A DNA stretch of 62,915 nt, filler included, from Dugesia japonica (taxonomy: Eukaryota), in NCBI GenBank assembly GCA_001938525.1. It is 6 parts of 6 records of this genome, joined end to end, with 100 filler letters (N's around TTAATTAATTAA, not from the genome) between each part and the next. Parts side by side here need not be neighbours in the genome. Positions count along the whole stretch, not along the records: positions 22,728 to 32,064 come from MQRL01639377.1; 5 more parts are not named here. One strand, written 5' to 3'. The position numbers and the translations under genes were made by a program. How positions within the stretch are numbered: position 1 is the first letter of the stretch; each line of letters opens with the position of its first letter. Positions 1-62,915 of the stretch are shown here, in pieces. A model generated the notes under the pieces. The model was given only the letters and a program-made list of their open reading frames with translations. It was not told the DNA's origin and ran no database searches.

Positions 1-1077
1 TTTTGTTACCTTTTCTTACACCAAAATGCTACTTTCAATCTAAAATTTTGATACTTGAAATTTTAATTCAGTTATTTTGAAAAAATGCAGAAAAAATGTT
101 CTTTCGGTCAAATGAGCGGTTGTGATAAAATATATTAAAATTTTAAAAACCTATATAAAATATCAAATTGTCAAATTATTTTGAAATTTTATTTAAAATT
201 TACTGACATAAATTAAAAATCTTTAATAAAACCTATCAAAATTCAAAATTTAATTAATTTAGTCAAATAAGTTGTTTGTACATTAGTGCTAATCATTAAT
301 TATACAACACTCTCCCAATAATTTCTAATTTTATTAGACCAAATTTCAAAATTCACATTAAATTTTTATTTTTATGATCGGCAATATAACTACCGCCACT
401 ACAACCATTATGATCTTGAAGAGAGATGAACACAAACCAAAACTTTTAACAATTTTATTTGATGTAGAAACAACTTTCAATAAAGGAAAATCCTTAACAG
501 TTTTCACAATTGAATACTTCTTAAAACCTTCAGAATTAGGCATCGATAAAATAAATGGCCCAACATAGTTTTTAGAAGTTTAGTTTAATACACATTACCA
601 GAATTATTTATTTTATGAAACAAATTTGTCAATATCAAGTAATATATGAAAACTCGTATTAACATATCCATGTATATTATAATGCAAATAATGCATTAAA
701 TTAATTTTTAAAAAAATAATTAAATATTTTTTGAAAGTGTACTGAAATTACTTTCGATTTATAGTATAAATTAAATCGATAAAATAAATGTTTATGTTAA
801 ACAAGAACAATAATGTACTTAAGCCACAAAAAATAACAGTTTTGATAAACTGAATTTGAGCAGAAATTTGTGCAGTTAATTTATAATAGTTAAATAATAG
901 ACGTTAAAATCAAAAAGTTTATAAGTTTTAATTATTTTAAAATTAATTTTGAACATAATTAAAGCCGATTCAAAATTCTCTCATATGTTGTAAGACGTAC
1001 TTTAATTTTTTTTTTCATTCTGAATAAAATAAAAATAAAATTTTAGTTATTTGTTGAAATTAAAAATTGTGATATAG

Positions 1078-1243
1078 GATTATATGGAAGACGTACATGG
1101 TAAAGAAATTGATTTAAGCAGAGTAACAATAAAGATACCCGGTATCGTCTACCGACATGGAGCTGGTGGCATTCCAACTATGGGAGCTGGAGTTACTATG
1201 TCTGCTCTAAAATTATCAAGAAACAGATCAAGTGATCCGACAG
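1078..1243 (+). CDS. AGAP1-like: AGAP/centaurin-gamma exon (N-part of split PH domain); upstream exons not identified in this window
   Basis: tag|GAT acceptor and G|gt donor; translates DYMEDVHGKEIDLSRVTIKIPG, resembling the AGAP1 motif DYMQNVHGKEIDLLRTTVKVPG. Confidence 0.9.
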
Positions 1244-1284
1244 GTTTTTTATTTCCGAAATAATAAGTCCTTATTATATAATAG

Positions 1285-1344
1285 GAAATTCTAGAGGTTT
1301 TCGAGATTTAGCTAAAAAACAACGTAGAAAGGTACTTGCGAATG
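1285..1344 (+). CDS. AGAP1-like: AGAP small exon (basic insert within split PH domain)
   Basis: Follows a 41-nt gt..ag intron, phase 1/1; (G)NSRGFRDLAKKQRRKVLAN resembles the KKHRRKK segment of AGAPs; gtaagt donor. Confidence 0.75.
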
Positions 1345-1426
1345 GTAAGTATATTTCATTTTGTATTTCTAAGTTTTTTGAATTTATGATTTTATATTAT
1401 TTGATAATTTCTATATACTCTTTTAG

Positions 1427-1789
1427 AGAGCGATTCTTTCGAATTTCAAATTGTTTCTCTCGATGGTAAGCAGTGGTCATTTGAATCCGCGTTAGAAGAA
1501 GAACGAGATGAATGGGTTACTCTTATTGAGCAGGCTATTTTAGAATGTTTACAAAATATGGACATTCGTCGATCTCCAATAACAAGCAATTCTGGAAATT
1601 TAAATGAAATTCATGGTTCTAAATATGATTTAAATGAGTCAGGGGATAAGGATGGTGTTGTTAAATCACTATCACCGACAGCCGAAGGAGTTTCAGATGT
1701 ACTGTCTGATGCAGAATCTCGAAAAAAAATGATTCAAGAAATTAGTTTCGTCAGTGGTAATGACTTTTGTGCTGATTGTGGCCAACCAA
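1427..1789 (+). CDS. AGAP1-like: AGAP exon: C-part of PH domain, linker and start of ArfGAP zinc finger
   Basis: SDSFEFQIVSLDGKQWSFES..EERDEWVTLIEQAILECLQ...GNDFCADCGQP; ttttag acceptor, gtaagt donor; in frame with ORF 1558..1800. Confidence 0.93.
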
Positions 1790-2039
1790 GTAAGTTTTAA
1801 TTTTAAAAAATATATTTTTTCTTATATCTCGATACAATTGTATAAATAATGTTAATATGAAACAAGAACAATAAAAAATATATAATTTACGAAATTAGAT
1901 ACGCCATATGTAATAAATCATACATATGTAGAACCTAGAGAACAATTCAAACGAGAATCAAATTATGTCAAAATTACGGTTGATTCAGTCTATTTGAAGA
2001 AAATATCAGACATTGATAGGAGAAACATCATTTTTAAAA

Positions 2040-2620
2040 GATCAATCAAGTATGCGATGGCATTATTTATTGGGCCAATATTGCAATATTTTCATGACAT
2101 TGGGCATACAACTTTAGTTCAACATGAAATCGAAGTGACACCTATTTTACAATACCCATGCATCTTGAGTCAAAAGTTGATGAATTGGTGTCATGTCTCG
2201 TAATAACTGGTGTTATTTCGAATTGAGAAACCCGTGGTGGTTGGAAAAAAAGATGGATCGATTCGAATGTGTATTATTCAAGCGAATAAATGCAATTACT
2301 GAGAAGTTTACATTTCCTATGCCATGACGTTTGTCTGATCCCAAATAATTTTCAAGCGTTTTATCAGGTGAAGCTGTCAGAGAAGCCAAGATTGGTTACA
2401 GCTTTTAGTACTAAACAAGGCCAGTTTTGTTTCAATCATATGCCTTTAGAATTAGCAACAGCAATATTTCAGAAATTCATTCATGAACTATTAAAAGGCT
2501 TTCTTATAAACGGTGTAATGGTTTATCTTGATGATATTATGATTTACAGCTCTTGCGAAAAGAAACACGACGATATATTGGAAGAATTTTTTCGACGCTG
2601 GTTTACCGTAAATCCGGAAA
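2040..2620 (+). mobile_element. Degenerate Ty3/Gypsy reverse transcriptase fragment in AGAP intron
   Basis: KKDGSIRMC, TAFSTKQGQFCFNHMP and VYLDDIMIYS motifs spread over shifted frames. Confidence 0.85.
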
Positions 2621-5149
2621 ATATAAAAAAAAATGTAAAAACAAAAAATATTTTTCAATGATTTTTAAAAAACCTATAATAAAATATAAAATTTTCCAAC
2701 TTTTTTGAAATTTTATTTAAGAGTTACCGACCTATAAATTAAAAACCTTTCAACGAGAGTTATTTTTTCTGCGGCACACAGTGAGTGCCCAATGGAGTAG
2801 GATAAAAAAAAGAAAATTGAAGCAGTCAAAATTTTGAGATAAATATAATAGTTGTAATTTCTATTTTCAAAACTTTTATCTACCCTTTCTTTTCTCATTT
2901 TCCAAAAAATATTTAATTTTTATAAGTAAATTAAACTTGACTAAGATCATTTCGATAATAATACAACATTGGGTTTCATATATTTTTGCAAAAAAAACAA
3001 TTTAATTGATTTATAATTATTTCATTAGGAATAAGTTTTCGCTTATGAATCATGAAGCAAACAAAAAAAATTCAACATAATAAGAATAAATTTGACATCG
3101 ATCCAATGTCGTTGTAAGATTTCTTTGCTGTTTTGTCATTGGGGAGTTTGATTTCGATATCTCCCTGGTTACCTAAGACTATTTATCTGACTTGTAATTA
3201 ATGGGAATCCTGTAGGGTATATATAAATTTTCTATAGTCAAAATTAGATAGTTTTGCACATATAAAGCAAATTAATTTTCAATTTTTTAAAATCTCCGTG
3301 AATTTTTCCAATTTAAATTATAGTTTTATTTACAGTGTCTCCAAAATACTGACATTTATCATATTTTCGTACATTTTGATAAAATATAATGTTTCTTCGT
3401 CAATTTAGTTAAATTAACAATATCAAAAGTTTCCATCCAAAATTGGTTTAATACTACAAGATTGCGTTGAATTTTACAAAAGTTGAAAAATATAACATAA
3501 TTCATACCTTAAAATATTAATATTTAAAAATAAAATATATTTTGAAAATATCAATTTTTCAAAAATCTTCATGCAATATACATTTTAATAATTTTCAAAA
3601 ATATACCAAAAAAAATTCAAAAACATGCTAATAAATATTGTGTCAGGGTTATTGACTGACACTTCAAAAATATATTTGCTTGACTTTGTACCAATTCTGA
3701 GTTTTTCAAATGTTCCTGTTATATTCAAGTTCATAAATACCACATTCTATGTCTCACTCACTTATTGCACAATTGAGTTCTAAAGATAAAATCACGTTTC
3801 TTTGGAAGTCGATGAGCTTATTGTAAGAATCAAAGCAGCCACAGTAAAAAACAATGTGTTGAAAAACTAGAAGATGAGGATGTTTGCTTGAATCATATTC
3901 CTTCTATATTAAAATTACAATAGTTAATTTTTGGGATGACTCTGTTATGATNNNNNNNNNNNNNNNNNNNNNNNNNNNNNNNNNNNNNNNNNNNNNNNNN
4001 NNNNNNNNNNNNNNNNNNNNNNNNNNNNNTCAATAATTGAAAAACTTGAGTCTTGGTCATAAAAATGATTTGAGAAAAATGATATTTTGTTAATTTTAAA
4101 AATGACTAATGTAAAGGCAACATCTAAATTGAGCGAAGATTTTCAATTTTAGAGAAAATTTATCTAAAAATAGAAATTTTGTCGGAAAACATAGAGGCAT
4201 TTTCTCTGTGCAGTGATTTTTTTAATTCAAAATGCATTATATATTTGTATTTATAAATGTTTTTACTGCAACTTTAATTTCAACTTATGTGTTTATTAAT
4301 GCAACTTGATTTCGTCCTGCTTTTTTAATTTAATACTCCATTAATATATCCTATTATTTAATATGGATAATAGGAAATATAAACTTAGTTATTTCTTGAC
4401 AATCTGAAATGAAAATTATATTTTTCCTGCANNNNNNNNNNNNNNNNNNNNNNNNNNNAATATTTTAATATTTCATCGAAAATTTTCATTATGAATAATT
4501 ATTTTGTTAAAAATACAATAAAAAATCAAATAATGCCTATCAAAGAATTCTATTTGTGATTCTATAATTGAATAAAACTAGTTTCAATCAGCAAAAATTA
4601 GTTCTCACAAATTTGAATTTAATAGTTCAATAATCAAATTAATTATAGTTTGTATCAAGTGGTTTATTCTGTGAAAATTGAAACTTGTTTTAAAGTATTA
4701 AGAATTCTTTATTTAANAAATGATATCGGTTAACAAAGTGATAGTGAAGGAAAATATTTCAGGAAATATTTCAATAGAGAAATAATAATTAGATAGTTTT
4801 TCTTTTTAAATATTTAAAGTTTTATATATATTTGCTATCCCACTGTAATTATACCTTTTTTATTAATTAAGCGTAAAAGGGATTTTAATTTTAATAGAAT
4901 TTTTATTTAAACAATTTGAATAAATACCATTAAATCAAAAGCCATAATTTTGATGGAGCTATAATTAGTGAAAATTTACTGATTTTTTATTTTTATCAGA
5001 ATTTCTTTTCAGTAACTGTTTGAGGATTATGTAAGTAAAAATTGTGCCCTCAATTTAATTATGTTTTGATAGGTTGCATTATTCGTTTTAAAAGCTGTAG
5101 GTTTTGAATATTATACTTAAAATTTGTAAAATCATTATTCGAATTTTGA

Positions 5150-5443
<294 letters not shown>

Positions 5444-5457
5444 TAAGTTTTTGAAAG

Positions 5458-5737
5458 GAAACCAGAATTCAACAGTTCTGCTAAAGAAAAGGAAGAATGG
5501 ATTAGAAGTAAATATGAACGAAGAGAATTTCTACCTCCACTACCATGTCCTGGATGGCCTATTCAACAGCAACTTATTGATGCTATCACGCGAAGAGATA
5601 TACGTCAAGTTATTTTATGTTTAGCCATAGCGTCTGAGGCAGAAGTAAATGCAAGCTATAGCCGAACTGATCCCCGAGCTCCAATACATATTGCTGCTGC
5701 TATCGGCGATATTGTATCTTTACAATTACTCATATGG
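5458..5737 (+). CDS. AGAP1-like: AGAP exon: end of ArfGAP domain and first ankyrin repeat
   Basis: Follows a 48-nt intron; KPEFNSSAKEKEEWIRSKYERREFLPPLP...PIHIAAAIGDIVSLQLLIW|gtaatt. Confidence 0.93.
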
Positions 5738-5739
5738 GT

Positions 5740-5740
5740 A

Positions 5741-5786
<46 letters not shown>

Positions 5787-6454
5787 GATGAGTTTTGAGA
5801 ACTCATCGCATTATCAACATCAAAGTTTAACTCCATAAATGTATTAAAATAAAATATTAAAAAATATATTAAATAATATATTAAAAAATATAAAATTTAT
5901 TTTCAAATAAAACTACAACATCATTATTTGTTAAATCCAAACAAATTAAAAAATTCATATTTAAAAACAGAAAATACTAAATATTTAAATTCTTATTTTA
6001 TTAATATCCAAGTTTAAAACACTAAAATAAACATTTTTCATTCATTTAATTGTGTATTTTAAATATATTTTGATTATTAAGTTTTATTAATATTAAATTT
6101 TAAAACACTAAAATAAACATTTTTTATTCATTTAATTTTATTTTTAAATCTTTAAATTTAAGTAATTTATTTTATAAATTATTTTCTTGATACAAAATTT
6201 AAATATACTTTTGATTTTAATAAATTCGTTTTAAAAATAAAAAATTTAAATCTGTTTTTTAAAAAACTATCTTATATCCATCTTTNTAAGAAATTTTTTG
6301 ATCTTCTCTACGTTTCTTTCAAGACTTTTTCTGTTTGTATATTCCAGAATGTAGATTATGCCGCTCTTGGTCTTATAGGGTCCTTCATAACGATCTTGGC
6401 TCTTATTTCTTGATTCAACTTTCACTAAGATTTCATGACCAACCTTGAATTGTC
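5740..6454. repeat. (ATT)n plus LTR copy, duplicated across the N gap (second copy 6506-7260)
   Basis: Near-identical ~700 bp on both sides of gap 6455-6505. Confidence 0.85.
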
Positions 6455-6504
6455 NNNNNNNNNNNNNNNNNNNNNNNNNNNNNNNNNNNNNNNNNNNNNN
6501 NNNN

Positions 6505-6551
<47 letters not shown>

Positions 6552-6556
<5 letters not shown>

Positions 6557-9164
6557 GATGAGTTTTGAAAACTCATCGCATTATCAACATCAAAGTTTAA
6601 CTCCATAAATGTCTTAAAATAAAATATTAAAAAATATATTAAATAATATATTAAAAAATATAAAATTTATTTCAAAATAAAACTACAATATCATTGTTGT
6701 AGTTGTAATCCAAACAAATTTAAAAATTCATATTTAAAAACAGAAAATACTAAATATTTAAATTCTTATATTTTATTAATATCCAAGTTTAAAACACTAA
6801 AATAAACATTTTTCATTCATTTAATTGTGTATTTTATTATATTTTAAATATATTTTGATTATTAAGTTTTATTAATATTAAATTTTAAAACAATAAAATA
6901 AACATTTTTTATTCATTTAATTTTTTTAAAAAATCTTTAAATTTAAGTAATTTATTTTATAAATTATTTTCTTGATACAAATTTAAATATACTTTTGATT
7001 TTAATAAATTCGTTTTAAAAATAAAAAATTTAAATCTGTTTTTTAAAAAACTATCTTATATCCATCTTTNTAAGAAATTTTTTGATCTTCTCTACGTTTC
7101 TTTCAAGACTTTTTCTGTTTGTATATTCCAGAATGTAGATTATGTCGTGAACTTTCCTCTTGGTTTTATTATGCAAATAACGATCTTCCTTCATAACGAT
7201 CTTGGCTCTTATTTCTTGATTCAACTTTCACTAAGATTTCATGACCAACCTTGAATTGTCTTTTGATCAATATCTCTTTATTTTGATCATTGTGTTCTTT
7301 TTGAGAATCACTTTCGTACCATTTTTCTCTGATTATTCTCTTTCCAAATACGATTTCAACATGGCTTTCCCCGATGGTCTTCTGTTTTGTAGCATTCAAG
7401 GTAAATTCTATCTCTGGCAATACATTTATTTAAGCCCAATGTGAGGATTTCGTTTCTTTAAGTGTTGCATTATCCCGCATAATTCTAAACTGTTTCTAGA
7501 TTTGCCCATTTGTGTTATGATGATATGGACTTAAAAACCTGAGGGTATTTCCATGTTCAGCTGCGAAATCTTTCGTTGATTTATACTCAAATACCCTTCC
7601 ACAATCAACTCGAATTTCTATCGGACCACTTTAGCTGAATTAAGGAGCCGTAGATGCAAACGTTTCTTCAATTTTTTCACATACTTTCCATAAAGACTGT
7701 TGTTTAATTAACAGTTTATAATAACTTTTGTCCAATTCCGATTAGCTATGAAATCTTACTTCTGTATTTAATATCCACTTCTCCAATATTGCTTTCCGTA
7801 TGGTATCTTCATCTTGTCTTGTCATTGTTATCAAGGCTATATAAATACTTACTGCATTGATCTATTATATCGAGAACATATCTTTTTCGACCTTTTGTCT
7901 CTGACAGTGGTTCATATACATCTACAAATAACAACTCAAACATTTCGGCTGGCTGTATCTTTTTCGTTTCTTCCTTCGTTTTTGTTGTCAACACTTTAGC
8001 TTTTTGATAAGTTATACAGCTTCGGACAACCTCTTGTANNNNNNNNNNNNNNNNNNNNNTTTGCTCCACAAATATTTCGCGTTATATTTATACTTCATAT
8101 ACGCTGCTACCTTTTCTGCTCTAGCATGACACAAAAAAATTGTGTATCCTCATTATAACTTATTCCACTTTATCATCACGTATCCATGTTCCTTCATCGT
8201 TTTCGCCAAAATTGCCTTGTTTCTCTTGAATATCTTCTGTATCTAACGTACTTGTTTTTAATTTTCCACTTTTGGGATCTTCATGTGACATTAGACATTG
8301 TACACATATATCGCATTTACTTCTTGACAACATATCCGCATTTGTATAAAGCGATCCTTTTCTATATTCCAATTTTATATAATTAATCCAAGTTTGAAAC
8401 TGATGTGATCGATTTCTTGGTATTTCGCATAAAAGTGCTATATCTGTTCTGAGGATAAATCTCTTCCCATATAAGTAATGTTTGAAATGAATAGAAAGTA
8501 GTAAATTGCGAGCAATTCTTTTCGCGTAGTACAATATCCCTTCTCATGACTTGTCATTGTGTGTAACCCATATGCAAATACTATTTCTTGCCCATTGTTG
8601 TCCTTTTGAGATAGTACTGCTCCAATGTATCGAAATTCGCATCCGTGTCCAAAATAAATCCTCTATTTATATCTTGAAAACATAATATTGGAGACATCAT
8701 TAGTGCTTCTTTTATTCCATTAAAAACTAATTCTAATTCGTTCGCCCATTCAATTTTCTTGTTACTCGGCCCACAATACAGTTGTTCCAGCAATCTAGCT
8801 TTCGAATAATCTTAAATAAATTTGCGATAGTAATTGCAAATTCCCAGAAAGCTTCATATCTTAACGGATTTTAGTTTACCAAAGTTCTTAATTGCTTCTA
8901 TTTTAGTTGGATCTGTTTTGACACCTTCTTTACTAATAACGTGTCCAAAAATTTGATCTCCTTTCTCATGAATTGACATATCTCCGGATTAACTCTTAAC
9001 GCCTTCTTAATTTCTGTCAATACTTTATTGACTTTTTCATAGTGTTGCTCCTTTGTTTCAGTAAAAATATCATCGCTTCTTTTATTTTTCCGATTACTTT
9101 ATATTTTAATAAATTCCGTTTTAAAAATAAAATATTTAAATCTGTTTTTAAAAACTATCTTATA
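6552..9164 (-). mobile_element. Internally deleted Ty3/Gypsy LTR retrotransposon (RT end, RNase H, integrase, ~500-bp 3' LTR) in AGAP intron
   Basis: FILDTDA, HFKHYLYGKRFILRTD, ADMLSR, SPYHHNTNGQI integrase core; LTR start TATAAGATAG seen after a purine tract at ~7060 and again at 9164; flanked by (ATT)n on both sides. Confidence 0.88.
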
Positions 9165-9212
<48 letters not shown>

Positions 9213-9929
9213 NNNNNNNNNNNNNNNNNNNNNNNNNNNNNNNNNNNNNNNNNNNNNNNNNNNNNNNNNNNNNNNNNNNNNNNNNNNNNNNNNNNNNNNN
9301 NNNNNNNNNNNNNNNNNNNNNNNNNNNNNNNNNNNNNNNNTTATGCATGTAGTAATTTAATTTTTAAAAAATCGATTGAAATAGATATTTTGATAAAAAT
9401 AATTTTTTAATTTTAATAAATAAAAACAAAAAATCGTGTTTATAACTAAATATTTTTAAACATCAAATGAAATCTTAATACAAACCGCACAAATTACAAT
9501 ATATATACAATATATATTACAATATATGTCAAATTTTTTCTAATTTGTTGATTTTTTTATTTTCTAAAATTATATCATATTAAAAATTATTTAAAATTAT
9601 ATTATATTAAAAGTATTTATTGAAGAAACAATAGCATGGGTCATGAAAACTTGTGAACATTATTATTATTAATATTTATAAATAAATTAGAAAAATATTT
9701 ATTTGTGAAAATTTGGCTAGAATCTTATAATTATTATCAATAATTATCAATAAAGTTTTGTGTTACGCACATTATGTAATAATGCTTCATTTTTTATGTG
9801 TGTACTAATTAAAAAAAATTAATATTTTTTAAATATATTTTCAGACCTAACTGAAATTAAATGGAAATTTTATTTTTATTTGAATAAATAAATACATACA
9901 AAATAATTTGTAAAAAAAATAGTTTATAT

Positions 9930-10085
9930 TTATGGAACGGTATGTTAAAAAATGAAACGGTGCTAAATAGAGAAGTGTTAGATTTCTTCCTCAGTTAGAC
10001 TACAGAATTCTATTAAAAAATGGTATTACCAAGGTGCAAAACCGTTGGGCAAAGTGATACAATATAATGGATTTTATTTCAACGG
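9930..10085 (+). mobile_element. Mariner transposase C-terminal remnant
   Basis: EFY.NGITKVQNRWAK.IQYNGFYF (with frameshifts) resembles the mariner FYxxGIxxLxxRWxKxIxxNGxYF tail. Confidence 0.6.
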
Positions 10086-10140
10086 ATATAACTAATATTA
10101 AAAATGTTGACAAAGACGTTTTTTTTAAGAAATTGACAAA

Positions 10141-10358
10141 AATCTGTCGACGAGAGATCAAGTGAATATGGTGGATATTGTAAAATATTCCATCCAAAAT
10201 CCGATAGCTTCTGCCGAGTCACTATATTTGTGTGAGGTCTGGCCTTTCCATGGTGATATACTAATTTTCTTCACCAATTCTGGACTCTTCAGCTTGACAC
10301 ATTCATTCAATTGAAAAGTTGGTGACAGTAAACCTCGAAATTAATAGTTTCATTACTG
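10141..10358 (-). mobile_element. Mariner transposase catalytic-domain remnant
   Basis: HHGKARPHT...FGWNILQYPPYSLDLSSTDF corresponds to HDNARPH and YSPDLAPSDF. Confidence 0.8.
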
Positions 10359-11099
10359 AATAATAGCTAAAAATAAATGGTTTCATAATTACTGATAAAA
10401 AATTTCATAATCGAGTTTTACAAAAAAAATTGTTATTCTTGTAAAATTTGTTTTGCTTTTCATTGTTTGTTCGATATTTAACTTGAAAAAAATAGTTTAA
10501 ATATTAATAAAAATAAATGTTACAAATTGAAAAACTATCAATTTCAAATATTTTGAACGTTTTCTATTTTCTTACATGCATTCATGTGATAAATTAATAA
10601 GAAAATTGATATATTTTAAAGATATCTGCCTGCCTAATATTTCTCGATATTCGAAATTATACATTAATAATATATGTAATAATTAATATAATCATTATTA
10701 CTTGACATAATTTCTAGAAATAAAAGTTTTTAAAACCATCTTTTGGTAAATTTGATTTTATTTACCAATAATGTGAGCACAAAAACGTATTTCATAATTT
10801 TTATTTTTCAAGTAAATTTAAAATTTTTAATAAAAATTTAAAAATTAGTTATATCTAAAACAATCTACAGTCATACATAAAACTCTTCCAAATTTCCTAA
10901 ATGGTTGAAATAGTTATATTTTTAAAGGTTTCTAAATAAATTGTTCTAATACTTGCAATACTCTTAAATTACCAATATCAATACTGTTAAAATGAAAAAA
11001 AAATGTTGAATTTAATATTGTTTGTTTTCAGAATTTTTTAGTTTTAGCTTAATAATAATTTTAACAATTGGTGTTTTTTAGTTTTTTAGAATTATCTAA

Positions 11100-11260
11100 A
11101 GAAATGCGTATTGTCAGTTGTTGGAAACTATTCTGTGGAACCTACTTGACTAATTTCCGTCTTTTTCCAATCTGATGCATATGCAATCTTATTGTTTCTT
11201 CGTTGACATTAAATGTCAAATCAAGTTCCTGACATGTCAGACTCGAATCCGTCATTCTAT
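11100..11260 (-). mobile_element. Mariner transposase HTH/linker remnant
   Basis: DSSLTCQELDLTFNVNEETIRLHMHQIGKRRKLVK*VP: second HTH and a mutated WVPHEL linker. Confidence 0.7.
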
Positions 11261-11628
11261 ATAAATAAAAGTATTTTTTTAATAATTATATTTTGTTTCT
11301 TTAACGTTTTAGCCTTAATTTTGTGCATAAACGAAAATGGGTTAGGCTTAGCGTAAAAGAGAAATTAGGTATAATTAAATATGTTTAAGTCAATCTGACT
11401 GTTTCTTGTCAAAGAATAACCTAACTATTTTTCATATTCGCCACTTTTTACAGAATTCAAACTTGGGTGGATATTATAGGGTTTGCTGTAAGTCCAAATA
11501 TAGACTTTTTAAAGAACTGTATATTTTTAAAAAAAATTAATTGTATATTATTATTATTAATGGTATATTTTGATCGAAGCCTATTCTTATTTTAATGAAA
11601 TTATTAATGGTACTTTATTTTTATTCAG

Positions 11629-11967
11629 TATAAAGGTCAAGTAGATCTTAAAGACGTTAGTGGCCGGAATGCCTATTTTTATGCGAAAATGTATGGTCAA
11701 GATAGCACTGCCGAATTTCTTGTGAAAAATGGTTGCACTCGGCAACAAATTCCTCAATCATCAAATGTTCAACCTCAGAATATGAGCCATAACATTTCAT
11801 ATGTATCAAATACAGTTGCAGTGTCTTCAGGACCTGGATCAGTTTCAAACCGACCTCTTAACGATAATAATTTTGCATGCAACACTATGTCGAAAAAGAA
11901 TCTCTTTTCATCATCTCCTAAACAACCACCATCAGCTCAAACTACATCTACCACTAGCTCCAGATAA
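11629..11967 (+). CDS. AGAP1-like: AGAP terminal exon: second ankyrin repeat and Ser-rich tail
   Basis: ttcag|TAT phase-0 acceptor; YKGQVDLKDVSGRNAYFYAKMYGQDSTAEFLVKNGC parallels AGAP1 YGVDVTARDAHGNTALAYAR...LLQYGC; TAA at 11965-11967. Confidence 0.92.
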   Translation, partial: YKGQVDLKDVSGRNAYFYAKMYGQDSTAEFLVKNGCTRQQIPQSSNVQPQNMSHNISYVSNTVAVSSGPGSVSNRPLNDNNFACNTMSKKNLFSSSPKQPPSAQTTSTTSSR

Positions 11968-12517
11968 CCTGATCTCACTTTATTTTACTAATATATTATC
12001 ACACATTCACAGTTCCATACTGTTCTTGCGTGTGTTTAATTAATATTCCTTATTTGTTTAATGATTTAGTTGTGCTGTAAGTGTACTGACATTGGTTGAT
12101 TAGTAAATTATGTTAATTTATTATGAATACTAAATGAATATTGTGTACATACGAAACCTTTTCAAAAATCGGTATGAATAGATTTCTAATAACTACTTTT
12201 TATTATAATATCTGTGTTATGTTTCATCAAAGATTATTGTTGTAAAAATCTTATATTTTAATTATTTGAAAATATTGTTTAGATAACAATTAGTTTATTG
12301 TACATTAATTATAGTCTGCCAAAGTATGGGATTTTGAAATTTCAGTGTATCTATAAAAACGATTGAATATTTGTGACAAGATAATTAATTCATGTTAATT
12401 TGTAATATTTGAAATTATTCCATTTATTAAGGTAATTACAATCAAGTTAAATTTATTTATGAAAATATATTTTTCAATTGATGAATGTAAAATTTTTTAT
12501 TTTATGTAGTATTCATT

Positions 12518-12747
12518 TTAAAAAGCCTTCGAGAGTCGTCGAAAGAAATCCATAAATAAGTTTCCGGGTGTCGATTTTTTGTGTTTCATAGAATATTTGG
12601 CTTTAGAATCTTTGGTTTTTCGAAGCTTCTTTTTATGTCTTCGAATTTTCATAATAATTTGAACTAATAAATTGTCAACCATGTGATTAAGAACTGTTGA
12701 CACTTCAAAGAATTCGGCATCGTAGATGCTAGCTAGCCTCTTTCCTT
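12518..12747 (-). CDS. Terminal exon of an RGK-family (Rad/Gem/Rem-like) small GTPase; upstream exons lost at contig end
   Basis: tag acceptor, then (E)GKRLASIYDAEFFEVSTVLNHMVDNLLVQIIMKIR (G5 region; HxVDxLLVxI is typical of invertebrate Rgk), a basic tail and TAA. Confidence 0.72.
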
Positions 12748-13057
12748 CTAATTTGAAATAAATTGTAATTAAAATATAATTTATTAACATAACGATATTA
12801 AAATTAAAAATAATTTTATTTTACATTTAAGAAATCAAAGCTATGTTATGTAATAATGTCTAAGGTGATTCAATATTGTTATTGAATAAATTTTGCTATT
12901 TAAATTCTATTTATTTGACAAATGCTGGAATTTTTCAATAAGAACGCTTCAAAAGTTTGTAATTATCAAAATTTTCCAATAATTTTCATTTAAAACGATT
13001 CTTCTCTAAATATTTAATTGTGTAATTTCCCAGTTCATTAACTAAGAATGATTTTCA

Positions 13058-13419
13058 CCAGGCACGGCAACGTGGTGCCCACGAGAGAATTTTAAATTGT
13101 CCGCATTCAAATATCTAAAAACTGGTAAATTTTCATATGCAATAAAAATTTTATTAAAGTCGTAAAAATGGGGTAATATGATTTTAATTCCTCTATTAAG
13201 TACTCAGCTAAAAACTTGCAATGTCAAACTTCGCATTAAATTTAGATTATGTGCAATATATTCGTTTGTAATAAGTTTAAGTTGTGTAAATATATGTATT
13301 ATTATTTATATATTATTTTAATATTTAAAAACTGCCTTTCATCCTGGAGTTTGGTGGTGCCCGCGAAATTTTATATTTTAGAAATATGCCTACTACTAAA
13401 AAAAGGTTGCCGATCCCGG
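13058..13419. mobile_element. hAT (Buster/Charlie-type) MITE
   Basis: Ends ccaggcacggcaac ... gttgccgatcccgg; subterminal gtggtgccc motifs; right flank ttcTAtac fits the nnnTAnnn Buster target. Confidence 0.6.
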
Positions 13420-13950
13420 TTCTATACTATTTAAAGGAAAATTAATTACTCCCTAAAACGGTTTGAATTTATCTTTTAAAATGGACTGATAATTAGAAAA
13501 GGATAATTATTTTAATTTAACCGCTTTCAACTGTGATCGTAAAATTTTGGATACAATTATTGAAAAATTTTTAGTCGTTTTTAGTGTGATTATAAATTAG
13601 AAGTATTCATCTAGTTTAAATTTTGATAAAATATTATTTGCGGTTAAATAAGCTTGTGTGATTAAAATTAACGAAAAATTCTTGTTTGTATTTAAATATT
13701 TATAATGAAAACATTTAATTTATAGTAAGATAATTGAATCATTGTGTAGGACAAATTGAAGTGAGAAAATAAAAATTAACAAATAAATTTTTCAATGAAC
13801 AAATTAATTAAGTTAAAGAAGAAAGTTACAAGTCAAAACTGGATACATATTAACAGAATAAAATAAATCTTCATTTTTAACAAAAAAACAATTGAACTTT
13901 AACTTATTAAGCAGAATTGAATATAGTGTTTTTCACGTAAAAAAACTATT

Positions 13951-14050
13951 NNNNNNNNNNNNNNNNNNNNNNNNNNNNNNNNNNNNNNNNNNNNTTAATT
14001 AATTAANNNNNNNNNNNNNNNNNNNNNNNNNNNNNNNNNNNNNNNNNNNN
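13951..14050. other. Artificial contig spacer
   Basis: 44 N + TTAATTAATTAA (stops in six frames) + 44 N. Confidence 0.97.
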
Positions 14051-14938
14051 AAAATTTAATGAATTTAGTAACAAAGATCTATTGCATTGAATATCTCAAG
14101 AAGCCAACATGTTCCTGAAGAAGAAAGAAAATTTGAACTTTTTTACAAATAAATTTTGTTTTGATCGAAGCCTTATCTTATTTTAATGAAATATAAAATA
14201 GCGTTTAAAATTATTTAGTTTTCTAAATCCAGAATTTTTTTGTTATTTTCTAAGCCAAATTAAATACAACACTGCACAACAGTCATATTTCAAATTAAAT
14301 AAATCGCTATTATTTTTTAACTTAATTTTTAATAATATTTCATAAATAACAACACTAATGAATAAAATTTCCTATATGATAAATATTTCATTTAACCTAT
14401 AAATACTAATGAAAAAATGGATGTATTAAGAAAAAGAGAAGTTGATGTGTCTTCTGATTGAATTCAATAAATTAATGAAAATATTCACTAATGTCAAAAT
14501 GAAATGTTTGTCATCAAATATTAAATTACTGATAATTGAATTCTGTAGTATTTGATTGTTGACAGAATTCAACAAGATATTCTCTAAATTTTATATTACT
14601 TTGTAAAACTTTCTATTATTTCAGTACTCATTTCAAAATTTTATTTAAAATAGTTTTCTCGCTTAATTTAACATTTTAACGTTGCTATTATACACACATG
14701 CTCAAATCAGTAAGAAAATATAACCAATTTGATTGATTACCAAATATTTCGTCATCGAAATACTTTATACACTTTTGAAAATCACCATTAAAAAGTTTGT
14801 TTTAAAAACAGTGAAATTTTGTTGGCCGTATAATATTAATATTAATTATTAAACTAATTAAAATTCAAAAATATACAAATTAACCAATTAAAATTCAGTA
14901 AAATAAATTAATAAATTGGTTCAAGTAATAATATTCTT

Positions 14939-15080
14939 TCATTAAAATAAAGTAATAGCTTCCATCAAATTAAATTGTTGTTTTATTGATATTCAAATAT
15001 TCGGGATGAAGAAAATAGTCGAAAATTTGAATATCTATGAAACAACTATTTAATTTGATCGAAGCTATTATTTCAAAGAA
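14939..15080. mobile_element. Small MITE; family also at 32641-32785, half-copies near 11570 and 14160
   Basis: Inverted ends aatagcttccatcaaatt ... aatttgatcgaagctatt. Confidence 0.55.
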
Positions 15081-15830
15081 ACCTCATATGAGATTAATAG
15101 TTAAGGCCAACAATTATTCTGACAATAACTGTAATTATATATATATATATATATGATTTCATATGATTTCTAATTTTTATCTTAATACTTTTTCATTATT
15201 TGTATTCCACAATCTATTTTCATTACCAGGAGAGATAAACGCAAATTTCATGAGTACTACAAAACAAACATTATTGAACTCTTTAAAAGAGTTAAACTTT
15301 GCATCTTCCTTAGAATATTTTACTATTTACATTTGATTTAAATTGGACTTTAATGTTTTTTATATATTTAATTATATTTATTTATATATTTTGCATATTT
15401 AATATCTGACATAAACTTAATAAATAAAAATAAATAAATAAAATACATGGCATACGTTTTTAGATATTCTTACATATGTCACTATTCAGATCTCCTGAAG
15501 CAGTATAAAAACGTATTTCAATCTTGCTGATATTCCAAACGATACGATCAAAATAACAAATAATTATCAATTTGTTTACATTATTTAAGTTTAAAATATT
15601 ACATTAATAAATACATCCCAAAGAAAATATTAAGAAATACACACATTAAAAATATACTAACAAATATCTCAACAATTCCAAATTAGTTACAAAAGATCAA
15701 TGTAAAACAAAAAAAATTATAAAAATGTTTGATATTATTGGCTAATTGATAGCATAACAACTATTAATGTCTAATAATTATTAATTAACAATGGAATCTA
15801 TATAATTATTTAATAATATATGTTACATAT

Positions 15831-16480
15831 TGTTGTGTTCCAAATTATTTTGCATAATAACAATAAGATAATCAGCAAAGTTTGAATTTCAAGAGTTTAT
15901 TAAATATCATAAATAGTTAATTAAAACAAACTATATTTGTGACGCAACACTGCCCCAGCCAGAATTATGGAGTATTTACAATATGATTGATGGTTAGCTT
16001 CAAGCGATCTACAGAGAAAATTTTATCTTCGCCATTGATCATGATTTTGAAGATTTTCATATCTGCACTTTGGTCGATTACTTCGAATGGCTCTTCAAAT
16101 GGGTACTGTAAACTTCTCGGGTTTTCAATTCTTAACCACACTTGTTTGCAGTCATATAATTCATTAGTAAGGAAAGTGTTTGGAATATTCAATCTTTAGT
16201 ATTATGTTAGTTATCAAAAAAATTTCAATTATACATACTTTCGTTGTTAATAATTTCACATACTATGGTCATTACTTATTATTATTTTTATTATTNNNNN
16301 NNNNNNNNNNNNNNNNNNNNNNNNNNNNNNNNNNNNNNNNNNNNNNNNNNNNNNNNNNNNNNNNNNNNNNNNNNNNNNNNNNNNNNNNNNNNNNNNNNNN
16401 NNNNNNNNNNNNNNNNNNNNNNNNNNNNNNNNNNNNNNNNNNNNNNTTATTATTATTAATATTATTATTATTATTATTAA

Positions 16481-16517
<37 letters not shown>

Positions 16518-17012
16518 ATTTATTAATTATATATTACTAATTAATAAATTTAATTAAATTTGATTTTTCAAACCAATTCAACAATCTTAAATATTAACTT
16601 AAATTTTCAAGATAAATTTTATAATTAACAAATCTTAAATTTTCTGATTTTATTTATAAATAAAATTTACAAATATTTTAAAATCAAAAAAAAATGTTAC
16701 CATAATGTTTTTCAGCAATCTAATTTTATTTTTTTTTCAAATCATTCTACGTAAATTTAGTTTTAAAATAAAGAAATATTGAATTTGAAATCTCACAAAA
16801 TTTAACTCCGTAATTACAATGTTTACCATAGAATTTATTATCATTTCTATTACTATATTCAGAAAATTGGCTTTTGACATCTTTTTGAAAATAAGACCTC
16901 TACCAGAATTAAAATGATTTCTTTAAAATAGCGCTCGTCCTAAATAAACATAATGAGATTTAATTTAAACAAAATACAATAAAATATATAAGCTTTCTTA
17001 TTTTATAATTTG

Positions 17013-17075
<63 letters not shown>

Positions 17076-20000
17076 NNNNNNNNNNNNNNNNNNNNNNNNN
17101 NNNNNNNNNNNNNNNNNNNNNNNNNNNNNNNNNNNNNNNNTATTATTATTATTATTATTATCAATATTATTATTTCTATCTCCTCGGTCGATTATCGTTA
17201 ATTTTTATTTTTTACTTGTTCTGATGATAGTTCGTCACAATGATTGCCTATTTTTAGGTCCCCTGGAATCAAGATCATTGAACCAAACAGCATATGTGCT
17301 GGTGAAACTCCATGATCTAAAAACTTGAATTACGTAATTCCACCATTACCTTTGGAAGGTTTTAGCAACATGTTTTATCGGCATTAATGCAGTGCGCTCT
17401 GAGTACGTTTTCCATGGATCTGTGAAATCGCTCAACTTTTACATTACATTGTGGATGATATGCTGTTGTAGTCCTGTGATCGATATCATTTATATTACAC
17501 ATTGCTCGAAATGCTGATTAGGTACATTGTTACCTTGATTTGTGATCCGTATTTTTGGACTACCAAATCTGCTGAGTCATTCTCTTTCTAAAGCCGCAAT
17601 AACATTTTCAGTTGTTATCTCATCCAATGTAACTGCTTCCATTTAACATGTGTGCTTGTCAATCATAGCCAATAAATTTCTTTTACCTATTACGTTTGCC
17701 AAAAGACCCACAATGTCAACGTGTAGGATTTTAAATCTTCTCAGATTTGGTAATTATCCTAAGGTTGATTTTGTGTGTCTAGATATTTTGAATTTTTGGC
17801 ATTTAAGACATTTTCATGTTCATCTTCTTATTTCTGATTTTGTGTTGGGCCATAAATATAGTTGTTTGACTTTATAGAGCTATTAGCCTTAAGATGCGAG
17901 AATCGATATGTCGTGGTTGTGTTCATCAATTAAACGTTATTTGGAAAGTTGCAAAGTTTCGTGTTCTTTGTTATCTTTCGTTATCCTTGACAAAAAATCT
18001 GCGACTACATTATCGCTTCTTTTAAGGTATCTTATTTCCAGTTTGATTTCATTTATGTGTTCGATCCTTGATGGATCTTTCATTTTTTTCATGTACGCTA
18101 TTGGTTTGTGGTCTGTGCGCAATTCGCATTAGTTGCTTTCTATTAAATTTTTGAAATGTTTGGTTGCTAGATATATTGCTAAACGTTCACGATCAAATGT
18201 GGCATACTTCTTTTTTGTGTTGTTCAATTTTTTTGAAAAGAATGAAATTGACTGTAACTTACTGCTACTGTCATGATTGNGACTGGCTCCTACTTTNGTG
18301 TTGGATGCATCGGTACATAAAATAAATTTTTGTTAGGATCTAGAGGTATCATCTTTGTGATCTGATGCAAGTTAGATTTTGCGCTTTGAAATGCAGTTTC
18401 TTGAATTTCTGTTCACCTGAACATTTTTTTATTTTTGCTGGCTCTAGAAACTAAATCATGTAAAGTAGCTAAAATATCCGATATATTTGGTATCAGCTAT
18501 TGATAGAATGTTAATGTCCCAATAGTTCGTCTCAAAGCTTTCACCTTCTGTGATGTCCACCAACTTATTATATTGCTTGAGATTTGAAAACCAAGAAATT
18601 TTATATCTGATTCAGAGTACACACATTTTTCATGGTTGATTTTTAGTTTGGCACTCATGAATGTTTCTAAAACCAGTTTAAATGCTTCTCATGTTCTTTA
18701 TCTGATTTTGAAAATTCAGGATATTATCAATGTATGCTATTACGTATTATCGGTGCTGGCTCATGAATTTTATCATTGAAAAGTTTGAGATGCATTTTTA
18801 ACCCAAATGGCATTTTTAGGTATTTGTAAAGCCCAAACGGTGTGATTACTGCCGTTTTTTTTGCCTGTTTTCCGGTGTGATTGCTATTTCGTGGTTTGCT
18901 TTTTTCAAGATCTATTGATGAAAATATTGTGCAGGATGAAACTTGATCTAAAATATCCGATATCCGAGGAATTGGATATCGGTTGGGCTTTGTTGCTGCA
19001 ATGAGTATTCGATAATCTCTACATAGACAATAAGAGTTATCTTTCTTTAGACAAAAAATATTGGTGAAACTCGTTTACTCGTACTTGGTTTTATCACACC
19101 TTGGCACAGAAGTTTATCGCATTTCTGTCTAACTGCTTTGAGAATATTTCCAGAAATCTGCGTAGCACGTTGAGCTACACGAAATCTAGAAGTGACAATA
19201 TGTAGTTGAGTTGGCGGTGTAGATATTGTTTTGTTATTATTTTCTGTTAGATTACTGAGTTCCATCATGTGGGGAGTTCCTTGCGCTATTTCTCATCTTC
19301 TGTGAATTTGGTTTTTGTTGCAATGAACAGTGATATTCATGTGCGCTAAATAATCAGAGCCTAATATTGGTTGACGGACGTCAGCAACTAAAAATGTCCA
19401 TATGATACGAAATGTTTATTTTCTTGTTTCAAAAGAGCTGATCGGAACTTTATTTGCTTTAATTAAATTTGCAACTGCTGGTTTTGTATTGGCATTAAAT
19501 AGTTTTGATGAAAGAACGTTGATGTCCTCTCCTGTGTTTATGAGAAAAGCGAAGTTTTTACTAAAAGTTTCAAAAGGCACTGTGAATATTGGTGTTACAG
19601 TTATTGGCATCATTAAGATCCCTGATCTTTTTTTGAAGGAAAATTGCATTGATGTTGGCATTTTCTTACCTTTATTCCTAATCATCTGTGAAAATAACAC
19701 ATATCATCTGAGTTCATTGTCTTGGCTGCTTTATTTAACTTGTGTCGAATTGCTGAAATTTCAGTCTTTAGATCATTGATCACTGATATGATTTTTGTGT
19801 GGTTGTTTGAGAATTGCGAGATTTGTTGAACCTCAAAATCAGCCTTGACGTTCATTAATTTGTCAGTTATAAGTTACAGATCTTTTATGGATTTAGAGTA
19901 TATTAAAGTTAAAATTTGATTTAGGGAGAGATTGAATAAATGCGCAACGAAGCATTACGTTGTTACTGATATCTGTTTGTGGATTGATCTGTTTGAAATG

Positions 20001-20471
20001 CCTCAACATTTCCCTTAGAATCTCTGGTGGTTGTCAATCTCTTTGGCGCATTGATTTCTCAAATCTTTGCTGCATGAATTATGAAGTTGATTTCCTTTTT
20101 TTCTTTGAACTATGGTTTCTTTTAAATTTTCATATGTCATGTCACAGTTGAAATCTAGATATTCTTGAAATTCGTTGAAAACATTTGATAGTAGGTTTGA
20201 TATTAAGTGCAGGAACATGGTTTTTGGCATTATGCTATTCGATAACTGAAAAATTGCTTCAATCTACATAAGCTTTACTGGTGGATTTTCCAAATAATTT
20301 GGAAATTTGATAGAAACATGATTATCTTCTGAGATTTCACTTCTGACACATATGTTGTGTTCCAAATTATTTTGCATAATAACAATAAGAGAATCAGCAA
20401 AGCTTGAATTTCAAAGTTTTATTTAATATCACGAAAAATTAATTAAAAAAAATTATATTTGTGACGCAACA
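15831..20471 (-). mobile_element. Full-length, decayed Ty3/Gypsy element with 119-bp LTRs
   Basis: LTRs 15831-15949 and 20353-20471 (TGTTG...CAACA); TSD CATAT on both flanks; PPT ctggctggggcag; PBS-like tgtgtcagaagtg; gag, PR (FLINTG), RT (YIDNI), RH (TDAS, TDHKP) and IN remnants. Confidence 0.95.
16277..17170. repeat. Two (ATT)n arrays bracketing an AT-rich segment inside the Gypsy 3' region
   Basis: Pure or near-pure ATT runs at 16277-16520 and 17013-17170, both containing gaps. Confidence 0.85.
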
Positions 20472-22558
20472 CATATCACATAGAAATCTAAAATTAAATA
20501 AATCAAATTAAAGAATATCAAAAAAGTAAATATCAAAAGTTTTATTGTTAAATTTTTCTTATATACAAAAAGCTCAAAGGTTTTTTGGGAAGAACATATG
20601 AAATACAATAAAACGAAAAATAGTTTAAAAAATAAAGATAATAAAAACAATATAAAATAATACTAGATACTAAAGGCACTGTAAGGAAATCGTGATTTAG
20701 GAATAGATTTTTGATTATTTGTTGAAATATTGCGTTTGTTTGAATATTTAAGTTCTTAAAAAAAGTTGAGAAAACTTTTATAAATTTTTTTTTGAAGAAA
20801 AATTAAATTAAAATTGTATTTTAATAATAATTAACTTGTTATTGTAAGTTATTTTACTGTGTAAGTGTTATATTATTTTCAATGAAAAAATTTGCAACTT
20901 TGATTTCTGAAATTTCTTCAAGTTAAAAAATAAAATTCACGCTTGAATAGATAAAAAACAAATTATACTACAAAATTTTATAGTTGATTATATGGATTAG
21001 AAATTATATTTTTGAAAATTGCTTTTAATTATTATCAATTTTAATTTTAAAAACGCAAAAAACATTGGAAAGTTTTTTAAGAAATTAATGAACGCCATTT
21101 CATAAGATGTTTATTTACTGCCATCAATATCGACGGAATAACCGTCATTATCAAGCAATTAATGATTATTAAATCAAAATATTTATAAAGTTTAAATGAT
21201 TATATAATTTTAATTATGTAATCTCAATGCATAATCAATAAAATAATTTTAAGAGCGATGTTGAATTCGACAACTGAACATTAATTTTAGGATTTAATGC
21301 ACTTATCAACAAAGCTTCACACATCACTCTCTCGCAATCATTATTAAATCCACTGCACAAGATTATATAATTATATTATCAATTTTTTTTTAATAACATT
21401 TTAGTAAAATTAAAGATAAACATTTTATTATTTATTTCTTATTTTAATTTGATTTGATTTTAGATATTTATAAAAATACTTTTAATTTTTAAAATATTTT
21501 AAATTTTTCTTAAGTATTTTTAATTTATTTTGTAAAGTCCATCTATTTTTAAATAACGTGAAAAAAGTAAAATCATTTCTGAAACATCTCAACAAAGAAA
21601 TAAAATTAATTAAATGTTTAAATAGTGCGCATTTCAAAATAAATAAAAGAAATGATTTTCCTATTATCCTTATAAATTGACGCTTTAGTTCAATAATGCT
21701 TAAAGTGTTTATTTTGTTTCAAATAACTCTCAGTGCAATAAATTAGAATTTGATAGATGTTCAAAGCGATCGACATCCAATAATTCCTGTGGATTATTTC
21801 ATAAATTATATCAAATAGTAAAACTGTTGTATTTATAATTCTCATTTGTCATGTTTTATAATTATATTTAATAGTAATTATTCCANNNNNNNNNNNNNNN
21901 NNNNNNNNNNNNNNNNNNNNNNNNNNNNNNNNNNNNNNNNNNNNNNNNNNNNNNNNNNNNNNNNNNNNNNNNNNNNNNNNNNNNNNNNNNNNNNNNNNNN
22001 NNNNNNNNNNNNNNNNNNNNNNNNNNNNNNNNNNNNNNNNNNNNNNNNNNNNNNNNNNNNNNNNNNNNNNAAACTATATCCATCACTATTTGTTTATTCA
22101 AACAAATTAAAACTCTGTTTTCAATGGAAATCATTTTTCAATTCATTAAAATTTTAGAAAAATTTTTGCTTTATTATTAAATTTTCATTTAAAATATTTT
22201 CAAAATTTTAAACAAAATAGTCATTTATTATTCAATTTCCAATTTAAATATTTCAGAAAATTAAAAAAAATAGTCATTTCTAAAAATCTAGAATAAATTG
22301 TGTATAAAAATATTTTAACTAATCCTGAAACTATTCATAATTTTTATACAAAAAATTTAATTTAATTTACTTAATTGTTTTATTTAATTTCTAGCTTTCA
22401 ATTTTTAAAATAAGATTTTAAGTAAATCATTTTCAACCGCACACAAAACTTTCAATCAGCTTTTCAAAAAATTCTCAAAATAATAATTTTTGAAATATAA
22501 ATCTTAAAATATCTTGAAAATATGTGAATAATTTATAATAATTTTTTATACTTAGGTG

Positions 22559-22562
<4 letters not shown>

Positions 22563-22627
<65 letters not shown>
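22563..22627. repeat. (ATT)n microsatellite at contig end
   Basis: Direct sequence. Confidence 0.95.
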
Positions 22628-22727
22628 NNNNNNNNNNNNNNNNNNNNNNNNNNNNNNNNNNNNNNNNNNNNTTAATTAATTAANNNNNNNNNNNNNNNNN
22701 NNNNNNNNNNNNNNNNNNNNNNNNNNN
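22628..22727. other. Artificial contig spacer
   Basis: 44 N + TTAATTAATTAA + 44 N. Confidence 0.97.
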
Positions 22728-23941
22728 ATGACCTTTATAAAATAATAAATTACATTTATTTTCATCTGGTTTAGGATTACTATCATAATGAGAAATATAC
22801 AAAGGATAGATTTTAACTTTTGGGGTTACTTCAAATATATTTACTTTAAAATCATTTAATCTTTCAAATACTTTTACATCATCAATACTTGTAGGAAAAT
22901 TCATTCCGTTTATTTTTAATTCATTTAAATAAGGAGTATAATTTGTAACTCTATTTTGATTATTTTCAAATACATGTTTATGAGCTAAAATTGAATATAG
23001 AAAACAAAAATCATATTTATTTGTAGTATTAATTACACTTGATTTAATAAATGGTCATTTTTTATAAGTCGTAGAGTGGACCCCGGCTCCAACTAATGAT
23101 TGATATTTAGAAAGTTCAATTTTAAAATTGACAATACAATCCAAATTCCATCTACTTTCATTTTAATCTTCATCTTCCATGTATCTTTGAAGTTGATTTA
23201 ATAACTCTTCCACAATAATTTTTATATCGCTTTTGATAGTAATTCTTTCATTATTTGAATATGAATTTAATACTCTTTCCTCATCTTCTTTAGTATAATT
23301 ACAGTTTACATTTAAACGTAACATNNNNNNNNNNNAATAATCAAAATAAATATCAACAATTTTAGTAATTTCTTTTTTAAACCAAGTTATTAATTTAAAA
23401 TTTAATTTTTGTATATTTCTAGTTAATTCAGTTTTACTTTCTTTAAAATATTCAATTTTATAATACTTAATATTTTTAAATGTTTAAATAATTTTTGAGT
23501 TTCATTCTTTTCAAAATCAATTGCTTCGTCTCCAAGTAATTCATCAAATAATTTTTTAGTTTCTTCTTCATTCGATTTTAAAACACGCTCTTGGTGTACT
23601 CCACTATCAAAATGAGATCTTGCATGGTTTTGTCTAGTGAATGTTAAATTGCAATAATTACAATTTAAGTCAACTCTAAACCTACCATCAATTCCACAAT
23701 TCGTGGAGTTTTTATGCAACCGCAAGCCGCTTTCACTTGCTAATCTTTTGAAACAAATATTACATGTGTAATAATTGTGTACCAATCTTGCACAGGTTCG
23801 AGATTGAATATGTGACCACAACCCCGCGTTAATTTTAAAAGTCTTGTTACAAACCGAAAATTTAAAAATTAATGCTGAAACTCTCATAGGTCTTTGAAAA
23901 TTCATATTTGAGATTTGCGATTCACTTGCGAAGCTACTCAT
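22728..23941 (-). pseudogene. Polinton/Maverick-like (adintovirus-like) pPolB N-terminal region preceded by three zinc fingers; decayed, cut by contig end
   Basis: Zinc fingers in ORF 23423..23941, then LNVNCNYTKE..SYSNN..EDED*NESRW..KYQSLVG..VIN..DFCFLYSILAHKH..RVTNY..GMNFPTSIDDVKVFERLN..VNIF..LLFYKGH with two in-frame stops. Confidence 0.8.
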
Positions 23942-23978
23942 TTTATAAATAAATAATTTGGTTGTATAAAAAAAATAA

Positions 23979-24649
23979 CTACCTTAAAGGTTCTAATTTT
24001 GAGTTTGAAGTTTTTACTGTGTAATTTGCTAAATCGCTTTTAGCTGCGTAAACTCTTTTTATCTCTCCTTCATATTCTTTCGGAACTTTTAATCTTCGTA
24101 ATCTTTCACATAAATCATCACTAATTTCTTTTATTTTTTTAGCAATAATAATACAATCTTCATTTGTAATAATTAGATCATCATCTTCTTCCCATTTTAT
24201 CAATGTAAGTTTTAAACCTGGATGTTCAATAAATTTTNNNNNNNNNNNNNNNNNNNNNNNNNNNNNNNNNNNNNNNNNNNNNNNNNNNNNNNNNNNNNNN
24301 NNNNNNNNNNNNNNNNNNNNNNNNNNNNNNNNNNNNNNNNNNNNNNNNNNNNNNNNNNNNNNNNNNNNNNNNNNNNNNNNNNNNNNNNNNNNNNNNNNNN
24401 NNNNNNNACTTAATAATATTTTAAACTTTTCACTATCATTAAAATTTTCAACTTGTAAATACATTTCCTTTAAAAGAGCTACATATTTTTTGCTGTTTTA
24501 TTTGCAATTTCACATTTGGCAAAACTTTCAATTTCCATGAAAGTAAATTTTTCAAGATTTACTAAATTATTTATACTATTATATAAAGTATTTATACCCA
24601 AAACTTCTTGTTGTTTTGGTTTAAGAACAACTTGTTTTTAACTAACCAT
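23979..24649 (-). pseudogene. Uncharacterised intronless ORF immediately upstream of the ZnF/pPolB-like gene
   Basis: ORF 23979..24464 is protein-like and appears extendable to an ATG at 24649 through a stop and a probable frameshift; its stop lies 37 nt before the next ATG. Confidence 0.5.
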
Positions 24650-24672
24650 TTTTTTACTGAAAAAATAAAATT

Positions 24673-24997
24673 CTATAATTTCTTCCGAACAGTATTTACA
24701 ACAACTTTTAGAAAATCTGAATCACTCATTTTAAGATAATTTATTTTGGGTTTTTGTATTTGTTGATGGGACTCTTTGGGATTTGTTTTATCAAATCGTT
24801 TTATTAAAGATTCATATTGACCATGACATTTTTTTGAAATTTTAATGTTTTTTCGATTATAAGGAATATTAAATTCTCTTAAATATTTTGTTACTGTTTT
24901 TCATTTACATTATTTTGTTTGCAAAACTTTGAAAAAGATTTTCAATAAAATTATAACTTTCTTGGAGTTTATAAAAATCACTTTGTGTTATTTCATT
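24673..24997 (-). pseudogene. Small frameshifted ORF with an HTH-like motif in the same gene run
   Basis: SKFCKQNNVNEK/TVTKYLREFNIPYNRK (one inferred frameshift); ends VVNTVRKKL* 23 nt before the next ATG. Confidence 0.4.
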
Positions 24998-25265
24998 ACT
25001 AACTATTTTATTAATAAAAGTTTTTACAATACTTTTACTATTCGATTACGATTACGATTACTAAAATATTAATAATAAAAAACTACTGTTTTATTCTGAT
25101 ATTATATTTTTCTTTTAGGATTTTATTTTTATTCTTTGTTTGTGTTAGCTCACTTTGTCTTTCCAACCGCTCATATCTTTTGTTTTATTGATTAAAAATT
25201 TTATTATGCTTTTCAAAATTCAAAAAATAATAAAATTGTAAAAATAAGATTTCCCGAGAAGTTGT

Positions 25266-25775
25266 TTATTTATATTCACTATACACCATTTTTTCCCAAG
25301 ACATATATGTACGTGAAGAAAGGTCACAACCTTGACGGGAAACCATATTTTTACATCTTCTTATGCATAATTCTTCTCTACCAAGATATTTTAGATTGAT
25401 ATCCTTACAATTCCTCAAGTTTTTAGAAGAAGATGACTGACCATACGCAATAGTCATCCAATGGCTCAATTAATCCTAAATAACCTAACGCTGAATATAT
25501 TTAATTGTAATTTTACTTACAACTGACGAACAATCCTGTTCAAGTTCTGACATTTTTTCTGACAATAATATCCAGCCCTCTGAGTTTTCCATCATGTATA
25601 GTATTTTCGAGAGTTGTCTTAAATGCTATGAGTTTCCGTGAATTTTTAGAATCAAATATTTTCATTCTTTATAAATTTTGTGTCGATTATGATTAACTTT
25701 ACGTTTTCTCATAATTAGAAGATACTTATAATCATCGTATTCATCATTGTCGATTTGGTTTTCTCTTTTCTTTTT
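25266..25775 (-). pseudogene. Two-exon pseudogene of unknown family
   Basis: Exon 25775-25521, 45-nt gtaagt..ttag intron, exon 25475-25266; the splice is in frame but there are three premature stops. Confidence 0.35.
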
Positions 25776-27449
25776 CTATTAAAATATCCATAAGGAAAAT
25801 CTTTTATGTTAGCTAATCAATCATTTCCTTACATAAACAGGTTGTTATAACCTTATTGGAATAATTGAAAAAGGAGTAATAAAATTTCCATAAAGTAGAA
25901 GAATTATTATTTATGATAATTATGCTGAATGAATAGCTGAAAATTTTTCATGTTTTTTCATATGGGTTAGAATTATATTTCGCCTTTTTAAATGCATTTC
26001 CAGAAAATATTGATTATTAAACTGAAAGGTATTTTTTGCCATTATGTTAACACCTCAGTAAAATGTTATAAAAGTACCTTACCCAAATTAATAAGTTTAA
26101 TAAATTATAAAAAAATTATTTAATTTAAAATTATTATTAAAACATTATTATTAATAAAATATTCTATGAATTTTTTGAAATTTATGAAGTTTTATGAATA
26201 TTATGTTAATTTTAAATTGTCCTATAATTAATTCTTTAACAATAATATATATATTTTATATTGTTAGGAAATTTTGATTGATATTGTTTTTTATTAAATA
26301 TAAATACTTTTTACATTTTATTTTTATTTAATTTACATTTTCAATCGTAAAGTAAGTTTCTATTTATAAAGAAATGTTTTTTTTTCTCATTTTTCCATTT
26401 GATAAAATGTTTTTGTAATTAAGTAATATCCTTAACATGTCTACCCCGCTTTGGCACCCGATAAACGTTTTTTTAAAAAAAAAACAATTAAACAAAACTA
26501 CATAATTACATAATGTAATCATGTCTTTTTATTTTATTTTACTGTTTATTTTGTCTTTTCGGAAATGAAAAATGAAAATTGTCTCAACTTGCCATTTTAC
26601 AATCGATATTTTATTTCAATTCTTTGAACTAAGTTATAATTTTAAAATTCAATTAATTATAAATTCAGTGATTTTCAAAATTATGCATTAATACGCAAAA
26701 GATTGTTCATAAATATAATAAATCTTTATCTGGTTAACTATATTTAACAAATAACATACATTTTTTCTTTAAATTAGGAAAGGGCAATTGTTTTGACTTG
26801 TGGGCCACATTGCGGGTTCCGAGAGAAAACGAGATGCTGTACAAAAAAATTGATACGTTTCGAATTAGCTTTACACTTCGCAAAATTGTATAGATTGCTC
26901 CATTAAAAGATTTATAAATAAAGATCAAAAAGTTTTATTTAAAAATTTAACTCTACTAAATAATTTTTAGATATTTATTTGATAGCATGAAGGAAAAAAA
27001 ATTGTTTGTTATATTTCATTTTTATTCAACAGTAAAAAAAAGGTTTTAATCACAACAAAATTACTATTTAATTGTGACAGTTGCTATAGAATTTTTATCC
27101 TCCAAAAATTACTTGATAATATAACATCGAAATATTCTGACAATATTTATTAATATCTCTATTAAGTTGCAAAAAAACTTATATGAGACATCATATATAT
27201 AAGCCCCTCCTCACCATCGTCATCCCTTGTCATAAATATCTTCCAGCTAAGTGCGTGAAGTCGTTTATGGACGGNCGATGAGAACAAATGGGTTCATAAA
27301 TTTTTTAAGAAAACTAATTCTCCTTTTAATTTGCTTCATTTAAACAAATTTAAACAAATTTTAAATAAAAAAAAATTTCTTAAAACTTTTATCTAAAAGT
27401 TAATATTATTTTTAAATTTAAATAAATCTAATTCTAAACAAAAATTTAG

Positions 27450-28410
27450 ATTGATGGAGTGGCTATGGGCTCTCCTTTGGTTCCGACATTAGCGTCGATT
27501 TTCTTGAATAAGCTTGAAGAACGAATGAACTTGTATTCTTTGAATAAGTCTATTATTTACAAAATATATGTTGACGTTGTTTTCCTTATTTTTGGTAATC
27601 GTGAACATGTTTTGTCTTTTAAAAGTTTTATGAATTCATTACATCCTAATATTAGATGTGGGATATTAAAGGAGGGAAGAAATGGTATTTTGTCTTTTTT
27701 GGATATTTTAATAGAAAGGAAATCAACACATTATGAGGCTGAAATATACAGCAAAAAAAGTGATACTGGCTTGTATGTTATCCCTAATAGTTTTTGTGAT
27801 TCTGCTTATAAAAATAACATGATAAAGGGTTTAGTATTTTGTTCTTGGTCGTTGCCCTCAACTTATTCAAAATTCATTAAAAGCATAGAACATTATTTAA
27901 AGCAAGCAAATAGATATAATAAACAATTTCTAAATTCATTGACTTCGCAGACAATTGACAATATTGATTTCGATAAAAAGATTGAAAATGTATTGAAGCA
28001 TCTTGAACCTGATAAAATTTTATCAAACTGTATTGGGCAATTTGTTTTATCGATCCCATACACCAATTGGTTGTGTTGGTTTGTTTGTCGATTTCAATGT
28101 AATAAATGTGATGCCACACACATTGGAGAGACTTCCCGTCATCTCTGTACAAGGGTTCAAAAGCATAATCGTTTTGATGGTGTTAGTAATATTGCTGAGC
28201 AAAAAAAATTAAGTAATTGTAATGCAAAAAGTTGTTAAAAAATTTTTAAAATTAAGAATTTTAATTTAAAAATTTAGAATTATAGCCGTCTTATATTCAG
28301 TATAACCGCATTAATCTTTCTTTGAATAATACAGACTGAATGAACTCATTTTTTTAATTTTTGTCTGATTATTACAGTTGATTCGTCGAAATATATAACA
28401 ATAAAGTTTT
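27450..28410 (+). mobile_element. 5'-truncated Penelope-like element (RT C-part and GIY-YIG endonuclease)
   Basis: G(V)AMGSPLVPTLASIF, KIYVDVVF (RYVDD), LSFLDILI, FQCNKCDATHIGETSRHLCTRVQKH. Confidence 0.92.
28361..28401 (+). ncRNA. Degenerate minimal type I hammerhead ribozyme in the Penelope pseudo-LTR
   Basis: ttgt-CTGATtA-ttacagttgattcgtc-GAAA-tatat-A-acaa: stem I ttgt/acaa, palindromic ATATAT stem III; core G8 and stem II mutated. Confidence 0.55.
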
Positions 28411-28559
28411 ATTTTAAATGGCGTTACTTATTTTTTATAATTAAAATTATTTTAATGCATTTTAAATACCAAGAGTTTAATACACTGACAAAATTTCAAA
28501 ACTCTTACTTCTCAATATAAAATGTCAGTTTTTCATTCTTATGCTTAATAAATGATAGA

Positions 28560-28820
28560 TGATTTTAAAATTAATTTTATCGATCAAAATAATCACCATT
28601 AGAATCAGTACATTTTTGCTATTGGAAAATAAGTTTATTAATACAAATAACATAAATGTCAGGAGTTTTGGATTCGATGAATTATTGGATAGTATTTCCA
28701 ATGCCCTCTTTATTGGGGAAATATTTCCCTTGCAAAAAGTATCAAGATGTTTGAAAAAATTGAAGTCAGTTGGTAACAGATCTGGAGAGTAAGGTGGTTG
28801 ATGAAATATTTCCAATTCAA
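28560..28820 (-). mobile_element. Mariner transposase 3' fragment
   Basis: HQPPYSPDLLPTDFNFFKHL; tail NGDYFDR* in a shifted frame. Confidence 0.9.
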
Positions 28821-29475
28821 TTTTAAAAAACTTTCGTTGCTAACCTAATCGATTTCGTATATTATAAAAAAGATACGTATCAAACTGATTGCATAATGGA
28901 TTTATATAAATAGGCAAAGCAATTTGAAAATATAGGATATCATATTATTTATAACTTGACAATATTTACTTTAAAAGATTATTAAAATCTTATTTATGAT
29001 AGTTCATATTTAATTACTTATAAAAGTAAATTTTAGAAAACTCAAGACAAAAGCCAACTAAATAAACAAGATAAAATAACAAAATATTTTTATTTAAAAT
29101 ACCATTATTATTCATAGTTGGAATAATTACTCAAAATAAAAGATGTTTCTAAAAATCCGCGTTATTTAGATTCTTAATAAATAAAATATAAATGTTTAAA
29201 TAAAATCAATAATAATGCAAATGCAAATATTCAAACAACTGTTGATAAGAATATAAATGAAATAAACCAAAATAAATTAAATAAACTTTAAAAAAACCAA
29301 CGTTACTTTCCGAACACCTTAAGATCTTTAAAAATCAAATACTTTTTGATGTTTTTAATGGAAATGCTTACCGGAATTGGAATATTTAAATTATTAAGAT
29401 TGATTAAATCGATAACAATTTATTCAAATAGAAAAGATAAAAAAACCATAGCTATAATATAAACAATTTTGATTA

Positions 29476-30142
29476 TTAGGTTGATAACTTAGTATTTTGG
29501 ATTTTTTAAGAGTTAGTATAACTTTTACATTAAACATTATTTCGTATTACATCATTTTAATGTAAAGATATTTTATATTTAAATTTAATGTATCAATATT
29601 CGTGAAATTTATTTTTTTAGTTTCAAACATGTCAAAATTCGTACCAATATTCGGGAAGTATTATTTTTTTGTTTTAATCAAAACAAAAAAGTTGCTGAAA
29701 GTTTTTGGTTTAAACGTTTGCAATGTGATGATTTTGATGTCAGTGTTAAAGAACGTTCTGGTCAACCAAAGAAATTTGAAGAAGAAGATTTGGAAGCATT
29801 ATTGAAGGAAAACTGAGCTCAAACAGAAAAGGAACTTTCAAAACAGTTAAATTTCACTCAAGCAGGCATAAGCAAAATGATTCTAAATGAAGGAAAATGA
29901 ATACCACATGAACTAACACAAGACAACATTGGAAATCGTTTAAAGGTTTGCAATTCTTTGATGATAAGAAATCTTAGATGGCACTATCGCAACGAATTCT
30001 GACTGGTGATAAAAAATGAATTTATTACTATAACCCAAAAAGCAAAAATATTGGATTCATCCAGTCGAGCCATCAACGTCAATACCAATAAACATTCATG
30101 GAGGCTATGATGTGCATTTGGTGGGATCAGAAAGAAGTGTTA
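29476..30142 (+). mobile_element. Mariner 5' portion (Mos1-like), decayed
   Basis: TA|TTAGGTTG TIR-like start; MSKFVP; ERSGQPKKFEEEDLEALL; *IPHELT; ILTGDKK*IYYYNPK; MCIWWDQ. Confidence 0.88.
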
Positions 30143-30191
30143 TAAGTAATGAATATATACTATTTAAGACCATAGGGGTACATAACCTTCG

Positions 30192-30270
30192 AAAAATTTA
30201 GAATGAAAAATCTAGAATGAAATATCTAGAAGGAAAAATCTCGAAATCTCGAATGAAATATTTAAGAGGA
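30192..30270. repeat. Short tandem array (~14-bp unit aatctagaatgaaa) upstream of the Polinton-like ZnF ORF
   Basis: About five degenerate units visible. Confidence 0.7.
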
Positions 30271-30360
30271 ATAACATTTAAGATTAAATTATAAAATAAA
30301 AATTATTAAATTGTTTAACCCCTTTTTAGTGTGTCTATGATTAAATTAATTCTTTAGAAA

Positions 30361-31242
30361 ATGAGTGAAAAAGATATACACAGATGGCCTAATTGTAGAA
30401 AGCTATTTAAAAATTTAGCTGGCTAATGGGACATGCAAGATCTAGAACTTGTTTTAGAAATGGAACATCATTTCAATGCGAGAAATGTCATCGACCATTT
30501 AAAACGGAAAATGGTTTGAGAGAACATTTAAATTCATCACTTTGTGGAAATNNNNNNNNNNNNNNNNNNNNNNNNNNNTTTTGCAATAAAACATTTTCTA
30601 GACAAAATTTAGCAAAGGCACATTACAATTCTGACAAACACAAAGAAAAAGTTAATAGAATTTTTTTGGTCAATTACCAGGTGAAGAAGCAATTGATTTT
30701 GATCCAGAAATTAGAGATCTGTTAAGACAATATAGAGATTATGAAATTGAATATTTTATGGAAAGTAAAGTATCAATGAAAAAAAATGTGGAAGAATTAT
30801 ACGACACACCAGTTAGAGATATTAACACATTTCAAAATGAAGTTAAAGAAATTATTACAAAGTATTTTAATTATGGAAAAAAGATTATTATAAGTATGTC
30901 AGTAAACTGTAAATATACAAAAGAAATAAATAGTGAAAATGTTGAGAAAAATTTTAAATCATATTCAAACAATAAAAGATTTATTATTCAAACTGATATT
31001 GAAAATGGTGTTAATGAAATATTTAATGAATTACAAAGATATATTGAAGATGAAGATCGTGAAGGATCAGGATGGACAATGACACATATTGTGGATTACA
31101 AAATTGATCTTTCTAAATATCAATCATTAGCTGGAGCTACATATTGTACATTACCATTTCACAAACAAGGTGTAATTAACATAGAAAATAAAGATGATAA
31201 TAAATGTTTTCTTTATTCGATTTTAGCACATAAACATTTACT
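30361..31242 (+). mobile_element. Polinton/Maverick-like triple-ZnF plus pPolB N-terminal region, copy 2 (frameshifted)
   Basis: ATG at 30361; zinc fingers; EDREGSGW..KYQSLAGATYCTLP..VINIENKDDNKCFLYSILAHKH. Confidence 0.82.
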
Positions 31243-31379
31243 NNNNNNNNNNNNNNNNNNNNNNNNNNNNNNNNNNNNNNNNNNNNNNNNNNAGATGATT
31301 CTGTCATTGACGGAGTCTGGAGAACTCCTGAAAAGCAGTGAAATCTCTTTAAATTGAAAATAATTAAAAATCAAAACAA

Positions 31380-31538
31380 TTTATGGTAACCACAATGACC
31401 TTGACCTAGTTTCCGTTGCTAAGGTGGTTGCCATGGTAACCAAAAACCTCGATACCGTTGCTAAGGCGGTTGCCATGGAAACAGGGGGTCCCCCACCTCT
31501 TGACCTACTTTGTCCTCGTGTCCTCCTATCTATCTACT
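31380..31538. promoter_or_regulatory. GC-rich island with two RFX X-box palindromes and a DR0 element; candidate element terminus
   Basis: GTTGCCATGGTAAC 31427-31440, GTTGCCATGGAAAC 31469-31482, TGACCTTGACCT 31396-31407, GGGGGTCCCCC, ending CTATCTATCTACT. Confidence 0.55.
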
Positions 31539-32064
31539 TATTAAAAATTTCAAGATGAAGTTAGAGAAATAATTACAAAGTATTATAATTATGGAAAAAA
31601 GATTATTATAAGCATGTCAGTAAACTGTAAATATACAAAAGAAATAAATAGTGAAAATGTTGAGAAAAATTTTAAATCATATTCAAACAATAAAAGATTT
31701 ATTATTCAAACTGATATTGAAAATGGTGTAATTGAAATATTTAATGAATTACAAAAATATATTGAAGACGAAGATCGTGAAGGATCAGGATGGTTAATGT
31801 CACATATTGTTGATTACAAAATTGATCTTTCTAAATATCATTCATTAGCTGGAGCAACATATTGTAAATTACCATTTAGAAAACTCGGTGTAATTAACAT
31901 AGAAAATCAAGATGATAATAAATGTTTTCTTTATTCGATTTTAGCACATAAATATGTACTTGAGCTTCCAACACGTGTAAGTATTTACAATCCACATTTA
32001 ACAGAATTAAAATATAATGGTTTTAAATTTCCCATGAACATTGATGATATAAAAAAATTCGAGA
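31539..32064 (+). mobile_element. Polinton/Maverick-like pPolB N-terminal region, copy 3 (5'-truncated, open to contig end)
   Basis: About ten amino-acid differences from copy 2 over the shared ~115 aa; continues RVSIY..LKYNGFKFPMNIDDIKKFE. Confidence 0.85.
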
Positions 32065-32164
32065 NNNNNNNNNNNNNNNNNNNNNNNNNNNNNNNNNNNN
32101 NNNNNNNNTTAATTAATTAANNNNNNNNNNNNNNNNNNNNNNNNNNNNNNNNNNNNNNNNNNNN
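32065..32164. other. Artificial contig spacer
   Basis: 44 N + TTAATTAATTAA + 44 N. Confidence 0.97.
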
Positions 32165-32640
32165 ATGAGCCATAATCTACAGTAGAGCTTCGATTTAATA
32201 AACACAAATTTGATTAAATCCTTGAGTCTGTATATGGGCGTAGCTACTGGGAAGCAGCTCTTTCGGGCCCGTTTAAAGTTTATTTATTTATATGTATAAA
32301 AATCATATTTAATTAACTTTGTGTTGTTTTTTAGTTTATAAATATTCAAATATCAAATATTTAAAATATAAATATGGTCACGATATTGAATTACATACTC
32401 AGTGCACGATTTTAATAAATACACAACACTATTTAAATCTATTTTTCGTTTGCATGTATTTACTCAATATATTGATTTTATAAAGTATAAGGTCTACAAA
32501 TTGAAAAGGTGCTTATTTAGTAAATGGTTCCAAAGTCACCATTCAACCGAGTTATTTTTGCTAAATGAGTAAAGTTTTAAATATAAATATTCAAAATAAT
32601 GTTTTACAATTGCAATTATTGCGAGATTGATCGTTTTTTA

Positions 32641-32785
32641 GAATTCATTTAAAATAAAAGCTTCCATCAAAAATTTGTTTTTTTTATAGATTGATTAGAT
32701 ATTTTGACTCTGTCTTCGTCAGGAATTGACTTTTTAAATTTAATTTTAAAAATTTTTGATCGAACCTTTTATTTTAAATGAATTC
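32641..32785. mobile_element. 145-bp MITE with ~35-bp imperfect TIRs
   Basis: gaattcatttaaaataaaagcttccatcaaaaattt ... aaatttttgatcgaaccttttattttaaatgaattc. Confidence 0.65.
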
Positions 32786-32951
32786 AAAATAATATGTTCA
32801 AATTTTCCTTCAGGTGTCCATATTTATTATTTTGAGTTTTTACATTCTTTTAAATTTTTTACCTATAGTTATAATTTAATCTGTGATATATTTTAAAATT
32901 ATTGTTGTAAATAAAAATAAATTAATTTTTTATTTTAATTAATTAATTTAG

Positions 32952-33194
32952 GTACTAAATAATTATGCAGTTTGTTGTTTGTATCTTAAAGAAGTTCAAG
33001 AAGCTATATGTATTTTAGAAAATTTACTTCAACGTGGTATTCGAAATGACGGAATTATATTTAATTTATGTATTTTGTATGAATTACAAACTAGTCAAAT
33101 AAAAAGTAAAAAATTGAAAATCGTTAAAAGCCTTGCTCAATTCCCAGGCGATGATTTCAATATTGCAAGTTTCAAATTATCTAATATGGACTGA
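32952..33194 (+). CDS. TRAPPC12: Terminal exon of trafficking protein particle complex subunit 12 (TPR C-terminus)
   Basis: tttag|GTA; VLNNYAVCCLYLKEVQEAICILE...IIFNLCILYELQTS..KK...PGDDFNIASFKL parallels human NNAAVCLLYLG...VLFNLTTMYELES...EGDSFNTQCLKL. Confidence 0.9.
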   Translation, partial: VLNNYAVCCLYLKEVQEAICILENLLQRGIRNDGIIFNLCILYELQTSQIKSKKLKIVKSLAQFPGDDFNIASFKLSNMD

Positions 33195-34253
33195 TAATTT
33201 AAATATGAAAAATTATAAAATAAAGCTAATTATCTTTAAAATCATTTTTTTCATTTAGTTTTGATTGAATGATAATTGTAAATCTATTGAGATAATCAGC
33301 TGGATATTTATTTATTTTTCTAAGCTTTTTTAAATGATCTCATTACTAATTGCTAATTTATTCCCAATCTATTAGGTTACGAATATTTAACTGATAAATA
33401 AAGTGGGTTAAATAAAGCTCATTAAAATATCTACTTATAAGCAATATGGCTTTAGTAAACTTTTAAAATAAATAAAGTAATATTATGAAAATAATTTTTA
33501 TTAGTTATTGCTAATTTTGCGAAAGTATATCAAGTGCATTAATTTTAAGTAATTTTAAAGGAATCCCGATATGAAAACAAGAAATTGAAAACAGAAGTTC
33601 GCAAAGCGAATTTCATTAAACAAAAGAATTTTAATTACAATAACAATAAGGAACTTATTGAAGAAAACATTTTTGCCAGGTTGTACTTTGGTTTCATATA
33701 TGGTGTAACACGCATCTTAAATTTATGAAGTACCGGAAATATTGTGTTTAAAAATTTGAAAATCTAAAAATTGTGTACAAAAAGCAGAGCTATAAATATA
33801 ACTGAAATTTGTAATTTACAATTGTTATTGAAAACATTTCGATTACTAAAAATTGTTAGGGAACGTACAAATATAAAATTTTGACAAAAGATGCTTATTG
33901 AGATACTTTAAAAATTATTGCTATTATAACATTTATGAGTTTCGTGTTGGGCCTCTGCTGTTTCATGTGTGGTTTAGAATTTACCTGATGTGTTTGAGTG
34001 TTCTTGTTATGTAGTGATTTTTGTAAAAATTTGTTTTGAGTATTAGTTTGTCTGTATAAATCTGGTATTGATGATGTTAGATTGACGAATTGATTTGAAC
34101 CTGGGAGTTGAAAATTATTAATTAGATCGACAGTATTGTCAAAAATNNNNNNNNNNNNNNNNNNNNNNCCGTTGATTTTTGACCATTCTACGAAAAGTTA
34201 TTCGACTTTTTCTTTTTTCATGAATAATGATCTTTCTTTTTTGTACTTGTTAA

Positions 34254-35608
34254 CCCTTAACCGCCCAGCAGTGTCTCAGAGACACTGTTTAAATTTCGAT
34301 TTCATAGTACATCTAAAGTTTTGAATGCATACAAAGTAAACATCTTCTAATTTATCACTATAATCTTGTCAACCAAAATTACTTATTGAAGTCATTCAAA
34401 TCAAATTATTACTTTGGCAATTAATAAACGGTTATAAATGTGACACAAAGACCCAGGTGTGTCTGATAGATAGTGTTATAAGGTTAACAGTAATAAAATA
34501 ACCTTGGTGATGTAATTTACTTACACAAATAACTATAAATATAATTTCAATAAATATTGTAAAAAATGTAAGTCAAATCTTATTACTTAAAATCAAATAA
34601 TTTAGACATTTAGAAGTTATTAATAATTTTGGTTGTAACCGAGAAGGAGCTGCTAATTGTATTACATGACTTATATCATGATAATAATTCTGAAAGTGAC
34701 AACTAAGATTTTATCCCAGAAGTAGAAAGTGAGATTGAAGACAATTTTACAGAGGTTGGATCAGAGAAGTGATGAACAGACATGCAGTGACAATGAATAT
34801 CTCCCAACAGAAGAGAAACATGTTTCAAAATCAATTGTCCAATATTTAGGTCCAGACAATTTTCAGCCAATTAGAGGACGAAATATTGAAACTAATATCT
34901 TTGTATTCTGCAAAAAAATGACCTTAGTTTCATATGTTCCAAAAAATAACAGAGCTGTTATTTTGTTATCTACTATGCATCAAAGCAAACAATTTGATGC
35001 TAACTACAAAAATAAATAGGAAATTAATATTTATTATAATAAAACAAAAGGTGGTGTTGATATATGCTTGATATTGTTGGGATCACATCTTTTGTAATAT
35101 AGAAAAAATTGTAGAAGGAAAGTAAAATGCACAGAGAAAACTTTTTCTACGAGAAATAGCAGCCGAATTAGTCAGTCCTCACACTCAGAGACGAGGAAAA
35201 AAGGGTTAACTGAGTTCCACTTGAAAGCCATGTCGGATATTGAAAGTACAAGTCAACAGCAGTTTGAAGATTCAATCGTAAAAGAATCCGCAGTAAAAAG
35301 AAAAAGGTGTCACATGCNNNNNNNNNNNNNNNNNNNNNNNNNNNNNNNNNNNNNNNNNNNNNNNNNNAAAAGAAAAAGGTGTCACATGCCCGTGAAAAAT
35401 TGCAAGGAATTCAAAACAATGTTTAATACATGTAATCAAAACGTTTGTCTTGAACATTTTACAAAAGAAATTCAATGCAAACAGTGTTCTTCTCTGTAAT
35501 AAAAATAAATTTTATTATTTTTTGTTATAATTTAAAAGATTTTCTATNTAGTGTCTGTCAGACACTACTGNGTGGTTTTGGTACAAAAGCTTTTTGGGCG
35601 GTTAAGGG
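34254..35608 (+). mobile_element. Internally deleted piggyBac transposon with both ends
   Basis: TTAA|CCCTTAACCGCCCA ... TGGGCGGTTAAGGG|TTAA (14-bp perfect TIR); subterminal GTGTCT..AGACAC palindromes; SYVPKNNRAVILLSTMH, YYNKTKGGVD and a Cys-rich C-terminus. Confidence 0.96.
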
Positions 35609-35761
35609 TTAATTAATTTTTTCTTAATATTTTCTCGCTTTTATTTCCAATAATTTTAATCAATTTAAATACATTTCAGAATTTTTTCATTATTTTAATT
35701 AATCACCAGTCTTCTTTTTTGTGGGTCTTAATTATTTTTTGTTATTTAATATTATTTTTGG

Positions 35762-36100
35762 TGTTAGTTGAGTTTGGAAAACTCGTCGTATCAGCAATTT
35801 CAAAATTCGAATTCATTATAACACTATTAAAATCAAAACTATAACCAATATTTTTTGTTAAACAAACAAATTAAAATCATGTGTTTTAATTGCTGATCTT
35901 TTTTTCAAAAAATTTCAAAATTGAAACTTTTATTCATTAAAATTAATTTTAACATTTTATTTTATTCATTAATTTTTATTTAAAAGTTTCCGACACAATT
36001 TTAACTGCTTTTAAAATGTTATTTATTAAAATTAATTTTAACGTTTTATTTATTAAAATTAATTTTATCTACTTAAAAACCTTTTATTATTTACTTAAAT
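35762..36100. repeat. LTR-like sequence related to the 5765/6555 LTR end
   Basis: tgttagttgagtttggaaaactcgtcgtatc versus ttagatgagttttgaaaactcatcgcattatc; far boundary uncertain. Confidence 0.4.
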
Positions 36101-36199
36101 TTTCATTAAAAATTTATGACAAAATCTCAGGACACTTATAAAATTGTTAAGCAATTAAGTTAAAAAAGAGTAAAATCCCAAGATTTAAAAAAGTCTTTG

Positions 36200-38650
36200 T
36201 CCTGAAACCAGATTTTAATGATGATGGTATGCGACAGTTAGTTGAAAATTATGAAAAAACGATGACATGGAGGAAAAATCATCAGTCAAAAAGTTATCAT
36301 ATTCTGAAGTGGCAGCAGCTAATTACCGCCTAATTTCAAATAGGATGGATACAAGAAGAATTAACGGTCGGAATTACATGCAAATTCCGGATAGGCCAAT
36401 GACATCAAGGCCAGCTCCTGTTGTTAATGATCCAGAAAGAAATTCTCAAATTCGATACAAAAGCAAATCCAGAGAAATTCGCCGACGACATCACTGAAGA
36501 TGATTGCCAGGAAACTGTAAAATCAATCAAAAGGTTTTCAACCTCCAAAAAAAGAAATTTTGAGGACCGTTTTGTGTTTTTCTTGTGGTTCAATATGACA
36601 TTTCCGTAATAGTTTTGCTCCTCAAAGATTGTTGTTATAATTTGTGGAAAATCGGGACATAAATTTAGAATTTGCAGACTGTTTGGGAAATATCACCACA
36701 GAAGCGATGTTAGATGCATTGCGAATGAAACTAATGTAAATGATACAATAGATGTGATTTGCGATGAATTGGATGAAGTAGAGCATGATGTGAACTATTT
36801 AAACAAAAAGCACTTCACTGTTCCAATTTCGTCTGGGGAGTCAAGACAGCAGGAACAAATCAAAATTGAAATTTAAACGTAGAATTCATTTAATATAAAA
36901 GCTTAAATCAAAATTTAGGTTTTAATTATTGATATTGGATAACAAATCGATATNNNNNNNNNNNNNNNNNNNNNNNNNNNNNNNNNNNNNNNNNNNNNNN
37001 NNNNNNNNNNNNNNNNNNNNNNNNNNNNNNNNNNNNNNNTTAAATGAATTCTATAAAACGATCAATGGTTAAGTCCAACAATTATTCTCGCAATAATTGC
37101 AATTGTTAAATGTAGAAGACGAGATGTATGTGAAGAGCGATGGAAGAATTTAGAGCGTGGTTAAAGTGAATAGTAGAGATGAATAGATGTTATGGGACAC
37201 AGGAGCATCGATTTCAGTAATGGATAGGAATGTTTGGAAAAGATGTAAATCCTTTCCATTGGAAAATTCAGAAATAAAATTAAAAGGAGCATTTTCGATG
37301 GCAACCGTTAAATACTTAAAAATTGAGTACAATAATATGAACGCGGTAGTACAGAGTATAAGCCCAAAGTTTATTGGTGGAATAGACATGTCCAAAGTTT
37401 TCAATATTCAATTAAAAATGATTGGATTAATCAAGTCAGATAATGTAATATGTAATGTTTCTGATGAGGATCATTTAAGAATCACTATGGACGATATCAA
37501 ACCAAAAGATGACACCTTGAAAAAATTGTTAACACGTTTCACCTCGATATTCATGGCGCATATGTTTGACCTGGGTAAAACATACCTAGTTAAATATCCT
37601 ATCCAAAAACGGGAAATCCTGTCTCACAACAGCCAAGACAAAACACTTGTCAAAAGCGGCATTATAAAGAAATGCAGTAGCCCATAGAACTCACCTATAG
37701 TGATTGTTAACCAAAAGAATGGATCTATTCGTATGTGTCAGGATTTCAGATTATTGAATGAAGCAACTTATTAGTTTTCGTTTACTATGCCAGATCGTCA
37801 AATGTTACTCGATCATCTTAGTAAGTGCACCATATTCTCAATTCTAGATATAGGCCAAGCGTTTTATCAAGTCGAACTAAAATAGGAGAATAAAATTAAT
37901 ACCGCTTTTTTACAAAGAAAGGCCAGTACTGCTATAATCGCATGCCATTCGGACTATCAATCGATCTAGCTGCGTCTCAAAGATTAATGCATATAATTTT
38001 GTCAGTTATTCTATTTAAAAGCGTTGTAGTTTAAATCGATGATATTCTAATCTTTGTGAAAATTCTTAACGATTCCTTCCAATAAACCAAAAGATTATAA
38101 ACCAATAAACCAAATAAACCAATTTGGATTAAAACAAAATTCGGAAAAAGTCAAGGAGGTTGTTTATGCTAGAATTCCAAAAAATTGCAATCTTTTCTTG
38201 GAGTGACTAACTATTACAGAAAATTTATAAAGAATTTATTGCAACTTGCTACACCTCAATATGCTACTACAGAACGTCAAAAGCACAAGATAATATAGAC
38301 AAACGAATGCAAGACGAGTTTCTTGAAAATTAAGGAAACTCATTGCAATTATCCAGTATTGGGGTATCCTAATTTAGAAGATCAGTTTATCCTAGATACT
38401 GGTGCCAGTTTTTCGGGAACTGCTGCTGTACAGAGCCAATCACAAAACGGTATGGAAGTCGTAATAGCATATGGATCAAGGTTTTTGAAAGCATATAAAA
38501 AATGATATTGTGTGATCAGCAAGAAGTTATTGGCTCTTTATGAATTTATTCCACATTTTCAGCATTATCTTTATGGGAAAATCTTTGTCTCAAAGACCGA
38601 CCACAAAACTTTAGAGTTTATAAAGAATTCGATAAGACCAATTATGCCTA
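36200..38650 (+). mobile_element. Decayed Ty3/Gypsy gag-PR-RT-RNase H
   Basis: CYNLWKIGT/CGKSGH knuckle remnant, LWDTGASISV protease, KNGSIRMCQDFR, *IDDILIF, FILDTGAS, KTDHK. Confidence 0.9.
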
Positions 38651-38699
38651 ACTAATTTTGTGAACAAAATTCATAGAGATTTATGCCATATTGGAATAA

Positions 38700-41600
38700 A
38701 GAAAACAATAAAATATGTATCTGCCAAAAATATTTTGCAGAGGGAATTATCTAGAGAAGTTTTTTTGAGGTGAAGAACATCATTATTAAGAAAAAACAGG
38801 AGCGTTTGATAACATGTATGCTAGAGGAAGATCTAATGGAAGCATAAGTGAAACCATTGAAGAAAGCAGACGGATATCAAGAGAGATTGCGATTAGCTTT
38901 TGAGAACAAGAGAGATGTAATAAAAGATTTACAGAATCTTGTTAATTGTCGTCGTGGTAGTGAAGAACTTGAGGTGTTTTTTAAAAAAGTAGAAAATTCG
39001 GTCGATAAATATTTAGCAAACGAGGAGCTTACGAAAGAAAAACTATTGTTAAAAATGCTAATAATGTTTGCAGATAGTAAAAACGCAGAAGCGGAAATAA
39101 TCTTGCCAAAATTGGAAAAAGTTGAAGATATAAAAAATATTGATTGACAAAATAGAAAAAATAGAATCTATTATTGTAGTAAAGAGGTACGCGGATGTAA
39201 CACGTGGAGAACGTACTGGAGAGAGAAGACAAAATATCGACAAAGTTTCTAAAAGAACAGAAACACAATGTTGGACATGCCAGAATTATGGGCATACAAA
39301 AGGAAAGTATCCAAAATATTCTCATGTGGAATGTTGGACTTGTCACAAGAAAAGGCATTTAAGTAGAAATTGTCCAGACAAGAAACCACCAAAATCTTTT
39401 AGTTGTGGTAAGATTGATTATATCAGAAGGATGTGCACAAAAATTGTATGTAGTAGATGTAAAAGTCTGTATCACAGAGCGAAAGAATGTTATTCGAACA
39501 TTAATAAACCAATATTAAAAGAGAGAAGATACAATTCTAAAAGCGGACAACAAACAAAAGAGTGTAGTAAGACTAAATAAATCCATAACATTCAAGAAGA
39601 CAATGAAGATAAGAATGAAGATATATTTTCTGGGAGCATAAAAGTAAATGAAAATCCAAGAAGAGAATACCCAAATGTCAGAGCTCCATCAGTAGAAGAG
39701 TTGGTCAGAGCCATTTATTAAAAGAGATACTGTTTGAATATCCTTGAGATGCCGAGAAATTGGATAAGACGAGTANNNNNNNNNNNNNNNNNNNNNNNNN
39801 NNNNNNNNNNNNNNNNNNNNNNNNNNNNNNNNNNNNNNNNNNNNNNNNGATAGGAATAATTGAAAAGAAACAAAACGTAGAAATTTCGTATGATAAGATG
39901 CAAGGGAGACATAGCATTTCAGTGATGATCAAGGGTGAACAGTTTGATTTTTTGTTAGATACATGAGCAAGAATAAATGTGATGAGCATGGAAGAATTTG
40001 TGAGAATCGGAGAAACAATGTTAAAAAAAAGCGAGAAACGATAGCATTGCGCGAATAACAGCTCATTGGAGACGATTGGAAAGATACGTGTCGAATTTGT
40101 AGTTTCAGAGGTGTGCAAGGAACTAACATTTATAATATTAGAGAAATTAATACCAGATCTAATTATTGGAATGGAATTTTAGAATACTTTTGGGTATCAA
40201 CTGCAAAGAATTTGCGGAATAGACATCAATAATCATCGAAAAAAATTTGTTTGCAATATCGAGGGAAAATTTGGAAGGCAAATACATACGGGTGAACGAT
40301 TGAGACATGCAATGGAGTTTTTAGAAATTAACAAAGATCATAGATTAACTGTGATTATTCAAAATAATGAGGATGTATTTATGGCGGATTAATGAGACAT
40401 TGAATGCACACACTTAACGAAGCATCAAATAATCACTAACGGAAGTCCAGTCAACATAAAACCGTATTGTCAACCAATGAATTTAGAAGAGAAGATTGAA
40501 GAGACCATCAAGAACCACTATGATAACAGCATTATCCATAAGTGTAATTTCCAATGGAATACGTCATTAATCTACGTTTGGAAAAAGGAAAAAAGTATAC
40601 ACAATTATGCTTAGACTTTAGACAGCTCAATGCAATAACAGAAAGACTAAATTTTCCTATGCCAAATGTGGACAAAATGTTGGATGCTTTGGAAGGTACA
40701 AAGTATTTAAGCTCAATAGACCTGAGAAAAACATACTATTAAGTGGAACTCAGTGAAAATTCTCAAGAGAAGACAGCGTTTTCTACTAAACAAGGACAAT
40801 TTGGTTTCAATAGAATGCCTTTTGGAATTGCAGAAGCACCAGGTACGTTCCAGAAAATGATGAATAAAGTGATCTGAAAAATAAAAGTAGCGATGGTTTA
40901 TCTAGACGATATTCTCATATTTACCGAAACAAAAGAGTAACACTATGAAATAATTAATAAAGTATTAACAGAAATTAAGGAGGTTGGTCTAATGTTAATC
41001 CGGAGAAATGTGAATTTATGCAAAAAAAGGAGATCAAATATTTAGGATACGTTATCAATAAAGATTGTTTCCAAACAGATCCAACTTAAAAGGAAGTAAT
41101 TAAGATATTTAGTAAACCAAACTGCGTTAAGAAGTTGAGAAGCTTTTGGGAATTTGCAATTACAATCACAAGTTTATTAAATATTATTCGAAGAAGGCTA
41201 GATTGCTGGAACAACTGTGCAGTGGGCTGAGTAACAAGAAAATTAAATGGGCGGTCGAATAAGAAGAAGGTTTTAATTGGGATGAAAGAAGCACTAATGA
41301 TGTCTCCAATATTATGTTTTCCAGATATAAATAGAAGATTAATTTTGGACACGGATGCTAGTTTTAATACGATTGGGGCAGTACTATCTCAAAAGGACAA
41401 CAACGGGCAAGAAAGAGTAAATGCATTAGGGTCACACGCAATGACGAGTCATGAGAAAGGATATTGTACTACGCGAAAAGTATTACTCGCAATGTACTAC
41501 TTTTGTATTCATTTCCAACATTACTTATATGGAAAGAGATTGATCCTGAGAACAGACCATAAAGCTATCACTTTTAGGCAAAATACCAAATTGCCGATCA

Positions 41601-42119
41601 CATCACAGTTCCAAACCTAGATTAATTATTTGAGCAGTTTACATATAAAATTGGAATATAGAAAAGGATCCCTTCATACAAATGCGGATATGTTGTCAAG
41701 GAATGAATTCGGTACATGTGCGCAATGTGTAATGTCTAATGAAGATCTCAAAAGTAGAAAATGAAAAACAAGGATGTTAAATACAGTAGATATTCAAGAA
41801 AAACAATGCAATTTTGGTGAGAATGATGAAGAAACATGGATACCTGAAGTATCATGCTGGAGCAGAAAGGGTAGCAGCGTATATAAAGCAAAAGTATAAC
41901 GCGAAACATTTGTGGAGCAAAGTACAAGAGGTTGTTTGAAGCTGTATATTATTCCAGAAAGCTAAAGTGTCGACAGCAAAAACGAAGGAAGAAACAAAAA
42001 AAGACGCAGACAGTCGAAATATTTGAGTTGTTATTTATAAATGTGTGTGGACTACTGCCGGAGACAAGAGGTCAGAAACCATATGTTCTCGTTGTAATAA
42101 ATCAATGCAATACGTATGT
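38700..42119 (+). mobile_element. Decayed Ty3/Gypsy gag-pol; same family as 6552-9164 and 54607-57645
   Basis: Gag with four knuckle motifs, FLLDT*A protease, CLDFRQLN, YLDDILIF, LDTDAS, RTDHKA, integrase HHCC remnant. Confidence 0.93.
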
Positions 42120-42223
42120 TAGGGTTTTACCCTAGGTGGGTTGAATTCTTGTATGATTTAAATCTAAGGGGTTCAAACTTTATATAAAATGAAGTCTAGG
42201 GTAATTGACCTGGTAAAACCCCA
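42120..42223. mobile_element. ~104-bp MITE-like element truncating the Gypsy integrase
   Basis: tagggttttacc ... ggtaaaacccca inverted ends; no clear TSD. Confidence 0.45.
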
Positions 42224-42272
42224 TGATGAATTTGAATCTGGTGTCCCCAAAAATCCAGATCTTCGGGATAAA

Positions 42273-42340
42273 GCCGTTGACTCGTAGCTTGAGTGCAGAC
42301 TCTCACCCCTTTGGTTCGGGTTCGTTTCACATGATACTCG
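42273..42340 (+). pseudogene. Degenerate tRNA-Glu(CTC)-like sequence, possibly a SINE head
   Basis: ctctcacccctttggttcgggttcgtttcac resembles tRNA-Glu CTCTCACC..GGCCCGGGTTCGATTCCC; A-box-like region upstream; cloverleaf stems broken. Confidence 0.4.
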
Positions 42341-42867
42341 CCTGATTGAAATCCTACTTATTAATCATTAATTTATTTGATTTCAGTTTATAACAGATTT
42401 TATTGAATTTTTATTATCAGTCAGTTGAGTCCTAAATAATTAAAAAAAAATTTTATTATGCATATTTAGCTGAGTTCATTTAATTACTACTTTACTATAA
42501 AAATCAATACCCTAAGTTTGAAAGTTATCAAGAACACAAAATTTTAACAAGTGAAAAACATATTCGATTATCCAAATCTTCACTTGTTATACATAAATTA
42601 ATAATTAGGAAAAATAACAACACTAACGTGATCTGGATNCCGATTTGGAGCAAGCACAAGAGCATAACATCCATTCCATTCGTTTCCAATAATGACTCTA
42701 GAGGTCCTCCATAATAATAAGACATCACAATCCAGTCGGAAATCGTTGCATCATCCATTAACGAGTAAAAGTAATCATCTTTGGTGATAATAGAATTTTT
42801 TTGGGTCAAACTCGATATTTGTCTGGTTAAAAAGTATTATCTTTTGTGAAATTTTCATCGGTATTTA

Positions 42868-42967
42868 NNNNNNNNNNNNNNNNNNNNNNNNNNNNNNNNN
42901 NNNNNNNNNNNTTAATTAATTAANNNNNNNNNNNNNNNNNNNNNNNNNNNNNNNNNNNNNNNNNNNN
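42868..42967. other. Artificial contig spacer
   Basis: 44 N + TTAATTAATTAA + 44 N. Confidence 0.97.
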
Positions 42968-44127
42968 AAAGAATCTTCAATATGGGAATCAGTGAGAGCA
43001 GAACGTTGTTTAATCTTTGTTAACTTTAAATACAAAAATGCGGATTCACAAAGGTATGTTGTTCCGAAACAAGAATAAATATATTCGCTACATTTGGTGA
43101 TATTTGGATATTTCTCTCGTTTAACGTATTTCCAAAAGTCGTCTTCAAATNTTCTGGCTTGTAAGATTAAATCAGTTTGTAAAATTATAATTTCACTTTC
43201 TAATGCCTTTTGCTCCATATGAAATATGCTCTACATTTTTTGTCTAATGCGTTTCACACTTAAATCTTTTTTAAAAGAATATAATATTAAAAAGTGAATC
43301 TGACATTTTCAAAAATGTTTCCTTGAAAAATTCACCCTCGGAAAATAGTTAACTTTGAATGATGCAGTAGTTACTGCTTGTGACTTAAACAGTGACTTTT
43401 TAAAAACATTTCGTTGATTTGTTAATTGCGTTTTAAGATCCCTAACTTTACGTTTTCTCAATTCGGTATTTTGTAGATAATCTGTTTGATACTTGTTATG
43501 TAAAGTTAAAAAATGTCTCTCAAGATCAGCTTTTTTAGCAATGGCTATCGAGGTAAGGCATATTAAGCAACAACATTTATCATTTACCATTGTAAAAAAG
43601 TAATAAAATTCCCATTCTTCATTGAAATGATAATGTTTCGATTATTTTGGTTTACTACTCATGTTCATGGGTATACTAAAATGCAAAATATATACTTATG
43701 GTAATTTTTCCCCCTTACTTATCTAAAAGGAATTAAATATTGAAAATTAACTTCGTTAACGGCTTTAACTTAGACGTCTGTGGCACAATTGATTTAAAGC
43801 ATAAAGAATATGTTCTTACAATTTAAACAGAAGAAAAATTGAAATTTAACGTAGTCACCGTTGATAGATAATATGGATTAATAATAATAATAAAGAAACG
43901 AAACTACAGTATGACACTACCAAATATTGAAGTATTCCTATTTATTTTAATACACAACTGGCTATGTTTCTATGAGTCATAACTGCGTGCATACTGTTTG
44001 CAGATTGCGCGTTACTAGCTAATAATATTGCGCTATATTATTTTTAATAATGATACGACTTAAAGACTTTACCTATTTCACTCGTAACCCGACGGTTTTT
44101 GCGCGATCNACTTGTTGGCCGCCCCTG
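42968..44127 (-). mobile_element. Internally deleted hAT transposon (Buster/SPIN, GTF2IRD2-like transposase)
   Basis: TIR CAGGGGCGGCCAAC at 44127 with ttcTAttg flank; ATG 43662; FNEEWEFYYFF..CLIC..LERHFLTLH zinc finger; FGTTYLCESAF..K.KQRSALTD dimerisation domain. Confidence 0.92.
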
Positions 44128-44149
44128 TTCTATTGCATAAATATTTCAA

Positions 44150-45243
44150 TTGTAGTACATAAATTTCGTTAAAATTCGTTAAAATATTCATAGAAATCCT
44201 TAAAAAACTCAAAAGTTACATAAGTGACCTTGCAATAACATAAAGTATGCTTACAAAATCACATAAAGTCATAAAATTCAAGGAAGTCCACAAGGCTTTT
44301 TAAATTCCTACATAAAACATAGGGAAATAATTCAAATATTACATAGATGTCACTAGAAAATATAGAAAAAATTCAGATTACATAGATGTCAATTCAAAAA
44401 TTTTCAAAATATATGGAAGTTAACACTGATTACAGAGTTGTCTCAAATTACATAAATATCAATACATAGAATTTGTATATGTGTGTGTGTTCTATTGCAT
44501 AAACTATGATTAAATATTACATGTGCAACACGAATGCAACATAAATGCATTTGAAAATTTTTCATAATCTATTTAAATTTTTTTTATCTATTTATAATAT
44601 GTATGCACATAATTTATGAACTTTTTATTCATGTTTAAAATTTTAATGGAGAATATCTCACTACATATTCGTTAAACTGCTTTAAAAACAAAACAGATAG
44701 ATTTTTCATCTCATAACCATTCTAACTATATCAAATTTGATATATTTTAATTAAGAAATTAACCGAAACTTCATTTTTAAAATATTTTTTAAAAGTTCTT
44801 TGTTTTTTATTTTACAATTTTCTCGTAAAGTATGCATTTTTCCTTAATAACCTTTTACACAATTTAAAGGTAGTTTTCAATTGCCTACTCAATTGTATCA
44901 AATTCACGTCTTGATGATAAAAAGTTGAGACTGGGTATGATTTTTAAACTTTAAGATTCTAAATTTTTAATAACTCGTGTCTAGCACTACAAATGGCATT
45001 TCCAAGATAGTAGTCAACGATTACGAGTCCAACAATCCAAGATTATCGTCATATTACGTATATTTTCGTTTTAAATTGATTTTATCAATTTTAAAAAGTC
45101 TTTGTTAGTGTGTCACTGTCTACATACTAGAATGTTCTTCACATTTCGTCATGAAGGAAGCATTTTTTATTATATGTATAGATGGTTTTTGATTCCCCCC
45201 TGAATATTTAGGTTTGAACTAAAAAAATTGGAACCGCCCACTG
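44150..45243. mobile_element. Non-coding interspersed repeat (probable non-autonomous DNA transposon arm) homologous to ~59400-60360
   Basis: About 700 bp of collinear similarity (atgtgcaaca..gaatatctc.ctacatattcg..tacgagtccaaca..tgaaggaagca..gtatagatgg); ends CCGCCCACTG|TA; periodic acatag/acataa repeats internally. Confidence 0.65.
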
Positions 45244-48200
45244 TATGGCCAAAATTATGGTTTTATCAATATCACCGTTACTAAAACATTGGTATTTAAA
45301 AACGTTTAAGTAAGATATATTCTACTTTCACCTACTTTCTTAGCAAAAATATCTTTGATACCACTGTAGCAAATTTTTGTGAATATCTTCTTGACTTTGA
45401 TTAATTAAATAAAAAATATCTAAAAGAATAATAAAGATGGCATAGGCATAAATAGGAAATATCCTGATCTAAACATTAATTGTTAGATAAAATCAAATTT
45501 ATTTATCAATAATAATAGTGATTAACATTTATGAAATAAAGAATATCATGTGTCCTTAATTATAATACAACCTAATAATTAATATTATTTGAAATTAAAT
45601 TTATATCCACTATTCTAATGAAAGTATAGTGAGAAAGATAAGGAAGACTATTAAACTTTTTAGAGTTACTTCAAATGAATAGAATAGTTGAGAAGTTTTA
45701 AATATGATTAAATTAAATTACTATTTCTTGAAGATTCAAAAATTTTTAGATAATTTTAACAGAATCAATTATTATTTTATCGAGAGCTAGCAATTCTATA
45801 GAAATATGTCCAGATGGCTTCAAAAGACTGAACTAATGAAATCATAAAAATTATTTCTACAATATTTTTATTATTTTCTATAATCAATGGCTATATAGAA
45901 ATAAATAATTCTGTTATTATTATTATCATTATTAATGGTAGTAAAAACTTTTTTTAAATTAATATTTGTTTAATTGAAAAATCACATTTCAATATCGTGT
46001 TTATTCAAAAATAACTGCACTTTTATCAAATCCATGTGACGAATTGATTCGACCTTCAGTACAATTAATTTAGATATTAATAAATTGACCGTGTAAACGT
46101 ATAAAACCTCGATTTATATAATACAATGTTAGTAGTCTGTATTATTTATAGGTATAAAACATGACATTATTATGAGGTAGCTAATGAAATTTGTTTAAAA
46201 TTTAATTAGTTTATATTACGTTTTTTCAATATTAGGATTTGTAACAAAATTTTAATTTGGTAAACATGATAACAATAAATTTCATGAGTTTATCGAATTT
46301 AGAAAATCATGCCACGTATTGATTTCATATTAATCAAAATCTCCATTAAATAGTTTTGCCAATCAAATCCAGTCACATTTGAAGGCGAAATAAGTATGGC
46401 CTTCGGATTAAAGTTTTAAAAAGATTTGTTATCAAAAGTGAAAATTTAATATATTTTCCAATATTGAAATTTTAATTTAATGAAATAATTATTTATTTTT
46501 ATACTAAATTCGGTGGTGGTCGGAGTTTCTCAACCATTTGTATGATGTTGCAAAGAAATTTGCTAAACAAAATTCAGGAATATGTAAAATTGGAACGAAT
46601 TATTATTATTACTATTTTTAATTTTCTAATATTTTAAGTTTTTACATTTTTTCGAANTAATATACGTTGAGTCTAAGGTTACTTATTAACAAAATAATCG
46701 AATTTAGTCATAATAACTACTTTTTAAAAAATTGGTGTTTATTTCAAAAACAATATTTAAACAAGCGATTTTATTTGTTTATTAGTATTAAAATATTAAT
46801 GCAACTTATGATATTTTTAGCATTATATTGTTGCATAAAATTCTGCCATATTTGTTTTGCTTTAACTGACATTTCGGAACCTTGTAGACTTAGAGAATTA
46901 CCAACCCGAAGACAATAATTTAACAATTTTTTATAATTATCAATAAATATTTTTAATTTTAGTGGATTAGGAACAAAATAAAAGCTTTAACATTAAAACC
47001 ATAGAGCGAATTGCAGACTCACAGTCACTTAGATAACTCCTCGAACAAGTACTTTGGGAACAGTTATGCATTTTATCTCCAACATTATTATTGTTGTAGT
47101 TTTTTCACCCACCCTTCAATCTGGAATTACTTATTTATATTATTTTGTATCGAGTACGAAGAACTGTTTTATTTGTTTTTCTATATTTTATACTACAATA
47201 AGAATAGTATTAATTTAATTCTTAAAAATTCATTGAATAACTTGAGATTGAATAATTCACACACTTTTAACCTTTCACTATAAATTATTCATCTCGTGAA
47301 ATAACTCAATAAATAAGATAATTGATTATTATTACTCCAGGTCTAACAATTCAAATAGAATCACAAAGCNNNNNNNNNNNNNNNNNNNNNNNNNNNNNNN
47401 NNNNNNNNNNNNNNNNNNTGGTGTCATTACTAATCTCTATTTAAAACAAAATATTATTGATTAAACAACTAATTTATTGTGCTAATTTACACTTGTTTGA
47501 ATTATGGTGGTTGCTGTGATATTGTGGCTTAAATTGTATAATGGATATAATATTTGAGCAAATAAATCTGCAAATTTTAAAATTTTTTTAATCAGTATTA
47601 ATAAAAAAACCCAAATCCTTGAATCTTAGTATACATATTAACTAAGTCTTACAATTTTTAAAATTTAAAAGTTTGTATTGAGAAAATATATGACAAGTTT
47701 ATTCTGAGGGTGCCCGAGGCGTCCGCAATTCTTGAAAATGAGAATAATTTGCAAAATTTTTTTGGTTTGAACTTTAAAAAGTAGTTCATACAATGAAGTG
47801 TTAGTATTTATTTGCTGATTTATTTTGGTATACACAACATTACGAGTAAATTGTCTGGTATCATTTAGTAACGATTCCTTTAATTCAGGCAAAAAAGGCA
47901 ATGTTTAGTCGGATCTACTTTTCACTCCAAACTAATTCAAATATCCGTTCACCGTTATAGTATATTAATTTACTAATTACAAAACACTTATACAAATTAG
48001 TATTGACTTTTTACTTATGTGTGAGCGTTCCAGAGTGAGTCAGTGAGCGAATATCTAGTTATTCTTAAATATATCAACTTAAATATCAGTGTTCCAGAAT
48101 AGGTCAGCGAGAAAATTGGGTGTTTATATTATAAATGTTTTTCGTAAAAGTGCGGTGATCATTAACAATTTTTTCTTGATAAAATTATTGGGTTACTAGG

Positions 48201-48524
48201 CTTTTTGATGTTGTTTGATTATTACTTTTCTGATTTATTAGTTCGTATTCTCTAGATTTAATATTTCTTCCTTCGCTTGATTATCATTTCTGTCTGGGGG
48301 ATGATACCTAGTAACCACAGAAATTTGTGATGCTTTCTTCTACATCACGATCTCCCATTCTCGGATTCAGAGGGACTATGCTATATCCCGTCTTGTTTAT
48401 CAATTTCTATCCGGCTCTCGATTTAATGATTTTATAAAATGATTTAATTGGGAAAATTTTTTTAGGCTCTTTAAAGAAACAATATTTTTTAGGCATTTTA
48501 GTTGAGAATTTCTTCGGTGAAGTC

Positions 48525-49080
48525 GAATGAGGTCAATTTTCGGTTGGTTCAGGTGAATTTAGTCGATTATTTTCTCGGGAAGGGTTAATTTGGTTTATTT
48601 TTGGGCGATTTGGTCAATTTTGGTTTGATTCGGGTGAATCTGGCTCATTTTTTGGATGATTCGGTTAATTATTTCCTCGGGATTGGTCAGTTTGGGCAAA
48701 TTTGGTCGGTTTTAGATAATTTTTGAGCGATTTGGTTAGGAATTTACTCGATGAGGTCGATTTTTGATTGGTTTTAGGTGGTTTTTGTCCAAAATTTGCT
48801 CTGTGAGGTCAAATAAGGTCGATTTTTTGTTGGTTCAGGTGAATATTGTCCAATATTTCCTCGGGATTGATAATTTTTAGGTGGTTTAAGTAAAATTGGT
48901 TGAAATTTTTTGGTGAGGTTGAATCTGGTCCAACTTGGTTGGTTTTAGATGAATTCAATCAAATTTTTCTAACTGAACTTGGGTCAGTTTTGGACAATTT
49001 GGTCAATTATTTCCTTACAAGAGTAAGTTTTAGGAGAATTTGAATTCTAATTTTCTCGGGCTGGCGAGTTTGGATTGAAT
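48525..49080. repeat. Degenerate ~10-11-bp periodic G/T-rich array
   Basis: Recurrent ttggtc/ttggtt/aggtga motifs separated by T-runs, with strong strand asymmetry. Confidence 0.7.
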
Positions 49081-50164
49081 TTTAAGGAAATTCATGTAAA
49101 AAGTTGAATTTGTTTAAATTTTCGAGTTTTTTAAATTTTTTAATGGGAAAGTTGGTTAAACAATATGTAAATGTAAAATTTTTTAAATGGAATTTTTATG
49201 GGAATCTAGGCGAACAGTCTAAATTTTTGAAAAAATATGTTCTANNNNNNNNNNNNNNNNNNNNNNNNNNCCAAACTGCTGAGAATTTTACAGCGATCAT
49301 TTTTCACAAATAAAAACTTTTCGAAAGTATTTTCATTCTCAAATAGGTTAGGAAAGTGTCTATTCGATAGAGAATCTTTCGCTGATTCCAAATATGTTAA
49401 TTTAAAATCGCTAAATGTTTTTTGGCGAGAAATAAATGGGATTTTGTAATGAAAAAACCTCAAATTTCGAATTTTTGTACTCAATTTTCTCTGAATACAT
49501 ACCTCGTAAGGTTACGAATTTGGTATTATTTTACTCCGGAGGAAAAAGTGACTGTATAAAGTTAAAATATCGTCTGGGGAAAAGTGCTTCCTAAAGAATA
49601 TGTACAGCCGTCCTCCTGTATTTGGTTACATTTTGCGAAAATATCAAAATTTATCGAAATTGATACTATTCCCTAGGAAATTTTTACGGTGAGCACGGAT
49701 AACACGGTTAAAAATCTACAAACTTTATAGATATATAGTTATATTGAAAAAACAATTACTTAATTTGGGAGTCCACGAGGAACATAAAAATATGATATTT
49801 TATTTGGTAAGGTTAATTTCGGGTAGTTTTTTAGATGAATTTGGATGAAATTTATCTCCTCATCAATCTTCAGACAATAATACTGTGCCCTCTATACACT
49901 AATACTCAGGATATGTACTCTGAACTCTGTACACTAGTGCTCAGAGATCCAAACTCTACTAGCAATGCACTGATTTTTTAGTTATCAATGGTTTTCTCAC
50001 TCTTTGCAGGTCCTTACTCATCACTAGTCGTAATATCATTTAACGTGTTCTTTACTTTTACTTGTAATTTTGAAATTCAATTAGATTATTTTAATGATTT
50101 TAGCTTTCTAGATTATTTTAATTCAATTATTTTAATNNNNNNNNNNNNNNNNNCGTTAAAATTT

Positions 50165-50960
50165 AATTAAAGTTTAATTTATAATATGAATTTTTTATTA
50201 AGATTGATTCATTGAAATAATTTATAATCATTTATTGAAACTAATTCATATATTTGATTGAATAAATTAAGTATGGTGAATTGATTAATTTTCAATGTGT
50301 AATTTGACTAAAACTATGCTTTTATTGGTAAATTGAATTATGTTTTAAATAAATTTTTAAAGGTAATTTTGAAAATAAATTGCATTTCATGTATACATTT
50401 TTATGGTTAAATTGAAATTATAATGTTTATTGATTATTGATGAAACTTTGAAATATTTTTAAATAAAATTAGATTTCGCATTTATTTTGTAATTAATGTT
50501 TAATTTATAATAGAAAATTTTTATTAAGCATTGATTCATTAAAATAATTTCTAAACAATTATTGGAAATANNNNNNNNNNNNNNNNNNNNNNNNNNAGTA
50601 TGATGTATTTAATAATTTTCAAATAATTATCAGTAAAAGTATAAACAACTTAAATTTATGTAAAAACACATTAATTTTAGAAAAATCTTTCAAATAAATA
50701 GTTGAATTATGCTTTTAAATAAGAGTCGAGTATTTATGAAAATACAAACTTAACTGAAATTTAAGCATCAAAGTAATTATTAGATAAAGAATTTAATGCT
50801 AAGTAAAAACAACATGGTTAAAAATCGTCAATCTTTAACCTTAATGAAATTAGTTAATTTCAAACTTTAATTATAATAATTGAAATTTTTATTAAGCATT
50901 AGATAATTTAAAATAACTTTAAATATTTATTGAAAGTGACTAAAATAATTAATTAAATAA
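50165..50960. repeat. Diverged tandem repeat, three copies at ~330-365 bp spacing
   Basis: tttaatttataat..ttttattaag(c)att.gat.catt.aaataa at ~50172, ~50499 and ~50866. Confidence 0.6.
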
Positions 50961-51629
50961 ATAGTTTTCAAATAATTTTGAGAAAAATATCTAAAACTTT
51001 AATTTTAAGTGTAAAATACAATAATTTTAGACATTTTAAATAATAATTGAAATTTAAGCTTTTTGCACAAATAGATGCTGATTATTGGTACTACTTTATA
51101 AAATTAGAACTTTTACAATTATATAGAAGGAAAATCTTTACAATTTATGGTTTCACATTCAGTAAATACTAAAATAAATATGGATAATTTTTTATTTTCA
51201 ATTAGAATATTACAATAAATAAGAATAATTTTAAAATTATATTCAATGAATCAAATTTGTTACTCAAATCGTTATTTATTTGATTTTAATTTTACTTTGA
51301 ATAAAATTTCTTTAATGATTTAACTAATTAATTTTAAAAAAAATATTTAAATGAATAAATTAATTGATTTTAAAGGCTTATAATAGGTTTAATTGGATAA
51401 AGGATTAATGATTGAATAAATTTATGTTCCAAGTAGGTGATTAATTGATTAATAAACACATTAGAAATATATTGTTTTATAGATTTTACTATATTAAAGT
51501 GAATAAATAATCAGTTTGTTCGGGTTATTAGTTATGAAGTATATTTATACATTCATTGTGAATAATATAGTTGATTATATTGAATAAGTGATGAACAGAT
51601 TAAACCATTAACTGAATAATTAATATGTA

Positions 51630-51845
51630 AATGATGATAGTGAGTATTGTGTATGTTAACACTTGATGATAACGAGTATTGTATATGTTAAGAGCTGTTA
51701 ATAGCGAGTACTATGTATTAAGACTTGATGAATGCGAATAGTTTACTGTTTGTATATTAAGTCTTGTTGATAGCGAGTATTGTGTATGTTTAAACTTGAT
51801 GATAGTGAGAGTTGTGTACTATGACTTAAATCTTTGGATAACGAA
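51630..51845. repeat. Minisatellite, ~30-bp unit
   Basis: ttgatgata(g/a)cgagtattgtgtatgttaa repeated about six times. Confidence 0.75.
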
Positions 51846-52084
51846 TTTTATACTAAGTATGATAAATAGGTGAATAATGTACATAAGTTGGAATTAACTT
51901 ATATTTTCAAAGGATTTTATTATATTAAGGTGGAAAATATGTGAATGATTGACTGAATTATTTAGTTTTATTNATAGTTCAATCAAAGTACGATTGACTG
52001 AGTGAACAATTGGTAGATTGTATATAGTCACTTGTCAGTATTAGAATCATTATTACAGAAACGTTTATGTATATTTTAACTAAC

Positions 52085-52300
52085 TTTAGAAAAGTTTGTG
52101 GAAATTTTCAATGATGAATAAAAAGTTCTAGTAAGTTTTGGAATTATTTTCCTGCACTTTTACATAAGATTTTGTGATTTTAGAAACGTTCCTGTAAATT
52201 TTCAACAATGTTTTAAAAGTTTGAATAATTTTTCAACGATTAGAAAAAAGTTCTAGTAAATTTTCAATCATGTTTTAAAAGTTCATGTAAATTTCATATA
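52085..52300. repeat. Minisatellite, ~30-33-bp unit
   Basis: aaaagttctagtaaattttcaa-type unit repeated. Confidence 0.6.
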
Positions 52301-52316
52301 AAATTTTTTGACTTCA

Positions 52317-52416
52317 NNNNNNNNNNNNNNNNNNNNNNNNNNNNNNNNNNNNNNNNNNNNTTAATTAATTAANNNNNNNNNNNNNNNNNNNNNNNNNNNN
52401 NNNNNNNNNNNNNNNN
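52317..52416. other. Artificial contig spacer
   Basis: 44 N + TTAATTAATTAA + 44 N. Confidence 0.97.
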
Positions 52417-53019
52417 TAATTATAAAGGAGACTAATAACACTGGAATCAATGGGCAATGAATTTAGGGAGAAACAGATTCGATCTGAGCCAAATCAACGA
52501 ACATAAAGTATCGAGAAATAGAATCAACCAGAGTAAAGTTGATTAACAGAAAATGATTAGAGAAACCACGGTTTTCTGGGGAGACGCAGTATGCTTGGAA
52601 AATTTGACAAGGAATGTTTCGCCCATTTATTAACACGAGAGCTCGATGAGGTTTCATTCTTCTCGCATTTCGCTTTAAGCTGNNNNNNNNNNNNNNNNNN
52701 NNNNNNNNNNNNNNNNNNNNNNNNNNGTTTTTAATTATTTTTTGTAATGATTCGTAGTTGTACATGAAAAGCAATACATTTCGAATTTGCCTCATACATG
52801 AATTTTATATACTTTTATTATTTTATAAATTATTTTAATATTATAAATTATAATAAATTTTGTTATCAATTATGATAAATTTTATTAAAGATTTTGTTAT
52901 AAATTATTTTATTAAAAATTATGAATGAAAGAAAAGATGGTATGATAANNNNNNNNNNNNNNNNNNNNNNNNNNNNNNNNNNNNNNNNNNNNNNNNNNNN
53001 NNNNNNNNNNNNNNNNGGT

Positions 53020-53520
53020 TGCACAACTCTGCTTCTATTTGGATAAACACTGCGTGATGAACTGACAATAACTGGAGACAATGGTTTCTTTTAGTGTGTT
53101 TGGAATAATGTCTTAAAGTGGACGAGTAAAATACTAAGAATTTTTTATGAGAACTCCGTTAAAGTGTGGATAAACACTGCGTGATGAACTGACAATAACT
53201 GGAGACAATGGTTTCTTTTAGTGTGTTTGGAATAATGTCTTAAAGTGGACGAGTAAAATACTAGGAATTTTTTATGAGAACTCCGTTAAAGTGTGGACGA
53301 GAAAAGATGACTGGAATTAACAGACATCTTCCCTGGTCAATATTTCAGGAGTGGTGGAACCAGAAATGATAGGCCACAGGCCGAAGAAGCCTAATTCAAG
53401 TTTGGATGAATTAGTTGATTTTATTACTAACAAATGGAATGAATGAGTGGATAAAGCTTAACATCAATAGAGTAAGACGCGATACCACAAAGTCGCGCTG
53501 GACCCAGGAATGAAAGGGGC
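53020..53520 (+). mobile_element. Probable non-LTR (RTE-like) 3' fragment with a 128-bp tandem duplication
   Basis: 53040-53167 repeated at 53168-53295; weak TLLxG, GVVE..GHRP and WIKL..NR similarity to RTE C-termini. Confidence 0.4.
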
Positions 53521-53819
53521 NNNNNNNNNNNNNNNNNNNNNNNNNNNNNNNNNNNNNNNNNNNNNNNNNNAGGTATGCCCCTAGACAAATGTAATAATAT
53601 TGGAATGCAAAATAAAAGCGGTAGTAATGATGCAGTAAATCAATCAAAGCCTAAAGTCCCAACATATATCTTATTCAACATGTGTTGTAGTAGAAAAAAA
53701 ATTATGTCTAAAAATATTAATTATTGATGGGTTTTTATTAGTTTGATAATTAATTTACTTTGATCTGACTCCAAGATAGGGTTCGAGAATAAATAAGACC
53801 CAACAATATATATATATAT

Positions 53820-54345
53820 AATGAATAATGAATACACAAATACGATGGTGAGATAATTGTCTAGACTGAGTTAAGTCAATGGGCTTGATTTGATGAGTAA
53901 TGATTAAAACGAACTCTTGCTTCTATTATTTCGACAATTCCAATATGATTCCTTTGATTTCCTTTACTTTATTTCTTTATTTCTAAAATATCCTTTATTC
54001 TTTTCGCAGACCTTTGACTTCCTTTAATTTTTTAAATTCTACTAAGTTCTCAAGTTTTTCAAGTTTTTACGTTCTTTTGTTTTTAACGTTCTTTTAGTTC
54101 TTTACTTTTGTTTTTGTTCTACTTTTTACTTTCATCTATTTGCTTATATAATATCATTCAGGCGCCATGAATTTGATTTTGCTTTCCTTCTCAAGTTTTG
54201 ACAAATTTCAATTATCTTCTTTTCGCGTCTTCTGTAGCATAATTCTGATGTTTATTTCAACCTCCCACATTTTTATCTTGTTCTAATTTCAGTTGTCACT
54301 TTCTAATTAAACTTTTGAATTTATGTCACTCCCCATCTCTCTTTT
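53820..54345 (-). mobile_element. Probable LTR with polypurine tract
   Basis: Minus strand aaaaagagagatggggag|TGACA at 54328; TATATAA and AATAAA downstream; 3' boundary uncertain. Confidence 0.5.
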
Positions 54346-54606
54346 TATTATATTCTTTTTTTCTTTCATCTTTCCGCTTATTAATAATGTAATATTTTAA
54401 TTAATTAATTAATATTTTATTTATTTAGATTTTGCTCAATTTTAATGCTCAAGACAGTGCTCAAACATACACATGCATACACATACTTAAATTTACATAT
54501 TTACATTATTTATCACAAATAATTATCATTATTCTTTCATTTTACAGTTTTCAATTAATTTCATATTTTATTGGAATGTAAATTTACTTAGCCTTAACAT
54601 TATGAT

Positions 54607-57600
54607 TTGCAAAATGAATTAACAATTGAAGATTTACCTAACATGGTGACAGCGGTAAATATCAATTCTATTCCAGAGAGGTTATTACAAAAGATGTTGT
54701 GCAGAGGAGATGATATTAAGAAATTCATCAAGCGGTGCGAATTGTATTTTGAAGATAAAAACATCACCCAGATAATGCAATATGAGAGACTAGTCTCTTG
54801 TTTGCTAGATGAAGATTTGTTGGAAGAATATGCAAAGACTTTGAAATAAGTTGACGATTTTCAGGCTCGCTTACGTATGGCATTTGGGAAAGAGAAAGAT
54901 GTTATCAAAGACATTCAAAATTTGATTAACTACAGGCGTGGAAATGAAGAAATTCAAGTTTATTTTAAAAATGTAAAAGATTTAGTAAAAAGATTATTTA
55001 CAAATATAGATTTTACTAAAGGAAAAATGGTAGTCAAGATGCTAGTATATTGTTCAAATAACAAAAAAGTTGAAGAATAAGTGACTTTGCGGAAACTAGA
55101 TAATATAGAAGAAATTGAAGAAACAATGACATTAGTAGATCGAGTAAATGAAAACATAGATTGAGTTAATGCAGTTAGAAGTTACGCGAGAGTTACAAAT
55201 CGAAATTATCAGAAACATGTAAATCATACAGTGAATAGACATGTGGAGAAAAGAAAAGAAAAACAAAATATCGAATTTTGGTTATGTCATAAGATCGGCC
55301 ATACTAAAGCAAATTGTCCGACAAAAGGTGGTAGAGTGCAGGAGTGGTCAGATAACAGGACATATAAATTGAGATTGTCCAAATAAAAAACCAGCAAAAT
55401 GTTTGGGTTGTGGAAACGTTGGCCATATTAGAAGGTTATGTCAAGAAGTGAGGTGTCAACGATGTGGTAATGGTGGACATAGGACACACAAATTTGAAAA
55501 TGAAAAGAACAGGTGAGTAATGTATGACTTTAGAAAAATCAGGAAACCGATATATTAGAGTACATGCAATTGAAGATGAAGATGCCAGTACAAATGATGG
55601 ATATAAGAAATTATATGAAAGTGATTCTGAAAGGGAATACCCAGAATAATTCTTTTAGTAATTATCCTCAAGAGGTCGAAAAGTGGGATGATATCCCAAA
55701 GGTTACAGAAAAAGTATACAGGTTCTGAAAGAGAGAAAATTTTGCGGAGGATAGAAAAGTAGAATGGGTTGGAACAATTGAAGCAGAACAGAAAACAAAT
55801 ATTTCATATCATAAATTGCAAGGCAGACCAGGTGTTACGGTATCAATTCAAGGAAATAAACTCGAATGCCTATTAGATACAGGGGCTTGAATTAACGTGA
55901 TGAGTTTGAGTTGTTTTAATAAATTACGAGAAGTTCATTTAGTAATGAGTGATGAAAGATTGCGTCGTACAAACGATAGTACACTTGAAAATGTTATGAA
56001 AGTTAGAAATGAAGTGATAAGTGATGAAGTTTGCAAAGAGATTACTTTCTTAGTTGCAGAAAGACTAACACCAGATCCGATAAGAAGAATAGATATGCAG
56101 AAGACTTTTAGATATCAGCTGTGCAAAAGATTCATAGCAAAGCGGATGAAAAAGTTGAAAATTACATTTGCAATATTGAAGCGAGATTTGAGAGACAAAT
56201 TAAAAAAGGAGAGCGATTGACAAGAGCCTTAAATATTTTGAAGATTAAAGAAGATCAATGTTTATTGAAAATAATTGAAAGTAAAGAAGATGCTTTTATG
56301 GCAGATAAATGGGATGTAGGACCCAAACATCTGATAAGACACAAAATAATCACAAGTGGTGAACCAATCAATGTAAAAAAGTATAGACAACCAATGAACT
56401 TAGAATTGAAAATTGAAGAAGCTATCCAAAATCCTTTCGAGAATAATATTATCCGGAAATGAAACTCTCTATGAAATACCCCACTAATTTGTGTTTTGAA
56501 AAAAGAAAAGACGGACATAAGAATATGTTTGGATTTAAGACAATTGAATGCCGTAACAAAAAGACAAGCCTTTCCGATGCCTAATGTCGATGAAATGCTG
56601 GAAAAATTAGATATAGCCAAATATTTCAGTTCAATGGATTTACGAAATGCACACTATCAGGTAGATCTCGAAGAAGAATCTCAAGAAAAAACGGCGTTTT
56701 CAACGAAACATGGACACTATTGTTTTAATAGAATGCAATTTGGCATCGCAGCGGCACCAGGGACATTTCAAGAGATGATGACAAAAGTAATTTGCAAAAT
56801 CAATGGAGCCATGGTTTATCTTGATGACATTCTGATATTTGTGAACAATAAAGATCAACACTCTATAGTAATTGACAGAGTATTGATGGAAATAATGAAG
56901 GCTAGTCTAAGAATTAATAAAGAAAAGTGTAAGTTTCTTCAAAACGAAATCGAATATCCTGGACACATAATTTCCAGGGATGGTGTTAGAACTGATCCGT
57001 CTGAAACTGAGGAAATAAGAACATTTGGCAAACCTAATTGTGTTAAAGAAGTTACGAAGTTTTTTGGGAATTTGTATATATTATAGGAAGTTTATAGAAA
57101 ACTACTCAAGAAATTCAAGGATATTAGAGCAGTTGTATAGCGGACTAAGCAACAAGACATTAGAATAGAAAGATGAAATAAACGATACTTTTGAGAGTCT
57201 AAAAAACGCTAATGACGGCGCCTATATTGTGTTTTCCAGGTATAAACAAAGCATTTATATTTTTGTGCCAGTTTAGATACAATTAGACCAGTATTGTCAC
57301 AAAGAAATAAAGTAGAAAGAGAAAGAGTGGTTGCTTATAGTCAAACTCAATGACGAGTCATGATAAGGGATACTGCATTACACGAAAGAAATTATTGGTT
57401 GCTTATTATTTCTGCATGCATTTCAAACATTACTTGTACGGTAGAAGATTTACTCTTAGAACAGATCACAAAGCTCTAACTTTCATGATGACGACAAAGA
57501 AACCAATTACGTCGCAATTCCATAAATGGATTAGTTATCTGAGTAGTTTAGACATGGTTTTGGAATATATAAAAGGAATTCAACATGCTAATGCAGATAT

Positions 57601-57645
57601 GTTATCTAGACCGAGATGTGAGTTATTTGTACAGTTGAATATTTA
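54607..57645 (+). mobile_element. Decayed Ty3/Gypsy gag-PR-RT-RNase H
   Basis: Gag similar to ORF 38848, knuckles, CLLDTGA, CLDLRQLN, YLDDILIF, RTDHKAL, HANADMLSR. Confidence 0.93.
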
Positions 57646-57719
57646 AAAAAACTGAATATTTGTTTAAATATTGTTTTTTAAGATTCAGTTATATTTTGAA
57701 CTTATTAAATAAACTTGTT

Positions 57720-58520
57720 ATGGAAATTAAGACTTTTGATTTAACCGGCGATCCAGCTTAGCTGAACCAAATTACTTGAAACCAGAAATCCAAAGAAAAA
57801 GAATCTACGAAGCTTTGCCTAAAGAGTCTAGGGAATTATTTACCCCTAAAATTACGAAATTCTCTAGGAATTATAACGAAGACATATCAAAATGGTTAAA
57901 CGAAATTTCCGTTTTTACCGAATCAAATAGTTTTTTATTTATTATCAACCTTTGATTTTTAATAGATGGTGATGCATCAGACCTGTAGCAAGGATTTCAA
58001 AGCCGTCTGAATGTTAACGATAAAATGGCTAGCGAATGGTTTAAAGGAAAATTTATAAAATAAAAGTCATTTCTCCGAATTATTGAAGAATGTAGTGAAA
58101 TTCGACAAAAAGAAAATGAACGTTTCGAAAACTTTGAATTAAGAGCTTTAAGATCAGTCAAAGAAATATTTGAATCAGGATTGACTAAGGAGGAAATTGC
58201 TCAACAAATAATCAAGGAAAGAGTTTGGTCCAAAAAGCTAAGAAAATAATCTGCTCTTAAACCAGAAATTAAACAGGATAAAATGAGAAAGTTGGCTGAA
58301 AACTTTGAGAAGAACGATGAAAACTTTGGTGGGTCACAGATAATAAGTTGTTTTATTCAGAAGTGACAGCTGGAAGTTACAATTCAAGAATTAATAAAAC
58401 GGATTTAAAAACCAAGAAATAATGAAATTGAAAAGGCAATTAAAATTGCTGAAGAGTTTAATGATTCCAAAAACAGTAGAGAAGATCAATTTAGAAATAT
58501 GCCAACAGTTTCCATGAAGT
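57720..58520 (+). mobile_element. Decayed retrotransposon gag (different family)
   Basis: ITKFSRNYNEDISKWLNEI ... IRQKENERFENFELR (MHR-like QxxxExxxxF) with several stops. Confidence 0.6.
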
Positions 58521-59189
58521 TTATTTATGAAGTTTTTTTAAAGGATAAATATAAAAATTGCGTATAAATGGATGGAACCAACCATCATAGTCGAGCACCA
58601 GCAAATTGGTGCAGTGATGCACAGAGAATTTTAGAGTTTATCGATCGAGGTCAAAGGCAACAGACCACAGAACGTAAGGCTCGTACAATATAACAAGGAC
58701 ATAGGAGGTGTATATCAAGACGAGGATTGGCAACTTATTCGCAAATGGAAGACGAAATTGTTTAGAGTATATCGGGTTTTCAGTATATATTATTGCAACA
58801 AATTTCAGATCATGTATATAACGCGAGATTGGAAAAATCCGGTATGGTCAACTAACCAGGATGATTTTCCAAGACGACAAGCTTTATACGTAATACAGTT
58901 GTGAAAAATCGGATTGAATAAGATAATTGGAGTATGTTGGGAATGACAAGCTCAGCAAATCAAAGGGCGAATAGAAACATTACAATTCGGGAGATGGAGT
59001 GAAATTACTATGCAAATAAATGCCTTGAAAACTGAGAACGCGGCGGACACGTGTACAATTATATTGTTATTATAGAGTAACTATGAGGTTTTATGTGTTC
59101 TTATTATGCTTTTATAGGCTTTCATATGGTAATTTTATGTTTTATAAGGCAATAATAAGGTTTTATAGAGTAAGTGTTTTCGAATTGCA

Positions 59190-61090
59190 TAGATTTCATG
59201 TAATTATTTCAAAGGATTTACCAAAGATCCTGTAATTATTTCAAAACAGTTACCAAAGATGGGATAATTATTTCAAAAAAGTTATTAGAGGTACCTAATT
59301 GTTTCTAAAAAGTTACCAGTGATCTGGTAATTATTTCTAAATATTTACTTTATGTCCCTAAACAGTTACTAGAGTTATGAAAAACCAATACATTCATAAA
59401 AATCATATAAACTATATTCAAAAACTACATAGAAATAACCAAACATTTTCAAAAATTACATAGAAGTATACAAATAAATTTTGAAAACTGCATAGAAGTC
59501 CCAAAATATTTTAAAAATTACATATAGGTCAGTGAAAGTTTTTAAAAAAATATATAAATAATACATGGAAGTCTGAAAATATAACAAATACGTGTGCGTA
59601 TCTTTTTATTAAATATGCTATGTGCAACATAAATGCAACATAAATGCAACAAAAATACAATTTTAAATTTTTCTATAATCATTTGTAAATAAATTTTATC
59701 TATTTACAATTTGTGAGTAGTTAATTTATTCATTTTTTTCATGTTTAAAGTTTAAATGTTGAATATCTCGCTACATATTCGTCAAACTACTTTTTAAAAA
59801 CGATAGATGTATTTGTCATTTCATTACCAATCTATTGATATTAAATTTGATATATTTTCATTAGGAAATGGTACCAAAAATTCATTTATAAAATACTTTT
59901 TAAAAGTCCTTTGTTCTTTCTTATATGATTTTCTCGTAAAGTATGCCTTTTCTCTAACTTATCTTTAAAACAATGTATATGTAGATTTTAATTTTCTATC
60001 TGATAGTATCAAATTCAAGTCTAGATGCGTGCTCTTTTTAAACATTAAAATTTTTAATCTTTCATAATTCAATACATGTACGTCAGATTGAAATTTTGAG
60101 ATAGCAGTTATGTTCATCAAGCTTTTACGAGTCCAACAGTACCAAGTTTGTCATCATAGCATGTACTTGATTTAATGTTGATTGCAAAAGTGTTGGTTTT
60201 AGGAGTAGTAGTGCTGAAATGTCTCACTACTATATTATTCTTCCTTTTTCGATATGAAGGAAGCAATTTTCACTATAAGTCCTTTAAGCAATGTATAGAT
60301 GGTTTAAAATTCTCATCAGATGATGGTGGTTTCAACTCAAAAAATTTATAATTTATAATTTTTNNNNNNNNNNNNNNNNNNNNNNNNNNNNNNNNNNNNN
60401 NNNNNNNNNNNNNGTAAATAAATTTTATCTATTTACAATTTGTGAGTAGTTAATTTATTCATTTTTTTCATGTTTAAAGTTTAAATGCTGAATATCTCGC
60501 TACATATTCGTCAAACTACTTTTTAAAAACAATAGATGTATTTGTCATTTCATTACCAATCTATTGATATTAAATTTGATATATTTTCATTAGGAAATGG
60601 TACCAAAAATTCATTTATAAAATACTTTTTAAAAGTCCTTTGTTCTTTCTTATATGATTTTCTCGTAAAGTGTGCCTTTTCTCTTACTTTTCTTTAAAAC
60701 AATGTATATGTAGATTTTAAATTTCTATCTGATAGTATCAAATTCAAGTCTAGATGCGTGCTCTTTTTAAACATTAAAAATTTAAATCTTTAATAATTCA
60801 ATACATGTACGTCAGATTGAAATTTAGAGATAGCAGTTATGTTCATCAAGCTTTTACGAGTCCAACAGTTTCAAGTTTGTCATCATAGCATGTACTTGAT
60901 TTAATGTTGATTGTAAAAGTGTTGGTTTTAGGAGTAGTAGTGATGACATGTCTCACTACTATATTGTTCTTCCTTTTTCGATATGAAGGAAGCAATTTTC
61001 ACTATAAGTCCTTTAAGTAATGTATAGATGGTTTAAAATTCTCATCAGATGATGGTGGTTTCAACTCAAAAAATTTATAATTTATAATTT
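59190..61090. repeat. ~32-bp periodic arrays plus the repeat family shared with 44150-45243; 59685-60363 duplicated at 60413-61090 across a gap
   Basis: Near-identity across gap 60364-60412; collinear similarity to 44520-45230. Confidence 0.8.
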
Positions 61091-61963
61091 TTTTATAATT
61101 TATAAATTCTTATATATTATTTGGAATTTTCTATCATTTTGTATCAAAACATTAATGGGTGTTATTCAAAAACTTTGATAGAGATAGATTTTTAAAAGTT
61201 TTAAAAAGTTTAAATCTTTAATATATATTTACCTTTACATTCAAGTAAAATGAAAACACCACCTGTGTGTTCATCATCTTATTACGCATCTAACAATATC
61301 ACGTTTGACTAGAAAATGTTATTTAAAATGGGCATTGACCTATAAAATCAATGTGTACTTTTAGCAGCCATTTTGAATGAGAAGGATTCATTTTCATAAA
61401 TTTTGTAAATATCTTACTTACTATCTTACTATCTTACTTTTTAATTTTCTATCTAAATGTGAAATCCAAATTNCTAAAACCCTTTATTAGATAAGGGGTG
61501 TGGGGGGTTGGTACTTAATGGTAATCATTTTCGATGAAACAATGTATAGGTAATTTTTATGCTTATTCAATCGTGCTAATATGTTTTTGTATAAATTATT
61601 ATTTAATTATATATTAACTATTATCATTATATTGGTGACATGCTCCACACCCCACATCTTGAGAACAAAGAATTTTACGACCAAGGTACTTTAAGTAATG
61701 TATAGGTAGTATTTAATTTAATGCCGAATAATACCAAGTTTAACTAGATCCGATCAAAATTGCGGGCGGGGCAAGGTTTCATTCTTTGATGGTTAATAGC
61801 TTTTTACAGTTACCCTTGATTGAACTGAAGATTGCACCAGGAAAGCGTAGGGTCATTACGCATCCAACGATACCATGGCGATAGCTGTATGTTAAAGTAT
61901 CGCGCAAAAGAGTTAATAAAAAAATTTAAATTAGCGCACATACATTTCTATATACAAATTACA

Positions 61964-62094
61964 ACCAATCACAATCGAGTATACGTAGCCACTTGAAAAT
62001 TTCGACCAATCAAATCGCAGGATACGTAGCCACTTTAAAAAATTTTCTCCCTTGATGGGGGGGGGTTGGCTACTTGCACTACTATCTACCTACT
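61964..62094. repeat. Two 41-bp-period direct repeats with CCAAT boxes, a G9 run and a CTAC-rich end
   Basis: accaatca.aatcg...atacgtagccactt at 61964 and 62005; ends ctactatctacctact. Confidence 0.6.
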
Positions 62095-62915
62095 ATTATG
62101 ATTTCATTTGAAAACTTAAAATTTCAAAACCTTTCACCATTTTTTAAGTTACTTTTTATAATACTAATTTCTTCACAGTTTTTTTGCTATTTATTACCAT
62201 TTTTTTAATCTCAATTTATAAGACTTTTGTTTTCACTATCGTTATTTCGACTTCTTGTGATTTATTTGACATTGAATACATGTTTCTCAATTATTTCTTA
62301 AAATTGCGTCAGCATTTAAATGATATTCTCCTTTTCTGTATTCCATAACCATATCCAAACTACTTAAATAATTGATCCAAATCTGGAATTGCGAAGTAAT
62401 CGATTTTTTGTATTAATCATTGTGATCAGTTTGAAGTTTATATTTTTCCTGTATAAATAGAAATTATTATGTTTGTTGGGGTGAAACACCGAAGTAAGGC
62501 AAATAGAATGGCGTAAGTAAGCACGAAATTCGAAAAATCTACATAAGAAAGGAAAATGAAGAAATCGGACCCAAGAAGGGCATAATCTAGTTGAAGAGAA
62601 GAATGACGAAAGCCAAAATGGGACTAGAAGGCTAAAACTCGTGCAAAGGATGGAAGAACTAGAACTACAACAGGAGATAACGAGGAAATAAAAAAGCCAA
62701 CAAAAGTAATAGAAGCTGTGACAGGACGACAAAAAACAAATGATTAACCATCAATTCATTAGGCAAAATCAAGAAAATCACACCGAATCATACTAGAAGA
62801 TAGAAAAAATTAATTAAATTAATTAATTAATAGAAGAAAATTAATGAAACTAAATTAAATAAATCAGAAAGAACAAAGAAATGAGCACTTAATTAAGATG
62901 AACAACGAAAATAAA

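Follow-up and report, generated by a model that had tools for sequence, protein, structure and literature searches.

Judged by its sequence, the segment at positions 31293 to 31538 of the Dugesia japonica DNA analysed here (the window, 62,915 nucleotides at its full length) is a real element end, probably of the Polinton/Maverick family, and it carries a striking, family-wide array of sites that resemble those of host transcription factors, with RFX X-boxes and half-sites alongside nuclear-receptor elements. We found no earlier description of the motif array in the literature searched, and the end as such may already be catalogued. The original prediction had placed a candidate terminus at 31380-31538. 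Its outer limit at 31538 is retained, but its start is not, as 31293-31379, further inward, belongs to the same high-copy element, and 31293-31538 is probably most or all of the terminal inverted repeat. The features referred to below are as follows.

30361-31242, plus strand: pPolB copy 2, with a zinc-finger start, broken; holds the empty site at 30820
31243-31292, no strand: 50-N scaffold gap of the overlap type
31293-31538, minus strand (read inward): high-copy element end, from summed contig depth; its interior falls in the 50-N gap
31305-31307, minus strand: ATG, 232 bp in from the end and preceded by an AT-rich stretch; a candidate for both the start codon of the outermost gene and the inner border of the repeat
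31383-31391: ATGGTAACC, containing the RFX half-site GTTACC (31385-31390, minus strand)
31396-31407, minus strand: DR0, AGGTCAAGGTCA (TGACCTTGACCT on the plus strand), containing TCAAGGTCA
31415-31424, plus strand: RFX half-site GTTGCTAAGG, one copy per 42-bp unit
31427-31440, plus strand: full RFX X-box, a perfect fit (14/14 bases) to GTNRCC-N0-3-RGYAAC
31457-31466, plus strand: RFX half-site GTTGCTAAGG, fitting GTTRCY
31469-31482, plus strand: full RFX X-box that departs from the published consensus at a single base, 57-70 bp from the end
31484-31494, no strand: GGGGGTCCCCC palindrome, varying among copies
31501-31506, minus strand: nuclear-receptor half-site AGGTCA (TGACCT on the plus strand), 33-38 bp from the end
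31526-31538: terminal motif CTATCTATCTACT on the plus strand, that is 5'-AGTAGATAGATAG read on the minus strand
31539-31544, plus strand: TATTAA, predicted 6-bp target-site duplication, uninterrupted at 30820-30825 in homologous pPolB
31539-32064, plus strand: pPolB copy 3, the target, a decayed piece of a Polinton-type protein-primed polymerase

The end at 31538 is marked by an end motif, a break in homology and a step in summed contig depth, and the proposal that the terminal repeat of one element was inserted into another holds in so far as an end lies inserted in the middle of pPolB. As had been noted, pPolB copy 3 begins mid-gene at 31539 (31539-31960 aligns with 30820-31242 at 93.9%), and TCTACT, a word with a frequency of 0.0002 per position in the window, stands directly before the point at which homology to the uninterrupted pPolB resumes (31539/30820). 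Polinton/Maverick ends are of the form 5'-AG...CT-3' with a short terminal repeat, and AGTAGATAGATAG on the minus strand has this form. AGTAGA is entered 28 times and TCTACT 23 times in the end-motif table for vertebrate Mavericks (PMC8097293 supplement), and AGTAGA//TCTACT ends are recorded for pit-viper Mavericks, several of them with perfect 6-bp duplications (PMC8097293). A short AG(T) repeat at the terminus would suit jumping-back initiation of protein-primed replication. Because the homologue at 30820 provides an empty site, TATTAA is the predicted target-site duplication, of which one side only is present in the window. No second copy of the element end was found within the window, nor any integrase or capsid gene tied to it. 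The link to Polintons proposed for this end is sustained by the end motif, which is on record, but not by the adjoining pPolB, which is the target and not the cargo.

All of the motifs named in the original prediction are present in their places, with units of 42-bp period starting at 31413 and 31455. Five RFX-type sites lie within 100 bp, namely two X-boxes 42 bp apart and three half-sites, and AGGTCA repeated without a spacer forms a perfect DR0 at 31396-31407; the TCAAGGTCA inside it is a candidate NR5A/ERR-type site. Read inward from 31538, the order is AGTAGATAGATAG at 1-13, a receptor half-site at 33-38, GGGGGTCCCCC at 45-55, an X-box at 57-70, a half-site at 73-82, the second X-box at 99-112, a half-site at 115-124, the DR0 at 132-143 and a half-site at 149-154, followed by an AT-rich stretch and the ATG at 232. 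The consensus against which the sites were read is GTNRCC-N0-3-RGYAAC for the X-box and GTTRCY for the half-site (bioRxiv 2022.11.11.515474). With at most one mismatch, GTTRCCATGGHAAC gives four strand-matches (two sites) against 0.06 expected, a number reached in none of 100 shuffles, and the DR0 is matched once against 0.03 expected, which 3 of 100 shuffles reach. All four GTTGCYAWG words in the window fall inside the island. Its GC-richness was also correctly described, for at 49% GC it is the highest of any 159-bp stretch in a window of 27% GC. The island folds no better than shuffled sequence (z 0.51), which suits a double-stranded protein-binding array, and an Rfam search of 31200-31700 gave no match at E<=1.

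Other classes of end were considered and set aside. Helitron 3' ends have CTRR with a hairpin just inside, and were rejected given a terminus of TCTACT and the fold score of z 0.51. In piggyBac and Kolobok elements the TTAA target adjoins the element end directly; here the flank is TATTAA, so that TTAA does not lie directly at the terminus. Hairpin and structured-RNA readings were rejected on the same z score and the lack of Rfam matches.

Other copies of this end are represented in public sequencing runs, four of the 24 listed (contig sets X1, X2 and X8 and one RNA run) having been compared with 31293-32064. The median summed contig depth of the island relative to the adjacent pPolB is 9.8x, 17.0x and 17.8x in X1, X2 and X8 respectively, a ratio that is no copy number, and the contrast is present in all three contig sets. 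High depth spans 31293-31379 as well, and in each of the three sets it falls 20- to 50-fold across the bin 31527-31552, implying an end at about 31534 (X1), 31534 (X2) and 31527 (X8) at a resolution of 26 bp. None of the 24 contig pieces listed, from about 8000 in all, bridges 31538, and the loose ends listed exclude those at the junction (414 further rows).

Within the array, 35, 60 and 7 contigs together with 30 RNA reads diverge from the window copy beyond 31482, and in these the place of GGGGGTCCCCC is taken by another DR0-like plus X-box unit. Extra DR0 units are found in other copies also before 31394, and some of the extra units may be inner units aligned out of register. The loose ends after 31482, together with a dip in depth in the bin 31475-31500, indicate that GGGGGTCCCCC varies and is not common to most copies. 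None of the 14 variant places found among 40 of 139 rows falls in a motif, the motifs making up 75 of 246 positions; the associated P of 0.005 is naive, as repeat units can cross-map. The expectation that the motifs are conserved among copies is partly supported for the DR0 and X-box units, of which other copies carry further ones, and fails for GGGGGTCCCCC. At the inner side, loose ends before 31304 and 31314 (one or two contigs each in X1, X2 and X8) have the ATG at the same offset, and those before 31304 depart, as judged by eye, from the window copy right inward of the ATG; that the ATG is kept and followed by divergence is a hint that the repeat ends at the start codon of the first gene. 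Several window alleles are absent from the runs, whose source is accordingly a relative at the level of strain, species or subfamily. In the RNA run there were 89 reads, which derive for the most part from other copies and carry no information on cell type; 85% run on into unlike sequence and none lies on the last 38 bp, and a single read, at the far end, lies on the pPolB part. No RNA holder was found among the runs listed (best share 0.42).

The pPolB target is one of three pieces in the window, which cover the N-terminal part of the polymerase only. Copy 3 has 33% identity with the polymerase P0003 (1466 aa) over residues 347-523 of the latter. There are 1148 pPolB relatives at E<=0.001, and among 12 long ones DNA_pol_B_2 was found in four and Endonuclease_7 in seven; Pfam named neither the window pieces nor the polymerase domain of P0003. 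The 151 ORFs from 18 viral relatives match only the three pPolB pieces in the window and no other Polinton gene. Copy 3 goes out of frame with copy 2 within the first 10 nt, and the 24 differences between the two are distributed 7/8/9 by codon position (clustering P 0.10), a spread that fits neutral decay.

Copies 2 and 3 may be the empty and filled forms of one site, as alleles or close paralogues. A same-strand duplicate ends at the gap edge in four of the five gaps of exactly 50 N, compared with one of the 24 other gaps, and the gap at 31243-31292 is the sole one of those four whose right-hand duplicate starts more than a few bases on, the island being the intervening 246 bp. Since the duplicate meets the gap edge with the island between, copy 2 is probably the empty form of the site and not a separate neighbour. 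The insertion target may have been a chromosomal fossil or a sister copy during replication. Apparent tandem duplications flank 50-N gaps at 5741-7260, 35296-35389 and 59685-61092 also, and probably reflect haplotype contigs that overlap rather than true duplication. Elsewhere in the window, copy 1 (22728-24500, minus strand, with the pPolB part at about 22730-23980) is an N-terminal piece with C2H2 fingers and 67-68% DNA identity to copies 2 and 3, which has an ORF without a name upstream and no X-box end nearby, and a short degenerate repeat of the type GAAAAATCTAGAA lies at 30190-30270, upstream of the start of copy 2.

The explanation that we favour, while putting its chances as a whole a little short of even, is that a Polinton-family end carries a host-factor array acting as an inward promoter-enhancer. 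In this model a high-copy Polinton/Maverick-family element, autonomous or not, would have inserted at TATTAA into an older, decayed pPolB. Its last 13 bp or so would be the replication and integration end, serving protein-primed initiation and the integrase after the model for the family (PMC8097293), and the next 140 bp or so would form a modular array of RFX X-boxes, half-sites and DR0 sites, with a number that varies between copies. Host RFX dimers and a monomer-type nuclear receptor would bind the array, which when bound would switch on the outermost genes from both ends and so tie activation to the state of the host cell. Binding of host factors is, from the motifs, somewhat better than an even chance, and inward promoter use is the most likely role that we would assign to the array. 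The promoter-enhancer reading draws on two independent host motifs that are close to consensus, repeated and apparently protected across copies. It also takes into account how loosely the sites are spaced, how far they lie from the end, and that an AT-rich stretch and an ATG follow downstream.

A more specific version, in which the terminal repeats would be a host-operated switch that fires inward only in cells running an RFX programme (sperm-forming or ciliating), we regard as doubtful. Conservation of RFX reaches far beyond ciliated cells and includes fungi (bioRxiv 2022.11.11.515474), and as RFX is not confined to such cells the inference of cell type is only a lead. In S. mediterranea, Polintons are repressed by piRNAs and gain H3K4me3 and RNA as stem cells become epidermis or brain (PMC8532177), and they sit in the B compartment (PMC10558129); this opening in differentiation fits a host-factor trigger and names none.

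Other explanations of the array have to be weighed. One is that the island terminates a gene-less derivative, or else some unrelated high-copy DNA element ending by chance in CT, with the motifs as inherited passengers and any effect falling on neighbouring host genes. The depth of 10-18 times that of pPolB exceeds the 2-fold excess that autonomous copies would give, no gene of the element could be connected with the end, and the RNA reads (85% of 89 entering unlike sequence, none on the last 38 bp) point the same way. However, the six terminal bases are a recorded Maverick motif, part of the depth excess could be due to pPolB lineages too distant to align (as copy 1, at 67-68%), and a non-autonomous Polinton derivative would still have its end from an autonomous parent, so that we hold this explanation to be unlikely. 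Rather improbable, too, is that the repeats of a Polinton end are bound by the element's own proteins (zinc fingers, integrase or packaging machinery), which would make their resemblance to sites of RFX and receptors incidental or secondary, for two separate motifs lie near a host-factor consensus, one of them at 14/14, which a private motif would rarely do. Nonetheless related polymerases begin with C2H2 fingers, and the unit number varies between copies, as it does in transposase-binding sub-terminal repeats. In adenovirus, viral proteins bind the packaging repeats near the end, where the host receptor COUP-TF and Oct-1 also bind without a packaging role (PMC5033970).

Host RFX and receptor could alternatively be replication helpers that load the polymerase on the terminus, like NFI and Oct-1 in adenovirus, where an Oct-1 site is said to stimulate replication. 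Adenovirus helper sites lie within about 50 bp of the end, whereas the first X-box here is 57 bp from it, and spacing and unit number vary, which an origin needing exact geometry would tolerate poorly. Such a role, for which the position of the sites within a terminal repeat beside a jumping-back type of end can be cited (PMC8097293), is in our view distinctly unlikely. With the first X-box at this distance and the array pointing at an ATG 232 bp in, an adenovirus-type origin looks less likely than a promoter. Crt1, RFX1 and GCNF have repressor roles, and a further suggestion is that host repressors of this kind (RFX1/Crt1-like, GCNF-like) keep the element latent until stress or differentiation; this would accord with the conservation of RFX well beyond ciliated cells, fungi included, and with the finding of no more than one RNA read on pPolB, at its far end. 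It is very unlikely, though, given that piRNAs already explain the silencing of planarian Polintons (PMC8532177). Finally, the junction might be an assembly chimera of a collapsed repeat and a pPolB contig, in an assembly that is fragmented (29 gaps of 10 N or more) and with no listed contig piece bridging the junction. As the join coincides with a canonical end motif, the two sequences share no bases upstream of TATTAA, and the whole lies inside one gap-free contig (31293-32064), we consider a chimera highly improbable.

Compared with known systems, the element has the same AGTAGA//TCTACT end motif as Polinton/Maverick terminal inverted repeats, and at a length of at least 235-246 bp its end lies within the range of 46-1447 bp given for Polintons (PMC8097293), which are known in this host group (PMC8532177, PMC10558129). 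Its dense, variable RFX and DR0 array, in contrast, was found in none of the published descriptions searched and is absent from 18 viral polymerase relatives. Non-autonomous Polinton derivatives likewise have many ends relative to polymerase genes. The adenovirus ITR and left-end control region similarly combines a short-repeat, protein-primed end with host transcription-factor sites beyond it, and the nuclear receptor COUP-TF binds near the left end (PMC5033970); the adenovirus factors are NFI and Oct-1, whereas in the present element the sites are further in, their number varies and the element is integrated. Ciliary-gene promoters share the perfect X-box consensus and the GTTRCY half-sites, but here five sites stand in a mobile-element end, interleaved with receptor sites and with no adjacent host gene start. 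Sites for tissue-specific host factors are common in LTRs.

Searches elsewhere gave no second example. The loci of the 18 viral relatives, found with alignment A1 and mostly without element ends, contain no X-box in 216,950 bp and no DR0; P0001 as a single query found no viral locus. In viral contigs, scans for the composite motif gave no hits, the end 17-mer gave four hits sharing nothing further, and paired X-boxes gave four and two hits, none with pPolB. A metagenome scan returned 19 hits, all single isolated matches without pPolB, and a prokaryote-genome scan two isolated matches, also without pPolB; animal DNA makes up little of these three collections, which therefore say little about other animal Polintons. 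An RFX/DR0 array in the ends of Polintons or other transposons was not found in the literature searched (Repbase and subscription papers lying outside it), including the available portions of PMC6431247, bioRxiv 2023.08.22.554363, 10.64898/2026.01.28.702291, PMC8363768 and PMC4357725. Neither 'Schmidtea' nor 'planarian' nor any of four motif words occurs in the 3,999,981 characters of the adintovirus paper supplement (PMC8502044), and no literature was found on RFX1/EF-C in polyomavirus replication.

A few of the loci retrieved in these searches are of interest in themselves. In the polymerase relative L035, AGTAGA at 72-77 starts a GC-richer stretch after an (AAT)n flank, without X-boxes, and has the look of a Polinton-like end that became integrated. 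An unclassified 40-kb viral contig (L049, shared with L045) has three X-box-like palindromes, at 10001, 10044 and 13367, of which the search pattern had picked out two but not the third; all are intergenic, 35-104 bp before an ATG, with no pPolB in the stretch examined. In a giant-virus contig (L048, 10001-10067), two X-box-like sites lie in a 53-bp tandem repeat upstream of an ORF.

A terminal repeat with sites for two families of host factor offers a direct handle on the timing and the cell type of Polinton activation in animals. Particles of animal Polintons have not been observed, according to the available text of PMC8097293. Planarian Polintons open on differentiation into epidermis and brain, for which the available text of PMC8532177 gives no sequence cause. 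Were the RFX switch true, a host trigger and a cell type would for the first time be named for the replication of any animal Polinton. Should the array be functional, its many copies would also distribute portable enhancers for RFX and the receptor across the host genome; should it not be, this is an ordinary transposon end.

The remainder of the window contains host exons and other mobile elements. The exons at 1408-11964 and 32952-33191 comprise those of an ArfGAP gene with PH and ankyrin parts (AGAP/centaurin-gamma type) and a last exon that resembles TRAPPC12, for which Pfam gave weak hits only. An ArfGAP exon shows 68-70% identity with named tapeworm proteins and 91% with one that has no name, which makes the host a flatworm; the 27% GC and the repeat content suggest a planarian. 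A piggyBac-like element at 34254-35612 has inverted TTAA-CCCTT ends around an interior that is decayed. Decayed pieces at 27450-28235, 29560-30150, 36250-42200 and 54600-58900 are mariner-like or, as labelled from their translations, Penelope-like and (several) Gypsy-like. At 61940-62100 a GC-richer stretch with two CCAATCA...TACGTAGCCACTT units terminates in CTACTATCTACCTACT, and is possibly another element end.
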